This document shows positions 1 through 64,000 of a stretch of DNA of 64,000 nt, one piece after another. Both the position numbers and the translations under genes were made by a program. The DNA is from Macrostomum lignano. Taxonomy: Eukaryota. Below the pieces are notes generated by a model. That model had not been told where the DNA came from. It worked only from the letters and a program-made list of their open reading frames with translations, and ran no database searches. Within the stretch, counting starts at the first letter, position 1; every line of letters begins with the position of its first letter. The stretch covers positions 146,780-210,779 of the forward strand of contig NIVC01002709.1 of assembly GCA_002269645.1 (NCBI GenBank), read 5' to 3'.

Positions 1-139
1 CAGGTAGATATAAAAAGCGTAGAAACTCAGAGTTTGTCAGTATGTATGGTGATTCAACTCCTGGAAGCTTAGGGTAGTTCGAGGTGTGTTTTGTGTTGTG
101 TGTGTTGTGTGGGGTTGTAGTGTTGTTGTCTGTTCTATG

Positions 140-831
140 AGATGCCTAAGTTCGACAGTGTCTTTTTTAATTGCATGGGATGGTTTCAATCCAGTCATAC
201 GTGTGACTTCATTGTTCAGTTGCTCTATAACAGTGGGAGCCGGTCTGTCCATTTTGAATAGTACTGACCACTTTTTAGTTTCAGCTCTCAGCTGTCTGCT
301 TAGTGAATAGCCTCTTGGCTAGAGTTAGATTGAATCTCTCAAAGCGCTTGGTCTCTGTGCAAGTTTGTTCTGCCATAGCGAATTTTTGCGTCATACTTAT
401 GTAGAAGTGATTTCACTGCACCCATGAATTCTTTACCGGGTCCGTCATAAAGATTTCAGGGTAACTAAGGGTGAGTTTTTATAAATATCTTGGAGGGCGG
501 CTGCAACTGCTTCTGACTTCTTCGTCTTAAGCGGTCTCGCTTCCTTATATCTGGAAGCAACGTCTGTAATTGTAAGAGCATACTTGTAGCCTGAGTCGTT
601 GGGGAGAAACAAAAAGATCTGCTTGGTGCGCCTCATTAGGTTTATAGATGTAAAGTGAGGTCTTGTAAATTTTACTGGTGGGAAATAGACTTGAAAGAGA
701 GCCTGCTTAGAGAGCCATTTTTCTACTGTAGCTTTTGGTCCTTACTTAGTTCTGCGAGTTGGTGACTGCATTTTTTTCTACAAAGAATCCTTTGTCGCTG
801 TAGTAGAGTTTTTAAGTTTCTGATCTGTCAT
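140..831 (-). pseudogene. Polinton-type retroviral-like (DDE) integrase, frameshifted
   Basis: Joining frames from ATG 831 gives MTDQKLK..KWLSKQAL..HQADLLFLPNDSGYKYALTITDVASRYKEARPLKTK..FMTDPGKEFMG..ERFNLTLAKRLF..LNNEVTRMTGLKPSHAIKK, with all three D/D/E motifs. Several indels; 3' end approximate. Confidence 0.85.
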
Positions 832-861
832 TTATTTAAAAAGAAAATTTTAAATAAAATA

Positions 862-1316
862 ATGCAACGCTCTGGTGGTAAATAGATTCACATGGACTGA
901 TAGAAAAGCTTCCTCATCCAAACAAAGGCTGGACACTTCCCGGCTATAAATATTGCGGGCCTTTGAATCCACTTGAAATACAGCTAGATAAAAACAATAA
1001 TCCACATCCTGGGCATGAGCCTGTGAACGAGCTAGACTCTGTCTGCATGTGGCACGACGTTAAATATAGAGATTTTCCTGAGGAGAAGAATCGCTGGGAC
1101 AAAGAAATGCTCAGGAGACTCGACAATATAGGGGCTTCAAGCGGATTTCGCGAGTCTATTGCTCGGAAATTAGTTAAAGCTGTTATTTTTGGTAAGACAA
1201 AGTTGGGGTTGGGGGTCGGCGGCTGTTTGAGAGAAGGGGTGGGCTTTGTGTTGCAGACGCCAAGTAAAAAATTAGGAAGACTGCTGAAAGAGCTGGGGGT
1301 TGAGAGAGCAGAATGA
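862..1316 (+). pseudogene. Polinton/adintovirus phospholipase-A2-like protein (parvovirus VP1u-type PLA2), frameshift near N-terminus
   Basis: Extending ORF 963-1316 upstream in frame gives HGLIEKLPHPNKGWTLPGYKYCGPLNPL..NELDSVCMWHDVKY..WDKEMLRRL..KTKLGLG, i.e. a YxGP Ca-binding loop and the HD catalytic motif. ATG 862 lies in another frame. Confidence 0.85.
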
Positions 1317-1569
1317 TTCAAGCAAGAAAATTCAAGAGAAACTTTTTAAGAAAATAACAGCAAAAGAAAAATAAATGGATGACATGATATACTTTTGAGC
1401 AGCAGTTAGTTTCCCGAATTTGGTACTCACACAGGCTGCCACTCGAAGGCCGCTGCTACAGCCCGCGCATCTTTAAAAGAAGAAAAAAAGTAATTTGATA
1501 TTAGCAATCTCCTTACTTTCTTTTTCCTTTTAAAGATGGAAAAAATGTTAATCTTGTCTGAAACATGAA

Positions 1570-1675
1570 AGAGAAGATTTAGAGAAGAAGAGAAGAGAAG
1601 AGAAGAAGAGAAGAGAAGAGAGGAGGAGAAGAAGAAGAAGAAGAAGAAGAAGAAGAAGATTTAGAGAAGATGAGA
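1570..1675 (+). repeat. (GAAGA)n/(GAA)n purine-rich simple repeat
   Basis: Read directly from the sequence. Confidence 0.9.
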
Positions 1676-1749
1676 ATTATCTTCTTATTATTAAGAAGAT
1701 AAAGAAAAGAAAAGTTATATTTATTTACCATTTTTACTATTTTTATTTA

Positions 1750-2517
1750 CTATTCTTTTTTTATTTGAATAACACCCATGCTCCAATAGGTTTTATATTT
1801 ATTCGAACACATTAACATGTCTTCAATATCATTTTTTAAGGTGTAAAGTTCCTCAAATGTTATATTTAGCTTAAAAAAACGAGGATAATCATGTAATGTT
1901 TTACTAAGAGACAACATTTTTCTAATAGTGCTTTTAGCATATGTTATCTCATGTCGTTGCAAAAACTCCAAAACCTGATCATCACACCTTTTACATTTAA
2001 CAGTTTCTTCAGGATGTTCTATTCTATGTTTCGCTGCGTTGTGGTTAAGCCATACACCACAGATGTATGTGGCAATGAGCATACGATTATTACATCTTTT
2101 TAAACTTGTGACTGCCGTCTGTAGTTGTTCTTCTACAGATAACGGCATATTCGTATCAACAATAGAATAGGGGTGAATAAATTCATCGACCCCTTCAAAT
2201 TCAAATACTTTTGCGCAAAGATATTGATGAAGCGTCTCACCAGTTGGCCGTAGTTTTTGCTTCTTTACTTTTACTTTCTTTCTTGCTGGTTGATCTTGAT
2301 CCTCATCTACATCCATGCGCTCTTCATTTAATTTTTTTGATCGATCTTCTAAATTGCCACAACTAGGTACTAAGGGGCAATCTAATGTAACTTTTAAATG
2401 AATTAAATCATCTTCAGATAAGAGTAGTTCGTGTTTATTGTTATCTTTTGCTAACTGATTTAGCTGTAAAATTTTAGAGAAGAGAGATAGATCTGGTGTG
2501 ACAGACAAGTCAGACAT
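1750..2517 (-). CDS. Hypothetical 255-aa protein, probably Polinton accessory ORF
   Basis: Uninterrupted ATG-to-stop ORF of non-repetitive sequence, with a basic NLS-like stretch (RKKVKVKKQK). It lies between the PLA2 gene and the putative Polinton end. No family recognised. Confidence 0.6.
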   Translation of the reverse strand: MSDLSVTPDLSLFSKILQLNQLAKDNNKHELLLSEDDLIHLKVTLDCPLVPSCGNLEDRSKKLNEERMDVDEDQDQPARKKVKVKKQKLRPTGETLHQYLCAKVFEFEGVDEFIHPYSIVDTNMPLSVEEQLQTAVTSLKRCNNRMLIATYICGVWLNHNAAKHRIEHPEETVKCKRCDDQVLEFLQRHEITYAKSTIRKMLSLSKTLHDYPRFFKLNITFEELYTLKNDIEDMLMCSNKYKTYWSMGVIQIKKE

Positions 2518-2937
2518 TTTTAACCGAGTAACTCTTCAAAAGTAGTTGTATAAATAAGCTTTCTTCCTTACCCGACAGACTTTGGGGGGGGGATGTCCGC
2601 CTGATAGCGGCGAGACGACTTGGCTTTGGGGATAAGGGGAGAGAATTGAGTAGACTGAGAAGAGCTGTGGGACGAGGGACAATGGAGGATCAGGGGTATG
2701 GTTTTGGTTGGCCATACGTATGCCATACGTAGCATACACGTGCTGCGGGATTGACTGTAGGTAGAGAAGTGGAAAGAGAGAGAACTTGCTATGTAGAAAT
2801 AAATGCTCGCGGTGAGGAGAAGCTTGTGCATAGGAAGAGAGGTTCTCTCTGTATACGGGGTCTGCGTACTCTGAGTTAGTGAGGGCATGAAGCTTCTGCA
2901 TGGGGGAAGAGATATTTGCTCTGTACATGCTCGGCGG

Positions 2938-3044
2938 CGGAACATTTGTTGGGCTGAGGAACAAATGTTCGGCTGAGGAACATTTGTTCGGCTGAGGAAC
3001 ATTTGTTCGGCTGAGGAACATTTGTTCGGCTGAGGAACATTTGT
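2938..3044 (+). repeat. 19-bp tandem repeat (GGCTGAGGAACATTTGTTC), ~5 copies
   Basis: Read directly; no spacers between units. Confidence 0.9.
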
Positions 3045-3409
3045 AGCTGGCTCTGTAGCTGGTGCCCTAGAGGGTAGTTTTACATTTTCCCTTAGATAAA
3101 TAGTTGCAAGCGTTGATTTTAGATGTAAGAGCATTGTGTATGAATAGATCTTAGTAGACATTAACAAGCTTGGCAGAACTGTTCAGCGTGAGTTACTATA
3201 ATAAGAACCTCGGGAGACAACTGGAAGCATTTTTATTGAGAATTTAGATTTTTTCGGAGGATGAGCACCCTGCGCTGATGATTTAAAGTCTTTGGGATCT
3301 GGTAGCACGTTGCGAATTGAATGTGGGCCCCATGGGGAGAAGAATGCAGATTATTTTCTGATTGTTTCGAAGATGCTATGGGTGGATGTCAGTGGATTAT
3401 ATGACACCT

Positions 3410-3612
3410 GTTATGCTCTGATTCTGTCAGGGATAATGCTCTGATTCTGTCAGGGATAATATGGATGGATTTAATGGAATTATGGAGGACGTTTTGTGAG
3501 CGAGTGCGACCCCCCTTTTTTCTGATTCTGTCAGGGATAATATGGATGGATTTAATGGGATTATGGAGGACGTGAAAAATTTTGTCCCAAAAGCCCCCTC
3601 ATGCCTTCTACT
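3410..3612. repeat. Polinton subterminal direct repeats and putative terminus
   Basis: CTGATTCTGTCAGGGATAAT occurs three times and a ~50-bp block (..ATATGGATGGATTTAATGG..TTATGGAGGACGT) twice. The segment ends in CTACT. Confidence 0.6.
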
Positions 3613-4355
3613 AAGGACAGTTGGAGAAAGTGCAATCGAGCGAATGGGCCACGCCTATAGTGTGTGTCAGAAAGCAATCTGGAAGTATCAAGATTTGTGG
3701 CGACTATAAGATAACACTGAACCCAGTCTTGGAAGACATGGTAGCGACAACGCCATCGATAGATGAAGTGATGTCCAGATTGGGTCGAGCCCGGAAATTC
3801 TCCACGCTAGATCTCACAAACGCATACTTGCAGGTACCAGTCGGCGCCGAGACAAGTCAGATGCAAACTTGGAGCACACCCTTTGGCCTGTTTCGTCCAA
3901 CCTCACTGGCTTTTGGGGTAAAACAAGCACTCGCTATCTTCCAGTCATATATGGATAAACTCCTGCTAAACCTCGACGGCGTGATATCCTACCAGGACGA
4001 TATCCTCATCTGGGGCGAAAGTCAGACTGATCATGACGAAAGGCTCAACACAGTAATGAAGATCCTGGAAAACAATGGACTTCGCATAAATGCTGACAAG
4101 TCTGTACTAAACAAGTCGTCAATATGATTTTTGGGCTACGAGATCAGTGCAAATGGAATTCGCCCACTAAAGGAGGAAGTGGAAGCCATTGCCGGATTAA
4201 AAGAGCAAAGAGACCTCACACAACTACAGGCGTTCTTGGGAATGGTCGATTTCTATGGACGATGCATTCCTAACTTGGCTACGTTGAAAGATTCATTGAC
4301 CAATCTAACCAGGTCAGGTGTGCGATGGACCTGGGGAAGGTAAGAACAGAAGGCA
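3613..4355 (+). pseudogene. Ty3/Gypsy reverse transcriptase fragment
   Basis: GQLEKVQSSEWATPIVCVRK..ICGDYKITLN..FSTLDLTNAYLQ..YQDDILIWG..(stop)FLGYEISANGIRP..FLGMVDFYGR..WTWGR(stop)EQKA. In-frame stops at 4125 and 4341; truncated at both ends. Confidence 0.9.
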
Positions 4356-4415
4356 AACATCTAGCTTCTTTGTTCCTTACGGAGACTTCCAGTCGTACGA
4401 CTTCTTTGGGCCACG

Positions 4416-5096
4416 ATGGACGGAAATGACGCCGAAGACGAGTTTTTCGTAAAAGTTGTCTCTCGCTACCCCGTCGTTCTCGACAAAAGCAAGACGCCCG
4501 GCACAATGGAGAAGAAGAACGCAGCATTCAGCTCAATACAAAAGGACCTGGAGGATAATGGAGTAAATCTAACCTGCAAGAAGATCAACAAGAGACTTTC
4601 GAACATTTAAGACGCGGCTGAAAGCAAAGACGGACTTGAAGAAGACCGGAAATAAAAAGATTGTTCTGAAGAAGTGGGAAGAATCCATGCTACAGTTTTT
4701 CAACATCGAGGAAAACCCAGTTTTTTCCAAGGTCCCTGACGCTCGTGTGTGTGGGGTTGCATCACAACTCGCTGACGACGATGAACCACAGACACCCCCG
4801 AGACCCAGCCCGAGCAACGAGGAGTCTGATCGCCAACCCTCGACGCCTGCGAGCGTTCAATCACGGCAGCAGTCTGCGAGAGCATCCGCGCCGCGACGAG
4901 TCACCAACGAGACGACTGCGACGATAGGACTGAGCAATGCCGAGCTTCAGCGAATGGTGCTACTCGAGCAGCTCAGGTACATTTTCGTACGAAGACACGG
5001 CGCGAACTGGAACGGGAGGCCTACCAACGACAGTCGCAGATGCAACAGCACACAAGCGACGTCGGGGATGCGTCTGCTTCGTATATGCAACTTTAG
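4416..5096 (+). pseudogene. Harbinger-associated Myb/SANT-like DNA-binding protein, two single-base frameshifts
   Basis: MDGNDAEDEFFVKVVSRYPVVLDKS..EKKNAAFSSIQKDL..KKINKRLSNI/KTRLKAKTDLKKTGNKKIVLKKWE..LSNAELQRMVLLEQLRYI../RELERE..SYMQL*. Frameshifts fall in T-runs at ~4606 and ~4984. Confidence 0.75.
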
Positions 5097-5464
5097 GGGC
5101 CAATATAAAGCTTATTATAGGTTTTCGGACTGCTAAGCACGCTCGTTAGCTACTTGTTATTGATAATATTGTTACTTACGGTTACAGTCAAATTGTTAGT
5201 TTACAATTAGTTTACGTGGTTACGACGCTTTAAATATACGACGACAAGTAAGAAAAAACGGTAAACGTTTATTGTTATCATAACAAACGTAAAACACAGT
5301 TGTTATTTACTAACGTTAATATTATTAGCTAGGTTAGGGTCAGATTGCAATACCTTACAATTAGTTTACCTAGTTAGGAAGCTTTAAACATACGTTGACA
5401 AATATGAAAAAACAGCAAACGTGAGCAGCATGAGGTAAGTCAGTACGGATCGCGATGCAGTTTG

Positions 5465-5572
5465 TCATGGCCCATGCCTGAACATGATGTCGGCGATAGC
5501 GTTCTGGCGCTGAACTCCGGCTGCTCTTTTCGCGGCCTCACTGGCATTGTTCACGTCGAACGGTGGTGCGAG
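5465..5572 (-). pseudogene. Harbinger transposase true C-terminus (35 aa + stop), displaced by the LINE
   Basis: Removing 5587-9704 rejoins ..IEEP to LAPPFDVNNASEAAKRAAGVQRQNAIADIMFRHGP* in frame, giving a 347-aa transposase. Confidence 0.9.
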
Positions 5573-5638
5573 GGGCTCTTCTATCTTCTTCTTCTTCTTC
5601 TTCTCCGTTTATCGCCTTGCGGCGTGGAGTGAACAGCG

Positions 5639-8600
5639 TCAGGCTTCACCGCAAGTGCGTTTGTGTCGCGCCATGTTTGTCGCCGATAACGTTCTTCCGC
5701 ACTTGTCGCATTCTGCTGTCTTCCTTCGGTATTTTCTTGCTCTTCTCTTGTTCTCCTCCATCTCCGGTGGATTGTGGTGTTGTTCTTTACATGTCTTTCT
5801 GTGCCTCGCTAGGTTCGATTTTACGATTGTGCTTCCACATTGCTGACATTTTACTCTTGACGCATCTATTTCCGTCTCGCCTTGGCACACCTTCTCATGG
5901 TTTGCCAGGGTCGCTTCCTGTCGGAACTCCTTGTCGCATTTGTGGCATCTGAATTTCACCGGCTCTTTAAACACGCGATGCATCCTCTTTTGGTGGATGG
6001 TTAGTCCCCCTTGCTTTTACACACTTTGCCGCAGAGTTCGTATTCGCATTTGAAGCCATCTCCAACCTCTCTCGGGTTCGTTTTTACGTGGTACCGTTCT
6101 TGACTTCGTTCGATCAGGCTGTTGTTACTGTCCGTCTTGGCCTTTTTTCCTTGCACTCTCTCCCACTCTTGTAGGTGTACAGTCCGCTGGTGTACTACGT
6201 TCCGCCAGTGTTTCCTGTCTAGAACGTGGCGTTCGATGTCTTGCGGTTCCATACCGGCTTCCCGGATGAGGCGCTTCCAGTAGGATATGGTGTTGTTTTT
6301 CCGTTTTTTGCGCTTAGGGATCCTTTCCAGGCCTCTGTACCACCCTAATACGGCTTGCTTTATTTGTCTGTCGTCTTCCATCCGTAGGACGTGGCCAATC
6401 CTTTTTAGGTGACTTTTCTCAATCTTTGTTCTTAATGACACAACACCTAGTTCGTTGCGGATATCTTGCATATTTACTCCTAGGCTTTCCATTTCGCGCA
6501 GCGGTTCCATTCTCTTGTTGGACCAAATGTTGCGGTATGTTTTGTCGATGAACTGTTGCATTTTCTTGATTTCGCCGAGCAGGAACGGGCGGGTGTTCGC
6601 ATGGAACAGGAGTACACTTTCCACGCACGCCTCGACCACTTTAGCTTGTGTGGTCTTTTTCAGGCGGCATCGATGGAACCTTTTCCTGATCGCATTCCAC
6701 GCTTTGGCGGCTCTCTGGATTCTTTGCTGTGTGTCGTATCTCCTATCCATCCACGACCCTAGGATGCGAGTTTTACCTCCGACGGATGTTCCTAGGGCCA
6801 TCTCCTCCTGTTTCTCGTCATTTGTCAGTTCTTCGAACTTCTTCATATTCTCTTTGGTCGTTGTTAGGCTTCTCGTCAGTTCTCTGCCATTGCCTAGGAT
6901 GGTGGTGTCGTCTGCAAAGAGCGATGAGGTCCACTTGACCGTTCGCATCTCCGAGTTGTACTGGTTGATTCTCTGAGGTGGCAAGGAGTGTCCAGGTAAG
7001 TACGTCCATTCCACCCCGCAGCTTAATCCTCTGCTGGCCGCTTCTGTCTCCCGAGTTTCTTCCGCTTTCCTGATGCTCGCCTGGTGGTAGATGTTAAATA
7101 ATATCGGGGAAGTTGGGCATCCCTCGCGTAAGCCTCGCTCGGGTAGCCATGTTTCGCTTGATTTCTCCTTGCCTTGCACTTTATACGCGGTATGTTCATG
7201 CAGGTCTTTCAGTTTTTCGATCGTCTCTTGCGGCATCTTGTACGCTTGGAGGATTCCCCACAGGATCGGCTTGCACACTCTCGGATATGCCTTACGGAGG
7301 TCTAGGAGGATTGCCGTTTCTGTGTCTTCGATGTTGCAGTCTCCTGATGCTCTTTTTGTTTCCAGGTACTCGGCAATGTCCTCGTGCATCCTGGTGAATA
7401 TCTGTGCGTTGTCCGCCGTCGATCTTCCACTTCGGAAGCCGTTCTGGTTGTCATCTAGCGCTCCTATCACTTCTGCCCAATTCCGGATTCTGGTAGCCAG
7501 AATGCGGGCTAGTATTCTGCTGAGCATAGGTAATAGGCAGATTCCTCTGTAGTTATTCATGTCTGCTCGGTCTCCCTTCTTGAATAATGGAATAATGAGT
7601 CCAATTTTCTCGTTGTCATTCCATTTGTGCGCTCGCTCTTCAAACAGAAAGCGGATCCTTGCATACAGTTCTTTACGTACTGCGTCTGGGGCGATTCTAA
7701 TGTATCTGATACGAAGTTCGTCCTCCCGGGACTTCGGTCTTTCATTTCTTTAATGGCTGCTTCTATTTCAAGGTCCGTTGGGACTGTCGTCAGTTGTGTT
7801 CTTGTCTTTTCCGTATCTTCCTGTTCCTTCATGGTTTTGATTGATCTGATCAGTTCGGCTGTTTCGGTTTCCGGGTTTTCCAATCTAGTCCCTTGGATTC
7901 TTTCCAAATGGTTCTTGAAGTCATCTTCGTCAAAGTTGGTGTCTGTTCCGCTGTTGTTCCACTTTCCTCGCTTGTCCAACATCCTTAATTTCTCATAGAC
8001 CACTGCGATCTGGCCTCTATCCGCGGCATTTCTGCATTCCTCAGCGATTGCGTCCCACCAGTTTTCCTCCCATTCCGCGAGCTTCTTTTTTATCTTTTTT
8101 CGGATAGTTGTAGTCGCTAGGCGGGCTAGGGTCGTCGCCGCCGAGGTGGGGTCTTCTCTGACGCATGCGTTGCGATGGGCCAGCGTTTCTGCCAGCTCTC
8201 TTTGTTGTGCCTCGTGTTCGTCCAGGTGGGGGGCCATCCACGGGTTCGTTACTCGTGTCACCGTGCCGCATACGTGCCTTGCACTGTCGATGATTGAGTT
8301 TTGAACGTCTGTCCATTTCATGTCTGTGAGGTTCCTGTCCTGCTTCTCTCTTAGTTCTTCGAATCTTGTTAGTATTTCTTTTTTTAACTCAGATGCCTTG
8401 TTCTCGTCGTGGAGTTTCCTCCAGTCGATGTTCTTCCGCCTGCGTCTCGTCTGGTCCTTGACGTACTTGTTCCGTGTCCAGCCCCGAATTATGACGGTTT
8501 TGGGCAGGTGGTCCGACAAGTTGCACTTGTTGTGGTTCTTTATCGTTTTGACCAGGCGGTGTCTGTCCTGCGCGCGAGTTATGAAGCCGTCTATCTCATA

Positions 8601-9689
8601 CCACGTGCCGGTGCTTGGATTTCTCCAGGTTCCCCGGTTTTTTGACTTGTGGAACGAGTTGATCCAGGCTAGATCATTTGTCACTAACCAGTTTGCGAGG
8701 TCTTCGCCCTGCTGGTTGGTCAGTGCTAAGCCAAACTTTCCTCGATGTTGCGCGTCTGTGTTTTCAAATTTGCCAATCTGTGCGTTCATGTCACCGCCAA
8801 TGATGATTGGTTTGTTCTTTCTTTCATTATGAATGTAACGTTCCAGGGTGTTTCTGAGCTCTGCTAGTTCCGTTTCGTAGTCCGGAGTGCCTCTAACTGG
8901 GCAGTACACGCTGATCAATGTCGCGTCGTATATTTCTATCATGATCGCTCTGTTCGTAATCTTCTTTTTTGATCCGCTGTCCTTCCACGTCTGGTACAAT
9001 TCCTGGTTTAGGATGATGCCTGTTTTCTTGCCGTGAATCAGGAATGAATTCTGTTTCGGTTGGTGGTAACTTCTTATTCCGTCTGACGGTACCGATAACT
9101 CCGAGATGAGGGCTACCTCCCAATTCTCACTCATAATCTTTTTTGCGATCTCTCCAAAACGCGTGCCGAACACGTTTGCCCGCTGGACATTCCATGTTGT
9201 TATTCTCAGCTCGTTGTTTAATGTTTCTCTGCGTTTGTTAATCTTCTTCGTTCTTCTTGTTCCACGGCGTCGGGTTCTTCTGATTAGTCTGCTTTTCTTC
9301 TCTTTTTGGGTTTTCGGTCGTTTTGTGCTTTTTCTTGGGTTTTCGGATTCTTTCTTTGGTCTTTCCTTCCTGTTTGGTCCTGGGTTCTTCTCTACTGTCG
9401 TCAGCTGTGCTTTCACTTTCGCCGACCTTTGTTTCCGGCTTGGTCTTGTGCGGCTCTGCTGTTCCTCTAGCTCTCTACCTTTGTGCTGTCCACTGGTTTT
9501 TGCCTGGTTAATCTCGGTACCCAGGTCGGCTACTTCTGGGTACCACGAGTGAAAAGGGCCGGTGTCGTCGTACTGGCTTCCGCCAGTGGCTTCGATCCAT
9601 GGTCCCTTCCGTTTGCTCCCTTCTTTGCCAAGACTTTTTCGGGTCTTGTCCACTGGCCACCTCGTGAAGGTGGGGGAACAATCGGCCAG
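5639..9689 (-). CDS. LINE polyprotein: basic leader, APE endonuclease, reverse transcriptase, four zinc fingers; two 1-nt frameshifts
   Basis: APE motifs TWNV, ISE, GGDMNAQIG, IDGF, SDH. RT motifs IIPLFKKGD, YRGICLL, QNGFRSGRS, LDLRKAY, GLREGCPTSPILFN, FADD. C-terminal Cx4Cx12Hx4H plus three Cx2C..Hx3C fingers. Adding one base in the G/C runs at ~7725 and ~6007 joins ORFs 7557-9653, 6001-7560 and 5639-5983. The frame is open to the element's 5' end. Confidence 0.85.
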
Positions 9690-9690
9690 C
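9613..9690 (-). ncRNA. HDV-like self-cleaving ribozyme at the LINE 5' end
   Basis: Hand-folded, numbering from G1=9690. P1 GCUGGCC/GGCCAGU with G1-U wobble; P2 UUGUUCCC/GGGAGCAA; P3 ACC/GGU; L3 UUCACGA; P1.1 UC/GG; P4 CAAGAC/GUCUUG; J4/2 G-C-AAA with putative catalytic C at 9627. G1 directly abuts the TSD. Confidence 0.85.
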
Positions 9691-10626
9691 GGGCTCTTCT
9701 ATCTCCTCCTCAATGGCTTCATCGTCAACGGCATCATCGTTGAGCTCCTTCGCAATGTTGTGTAGGACACAGCAAGCGACAATAAATGTCGGAACTCTTT
9801 CCAACCGGACACGGCACATGTATTTGAGGATCGGAAAACGTCGTTTTAATTGCCGAAATGTATTCTCAATTACGACTCGCGCCTCTGAATGTCGCTTGTT
9901 GAAGTACACTTCGTCTGGTGCTCCAGGATTCCGGAATGGCTTCGTGAGGAAGGGTGTGATGCCGTAGCCCTCGTCTCCTAGTAGCACTATCCCTGTTCTA
10001 TTCGACAGGTCTGCGTAGATGTCCGGATTTTTAGGAATGCGATTATCGTGAACAGACCCTGGCCAAGACGCGTCAATACTAGTAAACATGCACTTCTCGT
10101 TCGTTGTGGCCTGCACATTTAAGGAGGCATACCCTTTTCGGTTCACGTACTCATTGCCAATAACACCAGCAGGCTTCTCGATCTGCACGTGTGTGCAGTC
10201 AATCACTCCAATGGCAGACGGGTATTTGTACTTGTCAAAGAAGCTCCGCTTGGCTTCTTGAATGGTTTGTGGTGACTCAGTTGGCCACTTAATGAACGAT
10301 TGTGCTTCGCCGTAGATAGCTTGTACAACTTGCCATGCCGTTTTAGAAACAGTCATCTGGTGTATGCCAAACTCACGAGCTACGCCAGTCTGAAAGCCTG
10401 GATTGGCGAGATATCTGAGAGCCACCTCCATGCGTTCAACAGGTAGAAGTGCACCATCACGCGTTTCACGACCAGTGCCAATGAATCTTTCCGCGAGAGC
10501 TTCTACACTATTTCGATGAAAGCGAAACAGACGCCGGTATTCGTCGTCCCGATACACATCTGAGTGATGACGCTCCAAATACAGTTTCCGCCGAGCAGGC
10601 GCTACATCAGGCATGTATTCGGCCAT
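9691..10626 (-). pseudogene. Harbinger (HARBI1-like, DDE_Tnp_4) transposase, N-terminal 312 codons
   Basis: ATG 10626; IGVIDCTHV, RKGYASLNVQA, WPGSVHDNRI, LLGDEGY, IENTF, CCVLHN motifs. The listed 372-aa ORF is chimeric because it reads on into the LINE after ..EEEIEEP. Confidence 0.92.
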
Positions 10627-10924
10627 GCTCCAGAGTTTGAAAATCTCAAGAAAAGCTTTAGCTTTAGCTTTTAGGAGTTTAGCTTTGACGATTTATCTGC
10701 TTTTTACACTGCTACTCGTTCTTGAGTCTGCCAGGAGGCTGCCTCAACGTTTTCTGAGCAATTGCTCAGAAATTAAGTTTATGGTAGCAGTTTTATTCTT
10801 ATTGACCTGAGAAATGGCTCAATCTCAGAGTATTATCAGAGTATGAGCAATTTCTCAGTTTATTCATACAGGCCCGAGTAAATGCTTGAGTTGGAGCAGT
10901 TGCTCATTTTATTCATATGACCTA

Positions 10925-11135
10925 GTGTCCGTGAATCCAGAACCAACAGTTCTGGGTATTCAGATAGGTCATACAAGTCCTTCCGCGTCAAAAGGTCCTG
11001 ATAAAAGTCTACTGTTTCAGTGTTCAGGATCAAGCTGTCTGTGTCTGTATACAGAAGCTTTATTTTATTCCCATATTTCACCTTCATGTAGAACTTGTAC
11101 ATTAAACTTTTAATTGATTCGTCAAGAATGCCACA
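10925..11135 (-). pseudogene. Polinton protein-primed DNA polymerase B fragment
   Basis: GILDESIKSLMYKFYMKVKYGNKIKLLYTDTDSLILNTETVDFYQD..YDLSEYP contains the PolB YxDTDS motif. Boundaries approximate. Confidence 0.8.
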
Positions 11136-11272
11136 CACGGACCGCCTGCGCACTCCTCAGCTCTCAGCACAGTAGTAAACCGACTGGAAGGAATAAAATT
11201 GCTGTTGAGTTGATCTCACATGAAATGCCTGCTTCATGCAAACAGAGTCTCACGTTGGGGTCAGGCGGCTTG
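11135..11272 (-). pseudogene. Remnant of a further paralog of the lectin/Ig receptor gene (last intron and terminal exon only)
   Basis: Aligns by eye with 13681-13815 and 32311-32450 (KPPDPN|gtgaga..ttccag|SVYYCAES*). Homology stops at a fold-back junction. Confidence 0.75.
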
Positions 11273-12411
11273 GTAGAGCCGCCTGACCAGCAGATGACAG
11301 CGACTTGTCAGTAGTGCACAGCCAGACTCTGGATTAGAAACCCCTCAGGCCAGCGCTGGCTGTCAGGGCTGTGCTCACTCGCTCATCTCTCTGGCAATTT
11401 AAAATCAGCCAGGTTAAAATTGCACAGAACTCACTGCCGCCCGCTGACAACTTTCTCTCTCATGAGCACACCTCTTCTGAGCACATCTCTCCTGAGCACA
11501 GCTCTCAGCCCTCATCGCACCTTCTCTTTCCCCACTGTTTCGACATGACACGACATCCCCATGACTACAATCCAACTCTCATACAGAATCTGACAGAAAC
11601 CTTGGTACCCTGGATTCGCTCAAGCGATCGCTGTAGGACTTCGTGAAGACATACACTGAATCCCAAATACTAACAGAAAGGCTCTTCATCACGTAGTCTA
11701 GAGCACCTTCACACTGCTACAGAAGGCGTTAGTTAGCCAGACTTTATGTACATCATGTCCCAAATACCGCTTAGGTCACGACAGTCGTTTGCTTTTGTCG
11801 GAGGCGATGAAAGGCATCCTTTATGGCGGTTCCTTTTTCAATGACAAATTCAAACGACTCGAGCCTGACTAACTGAAGAACGAAGCCGGATTCTACACTT
11901 ACTACTGTCTATATTATACTGTCTTTCATTTTCAGACTATGTTCACATCCTCATCAGTTGCTACAGTGCTGCCAGAATCTCGACTATTGACTGTTTTCGG
12001 AAACAGTCAGTCAGCTGTGCATTTTAAGCAATCGAGAAGCTAAACTAAGAACATCAAGTCGGTCAGGAAGTCAAAGTTTTACCGAATGAGTTGCTATATA
12101 CGCTCCTGATTTGTCTGTGGCGTTTCCAACTATTGAATATATGGATTGCACCGCTTGCATGCGATGAACCGCACTGGAGGTAAACAAGCCACGTTTTGCA
12201 TTGCTGCAGCCTTCAGCACGCTGCTATAGATAGGTGCCAATCTTTCAAATGGGAATCGAATAGAATTTTAATCGCGGCAATTTGATAAATTTATTGCCAA
12301 TATGGCATAAAATTAAAATTAATTAAAATTGAAGCCCGGATCAGATTGTACATTCACTGTGCACGAAACAATGCAAAATGCACAGAAGTGTTCTGTCTGA
12401 ATGAACTTTAA

Positions 12412-12983
12412 TGCACCATTTGCCTCCTTCTTTGAGCAAGGTCTTGTTCAAAAGAGACAAGCAGGACCTCAATTCAAACGCTTTAAGAAACCTCAGCGCC
12501 TGCGGAAATTCAATTCAAACAAAGTCCCACTCCATTGAAACAGACGAAATTCAAACCAGACTGTCTGAGGCCAAAACTGTCCCCGAGTGACGGGCTTGAG
12601 CAGATTGGAAATTCAAAACAAACAAAGTTACATTCTATTCCGACAGAGAGATAAAACACAACATATCTATGAACAAAAAAGTAAAATTTAAAACAGGAAC
12701 AAATCGGTGTCCGGCGGTCAACTTGAGCCACCTAACGATCAATAACCTGGTTCTGCCACCATGATGAACAAGAATGTAACTTTGTCTCTTTCAAATTTCA
12801 AATCCGCTCATGCGCATTACTCACGGACAGTTTTGGCCACACACAGTCTGGATTGAAGTTCGTCTGTTTCAATAGAATGTGACTTTGTTTGAATTGAATT
12901 TCCGCAAGCGCTGAGGTTTCCTAAAGTGTTAGAATTGAATTCCTGCTTGTCTCTTTTGATCAAGACCTTGGTAAAATGGTGTA
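12412..12983. mobile_element. Non-autonomous element with long (~200 bp) imperfect terminal inverted repeats (MITE/foldback)
   Basis: 12437-12630 (CAAGGTCTTGTTCAAAAGAGACAAGCAGG..) is the reverse complement of 12772-12970 (..CCTGCTTGTCTCTTTTGATCAAGACCTTG). Absent from the homologous sites near 28740, 45600 and 61310. No clean TSD seen. Confidence 0.75.
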
Positions 12984-13199
12984 GAAACAAACTTTTATTT
13001 GAAATTCAAGAGAAAGCAAGAGAAAAACTGAGTAACCAACAGAAGATAATGCGTTTATGAAACCAGTTCGCTACACTGTGCGAGTCCTTGATTAAGTTAA
13101 AATATAAAATATATGACAAAGCAATAATACTTCTGTGAAAGAATAGCAGCTGAAAACCCCGTGTCAAAACAAGGATAATATCAATGTAACAATTAATTA

Positions 13200-13478
13200 C
13201 ACCTGTTCTAATGGGCACATGCGCAACCGACAGCTCAGCCGCAGCTATTGCGCGGCGCATCAGAAGGCTGCGTACGGCTGTTCAGTCCAAGGACTGGGGG
13301 TCGCCACACACCTCATTTACCCCAGCTAATGCTGGCACCCATTTTACAGCTGGGTGAACTGAAGCATTGCAGAGTTACAAGTGTCTTGCTCAAGGACACA
13401 AATTGTTCCGAGTGGCTCCAGAATCGAACCCCTGACTTTTCAGTCGTGAGTCCGACGCTCTGACCGCTAGGCGACAAC
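13200..13478 (-). mobile_element. tRNA-derived SINE
   Basis: Minus strand begins GGTTGTCGCCTAGCGGTCAGAGCGTCGGACTCACGAC..GGGGTTCGATTC (A- and B-box-like), followed by a GTGTCCTTGAGCAAGACACT..CCCAGCTGTAAAATGGG body like conserved SINE core domains. 3' end approximate. Confidence 0.8.
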
Positions 13479-13702
13479 CAACTCAAAGCAAAGAGAATGT
13501 TTTAAAAAAGTGTTGCCTGCTGTACACAGCAGTTGGAAACCTCGGGAAAAAAACTCTTCGAATAACTCTGGGTTAATAAACAATAAAAAGTTGCTGTCTA
13601 ATAAATAGACCAATGCAGTGAACCGGAGGCAGCAGCAGCAGCAGCAGCCCATTACTGCTCCTAGAAGTCATCGAAGGCCACACGAACCGCTTGCCGGTCT
13701 CC

Positions 13703-16700
13703 TCAGCTCTCAGCATAGTAGTAAACCGACTGGAAGAAATAAAAGCTTCTGAGTTAATCTCACCTGAAACACCTGCTTAATAAAAACTGAGTCTCACGTT
13801 GGGGTCGGGCGGCTTGGCAGCAGCCAGCAGCTCCACGGCCGCTCCTTGGCTGGTGACGCCAGCGGAGGCGGCGGCTGCTCGGGTCCGCTTCAGCACCGCG
13901 GCAGTCGCTGCGCCGCCCACTGCGACGGCTGCGGCCACCAAGCAGCTGATGACGACTGTCAGCAGCACACCGCTGTCAGAACTGCTTCTGCTTTTGGCGC
14001 TCGCTGAAGAACAAAATGTACTTTGTGAGCAGTGATCGAACCCTGTGAGCATTCTCACACAAACCAAAACTTGAATGCTCACGGAACACGGCTCGAACAG
14101 TCCTCGAGCTCTTCACCGGTGAGAACACAGCGCCGAGACCGGGCCAGCTCTGGCTGATCAGACACGTCACAGTGACCTCATCCTGTCGCTCAAAGAACTG
14201 GTGAGTCAGTCGAGCTCTCCGAATCCAGCCTCCGTGGCTGCCTCTGAGATCGGGCTCAGGAGTGAGCTGCTCAGTAACATCGAAGGTCAAGTAGAGGGCC
14301 GTGAGTTATGACATTGAGAATGCATGTACAGCAATGATGGACAGCAGCTTTGGTAGCAGCAAACATGAACTCACTGTGAGTCCTTCAATGCTGACTGTGT
14401 CGGACTTGATGGAGCAGTGCAGCTCGGGCCTCGGGTTTCCCTCCTGTGTCTGTCCCAGCAGACTCAGCTCAGAGCCGTTCAGCAGCTGGCCAGTCCAACC
14501 GATGCTGTTCGAAGGAACTGCAAGACAGTGCAATGACAGTTTTGCCTTCCATTTTGGTAAGTTACGTCGGGCTTGAACCTGTAGCTAGTGCATGCTTTCT
14601 GCTAGAATTTCGAGAGGTTCCTTCCTACTCACAGAACACAGTAATGTTTTGTACGAAATGTTACTCATTATCTCGCTTATCTATCACGTCTCCGCACATC
14701 ACGGAGCGTCCGTTAATTCGCAAACAGCGTAGCGGGTCAGGGTTCCCGATACCATAATCTTTGGTCCTATTCAAGTACAAGCTAACAACAGGCACCATTG
14801 CCACAGCATCAATTAAAGGCTTAAAATTCAAAACGGGAATAAATCATTGTGTTCAGAGCTCGGTGCAGGTCTCAGTCATTGGTTCCATGAGTTGAATGCT
14901 CAATAAGGATAAGGATAAAGATTCGTTTTTTACCCATCGCGAAAAGGTATATCATTGATGCATAATTCATTTCTGTCGACTGACAGTCTATGCCTCTAAA
15001 CAGATTAAATAATAAATCAACAATGAAATGGAACAAAGTGTAATTCACAAGTACGTTTCAATTGACACACCTGCAACAGGGCTCAGCAGGTAATTACTTA
15101 CTTATTGTAACAAGTATGAAGCTGAAAACTCACAATAGACAGTAACGTTCTGTGTGAATCTGCCATCCACATCTTCGAGGCCATGCTGAGAGACCCTGCA
15201 CTCCAAGGAGCCTCCGTTCATCTGCCTTGTGGAACTCCAGCTGAACTCAGATTCCACCAGCGTCTCAACGCCTAGATTTTGAGCCTCGGGGGTGTTTTGG
15301 GCCCTGGTCATGCTGGTGCTGAGACCCTCGGCTGTCCGCAGCCAGCACCGGTGACTGGGCTCAGGGTTGCCACCAACTGACCGAACTGAGACTGACACGG
15401 GCTCGCCCTCCTTCATCACCAGAGGCTGAGTTGCATTCCATGAGCTGCTTGACGCGTCTGTTTTCGTGCAGGTGCGAGCATGGATGGCTAATTGTCTCAG
15501 CAATCTGAGTTGCTAATAGATCAGAGATGCTGAACTGCAATCCACTCACATGACACATCGAGTTGCTCACTGCTGACATTCTGATTGAATACAAGTGTGC
15601 CGTCTGTACGAGTCTGAGCGACCTGGCAGATGACTCTCATCTGGTTGTGGCTGGCCGATGCATTGAGTCGCCACACTGATGAAGCATTTGACTCAGATGG
15701 CAGCTGGAGTCAACAGAGTCAGTAATTTATAAATTTATGCATAATTTTTGCATTGACAATTCACAGTGAGTAACTCACTCTGAGCTGTTTCAGATTGGCT
15801 CCACCGATTGAGCAGAAGTGCTGAGCAGGCGGATTTCCTGTTTCCAGAGTCTGCAGGGTGACTTGAGCTTCTCTTCCACTGCGGATTCGTCCAGGAGGCA
15901 GCTTGATTGACAGGCCGGAGCTGCGGTCTGAAATGCAGTTCGGTATGGCAGTCAGGTGAGCTGCATTGGATCTAACTGGTGAACTGGTTCCGCATTGGAT
16001 CTAACTGGTGAACTGGTTCCGCATTGGATCTAACTGGTGAACTGGTTCCGCATTGGATCTAACTGGTGAACTGGTTCCGCATTGGATCTAACTGGTGAGC
16101 TGGTTCCGCATTGGATCTAACTGGTGAACTGGTTCCGCATTGGATCCAACTGGTGAGCTGGTTCCGCATTGGATCTAACTGGTGAACTGGAGAACATGCA
16201 TCCAAGAACAAACAGAAGTACATGGACACTTACACAGAACTGCAGGCAGCTCGCGACGAGCCGTTACATCGAACAGTCCTGACTGGTTCACCCGACACAA
16301 AATTGATGCTGAGCTTCCCCAGCTCCTGCTCACAGTCACTGAGAATGTGCTGCTTGAGTTCGTGCTCTGAAAAGAGTCAGTTTTCACAGCTAAATTTCAG
16401 ATCATTGTTGCCATGCACCCAATACACAGGTGCAACCATGGGCCAGTGTGAGACTCACTGACAGCAGCTGAAGCGCTGTGTTTCCATTTCGCTGTGACTG
16501 CACAGAGCAGCTGTGGCTGATTGGCATCCAGTAGCAACCCGGTGTGTCAGCTGTCAGATTGACGGCTGCTCCGTCTGTCCAGCTGGTGTTTGCGGGGAGC
16601 AGAAAGTGAGTGGTGCAGGGCTCTGGAAGGGTTTGAGTAGTGAGTGGTGCAGGGCTCTGGAAGAGTTTGAGTAGTGAGTGGTGCAGGGCTCCGGAAGGGT

Positions 16701-18465
16701 TTTAGTAGTAAGTGGTACAGGGCTCTGGAAGAGTTTGAGTAGTGAGTGGTGCAGGGCTCTGGAAGGGTTTGAGTAGTGAGTGGTGCAGGGCTGTAAGCCT
16801 GGGTTTGTAAGCCTGACTCACTGGCTGACTACACACCCAGTGTGTGCGAAGTGCCAATCGCAGTCCCACCGTTGCAGCTGTGTCGGCACTTTAAAGCCGC
16901 CCCGTGCATTTCCATTTGCACTGTAAAAGTTCTCAGAATCAGAGAGCTGGCCATGACCTCCCTCTGCAATGCGAACGCCCACCGGTGCTGTTAATTCCCA
17001 TATCTGGTGCAAGCTCAAGTATTTATCTCAATCGAACTCTTACCGAACTCAACTCCAAGAGGTCACTGCCTTTCCGCATTCTGATGCTGCAGTTTGATGC
17101 AGCAGGTGCTCTGCAGTTTCCTGGCAGCCGAGCTCGAATCATCACTTTCTCATTGAGCTTGAGCTGAGACAAGTCTTCCACAAAGCATCCCCTGGGTTGT
17201 TCTTTACAGAAGTCAGCTGGAGAGCAGCCAGAGCTGCTGTCTCTGTTACGCTGAAAGCAGTCACTTTTCTCAATTTCAAGCAGCACAAAGTTCATCATCT
17301 TGTCAGTCTGATTGGCCACGAACTTCCTCAGCAGCACATACTGCGCCATCTGCAATGCGATGCTGCAACACTGCGAATTCCAATATTGAAAGAGTTGCAG
17401 CAACTGGGTGACAAACCTTGCCATCGGCCTCAGCTGAGCAGGTCACTTCATGCACCAAGTGCGACCTGAGTGAACTGCTGCTGTCATTTCTGGTGAAGCC
17501 GCAGTGTTGTGATCCGGACAGACTGTGACTGAAAGCGGCTGCAGTGCAGTTGGGTGCATCCTCATCCAGACCGGCTGGCTTCTCCTCACTGAGCAGCACT
17601 TCGATGCCCAGGGCTCTGTGGCTGGCTGAGAAAAGTTTAGTGAGCAAAATCTGATTTCAAAATATCGTTCAGATTGATACTGAAATATGCGTAGGACTCA
17701 CCCTCCTGTCTCCCATAGACAGTGATGGAGCGCACTGGGACACTTCGGGTCAGCTTCAGCAGCAGCCACTGGTAGCCGGAGGGGTCCGGAGTGTCGCTGG
17801 TAAGAAAATAGGCCCATTGCCCCGGCTTGTCCATTGATCTGATGAAGCAATCGCAGAATGCGTGATTGAAGACAGACGATTGCCAGGCATTGGCGATCTC
17901 AGCTCTGGAGACCTTGATGGCACAGCCTATGGATGTGGAGGTTCAACAACTTCGAAATATGACCTGTTATGAGACCATTTTGCGTTGTTTACGCTTTTGT
18001 CACAGTCAGCCAATTAGATAGAACTGCACGTAAGTCAACTACAACTCCATGGACATTTGCTCCATGGACAGCTAAAGCAGAAGAAAGTTTTCAGTGTTTT
18101 TTTAACTTCTGAACTTCTGGATTCAAAATATAGCAAGTATGCCTTGTGTCCGAGGTACGCTCACCAGTTTACCAGTACGATTTCACTGGAACTGCTACCG
18201 GAGACCGGCAGATAAACACACAGTTTCAGTGAACGAAATCTCAGCTGTTTCTGGTTGTAGTGTGCAAATTCTCCCCACAGAATTTCCCAATGGCGAAACC
18301 TCATCCAGAGCTTAGTTCTCAAAAACTGAAAACTTTCAATCCCACTAATCAGCATCAGCAAAAATAATTGAATTCTTTAAGGAGAAACAGTCGTAGTCAC
18401 TTACTGTTACTTATACAGTACGAAATGATTGCAAGGCACAGAAGTTCCTTCATGTGGACAGTCAT
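13703..18465 (-). CDS. Copy A: 14-exon type I membrane protein (~808 aa): signal peptide, F5/8C/F-type-lectin-like domain, ~5 atypical Ig-like domains, TM, short tail
   Basis: Exons 18465-18405, 17926-17702, 17625-17417, 17349(or 17370)-17044, 17003-16822, 16582-16459, 16366-16234, 15927-15779, 15703-15550, 15457-15134, 14517-14375, 14266-14083, 14003-13798, 13729-13703. All introns GT-AG, all phases compatible, no internal stop. SP MTVHMKELLCLAIISYCISNSCA; lectin-like AWQSS..QWLLLKLTRSVPVRSITVYGR..AQYVLL..LLEIE; C2-set-like GGNPEP..LECRVSQHG; TM GVLLTVVISCLVAAAVAVGGAATAAVL-KR; tail ..PPDPNSVYYYAES*. Confidence 0.8.
15961..16190 (+). repeat. 29-bp intronic minisatellite (GCATTGGATCTAACTGGTGAACTGGTTCC), intron 7 of copy A
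   Basis: About 8 head-to-tail units; about 9 units at 34496-34748 and 51356-51608. Confidence 0.95.
16606..16792 (+). repeat. 34-bp intronic minisatellite (AGTGAGTGGTGCAGGGCTCTGGAAGGGTTTGAGT), intron 5 of copy A
   Basis: About 5.5 units; one unit fewer at 35168-35322 and 52028-52182. Confidence 0.9.
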
Positions 18466-18565
18466 ATCGCAGAGCTGTACTTTGTAAAATAACAATTTTA
18501 CATATAAGCTGCTGCTAGCAACAGCTGTGGTATCGCTGGGCCTCCCAACCTTAGTCGAGCCGATG

Positions 18566-18692
18566 TTTATAGGAAAGCGGCAGGGCTGCGTGTGGAGGCG
18601 GAAATGCAGCCGCAGCCCATAGGCTGGAAGAAGATTGGCTGGCTCTGGCTGGCTGCAAAACAGGCAAGCGAGGTGCGAGATTGGAGGCCAAT
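18566..18692 (-). promoter_or_regulatory. Putative core promoter of the lectin/Ig gene (TATA plus CCAAT boxes)
   Basis: Minus-strand TATAAA at 18566-18571, ~100 nt upstream of the ATG. CCAAT at 18634-18638 and ~18680, and an inverted CCAAT at ~18688. Retained in copies B (~37097-37223) and C (~53963-54103). Confidence 0.5.
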
Positions 18693-18919
18693 GAGGCTGG
18701 CGAAGATGGCGGAATCAGCAGCTTCTCTCAGCAGTGAGGGGCTTGAAGAAATGTGAGTACAGAAGATCCTCATTCATTTTCTGCCTGCCTGGGGGGTCTT
18801 TCTCAAAAGCAACTTATGATCGGCCATAGACGTAAGTTGGGGAGGAAGTGCCTGTGCTATAGAATCAAGAGTAATTTTAAGAGCTAGGAGGCTCCTTTAA
18901 GGAGACCATTTTAGGAGAC

Positions 18920-19114
18920 CAGTGGCGGATCCTGGGGGGGGGGGGCAAGGGGACCATGGCCCCCCCTCAGCTGCCTCGAAAAAAATTCTGCTCTTGGCCT
19001 TTGGCCCCCTTCTACCAGTAAGTAAAGAAAGGGCTTGGGCCTTGGGGTGGGTTCCTACTCGGGGCAGTATGAAAAAAGTTGGCCCCCCTCAATAAATTCC
19101 TGGATCCGCGCCTG
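18920..19114. mobile_element. hAT-type MITE with 8-bp TSD
   Basis: Ends CAGTGGCGGATCC / GGATCCGCGCCTG; TSD TAGGAGAC at 18912-18919 and 19115-19122. The empty single-copy site is seen in the third unit at 54282-54289. Confidence 0.9.
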
Positions 19115-19582
19115 TAGGAGACCTCATAAAGGTTTCTGCAAGTGCTAAAGAATAAGGATTGAGGAGTTGGAGCTACTGTGGGTGCTGGGTGTTGCCGTTT
19201 CGGAGTGAATTTTAGGAGTGCGTGTCCTATAGAAGGAGCGAATTTCATTTCTAGCTCCTAACTCCGATAGTTAAGATTTCAAGGGCCAAATTGTACTCTT
19301 AGGTTAGTAGGAGTGTCTTTTTGTCATGTTTCGGACAGTGACCTGGGCTCTGACGATAAAGAAGCCAACGTTTGGCGACCCAGGCAATTCAGGCAAAGGA
19401 TAAACTCTTCGAAGAATTTCGTACTGCATCTCGATTTCGGCTCAATAAGAGTCAACGCCAATTTCAACAAACATGTTGCATCTTAAAGCATCACGAATCA
19501 GCTTAGATTCCGACATGTACTATTTTCTGTGAGCTGTTTTGCTGAGCACAATATTTACCACTTTTATGGTCTCTAATAGCAC

Positions 19583-20080
19583 TCTAAGTACGGCGTGGTG
19601 GTCGAGCTAATGAAAAACAACGACTTTCTAGTCAAGCTGACCAGCGGCCGGGTTCTTCGGAGAAACCGAAAGTTCCTACGGAGAAGGTTTCCAGCACATG
19701 CGGCGGAAGCTCGCTACCAGCCCAATACTGGCCCTGCGGACTCGCAAGGTACGAATGGAGCCAGAGGGCCGGAAGGACGATCAAGACCGTGGCATACGAG
19801 AAACCGTCGGCCACCCAACAGGCTTCAGATTGACCCCCGCAAAAGTTCGTACGACTGACTGACAAGAAGTCACATTGTAACTGAAGGGGGAGGTGTTGTG
19901 TATGAGTGTGCATATGCATGTGTGTGACACTGAAGCTTGGGCTATACTCGTATGAATATTACTGTCTATGGTATAAATACACGTGACGGCCTAGAGAGAC
20001 GGCCATGCCCTCTGAGCTTTAGTTTCATCAGACCGCGCGCTATAGAAGATATAACCCTCTCGGCTTCGCGATATATAACA
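19583..20080 (+). mobile_element. 3' end of a Gypsy LTR retrotransposon (integrase C-terminus, PPT, 187-bp LTR)
   Basis: ..LVKLTSGRVLRRNRKFLRR..RNRRPPNRL..; PPT GAAGGGGGAGG at 19883-19893; LTR TGTTG..TAACA at 19894-20080. Absent from the third unit (junction 54750/54751). Confidence 0.85.
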
Positions 20081-21064
20081 CCTTCACCCTTCTTATACAA
20101 TATTTCTTATACCAGAGTTAGTTGTTTATCAAATGGGAGCAATTAACTAACGATAGCAGTTAAACCATTTACTATTGACTTGGTCTATCAACTAATTAAA
20201 TGCGCAGGCTTGTAGTCTAAAATGGTTTTATTGCTTTACACGCTCGTAGCTCACGAGAGCCGCTTTTCACAGGGCAATAAAAGCTTGTTGTTGTTGCATA
20301 CTCCTTAAAAGTGCATATATTTAGGAGGAGTTTAATATAGCACGCAGATTGGCCAGACTTCTTAGCCAATCACGCATCGGCAATTCTAGGATTGCAATCT
20401 GTGAAACTTACTCAGGCAGAATAAAACAAAACAAAACCAATTCAGACAATCTTCAAAACTCCTAAAACAAAAAAATTTTCAGCTTCAGTAATACTTTATT
20501 TTTGCAACGCTTTATTCGCATTTCTGATTAACGGAGTAATAAAACAATCAGATAAGAGTTATCAATCAGTCAGTCAATCAGTCACTGGAACACACGCAAG
20601 TCAGAGAGGCAAGCAAAGCTACTCAATCAGTGATTATCAAACGCCATTGGCAGGAGTCGGACTCCCCATCGGTTCTGCTGTGGAGCTCAAATGACAAAAT
20701 AAAAAGTTAAAACAAGGAAAAGCGAGGCGATCGACAGAAATATTCGGCGAAATGTTTCAGCCAGCAGTCCGAAAAAGGGGATCAGGCCGCAGGGAGGATG
20801 ATAAACAGTTTATAGCAGTGCAGGTGCGCTTAACCGATTGGTGCAGCTGCACCAGAGCAGTGCAGTGCCCGGTGCGAGGGTGCAAATCCTGCGGCTCTGA
20901 TCCCCTTTCCTCAGGGCAGTGCTGAACGGCCATGCAAAAAGAGCGAAAAGTACACAAACCGTCAAGTAAAAGTGCAAGCGGTAAAATAAATCTATATTTC
21001 GATACATATCGGTAGGTTGCATTCGCTGAAACTCTTGAAACTCAGTCAAGAGATAAGAGATACA

Positions 21065-21575
<511 letters not shown>

Positions 21576-22095
21576 TATTTTAGTGTTTACTAAATAACAC
21601 ATTAAACCATTTACATTTCCAGTTAAACAAAAGGTCTTCAGAACTTGGGCTCCAACAACCAAAGAGGAAATCCAAATAAATCAATATCTCAAAGCTCAAT
21701 TCCATTGCCAACACTCACAGAGAAGTGCTAGAAGAAGTGGCTCATCAGAATCAAAGACTCCGGAATGCTTGCAGTGTGTGAAGAGAGACGGATATGCATA
21801 GAAACAGCAGAGGTGCATTAATCAGTTCTGATTGTTAGTGCTGGATTTCAGTAAAAAAGAACATAAGCTAAAAACTGTACCAGTTAAAATGATGAATAAC
21901 AAGCATCGAATTTATGGCATTTTTATGTACAGGAAACCAAAATTAAATGAAATTTGGAAGTGAATCATGTTGCACATACAACAAATAATGTACTCATTTA
22001 GTATGACTGCCTGTTAAATTAGAATGGATTGCTAATCTACAATAGCATACAGTAAGACTAGCAATCCGATTATAGATAAAATTTGTGGCATAAAA

Positions 22096-23168
22096 ATCGG
22101 CATACAGCTTCAGTGAGCATTCTGTTGACTTCGCGGACACAGCGGTCGCCAGGTCATTAATATACACCAGTCAGAGGGTGGGGGCGAGAACGCTACCCTG
22201 TGTTAGGCCCTCGTGGAAGATGCGCTCCTTGCTAATGCTAATGCTAATTGCTAATGCTAATGCTAATGCTAATGCTAATGCTAATGCTAATGCTAATGCT
22301 AATGCTAATGCTAATGCTAATGCTAATGCTTGCTAATGCAGTTGTTCACGCGCACTCTGGCTCGGCGATCCGTCAGAAAAGTGCGGATCCTGCGGATGAC
22401 GTCTCTTTGGACGCCGAGTTCCCGCAGTTTCTTTTACAGTGCCGCGCGCCAGACTCTATCGTAGGCGCGGCTGAAGTCGAAAAGACAAAGAATGGACCGG
22501 AGATGCGGGGTAGACTCCAATTTGTCGAAAATTTCCTGACAGGTGCTCGCAATCAATTCCTCCGTAGAGCGGCCCTTGCCTGAGGTTTCGAGGGCATGGC
22601 GGAGACGCTGGAGGACCAGCCGCTTTGCCAGTTTGGCTATACAACTCGTGAGGGCGACTGGGCGGTAGGAGTCAGGCTTGCTGGCGTCCTTTCCCTTTTT
22701 TGGAACGGAATGATGATGGCTCATTTCCATTGCCAAGGACATTCCCCCTTCTGCCAAGAGCGGTTAGTGATGGACAGGGTCCTGTCATCCGTGGAGGGTG
22801 GGGGTGCTTTAGCATTTCATTGGTGACGCCATCCTGCCCGGGGGCCTTGCAGACTTGCGGATGGCATTACAGTGCTCCGGGTTGCTGAAGGGCGAGCAGA
22901 TACCACTTCGAGCTCCGTGCCCGTCACAGCAGTGTTCTTTAAGCACCTCGTTGGCTGGTCGGGTCACTGGGCGGTCCCTAGGGCTGGTTGCGACCCTGGA
23001 GACGGCGCTGTAGATCTGACAGAAAAGATTCGCCTTCTCTAGATCGGTACTCGCTGGTCTGCTGGGTGCGACGGGTCCCATTTGGGGGGGGGGGACTCGC
23101 TGCTCGGGTTGCTTGGGCCTTCTCCCCGCATTTGCTACTGAATGGCTAGAAGCAGCAAATGTAGGCAT
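22096..23168 (-). pseudogene. Non-LTR retrotransposon RT fragment, decayed and interrupted by (TTAGCA)n
   Basis: KKGKDASKPDSYRPVALTSCIAKL..GRSTEE..LFDFSRAYDRVW..LTDRRARVRVNNC[repeat]SKERIFHEGLTQGSVLAPTL*LVYINDL..LYAD. Copies at ~40637-41709 and ~56413-57497. Confidence 0.85.
22230..22337 (-). repeat. (TTAGCA)n hexamer repeat inside the RT fragment
   Basis: (GCTAAT)n on +; also at ~40771-40878 and ~56546-56667. Confidence 0.95.
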
Positions 23169-23269
23169 TTTTTATTGAATTTTTAAATCACTGAATCGGA
23201 AAGAGCAACTATTTGGGAAGCGGAAATCATTCACTGTTTTTGTCTTTGCTTTTATCTCTGTGTTGGCTG

Positions 23270-23625
23270 GCGGGCGAGGTGGGTGAAGGAGTGAGGTGGG
23301 TGATGGTAGTGAGGTGGGTGAAGGAGTGGGATGGGCGATGGTAGTGAGGTGGGTGATGTTAGTGAGGTGGGTGAAGGAGTGGGATGGGTGAAGGAGTGAG
23401 GTAGGTGATGGTATGAGGTTGGCGATGGAGTGGGATGGGAGAAGAAGTGAAGTGAGTGAACCAGTGAGGTGGGTGAAGGAGTGGGGTGGGTGAAGGAGTG
23501 GGTGGGTGAAGGAGTGGGGTGGGTGAAGGAGTGGGTGGGTGAAGGAGTGGGTGGGTGAAGAAGCTGGTGGGTGAAGGAGCGGGTGGGTGAAGGAGCAAGT
23601 GGGTGAAGGAGCGGGTGGGTGAGAG
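23270..23625 (+). repeat. G-rich degenerate repeat (GGTGGGTGAAGGAGTG-like)
   Basis: Read directly; also at ~41811-42165 and, shorter, ~57600-57790. Confidence 0.9.
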
Positions 23626-23744
23626 AGTATGATTAAAGTAGGCCTAATGTTACCTAGGGGATAAGGTTGATTTACTAATTTTTCGACTGCATACAAAGCA
23701 AATCAGTTTAAAGAAGATCAGCCAAAACTAGTTTTTACTAAATA

Positions 23745-24457
23745 CACAGATACATAGATACATAGATGCATAGATGCATAGGTACATAGATACATAGAAA
23801 CATAGATGCATAGATAAATATATACATAGATACCTAGATGCATAGGTACATAGGTACATAGATACATAGATACATAGGTACATAGGTACATAGGTACATA
23901 GATACATACGTACATAGGTACATAGTTACATAGATATATAGATACATAGATACATAGATACATAGGTACATAGGTACATAGGTACATAGATACATAGATA
24001 TATAGATACATAGATACATAGATACATAGATACATAGGTACATTGGTACATAGGTACATAGATAAATAGATGCATAGATACATAGATCCATAGATACATA
24101 GGTACATAGGTACATAGGTAGGTACATAGGTACATAGGTACATATGTACATAGGTACATATGTACATAGGTACATATGTACATAGGTACATAGGTACATT
24201 GGGACATAGGTACATTGGTACATAGGTACATAAATACATAGGTACATAGGTACATAGGTACATAGGTACATAGATCCATAGATACATAGATATATAGATA
24301 CATAGATACATAGATGCATAGGTACATAGGTACATTGGTACATAGGTACATAGGTACATAGATACATAGATGCATAGATACATAGATACATAGATACATA
24401 GATACATAGATACATAGGTACATAGGTACATAGGTACATAGGTACATAGGTACATAG
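23745..24457 (+). repeat. 8-bp (ATAGATAC/ATAGGTAC)n satellite
   Basis: Read directly; also at ~42286-42990 and ~57914-58640. Confidence 0.95.
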
Positions 24458-25489
24458 GTCCGACTAGATAAGTAGGTTTTTTGAGACAATAAATTTTCAA
24501 GTCTTTTCATTCTTCGCATCCAGCATCATTTTCGAAATTAATATTCGCCTCTACTACTTGTAAAAGTAGCAGGTAGCAGTTAATCATTAAGAAATTATTA
24601 ATTTTGTGTAAATAATCTTCATTTCGAAATTGCATGCCCCAGCAAGTCAACGAATAATCGATGCACATGTGACTGAATAAACAATTAAACCTGTGTTTGG
24701 ATGTGGCTTACAATGTTCAGAGTGGAAAGGTGGAAATTTTAGACGAGCATTTCATTCCAAGGATTTTTTATTTATTAATTTGTAAGAAATTCTGCTTAAC
24801 GTAATCTATTTTTAGTAACAAAGCAGCTAAAAGCAGAAAACTAGTGGGACGCCAAGGTCTGTTAAATAAAGCTACTCAAATCACTTAAAGGGTTGTTTGT
24901 GATTCCTCTTGTCACGTTTTCAGTACGTGAATTCTAGGATCTGCTTCAGGAATAACTTTTCATCCACATGGCCGGGGTGAGAGGGAATATCAGGCAATCT
25001 CCTCCTCTGGCAAGCATGCTTTTGCTATTTTAGTAGCTAAATAGCTAACCCTCAGGAAAGCCTGCTTATAGATTTATACATGCCTTAGAAGAGAAAGTAA
25101 ACTGGTTCCATTTGCTAGTGGTGCGCATAGCAACTTATTAATGTAATTATCTTAATTGAACTTAATTGATTTAATTAATATGTGTGTAAAAATACAAAAT
25201 TAAATATAAAATTTTAAACAATAGTTTTTAGCCAGGTGTATTAAATATATAAAGATAATTAACATTGGAACAATTGTATTGATAAAATGTATCAGTATGT
25301 AGCAGTGTTAAGTAATTATGAGGCGTGAAGGCAGCAGTTCCGAAGGTTTGTTTTTGTTTAGCAGTTTAGGTTTTGAGTGTAGTTAGGCTTGTTAGACTTG
25401 AGTACATATAGTGTCGGGTGGCTTTATTTAATTTCATAGAAAATTATAAATTTCGGAAATATTCGGAAAGCATGTGCTCAGCAGGAGGG

Positions 25490-28080
25490 AAACACAGAGA
25501 GGGGAGGCAGAGAGACACAGAGAGGGGAGGCAGAGAGACACAGAGAGGGGAGGCAGAGAGAAACAGAGAGGGGAGGCAGAGAGACACAGAGAGGGGAGGC
25601 AGAGAGACAGAGAGAGGGGAGGCAGAGAGACAGAGAGGGGAGGCAGAGAGACAGAGAGGGGAGGCAGAGAGAGAGAGGGGGAAACAGAGAGACAGAGAGG
25701 GGAGGCAGAGAGACACAGAGAGGGGAGGCAGAGAGACACAGAGAGGGGAGGCAGAGAGAGACAGAGAGGGGAGGCAGAAAGACACAGAGAGGGGAGGCAG
25801 AGAAAGACAGACACAGAGAGGAGAGGCAGAGAGAGAGAGAGAGAGAGAGACAGAGAGGGGAGGCAGAGAGACACAGAGAGGTGAGGCAGAGAGACACAGA
25901 GAGGAGAGGCAGAGAGAGAGAGAGACACAGAGAGGGGAGGCAGAGAGACACAGAGAGGGGAAGCAGAGAGACACACAGAGAGGGGAGGCAGAGAGACACA
26001 GAGAGGGGAGGCAGAGAGACACAGAGAGGAGAGGCAGAGAGAGAGAGAGACACAGAGAGGGGAGGCAGAGAGACACAGAGAGGAGAGGCAGAGAGAGAGA
26101 GACACAGAGAGGGGAGGCAGAGAGACACAGAGAGGGGAGGCAGAGAGACATAGAGAGGGGAGGCAGAGAGACACAGAGAGGGGAGGCAGAGAGATACAGA
26201 GAGGGGAGGCAGAGAGACACAGAGAGGGGAGGCAGAGAGACACAGAGAGGGGAGGCAGAGAGACACAGAGAGGGGAGGCAGAGAGACATAGAGAGGGGAG
26301 GCAGAGAGACATAGAGAGGGGAGGCAGAGAGACACAGAGAGGGGAGGCAGAGAGACACAGAGAGGGGAGGCAGACAGACACAGAGAGAGGCAGAGAGACA
26401 CAGAGAGGTGAGGCAGAGAGACACAGAGAGGAGAGGCAGAGAGAGAGAGAGACACAGAGAGGGGAGGCAGAGAGACACAGAGAGGGGAAGCAGAGAGACA
26501 CACAGAGAGGGGAGGCAGAGAGACACAGAGAGGGGAGGCAGAGAGACACAGAGAGGAGAGGCAGAGAGAGAGAGACACAGAGAGTGAAGAGTTGATTCGG
26601 GAGGTGATCAGTCTCTCGAAAACTCCCACTTCCAGACACTTAAGCCTGGGAACAAAATAAAGTGATCACTTACTGTTGCGGGCTCCTCTTCTGTGGAGTG
26701 CAGGTTCTCCGAGCTCGTTTCTTCTAATCTTCTTCTTCTGTGTAGTGCAGGTTCTCCGAGCTCGTTTCTTCTAATCTTCTTCTTCTCCGGAGGAATCTTC
26801 TTGAAGTCTCGAATCGGCCGAATGAGAGCGTGACGATCAAATCAGGCGACGTCGCAGTATTTCTCGAATGCAAATCAATATAGGCCTTACGCTCAGTAAT
26901 CAATATCAACGATGCGCCCTTGTAATAAAATCAACTTTCTGTAATAATCACGAGGACCTCCAAGAGGGGCGTCTTCTTCTAGATCTAACGGAATCGGAGT
27001 CGTGTGCTCCTATCGGTTAATCTAGGATAACCAAAATCAATCAATCGATAATCCTCTAAGGGTATCGGAATCGGTCCGCAGATCCTATCCAATCCCTTAG
27101 GAAAATGGGAGGCCTCAAATTCAATGAACTCAGTCCAAACGACTGGACAGTAGCGGCCGGCAATAAATCGCTCTCAAAATCAATAACAAAGGCTCGAGCA
27201 ACGGCTCACCAATTGGTTTATCTCTCTCTCTCTCAGAGATGTAGCCTCGCTTAGCTGTTCCAGCAAGCTCCAAGATCTTTAGAGGCTGCTCCGAGTCCCA
27301 AGATCTTTTGAGGCTGCTCCGAGTCTGAGATTTTTAGCTCGGATTTTGGCTTGTATTTATAGGAAAAATTCTTGAGAAACAGCTTATTTTTAGTAGGTGA
27401 CAGTTTAGCGCTTTGGAAATTTGGCCCCTATGGAATACATTAGGTTTGAGCGTCAATACCATATTCGGAGTTCTAAATTTAAGTGTTGCAAAAGATGGTC
27501 ATTTGTTGCTTTCGTGGTCTTTAAAAATAGAGTGTGACAATTTGCAGTTTTTACATCATTCAAGTTTTTCGCATTTTTATGTTACTACTTACAGTAGTCT
27601 GCTTGTAATGCCTCTGGAGATCTCTACAAGAGGGGAGGCAGAGAGACACAGAGAGGAGAGGCAGAGAGACATAGAGAGGGGAGGCAGAGAGACACAGAGA
27701 GGGGAGGCAGAGAGATGCAGAGAGGGGAGGCAGAGAGACACAGAGAGGGGAGGCAGAGAGACACAGAGAGGGGAGGCAGAGAGACACAGAGAGGGGAGGC
27801 AGAGAGACATAGAGAGGGGAGGCAGAGAGACATAGAGAGGGGAGGCAGAGAGACACAGAGAGGGGAGGCAGAGAGACACAGAGAGGGGAGGCAGACAGAC
27901 ACAGAGAGGAGAGGCAGAGAGACACAGAGAGGGGAGGCAGACAGACACAGAGAGGAGAGGCAGAGAGAGAGAGAGAGACACAGAGAGGGGAGGCAGAGAG
28001 ACACAGAGAGGAGAGGCAGAGAGAGAGAGACACAGAGAGGGGAGGCAGAGAGACACAGAGAGGGGAAGCAGAGAGGAAGA
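25490..28080 (+). repeat. 23-bp GA-rich minisatellite (AGAGAGGGGAGGCAGAGAGACAC), interrupted by a solo LTR
   Basis: Read directly; uninterrupted versions at ~44023-44940 and ~59687-60650. Confidence 0.95.
26585..27628 (-). mobile_element. Putative solo LTR (1044 bp)
   Basis: Unique sequence starting TGAAGAG and ending CTCTACA (TG..CA, 6/7 inverted match), flanked by AGAG on both sides. Minus-strand CTATAAATA at ~27354-27362; internal short direct repeats; no coding signature. Absent from the other two minisatellite copies. Confidence 0.65.
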
Positions 28081-28980
28081 CACGGTTAAATTGCCTTATA
28101 TAGAAAGTGTTGTTTACACGGAAATTTCTAGAAGGCTGGATACGATAACAGTCCCCCCACGCCGGGGTTGGAGTCCTGACGGAGTAAGGGAGAAGTATCT
28201 ACTTTACATTTACAGAGATGGACCTTGATACAATCGCCTGCTAGTACTGGGTGATACATATACTTCAGGTAGCGACATGTAGGTGTGGTGCTGTCACAAA
28301 TGTTCAGGTTACAATGCTACCAGAATTTCTATTATTGAATCAATAATTTCGGAAACAATCAGGTACTTGTGTATTTTTAGTAATCGACAAGCTATAAACT
28401 AAGGACAGAAAATCGGTCAGGAAGTCACATGTTTACCTCACATATATACACTCATGATTTGTCTGTGGCGTTTCCAACTATATATGGCATTCACCGCTGG
28501 CATGCGATGAGCCGCGCCGAAGGTAAACAAGCCGTGTTTAGCATTACTGCAGCCTTCGGCTCGCTGCCATAAATAGGTGCCAATCTTTCTAAAAAAAGGG
28601 ATCGAGTGGAATTTAAATGAGGTAAAATTATAAATGTATCGCCAACACGACAATCATTGAAATTAATTGAAATTGAAGCCCGGACCGTATTGTGTACTGC
28701 GTGAAACTATGCAAAATGCACAGAAGTGTTCTGTGTCTCCATGCGCTCGAATAGAAACAAACTTTTTATTGAAATTCAAGAGAAAAACAAGAGAAAAGCT
28801 GAGTAACTATACAAAAGATAATTGTTTAAAAACAATTCACTGCACTTTTTGCGATCCTTGATTGAGTTAAAGAATAACATATATGACAAAGCAATAACGT
28901 TTCTGTGAAACATGGCAGCAGAAAACCCAGTGTCAAAGCAAAGATAATAATAATAATTTGACTACACCTTTCTTAACGTG

Positions 28981-31215
28981 TGTAGCGAGTGAATCAAAAC
29001 GCAGTGGAATTTGTTTTGTGGAAGTGAGATAGAACGGTTGTAAACCCTTGACGGGCTCTAACTTCGGCTTTATTCGATTTTAGAGACAGTAACGAGAACA
29101 GCTTAAGAATATCGTCTAGGGCCAAAAGGGACTCGCTGCTAGCTGATTAATGCTTCTCACTGCTACAAGATACTCCCCCTCCTAGATGAAGTACATCACT
29201 ATGCATTATCTAATCGGAGACAAAAAGTTCGAACAGCGCAGGGGAACGAGTAGGTAAGCAATGCAGATGTCATAGGTTGATCAGTTTATGAACACTGTTC
29301 AGGTATTGCTAGGTGGACTGTCCTTCTGGAAAACTTGCACGGAGGTCTCGCTCTTGAATCGCACGCGATTTGCGCTGCGCGACCTTGTGTTAGAGGCGGG
29401 AGCGTCGCTTGGCGGGGCCGGTGTAGCTGCTGGCTGCTCTAGTTGGGCTATTGGTAGGGTGGCGGGCTTGACACGATCGATCGACACTACGGTAGGCTTG
29501 CCGTTGATCTTGAGTGTCATTGTGGTGTCGTGCCTGTCCAGTACGGCGTACGGGCCTTGGTAAGGAGCCTCCAGGGGTCGTCGCACCCGGTCCAACCGCA
29601 ACCAGACGTGTGTGCACGAACTCAGCGCGGCTGGCAGATGCACGGCTATCTCGCGCGTTCTCAGCTGCCGGTATGGGAAGAAAAGCTGATGTAGGCTAGT
29701 CGAGAGCTCCTTGAGCGCAGAAGTGTCGATGACGACTGGTGGGACCAGCGGTTGCTCACCCGTAACAACGGAGAACGACGGGCAGCTGCTGCAGCCAGTT
29801 CTTGCCGCGCGCCTTCAAACCGAGCTTCAGCGTCCGGTGTGCACGTTCGATGACACCGTTTGCTCTCGGATTATAGGCTGAAGTGCGGATGTGGTGGATG
29901 CCGAGTAGGTCCGTCAAGTTTCTTATGAGCTCCGCTCGGAATTGGGATCCCTGGTCACTGATCAGCGTCAAAGGTGGGCCTTTGCGTCAAAGGCGTCAAA
30001 GGTGGGCATCCGCAGGTATTCGAACGAGCCGAACGGGGTACAAATCGCCGTCTTCTCGATGTCCTCATCTGCCATCGGAACGAAGTGATAGGCCTTGACG
30101 AGGTCAAGAGTGCTGAAAACTTTCGCACCGTGCAGCTGATGATGGAAATGGTTGATATTAGGGATAGGGTAGCGGTCTGGCTTGGTTGCCGCGTTTAAGG
30201 CTCGATAGTCTCCGCAAGGTCTCCAGGAGCCGTCCTTTTTCTTCACCATGTGAAGCGGGGAGGCCGACAGACTGGCGGAGGGGCGGACGATGCCAAGGCG
30301 CAGTGAGCTTGTCGAACTCCGCTTTTGCAACCGCGAACTTGGCAGGGGCAAGCGGTCGCGGTCGACAAAAAATGCGCTCGCCAGTGGTCTCAAAACGATG
30401 CCGAACCGACGTGGCGGGTGCTGCGGTGTAGTCCGGAGCTTCCAGAACTCGAGGGAACCGAGCAAGCGGTGTGGTGGGCTCAAGCAGCGTGTTGGCGTTG
30501 ATTTGAGGGACTGAATCACTAGAAGAACAGAGAGTCGCACGCAAAGATGTCACAGGGTCTTGAATGCGCCGTGAATTCAGGTCAATTAGGAGACCGAGCT
30601 TGAGGAAGAAATCTGCACCGAGGATTGGCGCAGTACTAGTAACAATGAACGTCGCAAGGGTATAGTCTAGGTTCGGATTTTGCCGCCTTCGACGCCACAA
30701 AGCTTGACATAAGTGGGTACGAGTAGATTTTGAGGAACAAACTGCAAAGGAAGGAGCGACCGTTCGGCGCCGGTGTCAACGATGAACGAAACGGGCGCAC
30801 GGAGAACTTGGCAACGAAGCAGCAACGTGGTGGCCTTTGACGGGTCGCGGCTCGGCCGAGGCACATGACCGACTATTTTGACGCCTGGCTTGGCGTCGGG
30901 CTGGACGCCCGGGACTGAACCGGAGTGGGCTGACGGCTGGCCAGCAGTGTCGGCGGTTTCGAGCCTGGCCACTGGCACCATGGTCGACAGGTGCGAGCAT
31001 CGGCAGCGTAGTAGAGATGACCGTTGCAGATCTTGGGTCGTCGGCGTGAGTTCCGGTTGGAGCACGAGTCGTCGGGCTTCCTGTTACGAAAAGAACCAGC
31101 GTTGCCTCTCAGGTGCTCTTGGCCGGTGGCCGAGGTGCGGTTTACAGAGGCGAACGGGGTGGCGCAACCGGCGACAGCCAGCATGCTGTCGGCGATCTTT
31201 GCAAACCACTTTGCA
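28981..31215 (-). mobile_element. Internally deleted Ty3/Gypsy element of CsRn1 type (gag end, protease, RT start, integrase end, PPT, 3' LTR)
   Basis: Gag CHCC motif C-NG-H-x9-C-RPW-C; protease IVDTGAERS; [35 protein letters not shown]; integrase ISDQGSQF..YNPRANGVIER..LEAPYQGPY; PPT at 29173-29183; LTR TGTAGC..GCTACA at 28981-29167. The 5' part is replaced by a SINE junction. Confidence 0.9.
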
Positions 31216-31219
31216 GACC

Positions 31220-31400
31220 ACCGCCACACACCCTCAATTACCCCAGCTAATGCTGGCACCCATTTTACAGCTTGGTGAACTGAAGCAATGCAGAGTTGAA
31301 TTGAGTGTCTTCCTCAAGGACAGAATTGTTCCGAATGGGACGAGAATCGAACCTCTGATCTTTCAGTCGTGAATCCGACGCTCTAACCACTATAACCCAC
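31220..31400 (-). mobile_element. tRNA-derived SINE, 3'-truncated at the Gypsy junction
   Basis: Same family as 13200-13478 (..TTAGAGCGTCGGATTCACGAC..GGTTCGATTC..); copy at ~48080-48260. Confidence 0.8.
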
Positions 31401-31404
31401 TATA

Positions 31405-32000
31405 AATTAATGAATAATTAATAAATTTTAACATTCCAAAAGTCTGAATATTAAACAAATTTTAACATTTCAAGTCAGAATAATTAACAAATTTTAACAT
31501 TTCAACTCTGAATAATTAACAAATTTTAACATTTAAAGTCTAAATAATTAATAAATTTTAACATTCCAAAAGTCTGAATAATTAACAAATTTTAACATTT
31601 AAAGTCTGAATAATTAACAAATTTTAACATTTCAAGTCTAAATAATTAATAAATTTTAACATTCCAAAAGTCTGAATAATTAACAAATTTTAACATTTAA
31701 AGTCTGAATAATTAACAAATTTAAACATTTCAAGTCTGAATAATTAACAGATTTTAACATTTAAAGTCTAAATAATTAATAAATTTTAACATTCAAAAAG
31801 TCTGAATAATTAACAAATTTTAACATTTAAAGTCTGAATAATTAACAAATTTAAACATTTCAAGTCTGAATAATTAACAGATTTTAACATTTAAAGTCTA
31901 AATAATTAATAAATTTTAACATTCAAAAAGTCTGAATAATTAACAAATTTTAACATTTCAGGTCTGAATAATTAACAAATTTTAACATTTCAAGTCTGAA
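31405..32000 (+). repeat. AT-rich 32-bp satellite with a 98-bp (32+32+34) higher-order pattern
   Basis: Unit AAGTCTGAATAATTAACAAATTTTAACATTT(C/A); AGTCT starts at 31571, 31603, 31635 and 31669. Copy at ~48265-48860; not present downstream of gene copy A. Confidence 0.9.
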
Positions 32001-32291
32001 TACGAGCGTACTTAACAACATCTTGTACCTTTAACAGAGACCTCTTCGCAAAATGAGAAACAGATCCATGTAAATATCAGCTTCTCCTCCTGCAACACGG
32101 CAACGAGTGAAATTTTCAAGTATGAGCTGAATATTAAAAAAATTATCAAAAATTACAAGCCATATTGATTTGCTGAGCGCGTTAAATGAATCTGGATAAG
32201 ACAAGAACGAGAATTCATCTGTTAGTTAGTGTCAAATATCAGTACGGGAAAAGCTCACAAAAAACTGCATCGCAAGCCATACACCGCCTCC

Positions 32292-35200
32292 TCAGAAGCC
32301 ATCGGATGCCTCACGGACCGCGTGCCGCTCTCCTCTGCTCACAGCACAGTAGTAAACCGACTGGAAGGAATAAAAGTGTTGCTGAGTTATTCTCACATGA
32401 AATGCCTGCTTGATACAAGCTGAGTCTCACGTTGGGGTCGGGCGGCTTGGCAGCAGCCAGCAACTCCACGGCCGCACCCTGGCTGGCAGCGGCGGCTGCC
32501 GCGGCAATCGCTGCGCCGTCCACTGCGCCCGCTACCAGAGCTGCCTGTAGCGCACGCTGAAGGACAATGTGTACTTTGTGAGCAGTGATCGAACCCTGTG
32601 AGCATTCTCACACAAACTAAAACTTGAATGCTCACGAAACACGGCTCGAAAAGTCCTCGAGCTCTTCACCGGTGAGAACACAGCGCCGAGACCGGGAAAG
32701 CTCTGGCTGATCAGACACGTCACAGTGACCTCATCCTGTCGCTCAAAGAACTGGTGAGTCAGTCGAGCTCTCCGAATCCAGCCTCCGTGGCTGCCTCTGA
32801 GATCGGGCTCAGGAGTGAGCTGCTCAGTAACATCGAAGGTCAAGTAGAGGGCCGTGAGTTATGACATTGAGAATGCATGTACAGCAATGATGGACAGCAG
32901 CTTTGGTAGCCGCAAACATGAACTCACAGTGAGTCCTTCAATGCTGACTGTGTCGGACTTGATCGAGCAGTGCAGCTCGGGCCTCGGGTTTCCCTCCTGT
33001 GTCTGTCCCAGCAGACTCAGCTCAGAGCCGTTCAGCAGCTGGCCAGTCCAACCGATGCTGTTCGAAGGAACTGCAAGACAGTGCAATGACAGTTTTGCCA
33101 TCCATTTTAGTAAGTTACGTCGGGCTTCAACCTGTAGCTAGTGCGTGCTTTCTGCTAGAAGTTCGAGAGGTTCCTTCCTACTCACAGAACACAGTAATGT
33201 TTTGTACGAAATGTTACTCATTATCTCGCTTATCTATCACGACTCCGCACATCGCAAACAGCGTAGCGGGTCAGGGTTCCCGATACCATAATCTTTGGTC
33301 CCATTTAAGTACGAGCTAACAACAGCCACCATTGCCACAGCATCAATTAAAGGCTTAAAATTCAAAACGGGAATAAATCATTGTGTTCAGAGCTCGGTGC
33401 AGGTCTCAGTCATTGGTTCCATGAGTTGAATGCTCAATAAGGATAAGGATAAAGATTCGTTTTTGACCCAACGCGAAAAGTTATATCATTGATGCATAAT
33501 TCATTTCTGTCGACTGACAGTCCATGCCTCTAAACAGCTGATAAATAATTTATAAATCAACAATGAAATAGAACAAAGTGTAATTCACAAGTACGTTCCA
33601 ATTGACCTGCAACAGGCTCAGCAGGTAATTACTTACTTATTGTAACAAGTATGAAGCTGAATACTCACAATAGACAGTAACGTTCTGTGTGAATCTGCCA
33701 TCCAGATCTTCGAGGCCATGCTGAGAGACCCTGCACTCCAATGACCTTCCGTTCATCTGCCTTGTGGAACTCAAGCTGAACTCAGATTCCACCAGCGTCT
33801 CAACGCCTAGATTTTGAGCCTCGGGGTTGTTCTGGGCCCTGGTCATGCTGGTGCTGAGACCCTCGGCTGTCCGCAGCCAGCACCGGTGACTCGGCTCAGG
33901 GTTGCCACCGACTGACCGAACTGAGACTGACACGGGCTCGCCCTCCATCATCACCAGAGGCTGAGTTGCATTCCATGAGCTGTTTGACGCGTCTGTTTTC
34001 GTGCAGGTGCGAGCATGGATGGTTAATTGTCTCAGCAATCTGAGTTGCTGATGGATCAGAGATGCTGAACTGCAATCCACTCACATGACACATCGAGTTG
34101 CTCACTGCTGACAGACTGATTGAATACAAGTGTGCCGTCTGCATGAGTCTGAGCGACCTGGCAGATGACTCTCATCTGGTTGTGGCTGGCCGATGCATTG
34201 AGTCGCCACACTGATGAAGCATTTGACTCAGATGGCAGCTGAGTCAACAGAGTCAGTAATTTATAAATTTATACATAATTTTTGCATTGACAATTCACAG
34301 TGAGTAACTCACTCTGAGCTGTTTCAGATTGGCTCCACCGATTGAGCAGAAGTGCTGAGCAGGCGGATTTCCTGTTTCCAGCGTCTGCAGGGTGACTTGA
34401 GCTTCTATTCCACTGCGGATTCGTCCAGGAGGCAGCTTGATTGACAGGCCGGAGCTGCGGTCTGAAATGCAGTTCGGTATGGCAGTCAGGTGAGCTGCAT
34501 TGGATCTAACTGGTGAACTGGTTCCGCATTGGATCTAACTGGTGAACTGGTTCCGCATTGGATCTAACTGGTGAACTGGTTCCGCATTGGATCTAACTGG
34601 TGAACTGGTTCCGCATTGGATCTAACTGGTGAACTGGTTCCGCATTGGATCTAACTGGTGAACTGGTTCCGCATTGGATCTAACTGGTGAACTGGTTCCG
34701 CATTGGATCTAACTGGTGAACTGGTTCTGCATTGGATCTAACTGTTGAACTGGAGAACATGCATCCAAGAACAAGCAGAAGTACATGGACACTTACACAG
34801 AACTGCAGGCAGCTCGCGACGAGCCGTTACATCGAACAGTCCTGACTGGTTCACCCGACACAAAATTGATGCTGAGCTTCCCCAGCTCCTGCTCACAGTC
34901 ACTGAGAATGTGCTGCTTGAGTTCGTGCTCTGAAAAGAGTCAGTTTTCACAGATAATTGTCAGATCATTGTTGCCATGCACCCAATACACAGGTGCAACC
35001 ATGGGCCAGTGTGAGACTCACTGACAGCAGCTGAAGCGCTGTGTTTCCATTTCGCTGTGACTGCACAGAGCAGCTGTGGCTGACTGGCATCCAGTAGCAA
35101 CCCGGTGTGTCAGCTGTCAGATTGACGGCTGCTCCGTCTGTCCAGCTGGTGTTTGCGGGGAGCAGAAAGTGAGTGGTGCAGGGCTCTGGAAGGGTTTGAG

Positions 35201-36996
35201 TAGTGAGTGGTGCAGGGCTCTGGAAGGGTTTGAGTAGTGAGTGGTGCAGGGCTCCGGAAGGGTTTGAGTAGTAAGTGGTACATGGCTCTGGAAGAGTTTG
35301 AGTAGTGAGTGGTGCAGGGCTGTAAGCCTGGGTTTGTAAGCCTGACTCACTGGCTGACTGCACACCCAGTGTGTGCGAAGTGCCAATCGCAGTCCCACCG
35401 CTGCAGCTGTGTCGGCACTTCAAAGCCGCCCCGTGCATTTCCATTCGCACTGTAAAAGTTCTCAGAATCAGAGAGCTGGCCGAGACCGCCCTCTGCAATG
35501 CGAACGCCCACCGGTGCTGTTAATTCCCATATCTGGTGCAAGCTCAAGTATTTATCTCAATCGAACTCTTACCGAACTCAACTCCAAGAGGTCACTGCCT
35601 TTCCGCATTCTGATGCTGCAGTTTGATGCAACAGGTGCTTTGCAGTTTCCTGGCAGCCGAGCTCGAATCATCACTTTCTCATTGAGCTTGAGCTGAGACA
35701 AGTCTTCCACAAAGCATCCCCTGGGTTGTTCTTTACAGAAGTCAGCTGGAGAGCAGCCAGAGCTGCTGTCTCTGTTACGCTGAAAGCAGTCTCTTTTCTC
35801 AATTTCAAGCAGCACAAAGTTCATCATCTTGTCAGTCTGATTGGCCACGAACTTCCTCAGCAGCACATACTGCGCCATCTGCAATGCGATGCTGCAACAC
35901 TGCGAATTCCAATATTGAAAGAGTTGCAGCAACTGGGTGACAAACCTTGCCATCGGCCTCAGCTGAGCAGGTCACTTCATGCACCGACTGCGACCTGAGT
36001 GAGCTGCTGCTGTCATTTCTGGTGAAGCCGCAGTGTTGGAATCCGGACAGACTGTGACTGAAGTTGGCAGCAGTGCAGTTGGGTGCATCCTCATCCAGAC
36101 CGGCTGGCTTCTCCTCACTGAGCAGCACTTCGATGCCCATGGCTCTGTGGCTCACTGAGAAAAGTTTAGTGAGCAAAATCTGATTTCAAAATATCGTTCA
36201 GATTGATACTGAAATGTGAAGGGAGGACTCACCCTCCTGTCTCCCATAGACAGTGATGGAGCGCACTGGGACACTTCGGGTCAGCTTCAGCAGCAGCCAC
36301 TGGTAGCCGGAGGGGTCCGGAGTGTCGCTGGTAAGAAAATAGGCCCACTGCCCCGGCTTGTCCATTGATCTGATGAAGCAGTCGCATTCTGGGTGATTGT
36401 AGACAGACGATTGCCAGGCATTGGCGATCTCAGCTCTGGAGACCTTGATGGCACAGCCTGTGGATGTGGAGGTTCAACAACTTCGAAATATGACCTGTTA
36501 TGAGACCATTGTGCGTTGTTTACGCTTTTGTCACAGTCAGCCAATTAGATAGAACTGCACGTAAGTCAACTACAACTCCATGGACATTTGCTCCATGGAC
36601 AGCTAAAGTAGAAGAAAGTTTTCAGTGTTTTTTTAACTTCTGAACTTCTGGATTCAAAATCCAGCAAGTATGCCTTGTGTCCGAGGTACGCTCACCAGTT
36701 TACCAGTACGATTTCACTGGAACTGCTACCGGAGACCGGCAGATAAACACACAGTTTCAGTGAACGAAATCTCAGCTGTTTCTGGTTGTAGTGTGCAAAT
36801 TCTCCCCACAGAATTTTCCAATGGCGAAACCTCATCCAGAGCTTAGTTCTCAAAAACTGAAAACTTTCAATCCCACTAATCAGCATCAGCAAAAATAATT
36901 GAATTCTTTAAGGAGAAACAGTCGTAGTCACTTACTGTTACTTATACAGTACGAAATGATTGCAAGGCACAGAAGTTCCTTCATGTGGACAGTCAT
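32292..36996 (-). CDS. Copy B of the lectin/Ig gene; ectodomain intact, TM exon shortened (secreted variant or pseudogene)
   Basis: ATG 36996; exons 1-12 collinear with copy A with splice sites conserved. Exon 13 (32556-32431) is 126 nt versus 206 nt in A. The homologous acceptor gives a frameshift (stop at 32311); an acceptor at 32540 restores frame (stop at 32292) but without the TM helix. Confidence 0.7.
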
Positions 36997-37450
36997 ATCG
37001 CAGAGCTGTACTTTGTAAAATAACAATTTTACATATAAGCTGCTGCTAGCAACAGCTGTGGTATCGCTGGGCCTCCCAACCTTAGTCGAGCCGATGTTTA
37101 TAGGAAAGCGGCAGGGCTGCGTGTGGAGGCGGAAATGCAGCCGCAGCCCATAGGCTGGAAGAAGATTGGCTGGCTCTGGCTGGCTGCAAAACAGGCAAGC
37201 GAGGTGCGAGATTGGAGGCCAATGAGGCTGGCGAAGATGGCGGAATCAGCAGCTTCTCTCAGCAGTGAGGGGCTTGAAGAAATGTGAGTACAGAAGATCC
37301 TCATTCATTTTCTGCCTGCCTGGGGGGTCTTTCTCAAAAGCAACTTATGATCGGCCATAGACGTAAGTTGGGGAGGAAGTGCCTGTGCTATAGAATCAAG
37401 AGTAATTTTAAGAGCTAGGAGGCTCCTTTAAGGAGACCATTTTAGGAGAC

Positions 37451-37643
37451 CAGTGGCGGATCCTGGGGGGGGGGCAAGGGGACCATGGCCCCCCCTCAGC
37501 TGCCTCGAAAAAAATTCTGCTCTTGGCCTTTGGCCCCCTTCTACCAGTAAGTAAAGAAAGGGCTTGGGCCTTGGGGTGGGTTCCTACTCGGGGCAGTATG
37601 AAAAAAGTTGGCCCCCCTCAATAAATTCCTGGATCCGCGCCTG
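37451..37643. mobile_element. hAT-type MITE (duplicate of 18920-19114)
   Basis: Same TIRs and TAGGAGAC TSD; poly-G run 2 nt shorter. Confidence 0.9.
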
Positions 37644-38111
37644 TAGGAGACCTCATAAAGGTTTCTGCAAGTGCTAAAGAATAAGGATTGAGGAGTTGGA
37701 GCTACTGTGGGTGCTGGGTGTTGCCGTTTCGGAGTGAATTTTAGGAGTGCGTGTCCTATAGAAGGAGCGAATTTCATTTCTAGCTCCTAACTCCGATAGT
37801 TAAGATTTCAAGGGCCAAATTGTACTCTTAGGTTAGTAGGAGTGTCTTTTTGTCATGTTTCGGACAGTGACCTGGGCTCTGACGATAAAGAAGCCAACGT
37901 TTGGCGACCCAGGCAATTCAGGCAAAGGATAAACTCTTCGAAGAATTTCGTACTGCATCTCGATTTCGGCTCAATAAGAGTCAACGCCAATTTCAACAAA
38001 CATGTTGCATCTTAAAGCATCACGAATCAGCTTAGATTCCGACATGTACTATTTTCTGTGAGCTGTTTTGCTGAGCACAATATTTACCACTTTTATGGTC
38101 TCTAATAGCAC

Positions 38112-38609
38112 TCTAAGTACGGCGTGGTGGTCGAGCTAATGAAAAACAACGACTTTCTAGTCAAGCTGACCAGCGGCCGGGTTCTTCGGAGAAACCGAAA
38201 GTTCCTACGGAGAAGGTTTCCAGCACATGCGGCGGAAGCTCGCTACCAGCCCAATACTGGCCCTGCGGACTCGCAAGGTACGAATGGAGCCAGAGGGCCG
38301 GAAGGACGATCAAGACCGTGGCATACGAGAAACCGTCGGCCACCCAACAGGCTTCAGATTGACCCCCGCAAAAGTTCGTACGACTGACTGACAAGAAGTC
38401 ACATTGTAACTGAAGGGGGAGGTGTTGTGTATGAGTGTGCATATGCATGTGTGTGACACTGAAGCTTGGGCTATACTCGTATGAATATTACTGTCTATGG
38501 TATAAATACACGTGACGGCCTAGAGAGACGGCCATGCCCTCTGAGCTTTAGTTTCATCAGACCGCGCGCTATAGAAGATATAACCCTCTCGGCTTCGCGA
38601 TATATAACA
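38112..38609 (+). mobile_element. Gypsy integrase end, PPT and LTR (duplicate of 19583-20080)
   Basis: Identical ORF translation; LTR at 38423-38609. Confidence 0.85.
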
Positions 38610-39616
38610 CCTTCACCCTTCTTATACAATATTTCTTATACCAGAGTTAGTTGTTTATCAAATGGGAGCAATTAACTAACGATAGCAGTTAAACCATTTA
38701 CTATTGACTTGGTCTATCAACTAATTAAATGCGCAGGCTTGTAGTCTAAAATGGTTTTATTGCTTTACACGCTCGTAGCTCACGAGAGCCGCTTTTCACA
38801 GGGCAATAAAAGCTTGTTGTTGTTGCATACTCCTTAAAAGTGCATATATTTAGGAGGAGTTTAATATAGCACGCAGATTGGCCAGACTTCTTAGCCAATC
38901 ACGCATCGGCAATTCTAGGATTGCAATCTGTGAAACTTACTCAGGCAGAATAAAACAAAACAAAACCAATTCAGACAATCTTCAAAACTCCTAAAACAAA
39001 AAAATTTTCAGCTTCAGTAATACTTTATTTTTGCAACGCTTTATTCGCATTTCTGATTAACGGAGTAATAAAACAATCAGATAAGAGTTATCAATCAGTC
39101 AGTCAATCAGTCACTGGAACACACGCAAGTCAGAGAGGCAAGCAAAGCTACTCAATCAGTGATTATCAAACGCCATTGGCAGGAGTCGGACTCCCCATCG
39201 GTTCTGCTGTGGAGCTCAAATGACAAAATAAAAAGTTAAAACAAGGAAAAGCGAGGCGATCGACAGAAATATTCGGCGAAATGTTTCAGCCAGCAGTCCG
39301 AAAAAGGGGATCAGGCCGCAGGGAGGATGATAAACAGTTTATAGCAGTGCAGGTGCGCTTAACCGATTGGTGCAGCTGCACCAGAGCAGTGCAGTGCCCG
39401 GTGCGAGGGTGCAAATCCTGCGGCTCTGATCCCCTTTCCTCAGGGCAGTGCTGAACGGCCATGCAAAAAGAGCGAAAAGTACACAAACCGTCAAGTAAAA
39501 GTGCAAGCGGTAAAATAAATCTATATTTCGATACATATCGGTAGGTTGCATTCGCTGAAACTCTTGAAACTCAGTCAAGAGATAAGAGATACAGTCTGTC
39601 TGTCTGTCTGCCTGCC

Positions 39617-39781
<165 letters not shown>

Positions 39782-39836
39782 TAGTCTATGTGTTTGTCTG
39801 TCTGTCTGTCTGTGTCTATGGGCTTGTCTGTCTGCC

Positions 39837-39891
<55 letters not shown>

Positions 39892-39892
39892 G

Positions 39893-40053
<161 letters not shown>

Positions 40054-43000
40054 TTCTTAATGTCTGTCTGTCTGTCAGTCTGTCTGTCTGTCTGTCTGTC
40101 TTTCTGTCTGTCTGTCTATTTTAGTGTTTACTAAATAACACATTAAACCATTTACATTTCCAGTTAAACAAAAGGTCTTCAGAACTTGGGCTCCAACAAC
40201 CAAAGAGGAAATCCAAATAAATCAATATCTCAAAGCTCAATTCCATTGCCAACACTCACAGAGAAGTGCTAGAAGAAGTGGCTCATCAGAATCAAAGACT
40301 CCGGAATGCTTGCAGTGTGTGAAGAGAGACGGATATGCATAGAAACAGCAGAGGTGCATTAATCAGTTCTGATTGTTAGTGCTGGATTTCAGTAAAAAAG
40401 AACATAAGCTAAAAACTGTACCAGTTAAAATGATGAATAACAAGCATCGAATTTATGGCATTTTTATGTACAGGAAACCAAAATTAAATGAAATTTGGAA
40501 GTGAATCATGTTGCACATACAACAAATAATGTACTCATTTAGTATGACTGCCTGTTAAATTAGAATGGATTGCTAATCTACAATAGCATACAGTAAGACT
40601 AGCAATCCGATTATAGATAAAATTTGTGGCATAAAAATCGGCATACAGCTTCAGTGAGCATTCTGTTGACTTCGCGGACACAGCGGTCGCCAGGTCATTA
40701 ATATACACCAGTCAGAGGGTGGGGGCGAGAACGCTACCCTGTGTTAGGCCCTCGTGGAAGATGCGCTCCTTGCTAATGCTAATGCTAATTGCTAATGCTA
40801 ATGCTAATGCTAATGCTAATGCTAATGCTAATGCTAATGCTAATGCTAATGCTAATGCTAATGCTAATGCTTGCTAATGCAGTTGTTCACGCGCACTCTG
40901 GCTCGGCGATCCGTCAGAAAAGTGCGGATCCTGCGGATGACGTCTCTTTGGACGCCGAGTTCCCGCAGTTTCTTTTACAGTGCCGCGCGCCAGACTCTAT
41001 CGTAGGCGCGGCTGAAGTCGAAAAGACAAAGAATGGACCGGAGATGCGGGGTAGACTCCAATTTGTCGAAAATTTCCTGACAGGTGCTCGCAATCAATTC
41101 CTCCGTAGAGCGGCCCTTGCCTGAGGTTTCGAGGGCATGGCGGAGACGCTGGAGGACCAGCCGCTTTGCCAGTTTGGCTATACAACTCGTGAGGGCGACT
41201 GGGCGGTAGGAGTCAGGCTTGCTGGCGTCCTTTCCCTTTTTTGGAACGGAATGATGATGGCTCATTTCCATTGCCAAGGACATTCCCCCTTCTGCCAAGA
41301 GCGGTTAGTGATGGACAGGGTCCTGTCATCCGTGGAGGGTGGGGGTGCTTTAGCATTTCATTGGTGACGCCATCCTGCCCGGGGGCCTTGCAGACTTGCG
41401 GATGGCATTACAGTGCTCCGGGTTGCTGAAGGGCGAGCAGATACCACTTCGAGCTCCGTGCCCGTCACAGCAGTGTTCTTTAAGCACCTCGTTGGCTGGT
41501 CGGGTCACTGGGCGGTCCCTAGGGCTGGTTGCGACCCTGGAGACGGCGCTGTAGATCTGACAGAAAAGATTCGCCTTCTCTAGATCGGTACTCGCTGGTC
41601 TGCTGGGTGCGACGGGTCCCATTTGGGGGGGGGGGACTCGCTGCTCGGGTTGCTTGGGCCTTCTCCCCGCATTTGCTACTGAATGGCTAGAAGCAGCAAA
41701 TGTAGGCATTTTTTATTGAATTTTTAAATCACTGAATCGAAAAGAGCAACTATTTGGGAAGCGGAAATCATTCACTGTTTTTGTCTTTGCTTTTATCTCT
41801 GTGTTGGCTGGCGGGCGAGGTGGGTGAAGGAGTGAGGTGGGTGATGGTAGTGAGGTGGGTGAAGGAGTGGGATGGGCGATGGTAGTGAGGTGGGTGATGT
41901 TAGTGAGGTGGGTGAAGGAGTGGGATGGGTGAAGGAGTGAGGTAGGTGATGGTATGAGGTTGGCGATGGAGTGGGATGGGAGAAGAAGTGAAGTGAGTGA
42001 ACCAGTGAGGTGGGTGAAGGAGTGGGGTGGGTGAAGGAGTGGGTGGGTGAAGGAGTGGGGTGGGTGAAGGAGTGGGTGGGTGAAGGAGTGGGTGGGTGAA
42101 GAAGCTGGTGGGTGAAGGAGCGGGTGGGTGAAGGAGCAAGTGGGTGAAGGAGCGGGTGGGTGAGAGAGTATGATTAAAGTAGGCCTAATGTTACCTAGGG
42201 GATAAGGTTGATTTACTAATTTTTCGACTGCATACAAAGCAAATCAGTTTAAAGAAGATCAGCCAAAACTAGTTTTTACTAAATACACAGATACATAGAT
42301 ACATAGATGCATAGATGCATAGGTACATAGATACATAGAAACATAGATGCATAGATAAATATATACATAGATACCTAGATGCATAGGTACATAGGTACAT
42401 AGATACATAGATACATAGGTACATAGGTACATAGGTACATAGATACATACGTACATAGGTACATAGTTACATAGATATATAGATACATAGATACATAGAT
42501 ACATAGGTACATAGGTACATAGGTACATAGATACATAGATATATAGATACATAGATACATAGATACATAGATACATAGGTACATTGGTACATAGGTACAT
42601 AGATAAATAGATGCATAGATACATAGATCCATAGATACATAGGTACATAGGTACATAGGTAGGTACATAGGTACATAGGTACATATGTACATAGGTACAT
42701 ATGTACATAGGTACATAGGTACATTGGGACATAGGTACATTGGTACATAGGTACATAAATACATAGGTACATAGGTACATAGGTACATAGGTACATAGGT
42801 ACATAGATCCATAGATACATAGATATATAGATACATAGATACATAGATGCATAGGTACATAGGTACATTGGTACATAGGTACATAGGTACATAGATACAT
42901 AGATACATAGATACATAGATACATAGATACATAGATACATAGATACATAGGTACATAGGTACATAGGTACATAGGTACATAGGTACATAGGTCCGACTAG

Positions 43001-45839
43001 ATAAGTAGGTTTTTTGAGACAATAAATTTTCAAGTCTTTTCATTCTTCGCATCCAGCATCATTTTCGAAATTAATATTCGCCTCTACTACTTGTAAAAGT
43101 AGCAGGTAGCAGTTAATCATTAAGAAATTATTAATTTTGTGTAAATAATCTTCATTTCGAAATTGCATGCCCCAGCAAGTCAACGAATAATCGATGCACA
43201 TGTGACTGAATAAACAATTAAACCTGTGTTTGGATGTGGCTTACAATGTTCAGAGTGGAAAGGTGGAAATTTTAGACGAGCATTTCATTCCAAGGATTTT
43301 TTATTTATTAATTTGTAAGAAATTCTGCTTAACGTAATCTATTTTTAGTAACAAAGCAGCTAAAAGCAGAAAACTAGTGGGACGCCAAGGTCTGTTAAAT
43401 AAAGCTACTCAAATCACTTAAAGGGTTGTTTGTGATTCCTCTTGTCACGTTTTCAGTACGTGAATTCTAGGATCTGCTTCAGGAATAACTTTTCATCCAC
43501 ATGGCCGGGGTGAGAGGGAATATCAGGCAATCTCCTCCTCTGGCAAGCATGCTTTTGCTATTTTAGTAGCTAAATAGCTAACCCTCAGGAAAGCCTGCTT
43601 ATAGATTTATACATGCCTTAGAAGAGAAAGTAAACTGGTTCCATTTGCTAGTGGTGCGCATAGCAACTTATTAATGTAATTATCTTAATTGAACTTAATT
43701 GATTTAATTAATATGTGTGTAAAAATACAAAATTAAATATAAAATTTTAAACAATAGTTTTTAGCCAGGTGTATTAAATATATAAAGATAATTAACATTG
43801 GAACAATTGTATTGATAAAATGTATCAGTATGTAGCAGTGTTAAGTAATTATGAGGCGTGAAGGCAGCAGTTCCGAAGGTTTGTTTTTGTTTAGCAGTTT
43901 AGGTTTTGAGTGTAGTTAGGCTTGTTAGACTTGAGTACATATAGTGTCGGGTGGCTTTATTTAATTTCATAGAAAATTATAAATTTCGGAAATATTCGGA
44001 AAGCATGTGCTCAGCAGGAGGGAAACACAGAGAGGGGAGGCAGAGAGACACAGAGAGGGGAGGCAGAGAGACACAGAGAGGGGAGGCAGAGAGAAACAGA
44101 GAGGGGAGGCAGAGAGACACAGAGAGGGGAGGCAGAGAGACACAGAGAGGGGAGGCAGAGAGACAGAGAGAGGGGAGGCAGAGAGACAGAGAGGGGAGGC
44201 AGAGAGAGAGAGGGGGAAACAGAGAGACAGAGAGGGGAGGCAGAGAGACACAGAGAGGGGAGGCAGAGAGACACAGAGAGGGGAGGCAGAGAGAGACAGA
44301 GAGGGGAGGCAGAAAGACACAGAGAGGGGAGGCAGAGAAAGACAGACACAGAGAGGAGAGGCAGAGAGAGAGAGAGAGAGAGACAGAGAGGGGAGGCAGA
44401 GAGACACAGAGAGGTGAGGCAGAGAGACACAGAGAGGAGAGGCAGAGAGAGAGAGAGACACAGAGAGGGGAGGCAGAGAGACACAGAGAGGGGAGGCAGA
44501 GAGAAACAGAGAGGGGAGGCAGAGAGACACAGAGAGGGGAGGCAGAGAGACACAGAGAGGGGAGGCAGAGAGATGCAGAGAGGGGAGGCAGAGAGACACA
44601 GAGAGGGGAGGCAGAGAGACACAGAGAGGGGAGGCAGAGAGACACAGAGAGGGGAGGCAGAGAGACATAGAAAGGGGAGGCAGAGAGACATAGAGAGGGG
44701 AGGCAGAGAGACACAGAGAGGGGAGGCAGAGAGACACAGAGAGGGGAGGCAGACAGACACAGAGAGGAGAGGCAGAGAGACACAGAGAGGGGAGGCAGAC
44801 AGACACAGAGAGGAGAGGCAGAGAGAGAGAGAGAGACACAGAGAGGGGAGGCAGAGAGACACAGAGAGGAGAGGCAGAGAGAGAGAGACACAGAGAGGGG
44901 AGGCAGAGAGACACAGAGAGGGGAAGCAGAGAGGAAGACACGGTTAAATTGCCTTATATAGAAAGTGTTGTTTACACGGAAATTTCTAGAAGGCTGGATA
45001 CGATAACAGTCCCCCCACCGCCGGGGTTGGAGTCCTGACGGAGTAAGGGAGAAGTATCTACTTTACATTTACAGAGATGGACCTTGATACAATCGCCTGC
45101 TAGTACTGGGTGATACATATACTTCAGGTAGCGACATGTAGGTGTGGTGCTGTCACAAATGTTCATGTTACAATGCTACCAGAATTTCTATTATTGAATC
45201 AATAATTTCGGAAACAATCAGGTACTTGTGTATTTTTAGTAACCGAGAAGCTATAAACTAAGGACAGAAAATCGGTCAGGAAGTCACATGTTTACCTCAC
45301 ATATATACACTCATGATTTGTCTGTGGCGTTTCCAACTATATATGGCATTCACCGCTGGCATGCGATGAGCCGCGCCGAAGGTAAACAAGCCGTGTTTAG
45401 CATTACTGCAGCCTTCGGCTCGCTGCCATAAATAGGTGCCAATCTTTCTAAAAAAAGGGATCGAGTGGAATTTAAATGAGGTAAAATTATAAATGTATCG
45501 CCAACACGACAATCATTGAAATTAATTGAAATTGAAGCCCGGACCGTATTGTGTACTGCGTGAAACTATGCAAAATGCACAGAAGTGTTCTGTGTCTCCA
45601 TGCGCTCGAATAGAAACAAACTTTTTATTGAAATTCAAGAGAAAAACAAGAGAAAAGCTGAGTAACTATACAAAAGATAATTGTTTAAAAACAATTCACT
45701 GCACTTTTTGCGATCCTTGATTGAGTTAAAGAATAACATATATGACAAAGCAATAACGTTTCTGTGAAACATGGCAGCAGAAAACCCAGTGTCAAAGCAA
45801 AGATAATAATAATAATTTGACTACACCTTTCTTAACGTG

Positions 45840-48075
45840 TGTAGCGAGTGAATCAAAACGCAGTGGAATTTGTTTTGTGGAAGTGAGATAGAACGGTTGT
45901 AAACCCTTGACGGGCTCTAACTTCGGCTTTATTCGATTTTAGAGACAGTAACGAGAACAGCTTAAGAATATCGTCTAGGGCCAAAAGGGACTCGCTGCTA
46001 GCTGATTAATGCTTCTCACTGCTACAAGATACTCCCCCTCCTAGATGAAGTACATCACTATGCATTATCTAATCGGAGACAAAAAGTTCGAACAGCGCAG
46101 GGGAACGAGTAGGTAAGCAATGCAGATGTCATAGGTTGATCAGTTTATGAACACTGTTCAGGTATTGCTAGGTGGACTGTCCTTCTGGAAAACTTGCACG
46201 GAGGTCTCGCTCTTGAATCGCACGCGATTTGCGCTGCGCGACCTTGTGTTAGAGGCGGGAGCGTCGCTTGGCGGGGCCGGTGTAGCTGCTGGCTGCTCTA
46301 GTTGGGCTATTGGTAGGGTGGCGGGCTTGACACGATCGATCGACACTACGGTAGGCTTGCCGTTGATCTTGAGTGTCATTGTGGTGTCGTGCCTGTCCAG
46401 TACGGCGTACGGGCCTTGGTAAGGAGCCTCCAGGGGTCGTCGCACCCGGTCCAACCGCAACCAGACGTGTGTGCACGAACTCAGCGCGGCTGGCAGATGC
46501 ACGGCTATCTCGCGCGTTCTCAGCTGCCGGTATGGGAAGAAAAGCTGATGTAGGCTAGTCGAGAGCTCCTTGAGCGCAGAAGTGTCGATGACGACTGGTG
46601 GGACCAGCGGTTGCTCACCCGTAACAACGGAGAACGACGGGCAGCTGCTGCAGCCAGTTCTTGCCGCGCGCCTTCAAACCGAGCTTCAGCGTCCGGTGTG
46701 CACGTTCGATGACACCGTTTGCTCTCGGATTATAGGCTGAAGTGCGGATGTGGTGGATGCCGAGTAGGTCCGTCAAGTTTCTTATGAGCTCCGCTCGGAA
46801 TTGGGATCCCTGGTCACTGATCAGCGTCAAAGGTGGGCCTTTGCGTCAAAGGCGTCAAAGGTGGGCATCCGCAGGTATTCGAACGAGCCGAACGGGGTAC
46901 AAATCGCCGTCTTCTCGATGTCCTCATCTGCCATCGGAACGAAGTGATAGGCCTTGACGAGGTCAAGAGTGCTGAAAACTTTCGCACCGTGCAGCTGATG
47001 ATGGAAATGGTTGATATTAGGGATAGGGTAGCGGTCTGGCTTGGTTGCCGCGTTTAAGGCTCGATAGTCTCCGCAAGGTCTCCAGGAGCCGTCCTTTTTC
47101 TTCACCATGTGAAGCGGGGAGGCCGACAGACTGGCGGAGGGGCGGACGATGCCAAGGCGCAGTGAGCTTGTCGAACTCCGCTTTTGCAACCGCGAACTTG
47201 GCAGGGGCAAGCGGTCGCGGTCGACAAAAAATGCGCTCGCCAGTGGTCTCAAAACGATGCCGAACCGACGTGGCGGGTGCTGCGGTGTAGTCCGGAGCTT
47301 CCAGAACTCGAGGGAACCGAGCAAGCGGTGTGGTGGGCTCAAGCAGCGTGTTGGCGTTGATTTGAGGGACTGAATCACTAGAAGAACAGAGAGTCGCACG
47401 CAAAGATGTCACAGGGTCTTGAATGCGCCGTGAATTCAGGTCAATTAGGAGACCGAGCTTGAGGAAGAAATCTGCACCGAGGATTGGCGCAGTACTAGTA
47501 ACAATGAACGTCGCAAGGGTATAGTCTAGGTTCGGATTTTGCCGCCTTCGACGCCACAAAGCTTGACATAAGTGGGTACGAGTAGATTTTGAGGAACAAA
47601 CTGCAAAGGAAGGAGCGACCGTTCGGCGCCGGTGTCAACGATGAACGAAACGGGCGCACGGAGAACTTGGCAACGAAGCAGCAACGTGGTGGCCTTTGAC
47701 GGGTCGCGGCTCGGCCGAGGCACATGACCGACTATTTTGACGCCTGGCTTGGCGTCGGGCTGGACGCCCGGGACTGAACCGGAGTGGGCTGACGGCTGGC
47801 CAGCAGTGTCGGCGGTTTCGAGCCTGGCCACTGGCACCATGGTCGACAGGTGCGAGCATCGGCAGCGTAGTAGAGATGACCGTTGCAGATCTTGGGTCGT
47901 CGGCGTGAGTTCCGGTTGGAGCACGAGTCGTCGGGCTTCCTGTTACGAAAAGAACCAGCGTTGCCTCTCAGGTGCTCTTGGCCGGTGGCCGAGGTGCGGT
48001 TTACAGAGGCGAACGGGGTGGCGCAACCGGCGACAGCCAGCATGCTGTCGGCGATCTTTGCAAACCACTTTGCAG
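45840..48075 (-). mobile_element. Internally deleted CsRn1-type Gypsy (duplicate of 28981-31215)
   Basis: Identical ORF translations at offset 16859; LTR at 45840-46026. Confidence 0.9.
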
Positions 48076-49150
48076 ACCACCGCCACACACCCTCAATTAC
48101 CCCAGCTAATGCTGGCACCCATTTTACAGCTTGGTGAACTGAAGCAATGCAGAGTTGAATTGAGTGTCTTCCTCAAGGACAGAATTGTTCCGAATGGGAC
48201 GAGAATCGAACCTCTGATCTTTCAGTCGTGAATCCGACGCTCTAACCACTATAACCCACTATAAATTAATGAATAATTAATAAATTTTAACATTCCAAAA
48301 GTCTGAATATTAAACAAATTTTAACATTTCAAGTCAGAATAATTAACAAATTTTAACATTTAAAGTCTGAATAATTAACAAATTTTAACATTTAAAGTCT
48401 AAATAATTAATAAATTTTAACATTCCAAAAGTCTGAATAATTAACAAATTTTAACATTTAAAGTCTGAATAATTAACAAATTTTAACATTTCAAGTCTAA
48501 ATAATTAATAAATTTTAACATTCCAAAAGTCTGAATAATTAACAAATTTTAACATTTAAAGTCTGAATAATTAACAAATTTAAACATTTCAAGTCTGAAT
48601 AATTAACAGATTTTAACATTTAAAGTCTAAATAATTAATAAATTTTAACATTCAAAAAGTCTGAATAATTAACAAATTTTAACATTTAAAGTCTGAATAA
48701 TTAACAAATTTAAACATTTCAAGTCTGAATAATTAACAGATTTTAACATTTAAAGTCTAAATAATTAATAAATTTTAACATTCAAAAAGTCTGAATAATT
48801 AACAAATTTTAACATTTCAGGTCTGAATAATTAACAAATTTTAACATTTCAAGTCTGAATACGAGCGTACTTAACAACATCTTGTACCTTTAACAGAGAC
48901 CTCTTCGCAAAATGAGAAACAGATCCATGTAAATATCAGCTTCTCCTCCTGCAACACGGCAACGAGTGAAATTTTCAAGTATGAGCTGAATATTAAAAAA
49001 ATTATCAAAAATTACAAGCCATATTGATTTGCTGAGCGCGTTAAATGAATCTGGATAAGACAAGAACGAGAATTCATCTGTTAGTTAGTGTCAAATATCA
49101 GTACGGGAAAAGCTCACAAAAAACTGCATCGCAAGCCATACACCGCCTCC

Positions 49151-52100
49151 TCAGAAGCCATCGGATGCCTCACGGACCGCGTGCCGCTCTCCTCTGCTCA
49201 CAGCACAGTAGTAAACCGACTGGAAGGAATAAAAGTGTTGCTGAGTTATTCTCACATGAAATGCCTGCTTGATACAAGCTGAGTCTCACGTTGGGGTCGG
49301 GCGGCTTGGCAGCAGCCAGCAACTCCACGGCCGCACCCTGGCTGGCAGCGGCGGCTGCCGCGGCAATCGCTGCGCCGTCCACTGCGCCCGCTACCAGAGC
49401 TGCCTGTAGCGCACGCTGAAGGACAATGTGTACTTTGTGAGCAGTGATCGAACCCTGTGAGCATTCTCACACAAACTAAAACTTGAATGCTCACGAAACA
49501 CGGCTCGAAAAGTCCTCGAGCTCTTCACCGGTGAGAACACAGCGCCGAGACCGGGAAAGCTCTGGCTGATCAGACACGTCACAGTGACCTCATCCTGTCG
49601 CTCAAAGAACTGGTGAGTCAGTCGAGCTCTCCGAATCCAGCCTCCGTGGCTGCCTCTGAGATCGGGCTCAGGAGTGAGCTGCTCAGTAACATCGAAGGTC
49701 AAGTAGAGGGCCGTGAGTTATGACATTGAGAATGCATGTACAGCAATGATGGACAGCAGCTTTGGTAGCCGCAAACATGAACTCACAGTGAGTCCTTCAA
49801 TGCTGACTGTGTCGGACTTGATCGAGCAGTGCAGCTCGGGCCTCGGGTTTCCCTCCTGTGTCTGTCCCAGCAGACTCAGCTCAGAGCCGTTCAGCAGCTG
49901 GCCAGTCCAACCGATGCTGTTCGAAGGAACTGCAAGACAGTGCAATGACAGTTTTGCCATCCATTTTAGTAAGTTACGTCGGGCTTCAACCTGTAGCTAG
50001 TGCGTGCTTTCTGCTAGAAGTTCGAGAGGTTCCTTCCTACTCACAGAACACAGTAATGTTTTGTACGAAATGTTACTCATTATCTCGCTTATCTATCACG
50101 ACTCCGCACATCGCAAACAGCGTAGCGGGTCAGGGTTCCCGATACCATAATCTTTGGTCCCATTTAAGTACGAGCTAACAACAGCCACCATTGCCACAGC
50201 ATCAATTAAAGGCTTAAAATTCAAAACGGGAATAAATCATTGTGTTCAGAGCTCGGTGCAGGTCTCAGTCATTGGTTCCATGAGTTGAATGCTCAATAAG
50301 GATAAGGATAAAGATTCGTTTTTGACCCAACGCGAAAAGTTATATCATTGATGCATAATTCATTTCTGTCGACTGACAGTCCATGCCTCTAAACAGCTGA
50401 TAAATAATTTATAAATCAACAATGAAATAGAACAAAGTGTAATTCACAAGTACGTTCCAATTGACCTGCAACAGGCTCAGCAGGTAATTACTTACTTATT
50501 GTAACAAGTATGAAGCTGAATACTCACAATAGACAGTAACGTTCTGTGTGAATCTGCCATCCAGATCTTCGAGGCCATGCTGAGAGACCCTGCACTCCAA
50601 TGACCTTCCGTTCATCTGCCTTGTGGAACTCAAGCTGAACTCAGATTCCACCAGCGTCTCAACGCCTAGATTTTGAGCCTCGGGGTTGTTCTGGGCCCTG
50701 GTCATGCTGGTGCTGAGACCCTCGGCTGTCCGCAGCCAGCACCGGTGACTCGGCTCAGGGTTGCCACCGACTGACCGAACTGAGACTGACACGGGCTCGC
50801 CCTCCTTCATCACCAGAGGCTGAGTTGCATTCCATGAGCTGTTTGACGCGTCTGTTTTCGTGCAGGTGCGAGCATGGATGGTTAATTGTCTCAGCAATCT
50901 GAGTTGCTGATGGATCAGAGATGCTGAACTGCAATCCACTCACATGACACATCGAGTTGCTCACTGCTGACAGACTGATTGAATACAAGTGTGCCGTCTG
51001 CATGAGTCTGAGCGACCTGGCAGATGACTCTCATCTGGTTGTGGCTGGCCGATGCATTGAGTCGCCACACTGATGAAGCATTTGACTCAGATGGCAGCTG
51101 GAGTCAACAGAGTCAGTAATTTATAAATTTATACATAATTTTTGCATTGACAATTCACAGTGAGTAACTCACTCTGAGCTGTTTCAGATTGGCTCCACCG
51201 ATTGAGCAGAAGTGCTGAGCAGGCGGATTTCCTGTTTCCAGCGTCTGCAGGGTGACTTGAGCTTCTATTCCACTGCGGATTCGTCCAGGAGGCAGCTTGA
51301 TTGACAGGCCGGAGCTGCGGTCTGAAATGCAGTTCGGTATGGCAGTCAGGTGAGCTGCATTGGATCTAACTGGTGAACTGGTTCCGCATTGGATCTAACT
51401 GGTGAACTGGTTCCGCATTGGATCTAACTGGTGAACTGGTTCCGCATTGGATCTAACTGGTGAACTGGTTCCGCATTGGATCTAACTGGTGAACTGGTTC
51501 CGCATTGGATCTAACTGGTGAACTGGTTCCGCATTGGATCTAACTGGTGAACTGGTTCCGCATTGGATCTAACTGGTGAACTGGTTCTGCATTGGATCTA
51601 ACTGTTGAACTGGAGAACATGCATCCAAGAACAAGCAGAAGTACATGGACACTTACACAGAACTGCAGGCAGCTCGCGACGAGCCGTTACATCGAACAGT
51701 CCTGACTGGTTCACCCGACACAAAATTGATGCTGAGCTTCCCCAGCTCCTGCTCACAGTCACTGAGAATGTGCTGCTTGAGTTCGTGCTCTGAAAAGAGT
51801 CAGTTTTCACAGATAATTGTCAGATCATTGTTGCCATGCACCCAATACACAGGTGCAACCATGGGCCAGTGTGAGACTCACTGACAGCAGCTGAAGCGCT
51901 GTGTTTCCATTTCGCTGTGACTGCACAGAGCAGCTGTGGCTGACTGGCATCCAGTAGCAACCCGGTGTGTCAGCTGTCAGATTGACGGCTGCTCCGTCTG
52001 TCCAGCTGGTGTTTGCGGGGAGCAGAAAGTGAGTGGTGCAGGGCTCTGGAAGGGTTTGAGTAGTGAGTGGTGCAGGGCTCTGGAAGGGTTTGAGTAGTGA

Positions 52101-53862
52101 GTGGTGCAGGGCTCCGGAAGGGTTTGAGTAGTAAGTGGTACATGGCTCTGGAAGAGTTTGAGTAGTGAGTGGTGCAGGGCTGTAAGCCTGGGTTTGTAAG
52201 CCTGACTCACTGGCTGACTGCACACCCAGTGTGTGCGAAGTGCCAATCGCAGTCCCACCGCTGCAGCTGTGTCGGCACTTCAAAGCCGCCCCGTGCATTT
52301 CCATTCGCACTGTAAAAGTTCTCAGAATCAGAGAGCTGGCCGAGACCGCCCTCTGCAATGCGAACGCCCACCGGTGCTGTTAATTCCCATATCTGGTGCA
52401 AGCTCAAGTATTTATCTCAATCGAACTCTTACCGAACTCAACTCCAAGAGGTCACTGCCTTTCCGCATTCTGATGCTGCAGTTTGATGCAACAGGTGCTT
52501 TGCAGTTTCCTGGCAGCCGAGCTCGAATCATCACTTTCTCATTGAGCTTGAGCTGAGACAAGTCTTCCACAAAGCATCCCCTGGGTTGTTCTTTACAGAA
52601 GTCAGCTGGAGAGCAGCCAGAGCTGCTGTCTCTGTTACGCTGAAAGCAGTCTCTTTTCTCAATTTCAAGCAGCACAAAGTTCATCATCTTGTCAGTCTGA
52701 TTGGCCACGAACTTCCTCAGCAGCACATACTGCGCCATCTGCAATGCGATGCTGCAACACTGCGAATTCCAATATTGAAAGAGTTGCAGCAACTGGGTGA
52801 CAAACCTTGCCATCGGCCTCAGCTGAGCAGGTCACTTCATGCACCGACTGCGACCTGAGTGAGCTGCTGCTGTCATTTCTGGTGAAGCCGCAGTGTTGGA
52901 ATCCGGACAGACTGTGACTGAAGTTGGCAGCAGTGCAGTTGGGTGCATCCTCATCCAGACCGGCTGGCTTCTCCTCACTGAGCAGCACTTCGATGCCCAT
53001 GGCTCTGTGGCTCACTGAGAAAAGTTTAGTGAGCAAAATCTGATTTCAAAATATCGTTCAGATTGATACTGAAATGTGAAGGGAGGACTCACCCTCCTGT
53101 CTCCCATAGACAGTGATGGAGCGCACTGGGACACTTCGGGTCAGCTTCAGCAGCAGCCACTGGTAGCCGGAGGGGTCCGGAGTGTCGCTGGTAAGAAAAT
53201 AGGCCCACTGCCCCGGCTTGTCCATTGATCTGATGAAGCAGTCGCATTCTGGGTGATTGTAGACAGACGATTGCCAGGCATTGGCGATCTCAGCTCTGGA
53301 GACCTTGATGGCACAGCCTGTGGATGTGGAGGTTCAACAACTTCGAAATATGACCTGTTATGAGACCATTGTGCGTTGTTTACGCTTTTGTCACAGTCAG
53401 CCAATTAGATAGAACTGCACGTAAGTCAACTACAACTCCATGGACATTTGCTCCATGGACAGCTAAAGTAGAAGAAAGTTTTCAGTGTTTTTTTAACTTC
53501 TGAACTTCTGGATTCAAAATCCAGCAAGTATGCCTTGTGTCCGAGGTACGCTCACCAGTTTACCAGTACGATTTCACTGGAACTGCTACCGGAGACCGGC
53601 AGATAAACACACAGTTTCAGTGAACGAAATCTCAGCTGTTTCTGGTTGTAGTGTGCAAATTCTCCCCACAGAATTTTCCAATGGCGAAACCTCATCCAGA
53701 GCTTAGTTCTCAAAAACTGAAAACTTTCAATCCCACTAATCAGCATCAGCAAAAATAATTGAATTCTTTAACTTTAAGGAGAAACAGTCGTAGTCACTTA
53801 CTGTTACTTATACAGTACGAAATGATTGCAAGGCACAAAAGTTCCTTCATGTGGACAGTCAT
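49151..53862 (-). CDS. Copy C of the lectin/Ig gene; ectodomain intact, TM exon shortened as in B
   Basis: ATG 53862, exon 1 53862-53802. The body is nearly identical to B (one visible K/M change in exon 10). Upstream region diverged from A and B. Confidence 0.7.
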
Positions 53863-55771
53863 ATCGCAGAGCTGTACTTTGTAAAAAAACAATTTTACAT
53901 ATAAGCTGCTGCTAGCAACAGCTGTGGTATCGCTGGGCCTCCCAACCTTAGTCGAGCCGATGTTTATAGGAAAGCGGCAGGGCTGCGTGTGGAGGCGAAA
54001 GTGCAGCCGCAGCCCATAGGCTGGAAGGACAGCCTGTCTCGAGAAGATTGGCTGGCTGGCTGGCTGCAAAGCAGGCAAGCGAGGTGCGAGATTGGAGGCC
54101 AATGAGGCGGGCGAAGATGGCGGAATCAGCAGCTTCTCTCAGCAGTGAGGGGCTTGAAGAAATGTGAGGACAGAAGATCCTCAAATTCATTTTCTGCCTG
54201 CCTGCCTGTGCTATAGAATCAAGAGTAAATTTTAAGAGCTAGGAGGCTCCTTTAAGGACATAGGAGACTCCTTGGTGAATTTAGGAGACCTCATAAAGGT
54301 TTCTGCAAGTGCTAAAGAATAAGAAGAGAGGAGTTGGAGCTACTGTGGGTGCTGGGTGTTGCCGTTTCGGAGTGAATTTTAGGAGTGCGTGTCCTATAGA
54401 AGGAGCGAATTTCATTTCTAGCTCCTAACTCCGATAGTTAAGATTTCAAGGGCCAAATTTTACTCTTAGGTTAGTAGGAGTGTCTTTTTGTCATGTTTTC
54501 GGACAGTGACCTGGGCTCTGACGATAAAGACGCAAACGTTTGGCGACCCAGGCAATTCAGGCAAAGGATAAACTCTTCGAAGAATTCCGTACTGCATCTC
54601 GATTTCGGCTCAAGAGAGTCAACGCCAATTTCAACAAACATTGTTGCATCTTAAAACATCACGAATCAGCTTAGATTCTGACATGTACTCTTTTCTGTGA
54701 GCTGTTTTGCTGAGTACAATATTTACCACTTTTATGGTCTCTAATAGCACCCTTCACCCTTCTTATACATTATTTCTTATACCAGAGTTAGTTGTTTATC
54801 AAATGGGAGCAATTAACTAACGATAGCAGTTAAACCATTTTCTATTGACTTGGTCTATCAACTAATTAAATGCGCAGGCTTGTAGTCTAAAATGGTTTTA
54901 CTGCTTTACACGCTCGTAAGCCGTAGCTCACGAGAGCCGCTTTTCACAGGGTAATAAAAGCTTGTTGTTGTTGCATTACTCCTTAAAAGTGCATATATTC
55001 AGGAGTTTAATATAGCGCGCAGATTGGCCAGACTTCTTAGCCAATCACGCATCGGCAATTCTAGGATTGCAATCTGTGAAACTTACTCAGGCAGAATAAA
55101 ACAAAACAAATTCAATTCAGACAATCTTCAAAATTCCTAAAACAAAAATTATTCAGCTTCAGTAATACTTTATTTTTGCAACGCTTTATTCGCATTTCTG
55201 ATTAACAGAGTAATAAAACAATCAGATAAGAGTTATCAATCAATCAGTCAGTCAGTCAGTCAATCAGTCACTGGAACACACGCAAGTCAGAGAGGCAAGC
55301 AAAGCTACTCAATCAGTGATTATCAAACGCCATCGGTAGCAGTTGGACTCACCATCGGTTCTGCTGTGGAGCTCAAATGACAAAATCAAAAATTAAAACA
55401 ATGAAAAGCGAGGCGATCGACAGAAATATTCGGCGAAATGTTTCAGCCAGCAGTCCGCAAAAAGGGGATCAGGCCGCAGGGAGGATGATAAACAGTTTAT
55501 AGCAGTGCAGGTGCGCTTAACCGATTGGTGCAGCTGCACCAGAGCAGTGCAGTGCCCGGTGCGAGGGTGCAAATCCCGCGGCTCCGATCCCCTTTCCTCA
55601 GGGCAGTGCTGAACAGCCAAGCAAAAATAGCGAAAAAGTACACAAACCGTCAAGTAAAAGTGCAAGCGGTAAAAGAAATCTACATTTCGATACATATCGG
55701 TAGGTTGCATTCGCTGAAACTCTTGAAACTCAGTCTGTCCTTCTGTCTTTCTGTCTTAGTGTCTTTTCTAG

Positions 55772-55856
<85 letters not shown>

Positions 55857-58800
55857 TTCTGTCTTAGTGTCTGTCTGTCTATCTGTCTGTCTGTCTGTCT
55901 ATTTTAGTGTTACTAAATAGCACATTAAACCATTTACATTTCCAGTTAAACAAAAGGTCTTCAGAACTTGGGCTCCAACAACCAAAGAGGAAATCCAAAT
56001 AAATCAATATCTCAAAGCTCAATTCCATTGCCAACACTCACAGAGAAGTGCTAGAAGAAGTGGCTCATCAACATCAAAGACTCCGGAATGCTTGCAGTGT
56101 GCGCAGAGACGGATATGCATAGAAACAGCAGAGGTGCATTGATCAGTTCTGATTGTTAGTGCTGGATTTCAGTAAAAAATATTAGCTAAAACGGTATCAG
56201 TGAACATGATAAATGACAAGCATCGAATTTATGGCATTTTTATGTACCGGAAACCAAAATTAAATGAAATTTGGAAGTGAATCATGTTGCACATACAACA
56301 AATAATGTACTCATTTAGTATGACTGTTGTTAAATTAGAATGGATTGCTAATCTACGATAGCATACAGTTAGACTAGCAATCCGCTTATAGATAAAATTT
56401 GTGCATAAAAATCGGCATACAGCTTCAGTGAGCATTCTGTTGACTTCGCGGACACAGCGGTTGCCAGGTCATTAATATACACCAGTCAGAGGGTGGGGGC
56501 GAGAACGCTACCCTGTGGTAGTCCCTCGTGGAAGATGCGCTCCTTGCTAATGCTAATGCTAATGCTAATGCTAATGCTAATGCTAATGCTAATGCTAATG
56601 CTAATGCTAATGCTAATGCTAATGCTAATGCTAATTGCTAATGCTAATGCTAAGGCTTGCTAATGCAGTTGTTCACGCACACTCTGGCTCGGCGATCCGT
56701 CAGAAAAGCTCGGATCCAGCGGATGACGTCTCTTTGGACGCCGAGTTCCCGCAGTTTCTTTTACAGTGCCGCGCGCCAGACTCTATCGTAGGCGCGGCTG
56801 AAGTCGAGAAGACAAAGAATGGGCCGGAGATGCGGGGTGGACTGTAATTTGTCGAAAATTTCCTGACAGGTGCTCGCAATCAATTCCTCCGTAGAGCGGC
56901 CCTTGCCTGAGGTTTCGAGGGCATGGCAGAGACGCTGGAGGACCAGCCGCTTTGCCAGTTTGGCTATACAACTCGTGAGGGCGACTGGGCGGTAGGAGTC
57001 AGGCTTGCTGGCGTCCTTTCCCTTTTTTGGAACGGAATGATGATGGCTCATTTCCATTGCCAAGGACATTCCCCTTCTGCCAAGAGCGGTTAGTGATGGA
57101 CAGGGTCCTGTCATCCGTGGAGGGTGGGGCTGCTTTAGCATGTCATTGGTGACGCCATCCTGCCCGGGGGCCTTGCAGACTTGCGGATGGCATTACAGTG
57201 CTCCGGGTTGCTGAAGGGCGAGCAGATACCACTTCGAGCTCCGTGCCCGTCACAGCAGTGTTCTTTAAGCACCTCGTTGGCTGGTCGGGTCACTGGACGG
57301 TCCCTAGGGCTGGTTGCGACCCTGGAGACGGCGCTGTAGATCTGACAGAAAAGATTCGCCTTCTCTAGATTGGTACTCGCTGGTCTGCTGGGTGCGACGG
57401 GTCCCATTTGGGGGGGGGGGGAGACTCGCTGCTCGGGTTGCTTGGGCCTTCTCCCCGCATTTGCTACTGAATGGCTAGAAGCAGCAAATGTGGGCATTTT
57501 TTATTGAATTTTTAAATCACTGATTCGAAAAGAGTAACTATTCGGGAAGCGGAAATCATTCACTGTTTTTGTCTTTGCTTTTATCTCTGTGTTGGCTGGC
57601 GGGCGAGGTGGGTGAAGGAGTGAGGTGGGTGAAGGAGTGGGTGGGTAAAGAAGCGGGTGGGTGAAGAAGCGGGTGGGTGAAGGAGCGGGTGGGTGAAGAA
57701 GCTGGTGGGTGAAGGAGCGGGTGCGTGAAGGAGCGGGTGGGTGAAGGAGCGGGTGGGTGAAGGAGCGGGTGCGTGAAGGAGCGGGTGGTTAAGAGAGTGG
57801 GGTTAAAGTAGGCCTAATGTTACCTAGTGGATAAGGTTGATTTACTAATTTTTCGACTGCATACAAAGCAAATCAGTTTAAAAAGATCAGCCAAAACTGG
57901 TTTTTACTAATAATACATAGATACATAGATACATAAATACATAGATACATAGATACATAGATACATAGGTACATAGATGCATAGATACATATATACATAG
58001 ATACCTAGATGCATAGGTACATAGGTACATAGGTACATTGGTACATAGGTACATAGATACATAGATGCATAGATACATAGATGCATAGATACATAGGTAC
58101 ATAGGTACATAGGTACATAGATACATAGGTACATAGGTACATAGGTACATAGGTACATAGATACATAGATACATAGATACATAGGTACATAGGTACATAG
58201 ATACATAGGTACATAGATGCATAGATACATATATACATAGATACCTAGATGCATAGGTACATAGGTACATAGGTACATAGGTACATAGATACATAGATAC
58301 ATAGATACATAGATGCATAGATACATAGGTACATAGGTACATAGGTACATAGGTACATAGGTACATAGGTACATAGATACATAGGTACATAGGTACATAG
58401 ATACATAGGTACATAGATGCATAGATACATATATACATAGATACCTAGATGCATAGGTACATAGGTACATAGGTACATAGGTACATAGATACATAGATAC
58501 ATAGATACATAGATACATAGATACATAGGTACATAGGTACATAGGTACATAGATACATAGATACATAGGTACATAGGTACATAGATACATAGGTACATAG
58601 TTACATAGGTACATAGGTACATAGGTACTTAGGTACATAGGTCCGACTAGGTAAGTAGGTTTTTTGAGACAATAAATTTTTTAAGTCTTTTCATTCTTCG
58701 CATCCAGCATCATTTTCGAAATGAATATTCGCCTCTACTACTTGTAAAAGTAGCAGTTAGCAGGTAATCATTAAGAAATTATTAATTTTGGGTAAATTAT

Positions 58801-61548
58801 CTTCATTTCGAATGTGCATGCCCCAGCAAGTCAACGAATAATCGATGCACATGTGACTGAATAAACAATAAACCTGTGTTTGGATGTGGCTTACAATGTT
58901 CAGACTTCAGGCTTCAGGCTTACAAGGTGGAAATTTTAGACGAGCATTTCATTCCAAAGATTATTTATTTATTAATTTGTAAGAAATTCTGCTTAACGTA
59001 ATCTATTTTTAGTAACAAAGCAGCTAAAAGCAGAAAACTAGTGGGACGCCAAGGTCTGTTAAATAAAGCTACTCAAATCACTTAAAGGGTTGTTTGTGAT
59101 TCCTCTTGTCACGTTTTCAGTACGTGAATTCTAGGATCTGCTTCAGGAATAACTTTTCATCCACATGGCCGGGGTGAGAGGGAATATCAGGCAATCTCCT
59201 CCTCTGGCAAGCATGCTTTTGCTATTTTAGTAGCTAAATAGCTAACCCTCAGGAAAGCCTGCTTATAGATTTATACATGCCTTAGAAGAGAAAGTAAACT
59301 GGTTCCATTTGCTAGTGGTGCGCATAGCAACTTATTAATGTAATTATCTTAATTGAACTTAATTGATTTAATTAATATGTGTGTAAAAATACAAAATTAA
59401 ATATAAAATTTTAAACAATAGTTTTTAGCCAGGTGTATTAAATATATAAAGATAATTAACATTGAAACAATTGTATTGATAAAATGTATCAGTATGTAGC
59501 AGTGTTAAGTAATTATGAGGCGTGAAGGCAGCAGTTCCGAAGGTTTGTTTTTGTTTAGCAGTTTAGGTTTTGAGTGTAGTTAGGCTTGTTAGACTTGAGT
59601 ACATATAGTGTCGGGTGGCTTTATTTAATTTCATAGAAAATTATAAATTTCGGAAATATTCGGAAAGCATGTGCTCAGCAGGAGGGAAACACAGAGAGGG
59701 GAGGCAGAGAGACACAGAGAGGGGAGGCAGAGAGACACAGAGAGGGGAGGCAGAGAGACACAAAGAGGGGAGGCAGAGAGACACAGAGAGGGGAGGCAGA
59801 GAGACACAGAGAGGGGAGGCAGAGAGACACAGAGAGGGGAGGCAGAGAGACACAGAGAGGGGAGGCAGAGAGACACAGAGAGGGGAGGCAGAGAGACAGA
59901 GAGGGGAGGCAGAGAGAAACAGAGAGGGGAGGCAGAGAGACACAGAGAGGGGAGGCAGAGAGAAACAGAGAGGGGAGGCAGAGAGACACAGAGAGGGGAG
60001 GCAGAGAGACACAGAGAGGGGAGGCAGAGACACAGAGAGGGGAGGCAGAGAGACACAGAGAGGGGAGGCAGAGAGACACAGAGAGGGGAGGCAGAGAGAC
60101 ACAGAGAGGGGAGGCAGAGAGACACAGAGAGGGGAGGCAGAGAGACACAGAGAGGGGAGGCAGAGAGACAGAGAGGGGAGGCAGAGAGAAACAGAGAGGG
60201 GAGGCAGAGAGACACAGAGAGGGGAGGCAGAGAGAAACAGAGAGGGGAGGCAGAGATCAGAGAGGGGAGGCAGAGAGACACAGAGAGGGGAGGCGAAGAG
60301 ACACAGAGAGGGGAGGCAGAGAGAGAGACACAGAGAGGGGAAGCAGAGAGAGAGACACACAGAGAGGGGAGGCAGAGAGAGAGACACAGAGAGGGGAGGC
60401 AGAGTGAGAGACACAGAGAGGGGAGGCCGAGAGAGACAGACACAGAGAGGGGAGGCAGAGAGAGAGAGAGACACAGAGAGGGGAGGCAGAGAGACAGAGA
60501 GGAGAGGCAGAGAGACAGAGAGGGGAGGCAGAGAGAGAGACACAGAGAGGGGAGGCAGAGAGAGAGAGACACAGAGAGGGGAGGCAGAGAGAGAGAGACA
60601 CAGAGAGGGGAGGCAGAGAGACACATAGAGGGGAGGCAGAGAGGAAGACACGGTTAAATTGCCTTATATAGAAAGTGTTGTTTACACGGAAATTTCTAGA
60701 AGGCTGGATACGATAACAGTCCCCCCACCGCCGGGGTTGGAGTCCTGACGGAGTAAGGGAGAAGTATCTACTTTACATTTACAGAGATGGACCTTGATAC
60801 AATCGCCTGCTAGTACTGGGTGATACATATACTTCAGGTAGCGACATGTAGGTGTGGTGCTGTCACAAATGTTCATGTTACAATGCTACCAGAATTTCTA
60901 TTATTGAATCAATAATTTCGGAAACAATCAGGTACTTGTGTATTTTTAGTAACCGAGAAGCTATAAACTAAGGACAGAAAATCGGTCAGGAAGTCACATG
61001 TTTACCTCACATATATACACTCATGATTTGTCTGTGGCGTTTCCAACTATGTATGGCATTCACCGCTGGCATGCGATGAGCCGCGCCGAAGGTAAACAAG
61101 CCGTGTTTAGCATTACTGCAGCCTTCGGCTCGCTGCCATAAATAGGTGCCAATCTTTCTAAAAAAAGGGATCGAGTGGAATTTAAATGAGGTAAAATTAT
61201 AAATGTATCGCCAACACGACAATCATTGAAATTAATTGAAATTGAAGCCCGGACCGTATTGTGTACTGCGTGAAACTATGCAAAATGCACAGAAGTGTTC
61301 TGTGTCTCCATGCGCTCGAATAGAAACAAACTTTTTATTGAAATTCAAGAGAAAAACAAGAGAAAAGCTGAGTAACTATACAAAGATAATTGTTTAAAAA
61401 CAATTCACTGCACTTTTTGCGATCCTTGATTGAGTTAAAGAATAACATATATGACAAAGCAATAACGTTTCTGTGAAACATGGCAGCAGAAAACCCAGTG
61501 TCAAAGCAAAGATAATAATAATAATTTGACTACACCTTTCTTAACGTG

Positions 61549-64000
61549 TGTAGCGAGTGAATCAAAACGCAGTGGAATTTGTTTTGTTGAAGTGAGATAG
61601 AACGGTTGTAAACCCTTGACGGGCTCTAACTTCGGCTTTATTCGATTTTAGAGACAGTAACGAGAACAGCTTAAGAATATCGTCTAGGGCCAAAAGGGAC
61701 TCGCTGCTAGCTGATTAATGCTTCTCACTGCTACAAGATACTGATGCAAGATGATACAAGATCACTGATGATGAAGTACATCACTATGCATTATCTAATC
61801 GGAGACAAAAAGTTCGAACAGCGCAGGGGAACGAGTAGGTAAGCATTGCAGATGTCATAGGTTGATCAGTTTATGAACACTGTTCAGGTATTGCTAGGTG
61901 GACTGTCTTTCTGGAAAACTTGCACGGAGGTCTCGCTCTTGAATCGCACGCGATTTGCGCTGCGCGACCTTGTGTTAGAGGCGGGAGCGTCGCTTGGCGG
62001 GCCGGTGTAGCTGCTGGCTGCTCTTGTTGGGCTGTTGGTAGGGTGGCGGGCTTGACACGATCGATCGAACCTACGGTAGGCTTGCCGTTGATCTTGAGTA
62101 TCATTGTGGTGTCGTACCTGTCCAGTACCGCGTACGGGCCTTGGTAAGGAGCCTCCAGGGGTCGTCGCACCCGGTCCAACCGCAACCAGACGTGTGTGCA
62201 CGAACTCAGCGCGGCTGGCAGATGCACGGCTATCTCGCGCGTTCTCAGCTGCCGGTATGGGAAGAAAAGCTGATGTAGGCTAGTCGAGAGCTCCTTGAGC
62301 GCAGAAGTGTCGGTGACGACTGGTGGGACCAGCGGTTGCTCACCCGTAACAACGGAAAACGGAGAGGCACCTGACTCATCTGGGAAAATGCGCATGCCCA
62401 GGAGCACGACGGGCAGCTGCTGCAGCCAGTTCTTGCCGCGCGCCTTCAAACCGAGCTTCAGCGTCCGGTGTGCACGTTCGATGACACCGTTTGCTCTCGG
62501 ATTATAGGCTGAAGTGCGGATGTGGTGGATGCCGAGTAGGTCCGTCAAGTTTCTTATGAGCTCCGCTCGGAATTGGGATTCCTGGTCACTGATCATCGTC
62601 AAAGGTGGGCCGAACCGAGAAATCCAGGTTTCCAGGAAGGCTCGTGCGACTGATGTGGCGGCAATGTTCGAAAGCGGTGCTGCCTCGAACCAGCGTGAGT
62701 AGGCATCGATCATGGTGAGTAGGTAGCAAGGCTTCGGGCCGGGGTCTTTAGACTCAGGAGGCGGTAACGGTCCGACCAGGTCAATGTGTATCGTCGTGAA
62801 GGGGTCTTCAGACTCAGGAGGCGGTAACGGTCCGATCAGGTCAATGTGTACCGTCGTGAATCTCTGAGATGGCACAGGCAGCTGCTGCAGTGGGCGTTGA
62901 ACATGTCGTCCAGTCTTGCACTGCTGGCATTGTTGGCACTCGCTACCCACTTGCGAATGTCGGCACCCATTAGCGGCCAGAAGAAAACGATAGCTAATGA
63001 GCCGTTGCGTAGCTTTTCTGCCGGGCTGTGCGAACGAATGCAGCGAGTTGAACACCGCACATCGTAGTACTTCAGGAACTACGGGACACGGGTTAGTCTG
63101 CAAAGTCTGACAGCGTAATGGGTTATCTTTAATTCCGACATCGAAGTTGCTGAACAAGCCTCCTGGCGGATCGTTGGCGGGTAGACTGTCTTTCTGGGCT
63201 CGCGCGATAGCTGGCAAATCCACCGAGGGCGGGATGTCAGCTAGCAGTCTTTCGGACGATGGTGGCTGCGCTTCGGAGGTGACGTTGGGACGAGATAGTG
63301 CATCGGCAACCACGTTGTCCCTACTGGCAATGTGAACGATGTCGCTGACAAATTCAGTGATCACGGATAGGTGGCGTTGCTGTCGGTCCGAAAAACGCTC
63401 CTTTCTGTTGCCGAAGGCTCCGATGATAGGCTTGTGGTCGCAGAACACAGTTGTCCGCTGGCCTTGAATCATGTGCTTCCAGGCCTTGACAGCGGCGACG
63501 ATGGCGAGGAGTTCCCGATCGAAGGTGCTGTACGCAGCCTCGGTACGGACAGTTTCCGCGAGTAGAAAGCTAGGGGTGTAGACTGGCGTCCACCACTTGA
63601 TGTAGAGCACCACCGATGGCAGTCGAGCTGGCGTCCGTTGTGATGGTAAACGTAGCCTGGGGATGCGGAAAGGCGAGCGTGACCGCTTCCGTGAGGCTGT
63701 TCTGAAGCGCTTTCCAGGCGCGACCGTGGTGCTCCGTCCAGACGAATGTCATTGAGACGAGCTGCCGCAATGGTAGGACGGTCTTTGCGTAATCAGGGAT
63801 GCACCGTTGTAAATCCAAACATCCCGAGTAGCGCTGCAAGGCCTGGTGGTCAGTAGAGGTGGCAGCTGTCGGAGGGCCTCGACACGGTGGGGCAGGCGGC
63901 CGAATGCCCTCCGCAGACACGAGATAGCGAGAAACTCTACAGACTCGCGGAAAAACCGACACTTGTCCGAATTTACTCCTCCCAAACCTTTGTCTGTAAG
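61549..64000 (-). mobile_element. Less-deleted copy of the CsRn1-type Gypsy (RT end, RNase H, integrase, 3' LTR); runs off the window
   Basis: LTR at 61549-61735. ORF 61871-63613 contains RNase H (YSTFDRELLAIV..VFCDHKPI) and integrase (HIDLIGPLP..TMIDAYSRW..ISDQESQF..GVIERAHRTLK). Upstream frames show TTDASSTAIGGALHQ and SAEGIRP. Frameshifts present; PPT replaced. Confidence 0.92.

What the first reader, a model, noticed from the sequence alone, without database searches (positions are those of the whole stretch)
9613..9690. HDV-like ribozyme defines the exact 5' end of the LINE and overlaps an AUG-less ORF
Seen: every HDV element can be paired by hand (7-bp P1 with G1-U wobble, P3 ACC/GGU, 7-nt L3 UUCACGA with U-G spacing, P1.1 UC/GG, 6-bp P4, G-C-AAA junction, 8-bp P2 with a 1x2 internal loop next to P3). 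G1 is the first base inside the TSD. The pol frame is open through the whole ribozyme, and its first Met lies inside the APE domain. Known: HDV-like ribozymes process the 5' ends of R2, RTE and L1Tc elements and have been reported to support translation initiation. Inference: a compact expression module in which the element self-cleaves out of a host read-through transcript (here possibly the co-oriented transposase mRNA), initiates without AUG, and then uses the 2A-like site to free APE-RT-ZnF. The combination of ribozyme, variant 2A and four fingers may define an undescribed family.
Basis: partly seen in the sequence, partly recalled or inferred. Interest (0 to 1): 0.9.

Follow-up and report, generated by a model that had tools for sequence, protein, structure and literature searches.

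The report
Self-cleaving ribozyme heads a LINE retrotransposon
The first 78 bases of a 4.1-kb LINE retrotransposon fold into a well-supported HDV-like self-cleaving ribozyme that marks the element's exact 5' end, a known strategy seen here in an unannotated LINE lineage; the apparent lack of a start codon is most likely damage to this copy, because intact relatives start translation at an AUG inside the ribozyme.

Summary
Window 9690-9613 (minus strand) folds as a complete HDV-like double pseudoknot, and G1 is the first base after a 12-14 bp target-site duplication of a ~4.1-kb APE-RT-four-finger LINE. That LINE sits in the 3' part of a co-oriented Harbinger transposase gene.

Rfam scores it below threshold (31.6 bits against 44). 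A covariance model built from this one sequence then found matching ribozymes about 400 nt upstream of the APE domain in 11 other lineages of related LINEs. P1, P2, P3 and P4 all covary: 97-99% of cells are paired and 0 of 500 shuffles reach the observed values. In one lineage, four insertions with unrelated 5' flanks all begin at G1.

In five lineages, two of them with intact ORFs of 1315 and 1462 aa, an AUG at ribozyme nt 9-10 opens the long ORF in frame with a 2A site and APE-RT. The window copy has AUU there and a shifted frame. It also has two further 1-nt deletions in G-runs, so it is either damaged or mis-assembled. All three frames are open across its ribozyme, so "AUG-less by design" is not supported.

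This is a new member of a known kind. The ribozyme-embedded start codon is the part worth testing.

The parts
9613..9690 (-). HDV-like self-cleaving ribozyme, 78 nt; the predicted cleavage site is 5' of G9690
   Evidence: Hand pairing; Rfam RF02682 31.6 bits and drz-agam-1 16 bits; strict descriptor; covariation in relatives
9684..9690 (-). P1 5' strand GCUGGCC; pairs with 9652-9658 (GGCCAGU), with a G1-U wobble
   Evidence: 4 of 7 P1 pairs show compensatory changes in relatives
9672..9683 (-). J1/2 plus P2 5' strand (GAUUGUUCCCCC). A9-U10-U11 (9682-9680) sits where relatives carry the conserved AUG
9659..9671 (-). P3 (ACC/GGU) enclosing L3 UUCACGA. The L3 U at position 1 and G at position 6 match HDV U20 and G25
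   Evidence: P3 is 100% paired, with 2 of 3 pairs covarying. The HDV numbering is from memory
9650..9651 (-). G40-G41 of P1.1, pairing with U24-C25 of L3
   Evidence: Relatives have CC/GG; the L014 lineage has UU/AA, a compensatory change
9629..9648 (-). P4 hairpin CAAGAC-CCGAAAAA-GUCUUG
   Evidence: 100% paired, with 3 pairs covarying
9624..9628 (-). J4/2 G-C-A-A-A, with the putative catalytic C64 at 9627
   Evidence: the N-C-A-A-A junction is conserved in all related ribozymes
9613..9623 (-). P2 3' strand (G68, AA internal loop, GGGAGCAA)
   Evidence: 7 of 9 P2 pairs have changes on both sides and 94.6% of cells are paired
9691..9702 (-). 5' copy of the target-site duplication ATAGAAGAGCCC (14 nt if the preceding AG is counted)
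5573..5584 (-). 3' copy of the target-site duplication
5585..9690 (-). Full-length LINE, ~4.1 kb: ribozyme, leader, 2A, APE, RT, four zinc fingers, 35-nt 3' UTR and (GAA)6 tail
9375..9407 (-). 2A-like site QLTTVEKNPGP, with the predicted skip between G and P. T replaces the canonical D
   Evidence: Relatives carry DVEKNPGP, DIEKNPGP, DIETNPGP, TIESNPGP and TIHPNPGP
8502..9197 (-). APE endonuclease domain
   Evidence: Pfam PF14529 (2.5e-11) and PF03372
6799..7725 (-). Reverse transcriptase domain. A -1 frame break lies at ~7725, where cccGGGagg should have four G
   Evidence: Pfam PF00078 2.3e-18; tblastn with P0001 and P0003
5651..6054 (-). Four C-terminal zinc fingers (one C2H2, three C2HC). 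A -1 frame break lies at ~6007-6013 in a G5 run
   Evidence: Pfam PF00096. The module is conserved in P0001, P0003, P0008, P0010 and P0011
5585..5603 (-). (GAA)6 microsatellite tail. The target site GAGGAGGAGATAGAAGAG is similarly purine-rich
9516..9544 (-). Hairpin GGUACCCAG / CUGGGUACC with a conserved GUAGCCGA loop, 158 nt after G1
9691..10626 (-). Harbinger/PIF DDE_Tnp_4 transposase ORF, co-oriented and interrupted by the LINE; it resumes at 5572-5465
   Evidence: Pfam PF13359 1.9e-33

Best explanation
Window 9690-9613 (minus strand) is a genuine HDV-like self-cleaving ribozyme. It forms the first 78 nt of a single-ORF LINE (APE, RT, four C-terminal zinc fingers, (GAA)n tail) that inserted by target-primed reverse transcription into the 3' part of a co-oriented Harbinger transposase gene.

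How it works, as inferred. The element is probably transcribed as part of a longer RNA, either from a host or transposon promoter upstream or from an upstream tandem copy. The ribozyme cuts immediately 5' of G1, so the RNA that is copied back into DNA starts exactly at G1 and carries the whole ribozyme with it. In intact relatives the long ORF starts at an AUG embedded in the J1/2-P2 strand of the ribozyme (nt 8-12). It then runs through the ribozyme and a 90-110-codon leader to a 2A (NPG|P) ribosome-skipping site, which would release APE-RT-ZnF.

The window copy is a damaged, or mis-assembled, member of this lineage. The AUG is AUU, the leader is frame-shifted relative to the ribozyme, and two further 1-nt deletions in G-runs break the RT and the pre-finger region. 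Its apparent AUG-less ORF is therefore decay rather than a mechanism.

Shown here: the fold, its covariation, its position at the element boundary, and the conserved in-frame AUG and 2A. Inferred only: cleavage activity, co-transcription, use of the embedded AUG, and 2A activity.
For: Fold and position:
- The fold is complete and the core nucleotides are intact.
- G1 directly abuts the TSD.
- Rfam gives 31.6 bits with an HDV model.

Relatives:
- A single-sequence CM from the window finds ribozymes in related LINE loci: L010 41.3 bits, L008 36.1, L001 26.8, L006/L012/L018 22.7.
- A second CM adds L004, L013, L011, L014, L003, L034, L035 and L036.
- Where the APE match was mapped, the ribozymes lie 400-418 nt upstream of it on the coding strand.

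Covariation:
- P1/P3/P4: 99% of cells paired, 9 of 15 pairs compensatory, 0 of 500 shuffles reach this, and slid controls fall to 22-42%.
- P2/P3/P4: 97% paired, 12 of 18 pairs compensatory, and 7 of 9 P2 pairs changed on both sides.

Element boundary:
- Four L001-lineage insertions with unrelated flanks all start at G1.
- The five L014-lineage loci (three distinct flanks) and L036 abut (GAT)n tails of upstream copies.

Start codon:
- The AUG at ribozyme nt 9-10 is in frame with 2A in L034 (1462-aa ORF), L035 (1315 aa), L036, L010 and the L001 lineage.
- In P0011 it is the only AUG upstream of the 2A.
- The AUG is kept while the rest of P2 covaries.

Window copy defects: AUU, the frame offset, and -1 frameshifts in G-runs.
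Against: - No cleavage assay or 5'-end mapping was possible.
- Rfam scores are below the gathering thresholds.
- RNAfold energy is not unusual (z = -1.15), although pseudoknots are not modelled.
- No close relative (above 40% APE identity) of the window's own family was found, so the ancestral state AUG rather than AUU rests on more distant lineages.
- L011 also lacks the AUG, and L003 and L004 have it out of frame while their 2A frame stays open from G1. A non-AUG start in some lineages is therefore not excluded.
- The CM-derived alignments lean towards the model structure.
Confidence: 0.78

Rival explanations
1. One reading: the element truly lacks a start codon, and the ribozyme acts like an IRES to start translation without AUG in the pol frame, which runs through the ribozyme.
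For: - The pol frame is open from the TSD to APE with no Met.
- L011, L003 and L004 also have no in-frame AUG before the 2A, yet their leader frame is open or nearly open.
- A near-cognate CUG lies at nt 2-4 in the pol frame.
- Published work proposes that HDV-like ribozymes promote cap-independent initiation in R2 and L1Tc (PMC6765202, PMC12203849).
Against: - Five lineages, including the only two intact full-length ORFs recovered, start at an AUG inside the ribozyme.
- The window's AUU aligns with that AUG but lies in a different frame from its pol.
- All three frames are open for more than 50 codons after G1, so the open frame is uninformative.
- The copy has two other frameshifts.
Confidence: 0.12
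2. A chance resemblance: the stretch is ordinary 5' LINE sequence that happens to fit an HDV-like descriptor.
For: Rfam scores are sub-threshold. The RNAfold z-score is not significant. A loose descriptor gives many chance hits.
Against: - Covariation is seen in all four helices across 7-8 aligned sequences from distinct loci.
- The position is conserved about 400 nt upstream of APE in 12 lineages.
- The strict descriptor has a false-positive rate of about 0.08 per window.
- The match coincides exactly with the TSD boundary.
Confidence: 0.03
3. The fold is an HDV-type ribozyme by descent but is catalytically dead or weak in this copy, or its DNA also acts as an internal promoter as Pr77 does in L1Tc, so that read-through transcription is not needed.
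For: - This copy carries other lesions.
- P1.1 has a U-G wobble, and P2 has a 1x2 internal loop next to P3.
- L1Tc's first 77 nt are both a promoter and a ribozyme (PMC3383444).
Against: - All core positions are intact: G1, the L3 U and G, C64-AAA, and P1.1.
- The same UC/GG P1.1 and an internal loop next to P3 occur in the L001 lineage, which has several intact-looking copies.
- No promoter evidence could be obtained with these tools.
Confidence: 0.1

Closest known systems
L1Tc / ingi-clade LINEs of trypanosomes (L1TcRz / Pr77)
   Same: An HDV-like ribozyme occupies the first ~77 nt and cleaves 5' of +1. The element has a single ORF with an N-terminal 2A, then APE-RT, then C-terminal C2H2 fingers, and a ~12-bp TSD (PMC3185411, PMC3383444, PMC6765202, PMC3708506).
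   Different: L1Tc has an RNase H domain, a 5' UTR downstream of the ribozyme and a poly(A) tail. Here Pfam finds no RNase H, the tail is a microsatellite, and in relatives the ORF starts inside the ribozyme. Promoter activity was not tested.
Ribozyme-terminated insect and nematode LINEs: R2, R4, R6, SART, Baggins, RTE (Ruminski et al. 2011; Eickbush & Eickbush 2010)
   Same: An HDV-like ribozyme sits at the exact 5' end and processes a co-transcript, with a proposed role in cap-independent translation (PMC6765202, PMC8256844, PMC12203849). The list of families is from my memory of the JBC abstract; that paper was not held.
   Different: R2, R4 and R6 use an RLE endonuclease and are site-specific. 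None of these is reported with a 2A or four C-terminal fingers. This lineage was found in marine metagenome and invertebrate assemblies, and it shows 2A, PHD and microsatellite-tail features of the CR1 group.
2A-carrying single-ORF APE LINEs of the CR1 group (Crack, CR1, L2, Rex1; Odon et al. 2013)
   Same: - A 2A-like NPGP lies in the N-terminal region of a single ORF2-like protein.
- E-to-H variants (IHPNPGP) are typical of Crack, and P0003, P0004 and P0011 carry them.
- Some members have a PHD domain between 2A and APE (P0005, P0010).
- The hosts are marine invertebrates (PMC3708506, PMC3894237).
   Different: Those papers do not mention a 5' ribozyme or where translation starts. Clade membership of the window element was not tested by RT phylogeny.
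Perere-3 (RTE) of Schistosoma mansoni with a 5' twister-variant ribozyme
   Same: An APE LINE with a self-cleaving ribozyme at its 5' end and a TSD, and a fixed ribozyme-to-AUG distance (PMC8501958).
   Different: It uses a different ribozyme class, has its AUG about 112-147 nt downstream, and has no 2A.

Membership tests
HDV-like self-cleaving ribozymes | Nested double pseudoknot: P1, P1.1, P2, P3 and P4 in the canonical order | tested here: met
   All helices pair by hand. Covariation supports P1, P3 and P4 and P2, P3 and P4. P1.1 changes UC/GG to CC/GG to UU/AA across lineages.
HDV-like self-cleaving ribozymes | Catalytic C in J4/2 followed by A-rich nucleotides; U at the first L3 position and G near the L3 3' end | tested here: met
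   C64-AAA at 9627-9624 and L3 UUCACGA. N-C-A-A-A is conserved in all relatives. The correspondence to HDV C75, U20 and G25 is from memory.
HDV-like self-cleaving ribozymes | Score at or above the Rfam gathering threshold of an HDV-family model | tested here: not met
   RF02682 scores 31.6 bits against 44, drz-agam-1 16 against 37, and there is nothing at gathering. These models were built from distant members, so this lowers the database call but not the structural case.
HDV-like self-cleaving ribozymes | Mg2+-dependent self-cleavage 5' of nt 1, giving 5'-OH and 2',3'-cyclic phosphate ends | not testable with these tools
   Only indirect evidence: the element boundary coincides with G1 in the window and in four independent insertions of a related lineage.
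Ribozyme-terminated non-LTR retrotransposons | The ribozyme begins at the first nucleotide of a full-length element bounded by a TSD or variable flanks | tested here: met
   The TSD is at 9702-9691 and 5584-5573. L001, L006, L012 and L018 have unrelated flanks up to G1.
Ribozyme-terminated non-LTR retrotransposons | The element encodes an endonuclease and a reverse transcriptase | tested here: met
   Pfam PF14529/PF03372 and PF00078.
Ribozyme-terminated non-LTR retrotransposons | Co-transcription with upstream sequence, with no promoter of its own | not testable with these tools
   The element is co-oriented inside a transposase ORF. Relatives often follow the (GAT)n tail of an upstream copy.
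2A / StopGo ribosome-skipping peptides | C-terminal motif D(V/I)ExNPGP in the N-terminal part of the polyprotein | tested here: inconclusive
   The window has T-V-E-K-N-P-G-P, with D replaced by T. Relatives have the canonical DVEKNPGP, DIEKNPGP and DIETNPGP. The position, 91-109 aa from the embedded AUG, is somewhat further than the 40-80 aa reported in PMC3708506. Activity was not tested.
Ingi / L1Tc clade | RNase H domain after the RT; RT phylogeny | tested here: not met
   Pfam finds no RNase H in the window ORFs or in intact P0010, P0011 and P0001. Phylogeny was not run.
CR1-group LINEs (Crack / CR1 / L2 type) | RT-domain phylogeny placing the element in the group | not tested
   No reference RT set was available, and the supplement of PMC3708506 is not held. 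The microsatellite tail, single ORF with 2A, optional PHD and E-to-H 2A variants are consistent leads only.

The most novel reading that the evidence does not exclude
This may be a broad LINE lineage of marine animals, missing from annotated protein databases, in which the start codon of the only ORF lies inside the HDV-like ribozyme. After self-cleavage that AUG would sit 8-9 nt from the 5'-OH end. The ribozyme fold would then have to act as a cap-independent ribosome landing pad and be unwound by the first ribosome. That would couple 5' processing, RNA protection and translation, while a 2A discards the leader peptide that the ribozyme-constrained codons encode.
Probability: 0.35. Interest if true: 0.65.

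Novelty: new member of a known kind. Interest (0 to 1): 0.5.

Why it matters
How uncapped, 5'-OH, ribozyme-processed LINE RNAs get translated is still unresolved for R2 and L1Tc. This lineage offers a compact test case. It has a 73-100-nt ribozyme with a conserved AUG at nt 8-12, no 5' UTR to speak of, and a 2A readout about 100 codons downstream.

The result also links two separately described features of invertebrate LINEs: 5' HDV-like ribozymes and N-terminal 2A peptides. Outside trypanosomes these had not, as far as I could find, been discussed together.

For annotation, it shows that ORF callers mis-start these elements, and that the ribozyme gives a base-exact marker of full-length copies.

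Tried and rejected
- Rfam at gathering thresholds found nothing in the window. Rfam E-value scans of L003 and L004 missed ribozymes that the custom models and hand folding found.
- RNAfold energy against shuffles was not significant (z = -1.15). This is uninformative because the pseudoknot is not modelled.
- My first, loose descriptor gave about 20 chance hits and missed the real site because of the P2 internal loop. I replaced it with a stricter one.
- MAFFT alignment of two ribozymes misaligned P2 and P3, so CM-guided alignments were used instead.
- Alignment A6 picked up three AT-rich false hits from the window's tandem repeat and was discarded for A7.
- P2 could not be counted on A7 because its columns were out of register. 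A third model with P2 nested solved this.
- No ribozyme could be recognised in L002 (P0003) by CM or by hand, although it shares the GUAGCCGA hairpin. None was found in L005 either.
- No second copy of the LINE exists in the window, and no relative closer than about 40% APE identity exists in the searched collections.
- Clade assignment failed. The RTclass1 supplement is not held, the Ruminski 2011, Eickbush 2010 and Eickbush 2015 papers are not held, and database hits carry no useful names.
Full report
**What is at the coordinates**

Read on the minus strand from 9690, the sequence is GCUGGCCGAUUGUUCCCCCACCUUCACGAGGUGGCCAGUGGACAAGACCCGAAAAAGUCUUGGCAAAGAAGGGAGCAA.
- P1 is nt 1-7 with nt 33-39, including a G1-U39 wobble.
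- P3 is ACC/GGU around a 7-nt L3, UUCACGA.
- P1.1 pairs U24-C25 with G40-G41.
- P4 is 6 bp.
- J4/2 is G-C64-AAA, with C64 at 9627.
- P2 is UUGUUCCC/GGGAGCAA plus C19-G68 across a 1x2 internal loop.

Immediately 5' of G1 lies ATAGAAGAGCCC (9702-9691). The same 12 nt, or 14 with the preceding AG, recur at 5584-5573 right after a (GAA)6 tail. The element therefore spans 9690 to about 5585 (~4.1 kb), and G1 is its first base.

The target is the 3' part of a co-oriented Harbinger/PIF transposase ORF (DDE_Tnp_4, 1.9e-33). That ORF resumes in frame after the 3' TSD copy.

The LINE encodes APE (PF14529/PF03372), RT (PF00078) and four C-terminal fingers, one C2H2 and three C2HC.

**Is it more than chance?**

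- Rfam finds nothing at gathering thresholds in the window.
- In a permissive scan of 9400-9900, the F. prausnitzii HDV model gives 31.6 bits (gathering score 44, E 4.3e-4) over exactly 9690-9615, and drz-agam-1 gives 16 bits.
- By my own scaling, that E-value would be about 0.05 for the whole window, so Rfam alone is not decisive.
- RNAfold energy is not unusual (z = -1.15), as expected for a pseudoknot.
- A strict HDV-like descriptor required P1 of 6-7 bp, P3 of 3 bp, an L3 starting with U, P1.1, a P4 stem, a CAAA junction and P2 of at least 5 bp. It gives one hit in the real window, the ribozyme, against a mean of 0.08 in 12 block-shuffles.

**Relatives**

- The pol protein has only a handful of relatives in the 5.8-billion-protein collection. 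All are from ENA or Logan assemblies, at 30-40% identity.
- A second search with the intact relative P0001 found 13. Only one is an nr entry, a mollusc hypothetical protein at 21% identity.
- A metagenome scan with an APE alignment returned 29 loci.
- Relatives share the architecture of 2A, APE, RT and four fingers, sometimes with a PHD-like insert after the 2A.
- No RNase H domain is detected.

**The ribozyme is conserved, and so is its position**

A covariance model built from the window sequence alone found ribozymes in these loci:

| Locus | Position | Score |
|---|---|---|
| L010 | 89-166 | 41.3 bits |
| L008 | 6-83 | 36.1 bits |
| L001 | 2618-2690 | 26.8 bits |
| L006, L012, L018 | - | 22.7 bits |
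| L014-L017, L019 | - | 20 bits |

A second model, built from the first hits, added L004, L013, L011, L003, L034, L035, L036 and a second site in L001 at 2231.

Where the APE match was mapped, the ribozymes lie 400-418 nt upstream of it on the coding strand. In the window the distance is 487 nt.

The strict descriptor found 10 sites in 349 kb of window plus loci. All are these sites, and there are none elsewhere.

**Covariation**

On the CM alignment A7 (8 sequences, with P1, P3 and P4):
- 99% of cells are paired, against 82% in shuffles.
- 9 of 15 pairs have changes on both sides.
- 0 of 500 shuffles reach the observed values.
- Sliding the partners drops pairing to 22-42%.

On A8 (7 sequences, with P2, P3 and P4 nested):
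- 97% of cells are paired.
- 12 of 18 pairs are compensatory.
- 7 of 9 P2 pairs are changed on both sides.

Examples of P1 are GCUGGCC/GGCCAGU, GCUCGGU/ACCGAGC, GCUUGGC/GCCAAGU and CCUUGCC/GGCAAGG. Examples of P2 are UUGUUCCC/GGGAGCAA, UGACUUC/GAAGUCA, UGGUCUUCC/GGAAGACCA, UGUGUGU/GCACACG and UCUGGUUCG/UGGACCAGA. P1.1 changes from UC/GG to CC/GG and, in the L014 lineage, to UU/AA. J4/2 is N-C-A-A-A throughout.

These alignments are fitted to the model, which favours pairing. The slid controls and the hand-read helices say the same thing.

**Does the ribozyme define the 5' end in other copies?**

Yes, in relatives.
- Four insertions of the L001 lineage (L001, L006, L012, L018) have unrelated upstream sequence, and homology starts at G1.
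- The L014-lineage loci, L010, L018, L001 and L036 directly follow (GAT)n, which is the tail type of these elements. They therefore sit head to tail behind another copy. That is the arrangement in which a 5' ribozyme would cut units out of read-through transcripts.
- In the window, the purine-rich target resembles the (GAA)n tail. This fits tail-target microhomology during priming, which is an inference.

**The "AUG-less ORF"**

The sequence facts are right: the pol frame is open from a TAG in the TSD, and its first Met is in APE. Three results change their meaning.

1. Relatives carry an AUG at ribozyme nt 8-12, in the J1/2-P2 strand, in 10 of 12 lineages, even though the rest of P2 covaries. 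In L034 this AUG opens an intact 1462-aa ORF, and in L035 an intact 1315-aa ORF. In L036, L010 and the L001 lineage it is in frame with the 2A, which ends at aa 91-109, and with APE. In P0011 it is the only AUG upstream of the 2A.

2. The window has AUU at the aligned position (9682-9680). That codon is in frame offset 2 from G1, whereas the window's 2A and pol frame is offset 1. Offset 2 is the frame that corresponds to the relatives' ORF through the ribozyme; compare IVPPPS... with MVLPPS... in P0011. A 1-nt deletion between about +12 and +150 would reconcile the two frames.

3. The copy has exactly two other frame breaks relative to P0001 and P0003, at ~7725 and ~6007-6013. Both are 1-nt deletions in G-runs. 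They are either real slippage mutations or homopolymer assembly errors.

All three frames are open for more than 50 codons after G1, so openness of the pol frame across the ribozyme is not evidence of translation.

I therefore read the window copy as a decayed or mis-assembled member of a lineage that normally starts at an AUG inside the ribozyme.

A residual case for non-AUG starts remains. L011 lacks the AUG, and L003 and L004 have it out of frame while their 2A frame stays open from G1. These are single, possibly degenerate copies.

**The 2A site**

- NPGP is conserved in most lineages: DVEKNPGP, DIEKNPGP, DIETNPGP, TIESNPGP, TI/VHPNPGP, DIHPNPGP and GIERNPGP.
- In the L014 lineage it has decayed to NENPES.
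- The window's TVEKNPGP keeps the key E, and the T for D recurs in other lineages.
- Odon et al. reported N-terminal 2A-like sites in single-ORF LINEs of the Rex1, Crack, L2, L2A, CR1 and Ingi clades. They noted E-to-H variants in Crack and a PHD domain between 2A and APE in some elements (PMC3708506).
- Neither that paper nor the follow-up (PMC3894237), nor a recent 2A screen (PMC12338488), mentions a ribozyme.

**Comparison with what is known**

HDV-like ribozymes at LINE 5' ends are established for R2 and L1Tc, and are reported for Baggins and RTE, with a proposed role in cap-independent translation (PMC6765202, PMC8256844, PMC3185411, PMC3383444, PMC12203849). R4, R6 and SART are from my memory of Ruminski et al. 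2011, which was not held.

L1Tc already combines ribozyme, 2A, APE-RT and C-terminal C2H2 fingers. The combination is therefore not unprecedented.

The present lineage differs from L1Tc in four ways:
- It has no RNase H domain.
- It has a microsatellite tail.
- It has four fingers.
- Its ORF starts inside the ribozyme instead of after a 5' UTR.

Its CR1-group (Crack-like) affinity is only a lead, because RT phylogeny could not be run.

**Verdict**

The ribozyme call and its role as the 5'-end-defining module are well supported. The AUG-less mechanism is not. The finding is a new member of a known kind. Its one feature worth testing is the conserved start codon embedded in the ribozyme, 8-9 nt from the processed 5' end.

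Noticed in passing
window 9516-9544 (minus); L010 ~231-282; L013 ~251-302; L001 ~2429-2480; L002 ~484-535; L003 ~3187-3238: A hairpin with a conserved loop GUAGCCGA (AAUAGCCGAA in L003) lies 136-221 nt after G1 in the lineages where the ribozyme was located; L002 has the motif but no recognised ribozyme. The stems differ in sequence but stay complementary, for example GGUACCCAG/CUGGGUACC against GGAGGGGGAGAUC/GAUCUCUCUCUCC. It is absent from the L001, L004 and L034-L036 lineages. Its function is unknown; it could be a translation or RT-binding element.
   Followed up: partly
L001 2231-2610: A ~380-nt non-coding element starts with its own HDV-like ribozyme (Rfam RF02682 22.5 bits; R2 model 26.3 bits). 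It carries the GUAGCCGA hairpin and ends in a (GAT)n tail directly abutting the next LINE's G1. It looks like a ribozyme-headed non-autonomous (SINE/SIDE-like) parasite of these LINEs.
   Followed up: partly
window ~7725 and ~6007-6013 (minus strand): Both frame breaks of the LINE are single-base deletions inside G-runs (GGG for GGGG, and G5 for G6). This pattern is typical of homopolymer errors in long-read assemblies as well as of slippage mutations, so the copy may be more intact than it reads.
   Followed up: partly
window 13988-64000: The rest of the window is about three tandem copies of a 16.9-18.5-kb unit at 91-99.5% identity (for example 16639-26398 = 35168-44932 and 27626-37322 = 44483-54204). 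Inside it, ~1-kb stretches such as 25418-26639, 43951-44941 and 59615-60657 have ORFs open in 4-5 frames, which suggests low-complexity sequence.
   Followed up: partly
window 3621-4127 (+): An ORF fragment resembling an LTR-retrotransposon reverse transcriptase (MEKVQSSEWATPIVCVRK...YQDDILIWG) lies just downstream of the Harbinger/LINE nest. The region is a pile-up of transposable elements.
   Followed up: no
L014 41-125 (also L015, L016, L017, L019): This lineage's ribozyme starts with C rather than G (P1 CCUUGCC/GGCAAGG) and has P1.1 UU/AA. Its 2A has decayed to DVNENPES, and its APE frame opens only ~200 nt after the ribozyme, with a Met inside the former 2A. It may be a lineage that has given up the leader and 2A arrangement.
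   Followed up: partly
window 9597-9599 (minus): An ACCAUGG (good Kozak context) lies 92 nt after G1, in frame with the upstream transposase ORF rather than with pol. It opens only a 30-codon ORF ending at 9508.
   Followed up: no

What the first reader, a model, noticed from the sequence alone, without database searches (positions are those of the whole stretch)
32292..32556. Paralogs B and C have lost the transmembrane helix: possible soluble or decoy partners of receptor A
Seen: exon 13 is 80 nt shorter than in A and the GVLLTVVISCLV..VLKR segment is gone. The normal acceptor yields a Cys/Gly/Arg-rich tail (PCATGSSGSGRSGRRSDCRGSRRCQPGCGRGVAGCCQAARPQLGLLLCCEQRRAARGP*). An acceptor 16 nt downstream (32540) restores the A frame but gives only LVAGAVDGAAIAAAAAASQ. 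Exons 1-12 remain open with splice sites intact. Known: paired membrane and soluble forms are common in immune receptor clusters. Inference: a receptor/secreted-variant pair; early pseudogenisation is the alternative.
Basis: partly seen in the sequence, partly recalled or inferred. Interest (0 to 1): 0.75.

Follow-up and report, generated by a model that had tools for sequence, protein, structure and literature searches.

The report
Flatworm receptor copies missing membrane anchor
Two near-identical tandem copies of a flatworm-specific cell-surface receptor gene have lost their membrane anchor through a frameshifting deletion, and the neighbouring anchored copy carries a premature stop codon, so this looks like ordinary decay in a young gene cluster rather than a receptor/decoy pair.

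Summary
The window is Macrostomum lignano DNA with three tandem 14-exon paralogs on the minus strand (A, B, C). They belong to a lineage-restricted family: signal peptide, lectin-like N-domain, Ig-like domains, TM helix, Tyr-motif tail. In B and C exon 13 is 126 nt against 206 nt in A. The TM-coding core is gone, and both predicted tails reproduce exactly. Exons 1-12 and all splice sites are intact.

- B and C are one allele, recently duplicated (0 of 2316 intron mismatches), so the TM loss is a single event.
- The Cys/Gly/Arg tail is the out-of-frame reading of a 70-74 % GC, Ala-rich exon; the same frame is open in A.
- "Receptor A" has CAG>TAG in exon 5, seven nt before the conserved donor; only a weaker in-frame donor could rescue it.
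- Ectodomain dN/dS is about 0.65, not different from 1 (p = 0.25). Exons diverge about as much as introns (2.4 % vs 2.9 %).
- No database protein contains exons 11-14.

TM anchoring is ancestral: every C-terminally complete relative has it. The best reading is birth-and-death decay in a recombining array. A functional secreted variant is not excluded (about 20-25 %).

The parts
32431..32556 (-). Gene B exon 13, shortened TM exon (126 nt; 80 nt shorter than in A)
   Evidence: normal acceptor acattgtccttcag|CG and donor CAAC|gtgaga conserved; the TM-coding core is absent; identical to the C copy
32311..32360 (-). Gene B exon 14, coding part in the frameshifted reading (LGLLLCCEQRRAARGP*). In the A frame the stop is at 32294-32292.
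32540..32542 (-). Alternative AG acceptor (AG at 32542-32541, exon would start at 32540) that would restore the A frame
   Evidence: for the reading; crude PWM score -3.0 against 8.9 for the normal acceptor
32311..36996 (-). Gene B, 14 exons: E1 36996-36936, E2 36457-36233, E3 36154-35946, E4 35878-35573, E5 35492-35351, E6 35185-35022, E7 34929-34797, E8 34461-34313, E9 34238-34085, E10 33992-33669, E11 33070-32928, E12 32819-32636, E13 32556-32431, E14 32360-32311
   Evidence: spliced model guided by the M. lignano proteins P0001/P0004/P0006; all junctions GT..AG; ORF open for 789 aa
49170..53862 (-). Gene C, 14 exons, the same model as B (E12 49678-49495, E13 49415-49290, E14 49219-49170). 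Differs from B at 2 of 2194 coding positions in E1-E12 and 0 of 2316 aligned intron positions.
13703..18465 (-). Gene A, 14 exons, with the full TM exon: E1 18465-18405, E2 17926-17702, E3 17625-17417, E4 17349-17044, E5 16963-16822, E6 16622-16459, E7 16366-16234, E8 15927-15779, E9 15703-15550, E10 15457-15134, E11 14517-14375, E12 14266-14083, E13 14003-13798, E14 13729-13703
13891..13971 (-). TM helix coding segment of A (GVLLTVVISCLVAAAVAVGGAATAAVL, followed by KRTR)
   Evidence: KD19 2.55, summed dGapp -0.96
16829..16831 (-). Premature TAG in exon 5 of A (CAG in B, C and all UniRef paralogs), 7 nt upstream of the conserved donor GCCA|GTGAGT
16835..16840 (-). Possible in-frame rescue donor in A (TGG|GTGTGT, exon would end at 16837, 15 nt upstream of the canonical end). 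It would replace GV*SAK by E.
   Evidence: PWM score 7.6 against 9.9 for the canonical donor
13610..13989 (-). 3' boundary of the high-identity A/B block. Identity falls from 93-100 % to 83 %, then 71 %, then becomes unalignable, starting in the TM-coding part of exon 13.

Best explanation
The window carries a tandem array, with a unit of about 17-18.5 kb on the minus strand, of a Macrostomum-restricted gene family. The family encodes type I membrane proteins: a signal peptide, a roughly 290-aa N-terminal region with faint F-type-lectin/discoidin resemblance, four Ig-like domains mostly split over exon pairs, a stalk, a TM helix and a short Tyr-motif tail.

In the lineage leading to B and C, slippage-type deletions totalling 80 nt in the 70 % GC, Ala-codon-rich exon 13 removed the core of the TM helix and shifted the frame. 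With the conserved strong acceptor, the mRNA would encode the complete ectodomain followed by 58 residues of out-of-frame sequence (8 Cys, 11 Arg), ending in the last exon. The TM helix, the stop-transfer KRTR and the cytoplasmic VYYY-x-E motif are all lost.

The lesion-bearing unit was then copied by unequal crossing-over or gene conversion. B is C-type from its 3' flank to just upstream of exon 1, and A-type further upstream. Copy A independently acquired a nonsense codon in exon 5.

The most likely status of B/C is therefore a young, not yet otherwise degraded, non-functional or neutral truncated copy: birth-and-death turnover in a redundant neopolyploid genome. If it is expressed, the default product is a secreted or ER-retained ectodomain, not a membrane receptor.

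Shown: the gene structures, the lesions, the loss of the TM helix, the polarity of the change, the mosaic relationships. Inferred: the absence of a selected function.
For: - Gene models, and the intactness of E1-E12 in B/C.
- The 80-nt deficit, and the identity of B and C in E13.
- TM present in A and absent in both B/C readings.
- The normal acceptor is far stronger than the frame-restoring one (8.9 vs -3.0 on a PWM built from this gene's own sites).
- The tail equals frame 2 of A's exon, which is also open in A.
- TM-anchored architecture is ancestral: homology of the last Ig domain to P0006, E = 1e-6; all C-terminally complete relatives have a TM helix plus a Tyr tail; A shares SVYYY-x-E with P0008's TVYYYEE.
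- A's TAG is derived, since CAG is present in B, C and P0001-5.
- No detectable purifying selection since the A-B/C split: dN/dS 0.62-0.67, binomial p = 0.25; exon divergence 2.4 % against intron 2.9 %.
- Derived amino-acid changes are split evenly, 13 on A and 12 on B/C.
- B and C: 2 coding and 0 intron differences; 99.6 % identity over 9.3 kb, with B's upstream region of A type.
- No database protein carries exons 11-14 in any reading, and this subfamily has no NCBI (RNA-seq-based Mlig_3_7) model.
- The genome is a recent polyploid with 180 Mb of non-repetitive duplicated blocks at 95 % identity or more (PMC5730564; PMC10733133).
Against: - Twelve exons (731 codons) and 26 splice sites remain intact in B and C. 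The stop lies in the last predicted exon, so NMD is not expected.
- The TM-less unit is present at least twice.
- The 3' module of B/C (E13 3' part, intron 13, E14) is much more diverged from A (83 % and 71 %) than the gene body (about 97 %). So the TM-less 3' end might be old and maintained while the body is homogenised by conversion.
- With only about 52 substitutions the dN/dS test has little power. A value of 0.65 is also what diversifying immune-type receptors show.
- Absence from protein databases is weak evidence for lack of expression.
Confidence: 0.6

Rival explanations
1. B/C are functional secreted variants (soluble or decoy, or opsonin-like) of a membrane receptor family, analogous to LILRA3 among the human LILRs. 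The ectodomain is exported through the signal peptide and binds the same ligands as TM-anchored paralogs, which need not be copy A since other family members exist elsewhere in the genome.
For: - Intact 731-codon ectodomain ORF, signal peptide and all splice sites.
- No TM or GPI signal.
- The stop codon is in the last exon.
- The unit has been duplicated.
- The 3' module is older than the body.
- Soluble members and soluble splice forms are known in Ig-receptor clusters and can act as decoys (PMC10679719).
Against: - The tail is an unselected out-of-frame reading with 8 cysteines that would probably disturb folding in the ER.
- dN/dS is not different from 1, and exon divergence is about equal to intron divergence.
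- The adjacent TM copy is itself interrupted.
- No annotated protein or transcript-derived ORF contains these exons.
- Intactness of the body is expected anyway for a young lesion in a gene-converting array.
Confidence: 0.22
2. B/C still make a membrane protein, either by splicing exon 12 (or 13) to an unrecognised downstream TM exon, or by using the acceptor at 32540 so that LVAGAVDGAAIAAAAAAAS serves as a weak anchor.
For: - The alternative acceptor restores the ancestral frame through to exon 14.
- Its hydrophobic stretch reaches KD19 = 1.79.
- Hydrophobic open windows exist downstream at about 32149 and about 28960.
Against: - Summed dGapp for the Ala-rich stretch is +5.25 kcal/mol, with an Asp in the middle.
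- The acceptor scores -3.0 against 8.9 and lies 16 nt behind a perfect polypyrimidine-CAG site.
- The downstream hydrophobic windows are AT-rich UTR-like sequence, without homology to any family TM exon and without support.
- In the A frame the Tyr motif is changed (YYY to YYC) and the stop is displaced.
Confidence: 0.06
3. Part of the picture is an assembly artefact. B and C, or the whole three-copy array, may be haplovariants or subgenome copies of one locus stacked in tandem by the assembler, and the small lesions (A's TAG, the exact frame of the deletion) may be consensus errors.
For: - B and C have 0 mismatches in 2316 intron bases.
- The published M. lignano assembly contains three subgenomes, and 36 % of its length lies in chimeric scaffolds (PMC10733133).
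- The assembly has substantial redundancy (PMC5730564).
Against: - B and C have different upstream flanks, about 93 % identical over more than 7 kb, and the array has a regular mosaic structure typical of unequal crossing-over.
- A 44-50-nt absence of TM-coding sequence is not a polishing error.
- A's TAG is a substitution, not an indel.
- Independent UniRef models show many near-identical paralogs of this subfamily.
Confidence: 0.12

Closest known systems
Macrostomum lignano 'Ig-like domain-containing proteins' (UniRef A0A1I8GAA5, A0A1I8HGA7, A0A1I8IDU2, A0A1I8GC01, A0A1I8J580; more distant A0A1I8IYP7, A0A1I8J1C7, A0A1I8GMR8; NCBI PAA49974.1 and PAA78035.1)
   Same: Exons 1-10 of A/B/C are 93-100 % identical to the first group. 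The distant members share the domain order and end in a TM helix plus a Tyr-containing tail. A's C-terminus SVYYYAES matches TVYYYEE of A0A1I8J1C7.
   Different: The close UniRef models stop at the end of exon 10 and skip exon 9, so none shows the 3' end. B/C differ from every C-terminally complete member in lacking the TM helix. None of these proteins has a described function.
LILRA3 within the human LILR cluster (a germline-encoded soluble member of a TM Ig-receptor family)
   Same: A tandem multigene cluster of C2-type Ig-domain receptors in which one member lacks the TM and cytoplasmic region and exists only in soluble form. [quoted passage not shown]
   Different: LILRA3 is expressed and secreted and has known ligands. 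Here expression, secretion and ligand are all unknown, the tail is a frameshift product, selection is not detectable, and the adjacent TM copy is interrupted. There is no sequence relationship beyond the Ig fold.
Unprocessed pseudogenes in birth-and-death multigene families (for example KIR/LILR pseudogenes; general model of Nei and Rooney, from my own knowledge)
   Same: Tandem duplicates with single disabling lesions (frameshift deletion in B/C, nonsense codon in A), near-neutral substitution pattern, mosaic identity from unequal crossing-over or gene conversion, retrotransposon insertions between units.
   Different: The B/C lesion truncates only the last 8 % or so of the protein and leaves a potentially secretable ectodomain, so loss of function is not proven.
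F-type lectin / F5/8 type C (discoidin) domains
   Same: The N-terminal region shows the pattern (A/S)WQSS...W.YF...G.QWLL(I/L)KL...V..(I/V)TV(Y/F)(G/A)R. Weak best hits go to Pfam F5_F8_type_C and to the F-type lectin FBP32, PDB 3cqo.
   Different: Both hits are below significance (13.7 bits against a cutoff of 28.2; E = 0.19), and structure prediction failed. Resemblance only.

Membership tests
Macrostomum TM Ig-like receptor family (type I membrane protein) | N-terminal signal peptide | tested here: met
   MTVHMKELLCLAIISYCISNS|C in A, B and C. Paralogs P0014 and P0018 start MAQLLALCALCAALCALGGAASS. Judged by inspection and hydropathy only.
Macrostomum TM Ig-like receptor family (type I membrane protein) | Ig-like (C2-set) ectodomain repeats homologous to family members | tested here: met
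   Pfam C2-set_2 21.3 bits against a cutoff of 21 on exon 10. 93-100 % identity to P0001-5. Last Ig domain homologous to P0006, E = 1e-6.
Macrostomum TM Ig-like receptor family (type I membrane protein) | Single TM helix followed by basic stop-transfer residues | tested here: not met
   For B and C: best 19-mer dGapp is +9.05 (normal reading) or +5.25 (alternative acceptor). Copy A meets the feature (-0.96, then KRTR).
Macrostomum TM Ig-like receptor family (type I membrane protein) | Short cytoplasmic tail with a Tyr motif (VYYY-x-E / TYYED / YxxY) | tested here: not met
   For B and C: lost in the normal reading, and SVYYC... with a displaced stop in the A frame. Present in A and in P0008, P0016 and P0023.
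Functional soluble/decoy receptor paralog (LILRA3-like) | Intact signal peptide and ligand-binding ectodomain, with no TM or GPI anchor | tested here: met
Functional soluble/decoy receptor paralog (LILRA3-like) | Purifying selection on the ectodomain after loss of the anchor | tested here: inconclusive
   dN/dS 0.62-0.67 on about 52 substitutions, p = 0.25 against neutrality; exon divergence 2.4 % against intron 2.9 %. The B/C branch cannot be isolated without outgroup DNA.
Functional soluble/decoy receptor paralog (LILRA3-like) | An intact membrane-bound partner sharing the ectodomain | tested here: not met
   For the proposed partner A: in-frame TAG in exon 5 under canonical splicing. Rescue by a weaker donor is possible but unproven. 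Other TM paralogs exist elsewhere in the genome.
Functional soluble/decoy receptor paralog (LILRA3-like) | Transcription, correct splicing and secretion of the product | not testable with these tools
   No transcript data were reachable. No database protein contains exons 11-14.
Unprocessed pseudogene | Disabling lesion relative to the ancestral reading frame | tested here: met
   B/C: frameshifting deletion in exon 13. A: nonsense codon in exon 5. The B/C lesion removes only the anchor and the tail.
Unprocessed pseudogene | Neutral evolution and lack of expression | tested here: inconclusive
   dN/dS is compatible with 1 but the test has little power. Expression is not testable.
F-type lectin / discoidin domain | Significant match to the domain profile or fold | tested here: not met
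   Pfam F5_F8_type_C 13.7 bits against a cutoff of 28.2. PDB profile search best hit FBP32, E = 0.19. The AF2 model was unusable, pLDDT 29.7.

The most novel reading that the evidence does not exclude
The TM-less 3' module is old: its divergence from A's 3' end is several times that of the gene body. It may be maintained while the ectodomain is kept identical to membrane paralogs by gene conversion. On that reading B/C encode a secreted lectin-like/Ig recognition protein, an opsonin or decoy, of a flatworm-specific receptor family. That would be an invertebrate parallel to paired membrane/soluble immune receptors, arising by a genomic deletion rather than by alternative splicing.
Probability: 0.2. 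Interest if true: 0.55.

Novelty: new member of a known kind. Interest (0 to 1): 0.25.

Why it matters
If B/C were shown to be expressed and secreted, they would be a first handle on a lineage-restricted, tandemly expanding lectin-like/Ig receptor family in a regenerating flatworm model that can be made transgenic. They would also be an example of a membrane receptor turned into a soluble one by a germline deletion.

As the evidence stands, the locus mainly illustrates routine birth-and-death turnover, with a frameshift, a nonsense codon, unequal crossing-over and gene conversion, in a highly redundant neopolyploid genome. It is also a caution for annotators. The public models of this subfamily are truncated at exon 10 and skip exon 9, and the one copy that looks like an intact receptor has a stop codon hidden next to a splice donor.

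Tried and rejected
- The look-up of encoding contigs for P0001: not on record.
No genomic or transcript context from elsewhere could therefore be fetched.
- Search of the 5.8-billion-protein database with an alignment of the three C-terminal variants (E11-E14): no hit at E <= 0.01.
- AlphaFold2 of P0004 with the 6-sequence family alignment: mean pLDDT 29.7, unusable, so no fold search was run.
- Profile of the N-terminal domain against PDB sequences: best hit FBP32, E = 0.19, not significant. Pfam gives only sub-threshold F5_F8_type_C.
- Scan for a downstream alternative TM exon in B/C: only AT-rich hydrophobic windows, without acceptor or homology support.
- GPI-type C-terminal hydrophobic signal: absent in both B/C readings.
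- Rfam over the whole window: nothing.
- Poly(A) hexamers after exon 14: none within 900 nt in B/C and one at +730 in A, which is uninformative.
- Polarising amino-acid changes with the UniRef paralogs, to see which lineage is decaying: an even split of 13 to 12, not discriminating.
- Literature search for this family in Macrostomum: nothing specific.
Full report
**What the window is.** The finding lies in a eukaryotic, repeat-rich sequence. A search with the conceptual ectodomain returned only Macrostomum lignano 'Ig-like domain-containing proteins'. Their exons map to three places in the window at 93-100 % identity, all on the minus strand. Using these proteins (P0001, P0004) for exons 1-10, the distant TM-bearing paralog P0006 for the 3' exons, and an enumeration of frame-keeping GT..AG junctions, I built 14-exon models for three tandem paralogs: A (18465-13703), B (36996-32311) and C (53862-49170).

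**Check of the observation.**
- Exon 13 is 206 nt in A and 126 nt in B and C, and it is identical in B and C.
- The missing 80 nt comprise the core of the TM helix (a 44-50-nt gap, GVLLTVVISCLVAAA) and the stop-transfer/juxtamembrane residues (30 nt in total, VLKRTRAAAA). The exact placement of the gaps is ambiguous in this 70-74 % GC, Ala-codon-rich exon.
With the AG 16 nt downstream (exon start 32540) the A frame is restored, giving PLVAGAVDGAAIAAAAAAASQ...DGF*.
- Exons 1-12 of B and C are open, have the same lengths as in A, and keep every splice site.
- A has a convincing TM helix (KD19 2.55; summed dGapp -0.96; followed by KRTR). Neither B/C reading has one (+9.05 and +5.25), and neither ends in a GPI-like hydrophobic segment.

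1. Copy A, the supposed receptor, has CAG>TAG in exon 5 (window 16831-16829), seven nucleotides before the conserved donor GCCA|GTGAGT. B, C and all five UniRef paralogs have Gln there. A weaker donor 15 nt upstream (TGG|GTGTGT) would skip the stop in frame. On a crude matrix built from this gene's own sites it scores 7.6 against 9.9. Rescue is therefore possible, but the canonical site should compete.
2. B and C differ at 2 of 2194 coding positions and at 0 of 2316 aligned intron positions. They are one allele, copied very recently, so the TM loss is a single event.
3. The Cys/Gly/Arg-rich tail is simply frame 2 of the ancestral exon. A's own frame 2 reads ...RSGRRSDCRGAEAD...GAAGCCQAARPQ and is equally open. 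A long open alternative frame is expected at this GC content.
4. The frame-restoring acceptor is poor (-3.0 against 8.9) and sits just behind a perfect polypyrimidine-CAG site.

**Polarity and family.**
- An exhaustive HMMER search of 1.84 billion representatives with P0006 found only 19 proteins at E <= 0.001. Every named member looked up is from M. lignano; the weakest hits, unrelated repeat and Ig proteins, were not looked up.
- Among the family members whose C-terminus is complete, each has a TM helix followed by basic residues and a Tyr-containing tail. They are P0006, P0008, P0010, P0015, P0016 (two fused tandem genes), P0019 and, partly, P0023.
- P0008 ends ...PTVYYYEENPALPDRPP, and A ends ...PPDPNSVYYYAES*. 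The A frame of exon 14 is therefore the ancestral coding frame.
- The last Ig domain of A/B/C (exons 11+12) aligns with the last Ig domain of P0006 (E = 1e-6). In P0006 that domain is followed directly by the stalk and the TM helix.
- Hence B/C lost the anchor; A did not gain it.
- Pfam recognises one C2-set Ig domain at threshold. The N-terminal region resembles F-type-lectin/discoidin domains only below significance, and structure prediction failed.

**Selection.**
- Between A and B/C, exons 1-12 differ at 2.4 % of sites and introns at 2.9 %. dS is 0.032-0.034, dN 0.021-0.022 and dN/dS 0.62-0.67.
- With 36 of 52 changes non-synonymous against 76 % expected, neutrality is not rejected (p = 0.25).
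- Derived amino-acid changes, polarised with the UniRef paralogs, are split 13 (A) to 12 (B/C).
- The test has little power and cannot isolate the B/C branch, but it gives no support for a constrained ectodomain.

**Structure of the array.**
- A and B are 93-100 % identical from upstream of exon 1 through intron 12. Identity then drops to 83 % (exon 13-intron 13) and 71 % (exon 14 region), after which homology disappears. The high-identity block ends in the TM-coding part of exon 13.
- B equals C (99.6 %) from the 3' flank to about 300 bp upstream of exon 1. Further upstream it equals A (98.6 %) and not C (about 93 %).
- The units are therefore mosaics produced by unequal crossing-over or gene conversion.
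- This cuts both ways. The intact body of B/C may simply be homogenised or young. Equally, the diverged 3' module might be old. The deletion itself cannot be dated.
- B/C-specific satellite and LTR-retrotransposon fragments lie just 3' of exon 14.

**Expression.**
- No transcript data could be reached.
- No protein in the 5.8-billion-sequence collection contains exons 11-14 in any of the three readings.
- The subfamily has only older UniRef models, which end at exon 10 and skip exon 9. It has no NCBI model from the RNA-seq-based Mlig_3_7 annotation, whereas more distant family members do (PMC5730564). This is weak negative evidence.
- No credible downstream TM exon exists.

**Conclusion.** The sequence facts are right. 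The biological reading 'soluble/decoy partners of receptor A' is not established, and one pillar of it, an intact receptor A, is contradicted. The most economical explanation is birth-and-death turnover in a young, recombining tandem array within a neopolyploid, highly redundant genome (PMC5730564; PMC10733133). One lineage lost its anchor by a frameshifting deletion and was then duplicated, and the other acquired a nonsense codon.

A functional secreted variant, as with LILRA3 among the human LILRs (PMC10679719), remains possible at roughly one chance in four or five. RNA-seq junction counts and a secretion assay would settle it quickly.

Noticed in passing
window 16829-16831 (minus strand), exon 5 of copy A: CAG>TAG nonsense codon 7 nt upstream of the conserved GTGAGT donor in the only TM-bearing copy. 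An in-frame alternative donor 15 nt upstream could bypass it.
   Followed up: yes
window 28042-37322 vs 44900-54204, and 35168-44932 vs 16639-26398: Unit B is a recombinant. It is C-type (99.6 %) from the 3' flank to just upstream of exon 1 and A-type (98.6 %) further upstream, which indicates recent unequal crossing-over or gene conversion in the array. A fourth unit's 3' flank begins at about 60876.
   Followed up: partly
window 882-1313 (+): ORF with a parvovirus-VP1-type phospholipase-A2-like domain (Pfam PF08398, E = 8.5e-14). An integrase-like ORF lies at 448-741 (-) and a 'YTDTDS' polymerase-B-like fragment at 10863-11156 (-). Possibly endogenous viral or Maverick-like debris.
   Followed up: partly
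window 5642-9698 (-): Apparently intact non-LTR retrotransposon: a 713-aa ORF with an endonuclease domain (Exo_endo_phos_2), a 582-aa ORF with reverse transcriptase (RVT_1), and a C2H2 zinc-finger ORF.
   Followed up: partly
window 9511-10692 (-): 394-aa ORF with a PIF/Harbinger-type DDE_Tnp_4 transposase domain (E = 2e-33).
   Followed up: partly
window 61874-63748 (-); degraded copies at 29300-31370 and 46160-48230: LTR-retrotransposon pol (RNase H plus integrase). The degraded copies sit directly 3' of genes B and C but not A, next to a 32-nt-unit satellite (31411-32002, 48270-48861).
   Followed up: partly
exon 9 of all copies (A 15703-15550, B 34238-34085, C 51097-50944) and the end of exon 10: The public UniRef models of this subfamily skip exon 9, which encodes the second half of an Ig domain, and all terminate at the exon 10 donor. 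They are probably truncated or mis-spliced predictions, or they reflect a real short isoform.
   Followed up: partly
intron 5 (A 16605-16792; B 35186-35350): A 34-nt tandem repeat inside intron 5 that contains repeated copies of the exon 6 acceptor context (CTTCCAG|AGCCCTGCACCACTCAC). A has one extra unit. This is a potential source of alternative acceptors.
   Followed up: no
window 21065-21576, 23276-24470, 25480-26570 and their counterparts in units B and C: Long microsatellite and minisatellite arrays (GACA-type 'DRQT' repeats, 8-nt-period 'YVPMYLCT' repeats, a 23-nt AG-rich satellite) fill the intergenic parts of each unit.
   Followed up: no

What the first reader, a model, noticed from the sequence alone, without database searches (positions are those of the whole stretch)
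36818..36911. Copy B is an A/C chimera with the crossover confined to ~94 bp of intron 1
Seen: left of this window B matches C and not A (AAAGTAG, AATCCAG, TTTTCC at 36817); right of it B matches A and not C (no CTTTAA duplication, CACAGAAG, MITE and LTR present). Inference: unequal crossing-over between A and C created B, joining A's promoter and signal-peptide exon to C's ectodomain and TM-less end, which is a direct mechanism for shuffling expression and specificity. An assembly join between haplotypes would look similar.
Basis: partly seen in the sequence, partly recalled or inferred. Interest (0 to 1): 0.7.

Follow-up and report, generated by a model that had tools for sequence, protein, structure and literature searches.

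The report
Chimeric middle gene from unequal crossover
In a flatworm (Macrostomum) array of three immunoglobulin-like genes, the middle gene is a clean hybrid of its two neighbours, switching once inside intron 1; this is the textbook footprint of a very recent unequal crossover, and it creates almost no new protein, unless the assembly made it.

Summary
In a three-way alignment, about 123 informative sites or indels left of 36817 all read B=C≠A, with only two B-private changes. From the CTTTAA indel at 36906-36911 rightwards, about 64 of 65 read B=A≠C. The switch lies in 88 bp of perfect A/C identity inside intron 1 of a minus-strand gene.

- **Duplicated block:** 18287-36817 and 36818-53677 are near-identical full-period copies, about 0.05% different outside minisatellites. 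Hybrid B sits between its parents in the only orientation that one unequal crossover can produce. Non-allelic homologous recombination between paralogs A and C is the best explanation (about 0.7).
- **Assembly artefact:** a false duplication cannot be excluded without reads (about 0.25).
- **Functional claim overstated:** exon 1 encodes the same signal peptide in all three copies, so B's predicted protein is C's plus one K→M change.
- **Copy A:** it donated the 5' end, and it carries a premature TAG in exon 5.
- **TM-less claim:** this holds. A keeps a family-typical transmembrane segment, while B and C lack 80 bp of it.
- **Organism:** Macrostomum lignano or a close relative.

This is an ordinary mechanism seen in a new locus. 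Interest is low to moderate.

The parts
36818..36911 (.). Crossover interval. It is 88 bp (36818-36905) identical in A, B and C, bounded on the left by the last B=C≠A site (36817). On the right it is bounded by the CTTTAA that is duplicated only in C.
18287..36817 (.). Duplicated block S1: the right part of A, the spacer and the left part of B (18,531 bp).
   Evidence: aligns end to end with S2, with 24 substitutions and 13 indel events, nearly all in minisatellites..
36818..53677 (.). Duplicated block S2: the right part of B, the spacer and the left part of C (16,860 bp).
13780..18465 (-). Gene copy A. Exons 1-9 run 18465-15134, followed by downstream Ig-like and TM/tail blocks to 13780. It has a premature TAG in exon 5.
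32314..36996 (-). Gene copy B, the chimera. Exons: 36996-36936, 36457-36233, 36154-35946, 35878-35573, 35492-35351, 35185-35022, 34929-34797, 34461-34313, 33960-33669. Downstream blocks lack the TM segment.
49173..53862 (-). Gene copy C. Exons 1-9 run 53862-50528, and the 3' end lacks the TM segment.
36936..36996 (-). Exon 1 of B, encoding MTVHMKELLCLAIISYCISN(S), a signal-peptide-like N-terminus. The amino-acid sequence is identical in A, B and C. Site 36972 is a synonymous CTG (A, B) versus TTG (C).
36458..36935 (-). Intron 1 of B (GT at 36935-34, AG at 36459-58). It contains the crossover interval.
16829..16831 (-). Premature stop codon TAG in exon 5 of copy A. B, C and all UniProt relatives have CAG (Gln) here.
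13891..13971 (-). Transmembrane-helix coding segment of A (GVLLTVVISCLVAAAVAVGGAATAAVL, followed by KRTR). In B and C, 50+30 bp are missing here (around B:32470-32560) and the frame is lost.
33946..33948 (-). B-private codon change AAG→ATG (K→M) in the exon-9 Ig-like domain. It is the only amino-acid difference between B and C.
26585..27628 (.). Unique insert of about 1,045 bp inside the 23-bp minisatellite of A's spacer, absent from B and C. Together with about 630 bp of extra minisatellite it accounts for the 1,675-bp length difference between S1 and S2.
37465..37613 (.). 149-bp MITE-like element with GGCGGATCC-type terminal inverted repeats. It is present in B and in A (18936-19084) and absent in C.
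38112..38609 (.). 498-bp fragment that looks retroelement-derived (judged by eye; Pfam found no domain). It is present in A and B and absent in C.

Best explanation
**What it is.** The window holds a head-to-tail array of units, each about 17-18.5 kb. Each unit carries one minus-strand gene of a Macrostomum-specific family and about 12 kb of minisatellites and transposon debris. The family's architecture is a signal peptide, an N-terminal domain, several divergent Ig-like (C2-set) domains, and in full members a transmembrane helix and tail.

**How it arose.** A and C are older paralogs, about 2-3% diverged in substitutions within the gene, plus many indels. Misaligned pairing of C on one chromatid or homolog with A on the other was followed by one homologous crossover. 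That crossover fell inside an 88-bp identical stretch of intron 1. It produced the present A-B-C arrangement (non-allelic homologous recombination, the 'anti-Lepore' type of duplication product). The block from the breakpoint in A to the breakpoint in C now occurs twice, and B is the junction gene.

**Age and content.**
- The event is very young: 5 substitutions and 3 short indels in about 13.8 kb of unique sequence, against 2-7% between A and C.
- B is in effect a second copy of the TM-less C coding sequence. It sits behind A's exon 1 (same peptide) and A's 5' flank, which carries a MITE-like element and a probable retroelement fragment that C lacks.

**Shown:** the mosaic, the duplicated block, the orientation, the gene models by homology, and the stop codon in A.
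**Inferred:** that the DNA molecule really exists, that these genes are expressed, and any regulatory consequence.
For: - **Single clean switch.** About 123 sites read B=C≠A on the left and about 64 read B=A≠C on the right, in register, within an 88-bp identity tract.
- **Full-period duplication.** S1 (18287-36817) and S2 (36818-53677) align over their whole length with 24 substitutions and 13 indel events, nearly all in minisatellites. Only 7 differing columns in the right part and 2 sites in the left part lie in unique sequence.
- **Orientation.** The C-left plus A-right hybrid lies between A and C. That is the one arrangement a duplicating unequal crossover gives. The opposite hybrid would be the deletion product.
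- **Shared spacer lesion.** Both young spacers share the same internal deletion of the retroelement. The spacer right of C has a longer copy, with an ORF at 61871-63613.
- **No gap.** The window contains no N. Gaps between the copies are a listed hallmark of false duplications (PMC9516828).
- **Structurally distinct copies.** S1 and S2 differ by a 1,045-bp insert, by minisatellite lengths and by a non-synonymous change. They are therefore not one sequence traversed twice.
- **Too similar to be homeologs.** The 0.05% divergence is about 30 times below the 1.39-1.58% reported between M. lignano subgenomes (PMC10733133).
- **Intact splice sites.** All nine exons keep AG/GT in all three copies.
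Against: - No reads or independent assembly could be consulted. Three exact-protein look-ups found nothing.
- M. lignano assemblies are documented to contain wrongly expanded haplovariants (PMC10733133).
- An overlap assembler that tolerates about 4% divergence could join a contig ending in C to one starting in A through their paralogy. That would leave exactly such an in-register switch.
- All 7-8 polarisable differences between the blocks, and the large insert, are derived in S1 and none in S2. A true duplication should spread them over both blocks. The pattern could mean that S1 is a less well polished, under-collapsed copy.
- The junction tract is only the 18th longest A/C identity tract of 133, so nothing singles it out as a preferred exchange site.
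Confidence: 0.7

Rival explanations
1. Assembly artefact (false tandem duplication). The genome has only A and C. Two nearly identical versions of the A-to-C block (alleles, or an under-collapsed error-bearing read set) were laid in series. The join was made through the A/C paralogy, which created a chimeric B that does not exist.
For: - Expanded and collapsed haplovariants are reported for the M. lignano reference (PMC10733133).
- False duplications are common in unphased assemblies (PMC9516828).
- The blocks differ by only about 0.05%.
- All derived differences sit in one block, as expected if that block carries consensus errors. Three of them are 1-2 bp differences in short homopolymer runs.
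Against: - There is no gap at or near the join.
- The join is exactly in register, inside an identity tract of only 88 bp that any read would span.
- The two blocks differ by a 1,045-bp unique insert, by about 630 bp of minisatellite and by real-looking substitutions, including a K→M change.
- The divergence is far below the subgenome divergence. The inbred DV1 line is reported to have almost no allelic heterozygosity, so there is little to drive a heterotype duplication. This applies only if the window comes from that line.
Confidence: 0.25
2. An older three-unit array was homogenised by gene conversion. B was an independent old copy, and long conversion tracts copied C onto B's left part and A onto B's right part (or the reverse), without any change in copy number.
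For: - Conversion between tandem paralogs is common (established knowledge).
- Three clustered differences at 28307-28388, where B=C≠A, could be a short conversion tract.
- A/C identity varies from 88% to 100% along the spacer.
Against: - It needs tracts that together cover a full 17-kb period, including spacer, minisatellites and retroelement.
- Those tracts would have to abut within 88 bp and leave no residual old-B sites among about 190 informative positions.
- One crossover explains all of this in a single step.
Confidence: 0.05

Closest known systems
Haemoglobin anti-Lepore type fusion genes (duplication product of unequal crossing-over between delta- and beta-globin). Cited from established knowledge; not tested here.
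   Same: Two diverged tandem paralogs flank a hybrid gene. The hybrid has the 5' part of the downstream gene (along the coding strand) and the 3' part of the upstream gene. There is a single in-register switch inside shared sequence, and the copy number goes up by one.
   Different: - Here the switch is in intron 1 and exon 1 is synonymous between the parents, so the hybrid protein is not a new combination.
- The repeat unit is 17-18 kb and mostly repeats.
- The organism is a neopolyploid flatworm.
- The product has not been confirmed in DNA molecules.
NAHR-generated copy-number variation in tandem gene arrays, for example the red/green opsin array or CYP21A2/CYP21A1P-type modules. Cited from established knowledge.
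   Same: Recombination occurs between direct paralogous repeats of about 96-98% identity. The result is hybrid genes with a promoter from one copy and the body from another, and a variable array length.
   Different: No population data here show recurrence. The breakpoint tract (88 bp) is short and is not the longest one available.
False (heterotype or homotype) duplications in genome assemblies (Ko et al. 2022, PMC9516828).
   Same: Two near-identical adjacent copies that inflate a gene family. The species has an assembly history of expanded haplovariants (PMC10733133).
   Different: There is no gap between the copies. The join is in register within paralogous sequence, and the copies differ by a 1-kb insert. 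The read-depth and k-mer criteria could not be applied.

Membership tests
Duplication product of unequal crossing-over (NAHR) between tandem paralogs | Two parental paralogs in direct orientation flank the hybrid unit. | tested here: met
   A, B and C are all on the minus strand and head to tail.
Duplication product of unequal crossing-over (NAHR) between tandem paralogs | The hybrid combines the proximal part of the distal unit with the distal part of the proximal unit. On the + strand this means left part from C and right part from A. | tested here: met
   B-left equals C-left with 2 differences in about 4.3 kb. B-right equals A-right at about 100% outside minisatellites.
Duplication product of unequal crossing-over (NAHR) between tandem paralogs | There is a single in-register switch inside a tract of sequence identity, with no junction insertion or deletion. 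| tested here: met
   The 88-bp tract 36818-36905 is identical in all three copies, and no mosaic patches occur on either side.
Duplication product of unequal crossing-over (NAHR) between tandem paralogs | The duplicated segment is exactly one period, from the breakpoint in one parent to the homologous breakpoint in the other. Its two copies are much more alike than the parents are. | tested here: met
   S1 and S2 differ by about 0.05% in unique sequence, against 2-7% plus indels for A versus C.
Duplication product of unequal crossing-over (NAHR) between tandem paralogs | The junction exists in real DNA molecules (spanning reads, doubled depth, PCR). | not testable with these tools
   No reads were available. 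The exact-protein look-ups returned nothing, and no ORF spans the junction.
False duplication in an assembly | There is an assembly gap between the duplicated copies on the same scaffold. | tested here: not met
   The window contains only A, C, G and T. The criterion comes from PMC9516828.
False duplication in an assembly | Read depth is half (or very low) over each copy, and haplotype-specific single-copy k-mers are present. | not testable with these tools
   No read data.
Immunoglobulin-superfamily type I membrane protein (the gene product) | At least one Ig-like domain is recognised by a curated profile. | tested here: met
   The exon-9 block matches Pfam C2-set_2 at E=5.8e-5, 23.5 bits, against a cut-off of 21. 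Relatives P0008 and P0013 sit at 21.0-21.4 bits. UniProt names the relatives 'Ig-like domain-containing protein'. The match is borderline.
Immunoglobulin-superfamily type I membrane protein (the gene product) | There is a C-terminal transmembrane helix followed by a cytoplasmic tail. | tested here: inconclusive
   - A has a 27-residue hydrophobic stretch followed by KRTR, homologous to the TM and tail of P0019.
- B and C have lost 80 bp of it.
- The exon linkage between exon 9 and this block is not established. All close UniProt models stop at exon 9.
Immunoglobulin-superfamily type I membrane protein (the gene product) | There is an N-terminal signal peptide. | tested here: inconclusive
   Exon 1 encodes MTVHMKELLCLAIISYCISNS, which is hydrophobic and matches the start of P0005. 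No signal-peptide predictor was available.

The most novel reading that the evidence does not exclude
The array is a live recombination hotspot in a Macrostomum-specific Ig-like receptor family. Recurrent unequal exchange and small conversions would keep re-pairing 5' regulatory modules with membrane-bound or TM-less (secreted) ectodomain bodies. They would also rescue or retire copies: here, an intact C-type body placed behind the 5' end of a copy whose own body carries a stop codon. This would give copy-number and isoform polymorphism between individuals of a neopolyploid flatworm, with possible roles in recognition or reproduction.
Probability: 0.1. Interest if true: 0.5.

Novelty: new member of a known kind. 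Interest (0 to 1): 0.25.

Why it matters
**If real**
- It is a well-resolved, very young example of unequal crossing-over in a flatworm, with the breakpoint narrowed to 88 bp.
- It shows how a lineage-specific Ig-like gene family grows. It doubles the dose of a TM-less form and places it behind a different 5' flank.
- It offers a copy-number marker that may vary between Macrostomum lines.

**If an artefact**
- It is a concrete, checkable case of family inflation in an assembly of a neopolyploid genome already known to be error-prone.

Either way, the mechanism itself is textbook and no new protein combination results.

Tried and rejected
1. **Independent assemblies.** The look-up of encoding contigs with P0005, P0001 and the window ORF 35552-35953(-) found nothing on record.
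2. **Junction-spanning ORF for an exact-protein look-up.** No ORF covers both 36817 and 36906 or beyond, so I dropped this route.
3. **Structure of the protein.** AlphaFold2 on P0005 with the 7-sequence family alignment gave mean pLDDT 27. The model is unusable, so I ran no fold search.
4. **Word-index homology search with A's 3' blocks.** It found nothing. The full HMMER search of representatives later supplied relatives (P0017, P0019, P0021) that do match these blocks.
5. **Mosaicism among the seven UniProt paralogs as evidence of family-wide recombination.** I rejected this. The a/c patterns are explained by 9 A-private and 6 C-private changes.
6. **Is the crossover tract the longest A/C identity stretch?** No. 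It ranks 18th of 133.
7. **Pfam on close relatives, for the N-terminal domain.** Only a sub-threshold F5/8-type-C hit turned up (E=0.13). UniProt calls one member 'MATH domain-containing', and Pfam did not reproduce that here.

Full report
**Layout of the window**

The window is 46.6% G+C and has no N. A self-comparison shows three head-to-tail units. A runs from about 13988 to 32540, B from about 32541 to 49399, and C from about 49400 to beyond 62600.

Each unit has one gene on the minus strand, followed by about 12 kb of repeats:
- minisatellites with periods of 4, 8, 17, 23 and 32 bp;
- LINE-like reverse-transcriptase fragments;
- a degenerate LTR-type retroelement.

**Organism and gene**

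I concatenated the candidate exons of B and searched 5.8 billion proteins. Only seven proteins hit, all UniProt entries of Macrostomum lignano named 'Ig-like domain-containing protein' (one is named 'MATH domain-containing').
- tblastn maps them to three loci in the window at 93-100% identity per exon. None of them is identical to A, B or C.
- The window is therefore M. lignano or a very close relative.

Using these models and the splice signals, I derived nine exons for B: 36996-36936, 36457-36233, 36154-35946, 35878-35573, 35492-35351, 35185-35022, 34929-34797, 34461-34313 and 33960-33669.
- Every AG/GT is conserved in A, B and C.
- Exon 1 encodes MTVHMKELLCLAIISYCISN(S).
- Intron 1 runs from 36935 to 36458.
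- Pfam recognises a C2-set_2 Ig domain in the exon-9 block (E=5.8e-5, 23.5 bits, cut-off 21). The N-terminal part gets only a sub-threshold F5/8-type-C hit.

A full HMMER scan of 1.84 billion representatives found only 22 relatives.
- The longer ones carry a C-terminal transmembrane helix and a tail.
- The family is therefore a small, lineage-restricted set of type I Ig-like membrane proteins.

**The observation**

A three-way MAFFT alignment of about 5.8 kb around the gene gave 190 variable events.
- Left of B:36817, every event reads B=C≠A (about 123 events). The two exceptions are B-private changes at 33947 and 34240.
- From the 6-bp CTTTAA duplication that only C has (B:36906-36911) rightwards, every event reads B=A≠C. 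The one exception is a 2-bp G-run length difference at 37464.
- The switch interval is the 88 bp 36818-36905, identical in the three copies, or 94 bp if the ambiguous placement of the indel is counted.
- The interval lies inside intron 1.

**The duplicated block**

One unequal crossover between A and C predicts that the stretch from the breakpoint in A to the breakpoint in C occurs twice. It does.
- S1 (18287-36817) and S2 (36818-53677) align end to end with 24 substitutions and 13 indel events.
- Nearly all of these lie inside minisatellites. In unique sequence there are 5 substitutions and 3 short homopolymer indels in about 13.8 kb.
- By contrast, A and C differ by 2.5% in exons, 1.7% in introns and 3.1% in the 3' flank. 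Across the spacer they are only about 88-100% identical, with many indels.
- The 1,675-bp length difference between the blocks has two parts: a unique insert of about 1,045 bp in A's 23-bp minisatellite (26585-27628), absent from B and C, and about 630 bp more minisatellite.
- The two young spacers share an internal deletion of the retroelement. The copy right of C does not have that deletion; it has a 580-codon ORF at 61871-63613.
- Topology also fits. On the + strand the product of a duplicating exchange must read A - (C-left + A-right) - C, and that is what is seen. The opposite hybrid would be the single-gene deletion product.

**What the chimera encodes**

B takes its promoter side and exon 1 from A, and everything from exon 2 onwards from C.
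- Exon 1 encodes the same 20 residues in all copies. The only difference is a synonymous CTG/TTG at 36972.
- B's predicted protein is therefore C's protein with one private change, K→M at 33947 in the Ig-like domain.
- The proximal 320 bp upstream of the ATG differ between A/B and C at 6 substitutions plus small indels.
- Further upstream, A and B carry three elements that C lacks:
  - a 59-bp segment;
  - a 149-bp MITE-like element with GGCGGATCC-type inverted ends (37465-37613);
  - a 498-bp fragment that looks retroelement-derived (38112-38609). That reading is by eye, and Pfam found no domain in its ORF.
- Any functional effect would thus be on regulation or dosage, not on 'specificity'.

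**An unexpected point about A**

- Under the homology-based model, copy A has a premature TAG in exon 5 (A:16831-16829). B, C and every relative have CAG there.
- A also has nine private amino-acid changes.
- dN/dS between A and C is 0.57.
- A may be a pseudogene. A cryptic GT donor just upstream of the stop could bypass it, and that remains untested.

**The TM-less end**

- Downstream of exon 9, A has open blocks that match relatives. One is an EGNPRPELHC Ig-like block (matching P0017 and P0021).
- A further block ends in GVLLTVVISCLVAAAVAVGGAATAAVL-KRTR…AAKPPDPN…FY. It aligns with the transmembrane helix and tail of P0019.
- B and C lack 50+30 bp inside this helix-coding segment, which shifts the frame.
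- Two caveats apply. The exon linkage downstream of exon 9 is unknown, and the close UniProt models all stop at the exon-9 donor.

**Real event or assembly artefact?**

Points in favour of a real event:
- The join is gapless. Gaps between copies are a hallmark of false duplications (PMC9516828).
- The join is in register inside an identity tract so short that any read would span it.
- The two blocks are structurally distinct sequences.
- Their 0.05% divergence is about 30-fold below the 1.39-1.58% reported between the S, L1 and L2 subgenomes of M. lignano. The inbred DV1 line is reported to have negligible allelic heterozygosity (PMC10733133).

Points against:
- The same paper states that the reference assembly contains wrongly expanded and collapsed haplovariants.
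- A tolerant overlap assembler could join through the 96% A/C paralogy and leave this picture.
- I polarised the few unique-sequence differences using the third paralog as outgroup. All 7-8 derived states, and the big insert, sit in S1 and none in S2.
  - A two-sided binomial test gives about 0.01-0.03.
  - It gives 0.125 if the homopolymer indels are dropped and the 28307-28388 cluster is counted once.
  - Neither a true duplication nor two alleles predict this asymmetry. A less well polished S1 would.

I could not reach reads or another assembly, and no ORF spans the junction for an exact-protein look-up. I put the real crossover at about 0.7, an artefact at about 0.25, and long abutting gene-conversion tracts at about 0.05.

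**Comparison with what is known**

This is the classic unequal crossing-over or NAHR duplication product. It is analogous to anti-Lepore haemoglobin genes and to hybrid genes in opsin-type arrays (established knowledge, not tested here).
- All four sequence-level defining features were tested and met.
- The fifth, existence in DNA molecules, is not testable with these tools.
- The breakpoint tract is unremarkable, the 18th longest of 133 A/C identity tracts.
- Nothing here is a new kind of system. It is a new, cleanly resolved instance in a little-studied gene family of a neopolyploid flatworm.

**Verdict**

- The mechanism is well supported but not proven physically.
- The functional gloss is overstated.
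- Interest is low to moderate (0.25).

The decisive test is cheap. It is to phase 36817 against the CTTTAA state in short reads, check depth, and run one junction PCR.

Noticed in passing
window 16829-16831 (minus strand, exon 5 of copy A): Copy A has an in-frame TAG where B, C and all M. lignano relatives have CAG. A also has nine private amino-acid changes. A may be a pseudogene even though it is the only copy that keeps the transmembrane segment.
   Followed up: partly
window 18287-36817 versus 36818-53677: All polarisable differences between the two young blocks (23199, 28159, 28307, 28384, 28388, 33947, 34240, plus the 1-kb insert) are derived in the first block and none in the second. 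This asymmetry is unexplained. Possible causes are uneven polishing, a small conversion tract, or chance.
   Followed up: partly
window 26585-27628: A unique insert of about 1,045 bp sits in the middle of the 23-bp minisatellite of A's spacer. It has no other copy in the window and no obvious terminal repeats. Its nature is unknown.
   Followed up: partly
window 61871-63613 (minus): The retroelement copy right of C keeps a 580-codon open frame. By eye it reads as an RNase H/integrase-type region; it was not scanned against Pfam. The copies in the A-B and B-C spacers share an internal deletion, and homology stops at 46839 / 62611.
   Followed up: partly
window 15963-16190, 34497-34753, 51357-51613; also 16605-16792: Intronic tandem repeats inside the gene (29-bp unit, 8-9 copies; 34-bp unit) differ in copy number between A and B/C. 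They create long spurious ORFs in the intron.
   Followed up: no
window 11959-13853: The sequence left of A resembles the inter-unit spacer at only 78-87% identity and lacks the retroelement. This looks like the relic of an older unit boundary, so the array is older than the three copies seen.
   Followed up: no
window 6001-9653 (minus) and 9508-10626 (minus): The left flank holds a LINE-type element (an endonuclease ORF and an RT ORF; Pfam Exo_endo_phos_2 and RVT_1). It also holds a PIF/Harbinger-like DDE_Tnp_4 transposase ORF of 372 codons (E=1.9e-33).
   Followed up: partly
window 37229-37281 (+), with equivalents in A and C: A plus-strand ATG followed 47 nt later by GTGAGT lies 230 bp upstream of exon 1, on the opposite strand. 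It is conserved in all three units. It could be the first exon of a divergent transcript, or it could be nothing.
   Followed up: no
proteins P0001-P0027: The gene family has only 22 representative relatives among 1.84 billion clusters. The seven close hits from the first search are all named M. lignano; the representative library carries no names. Profile hits are weak and limited to C2-set Ig. The N-terminal domain (exons 2-4) matches no curated family.
   Followed up: partly
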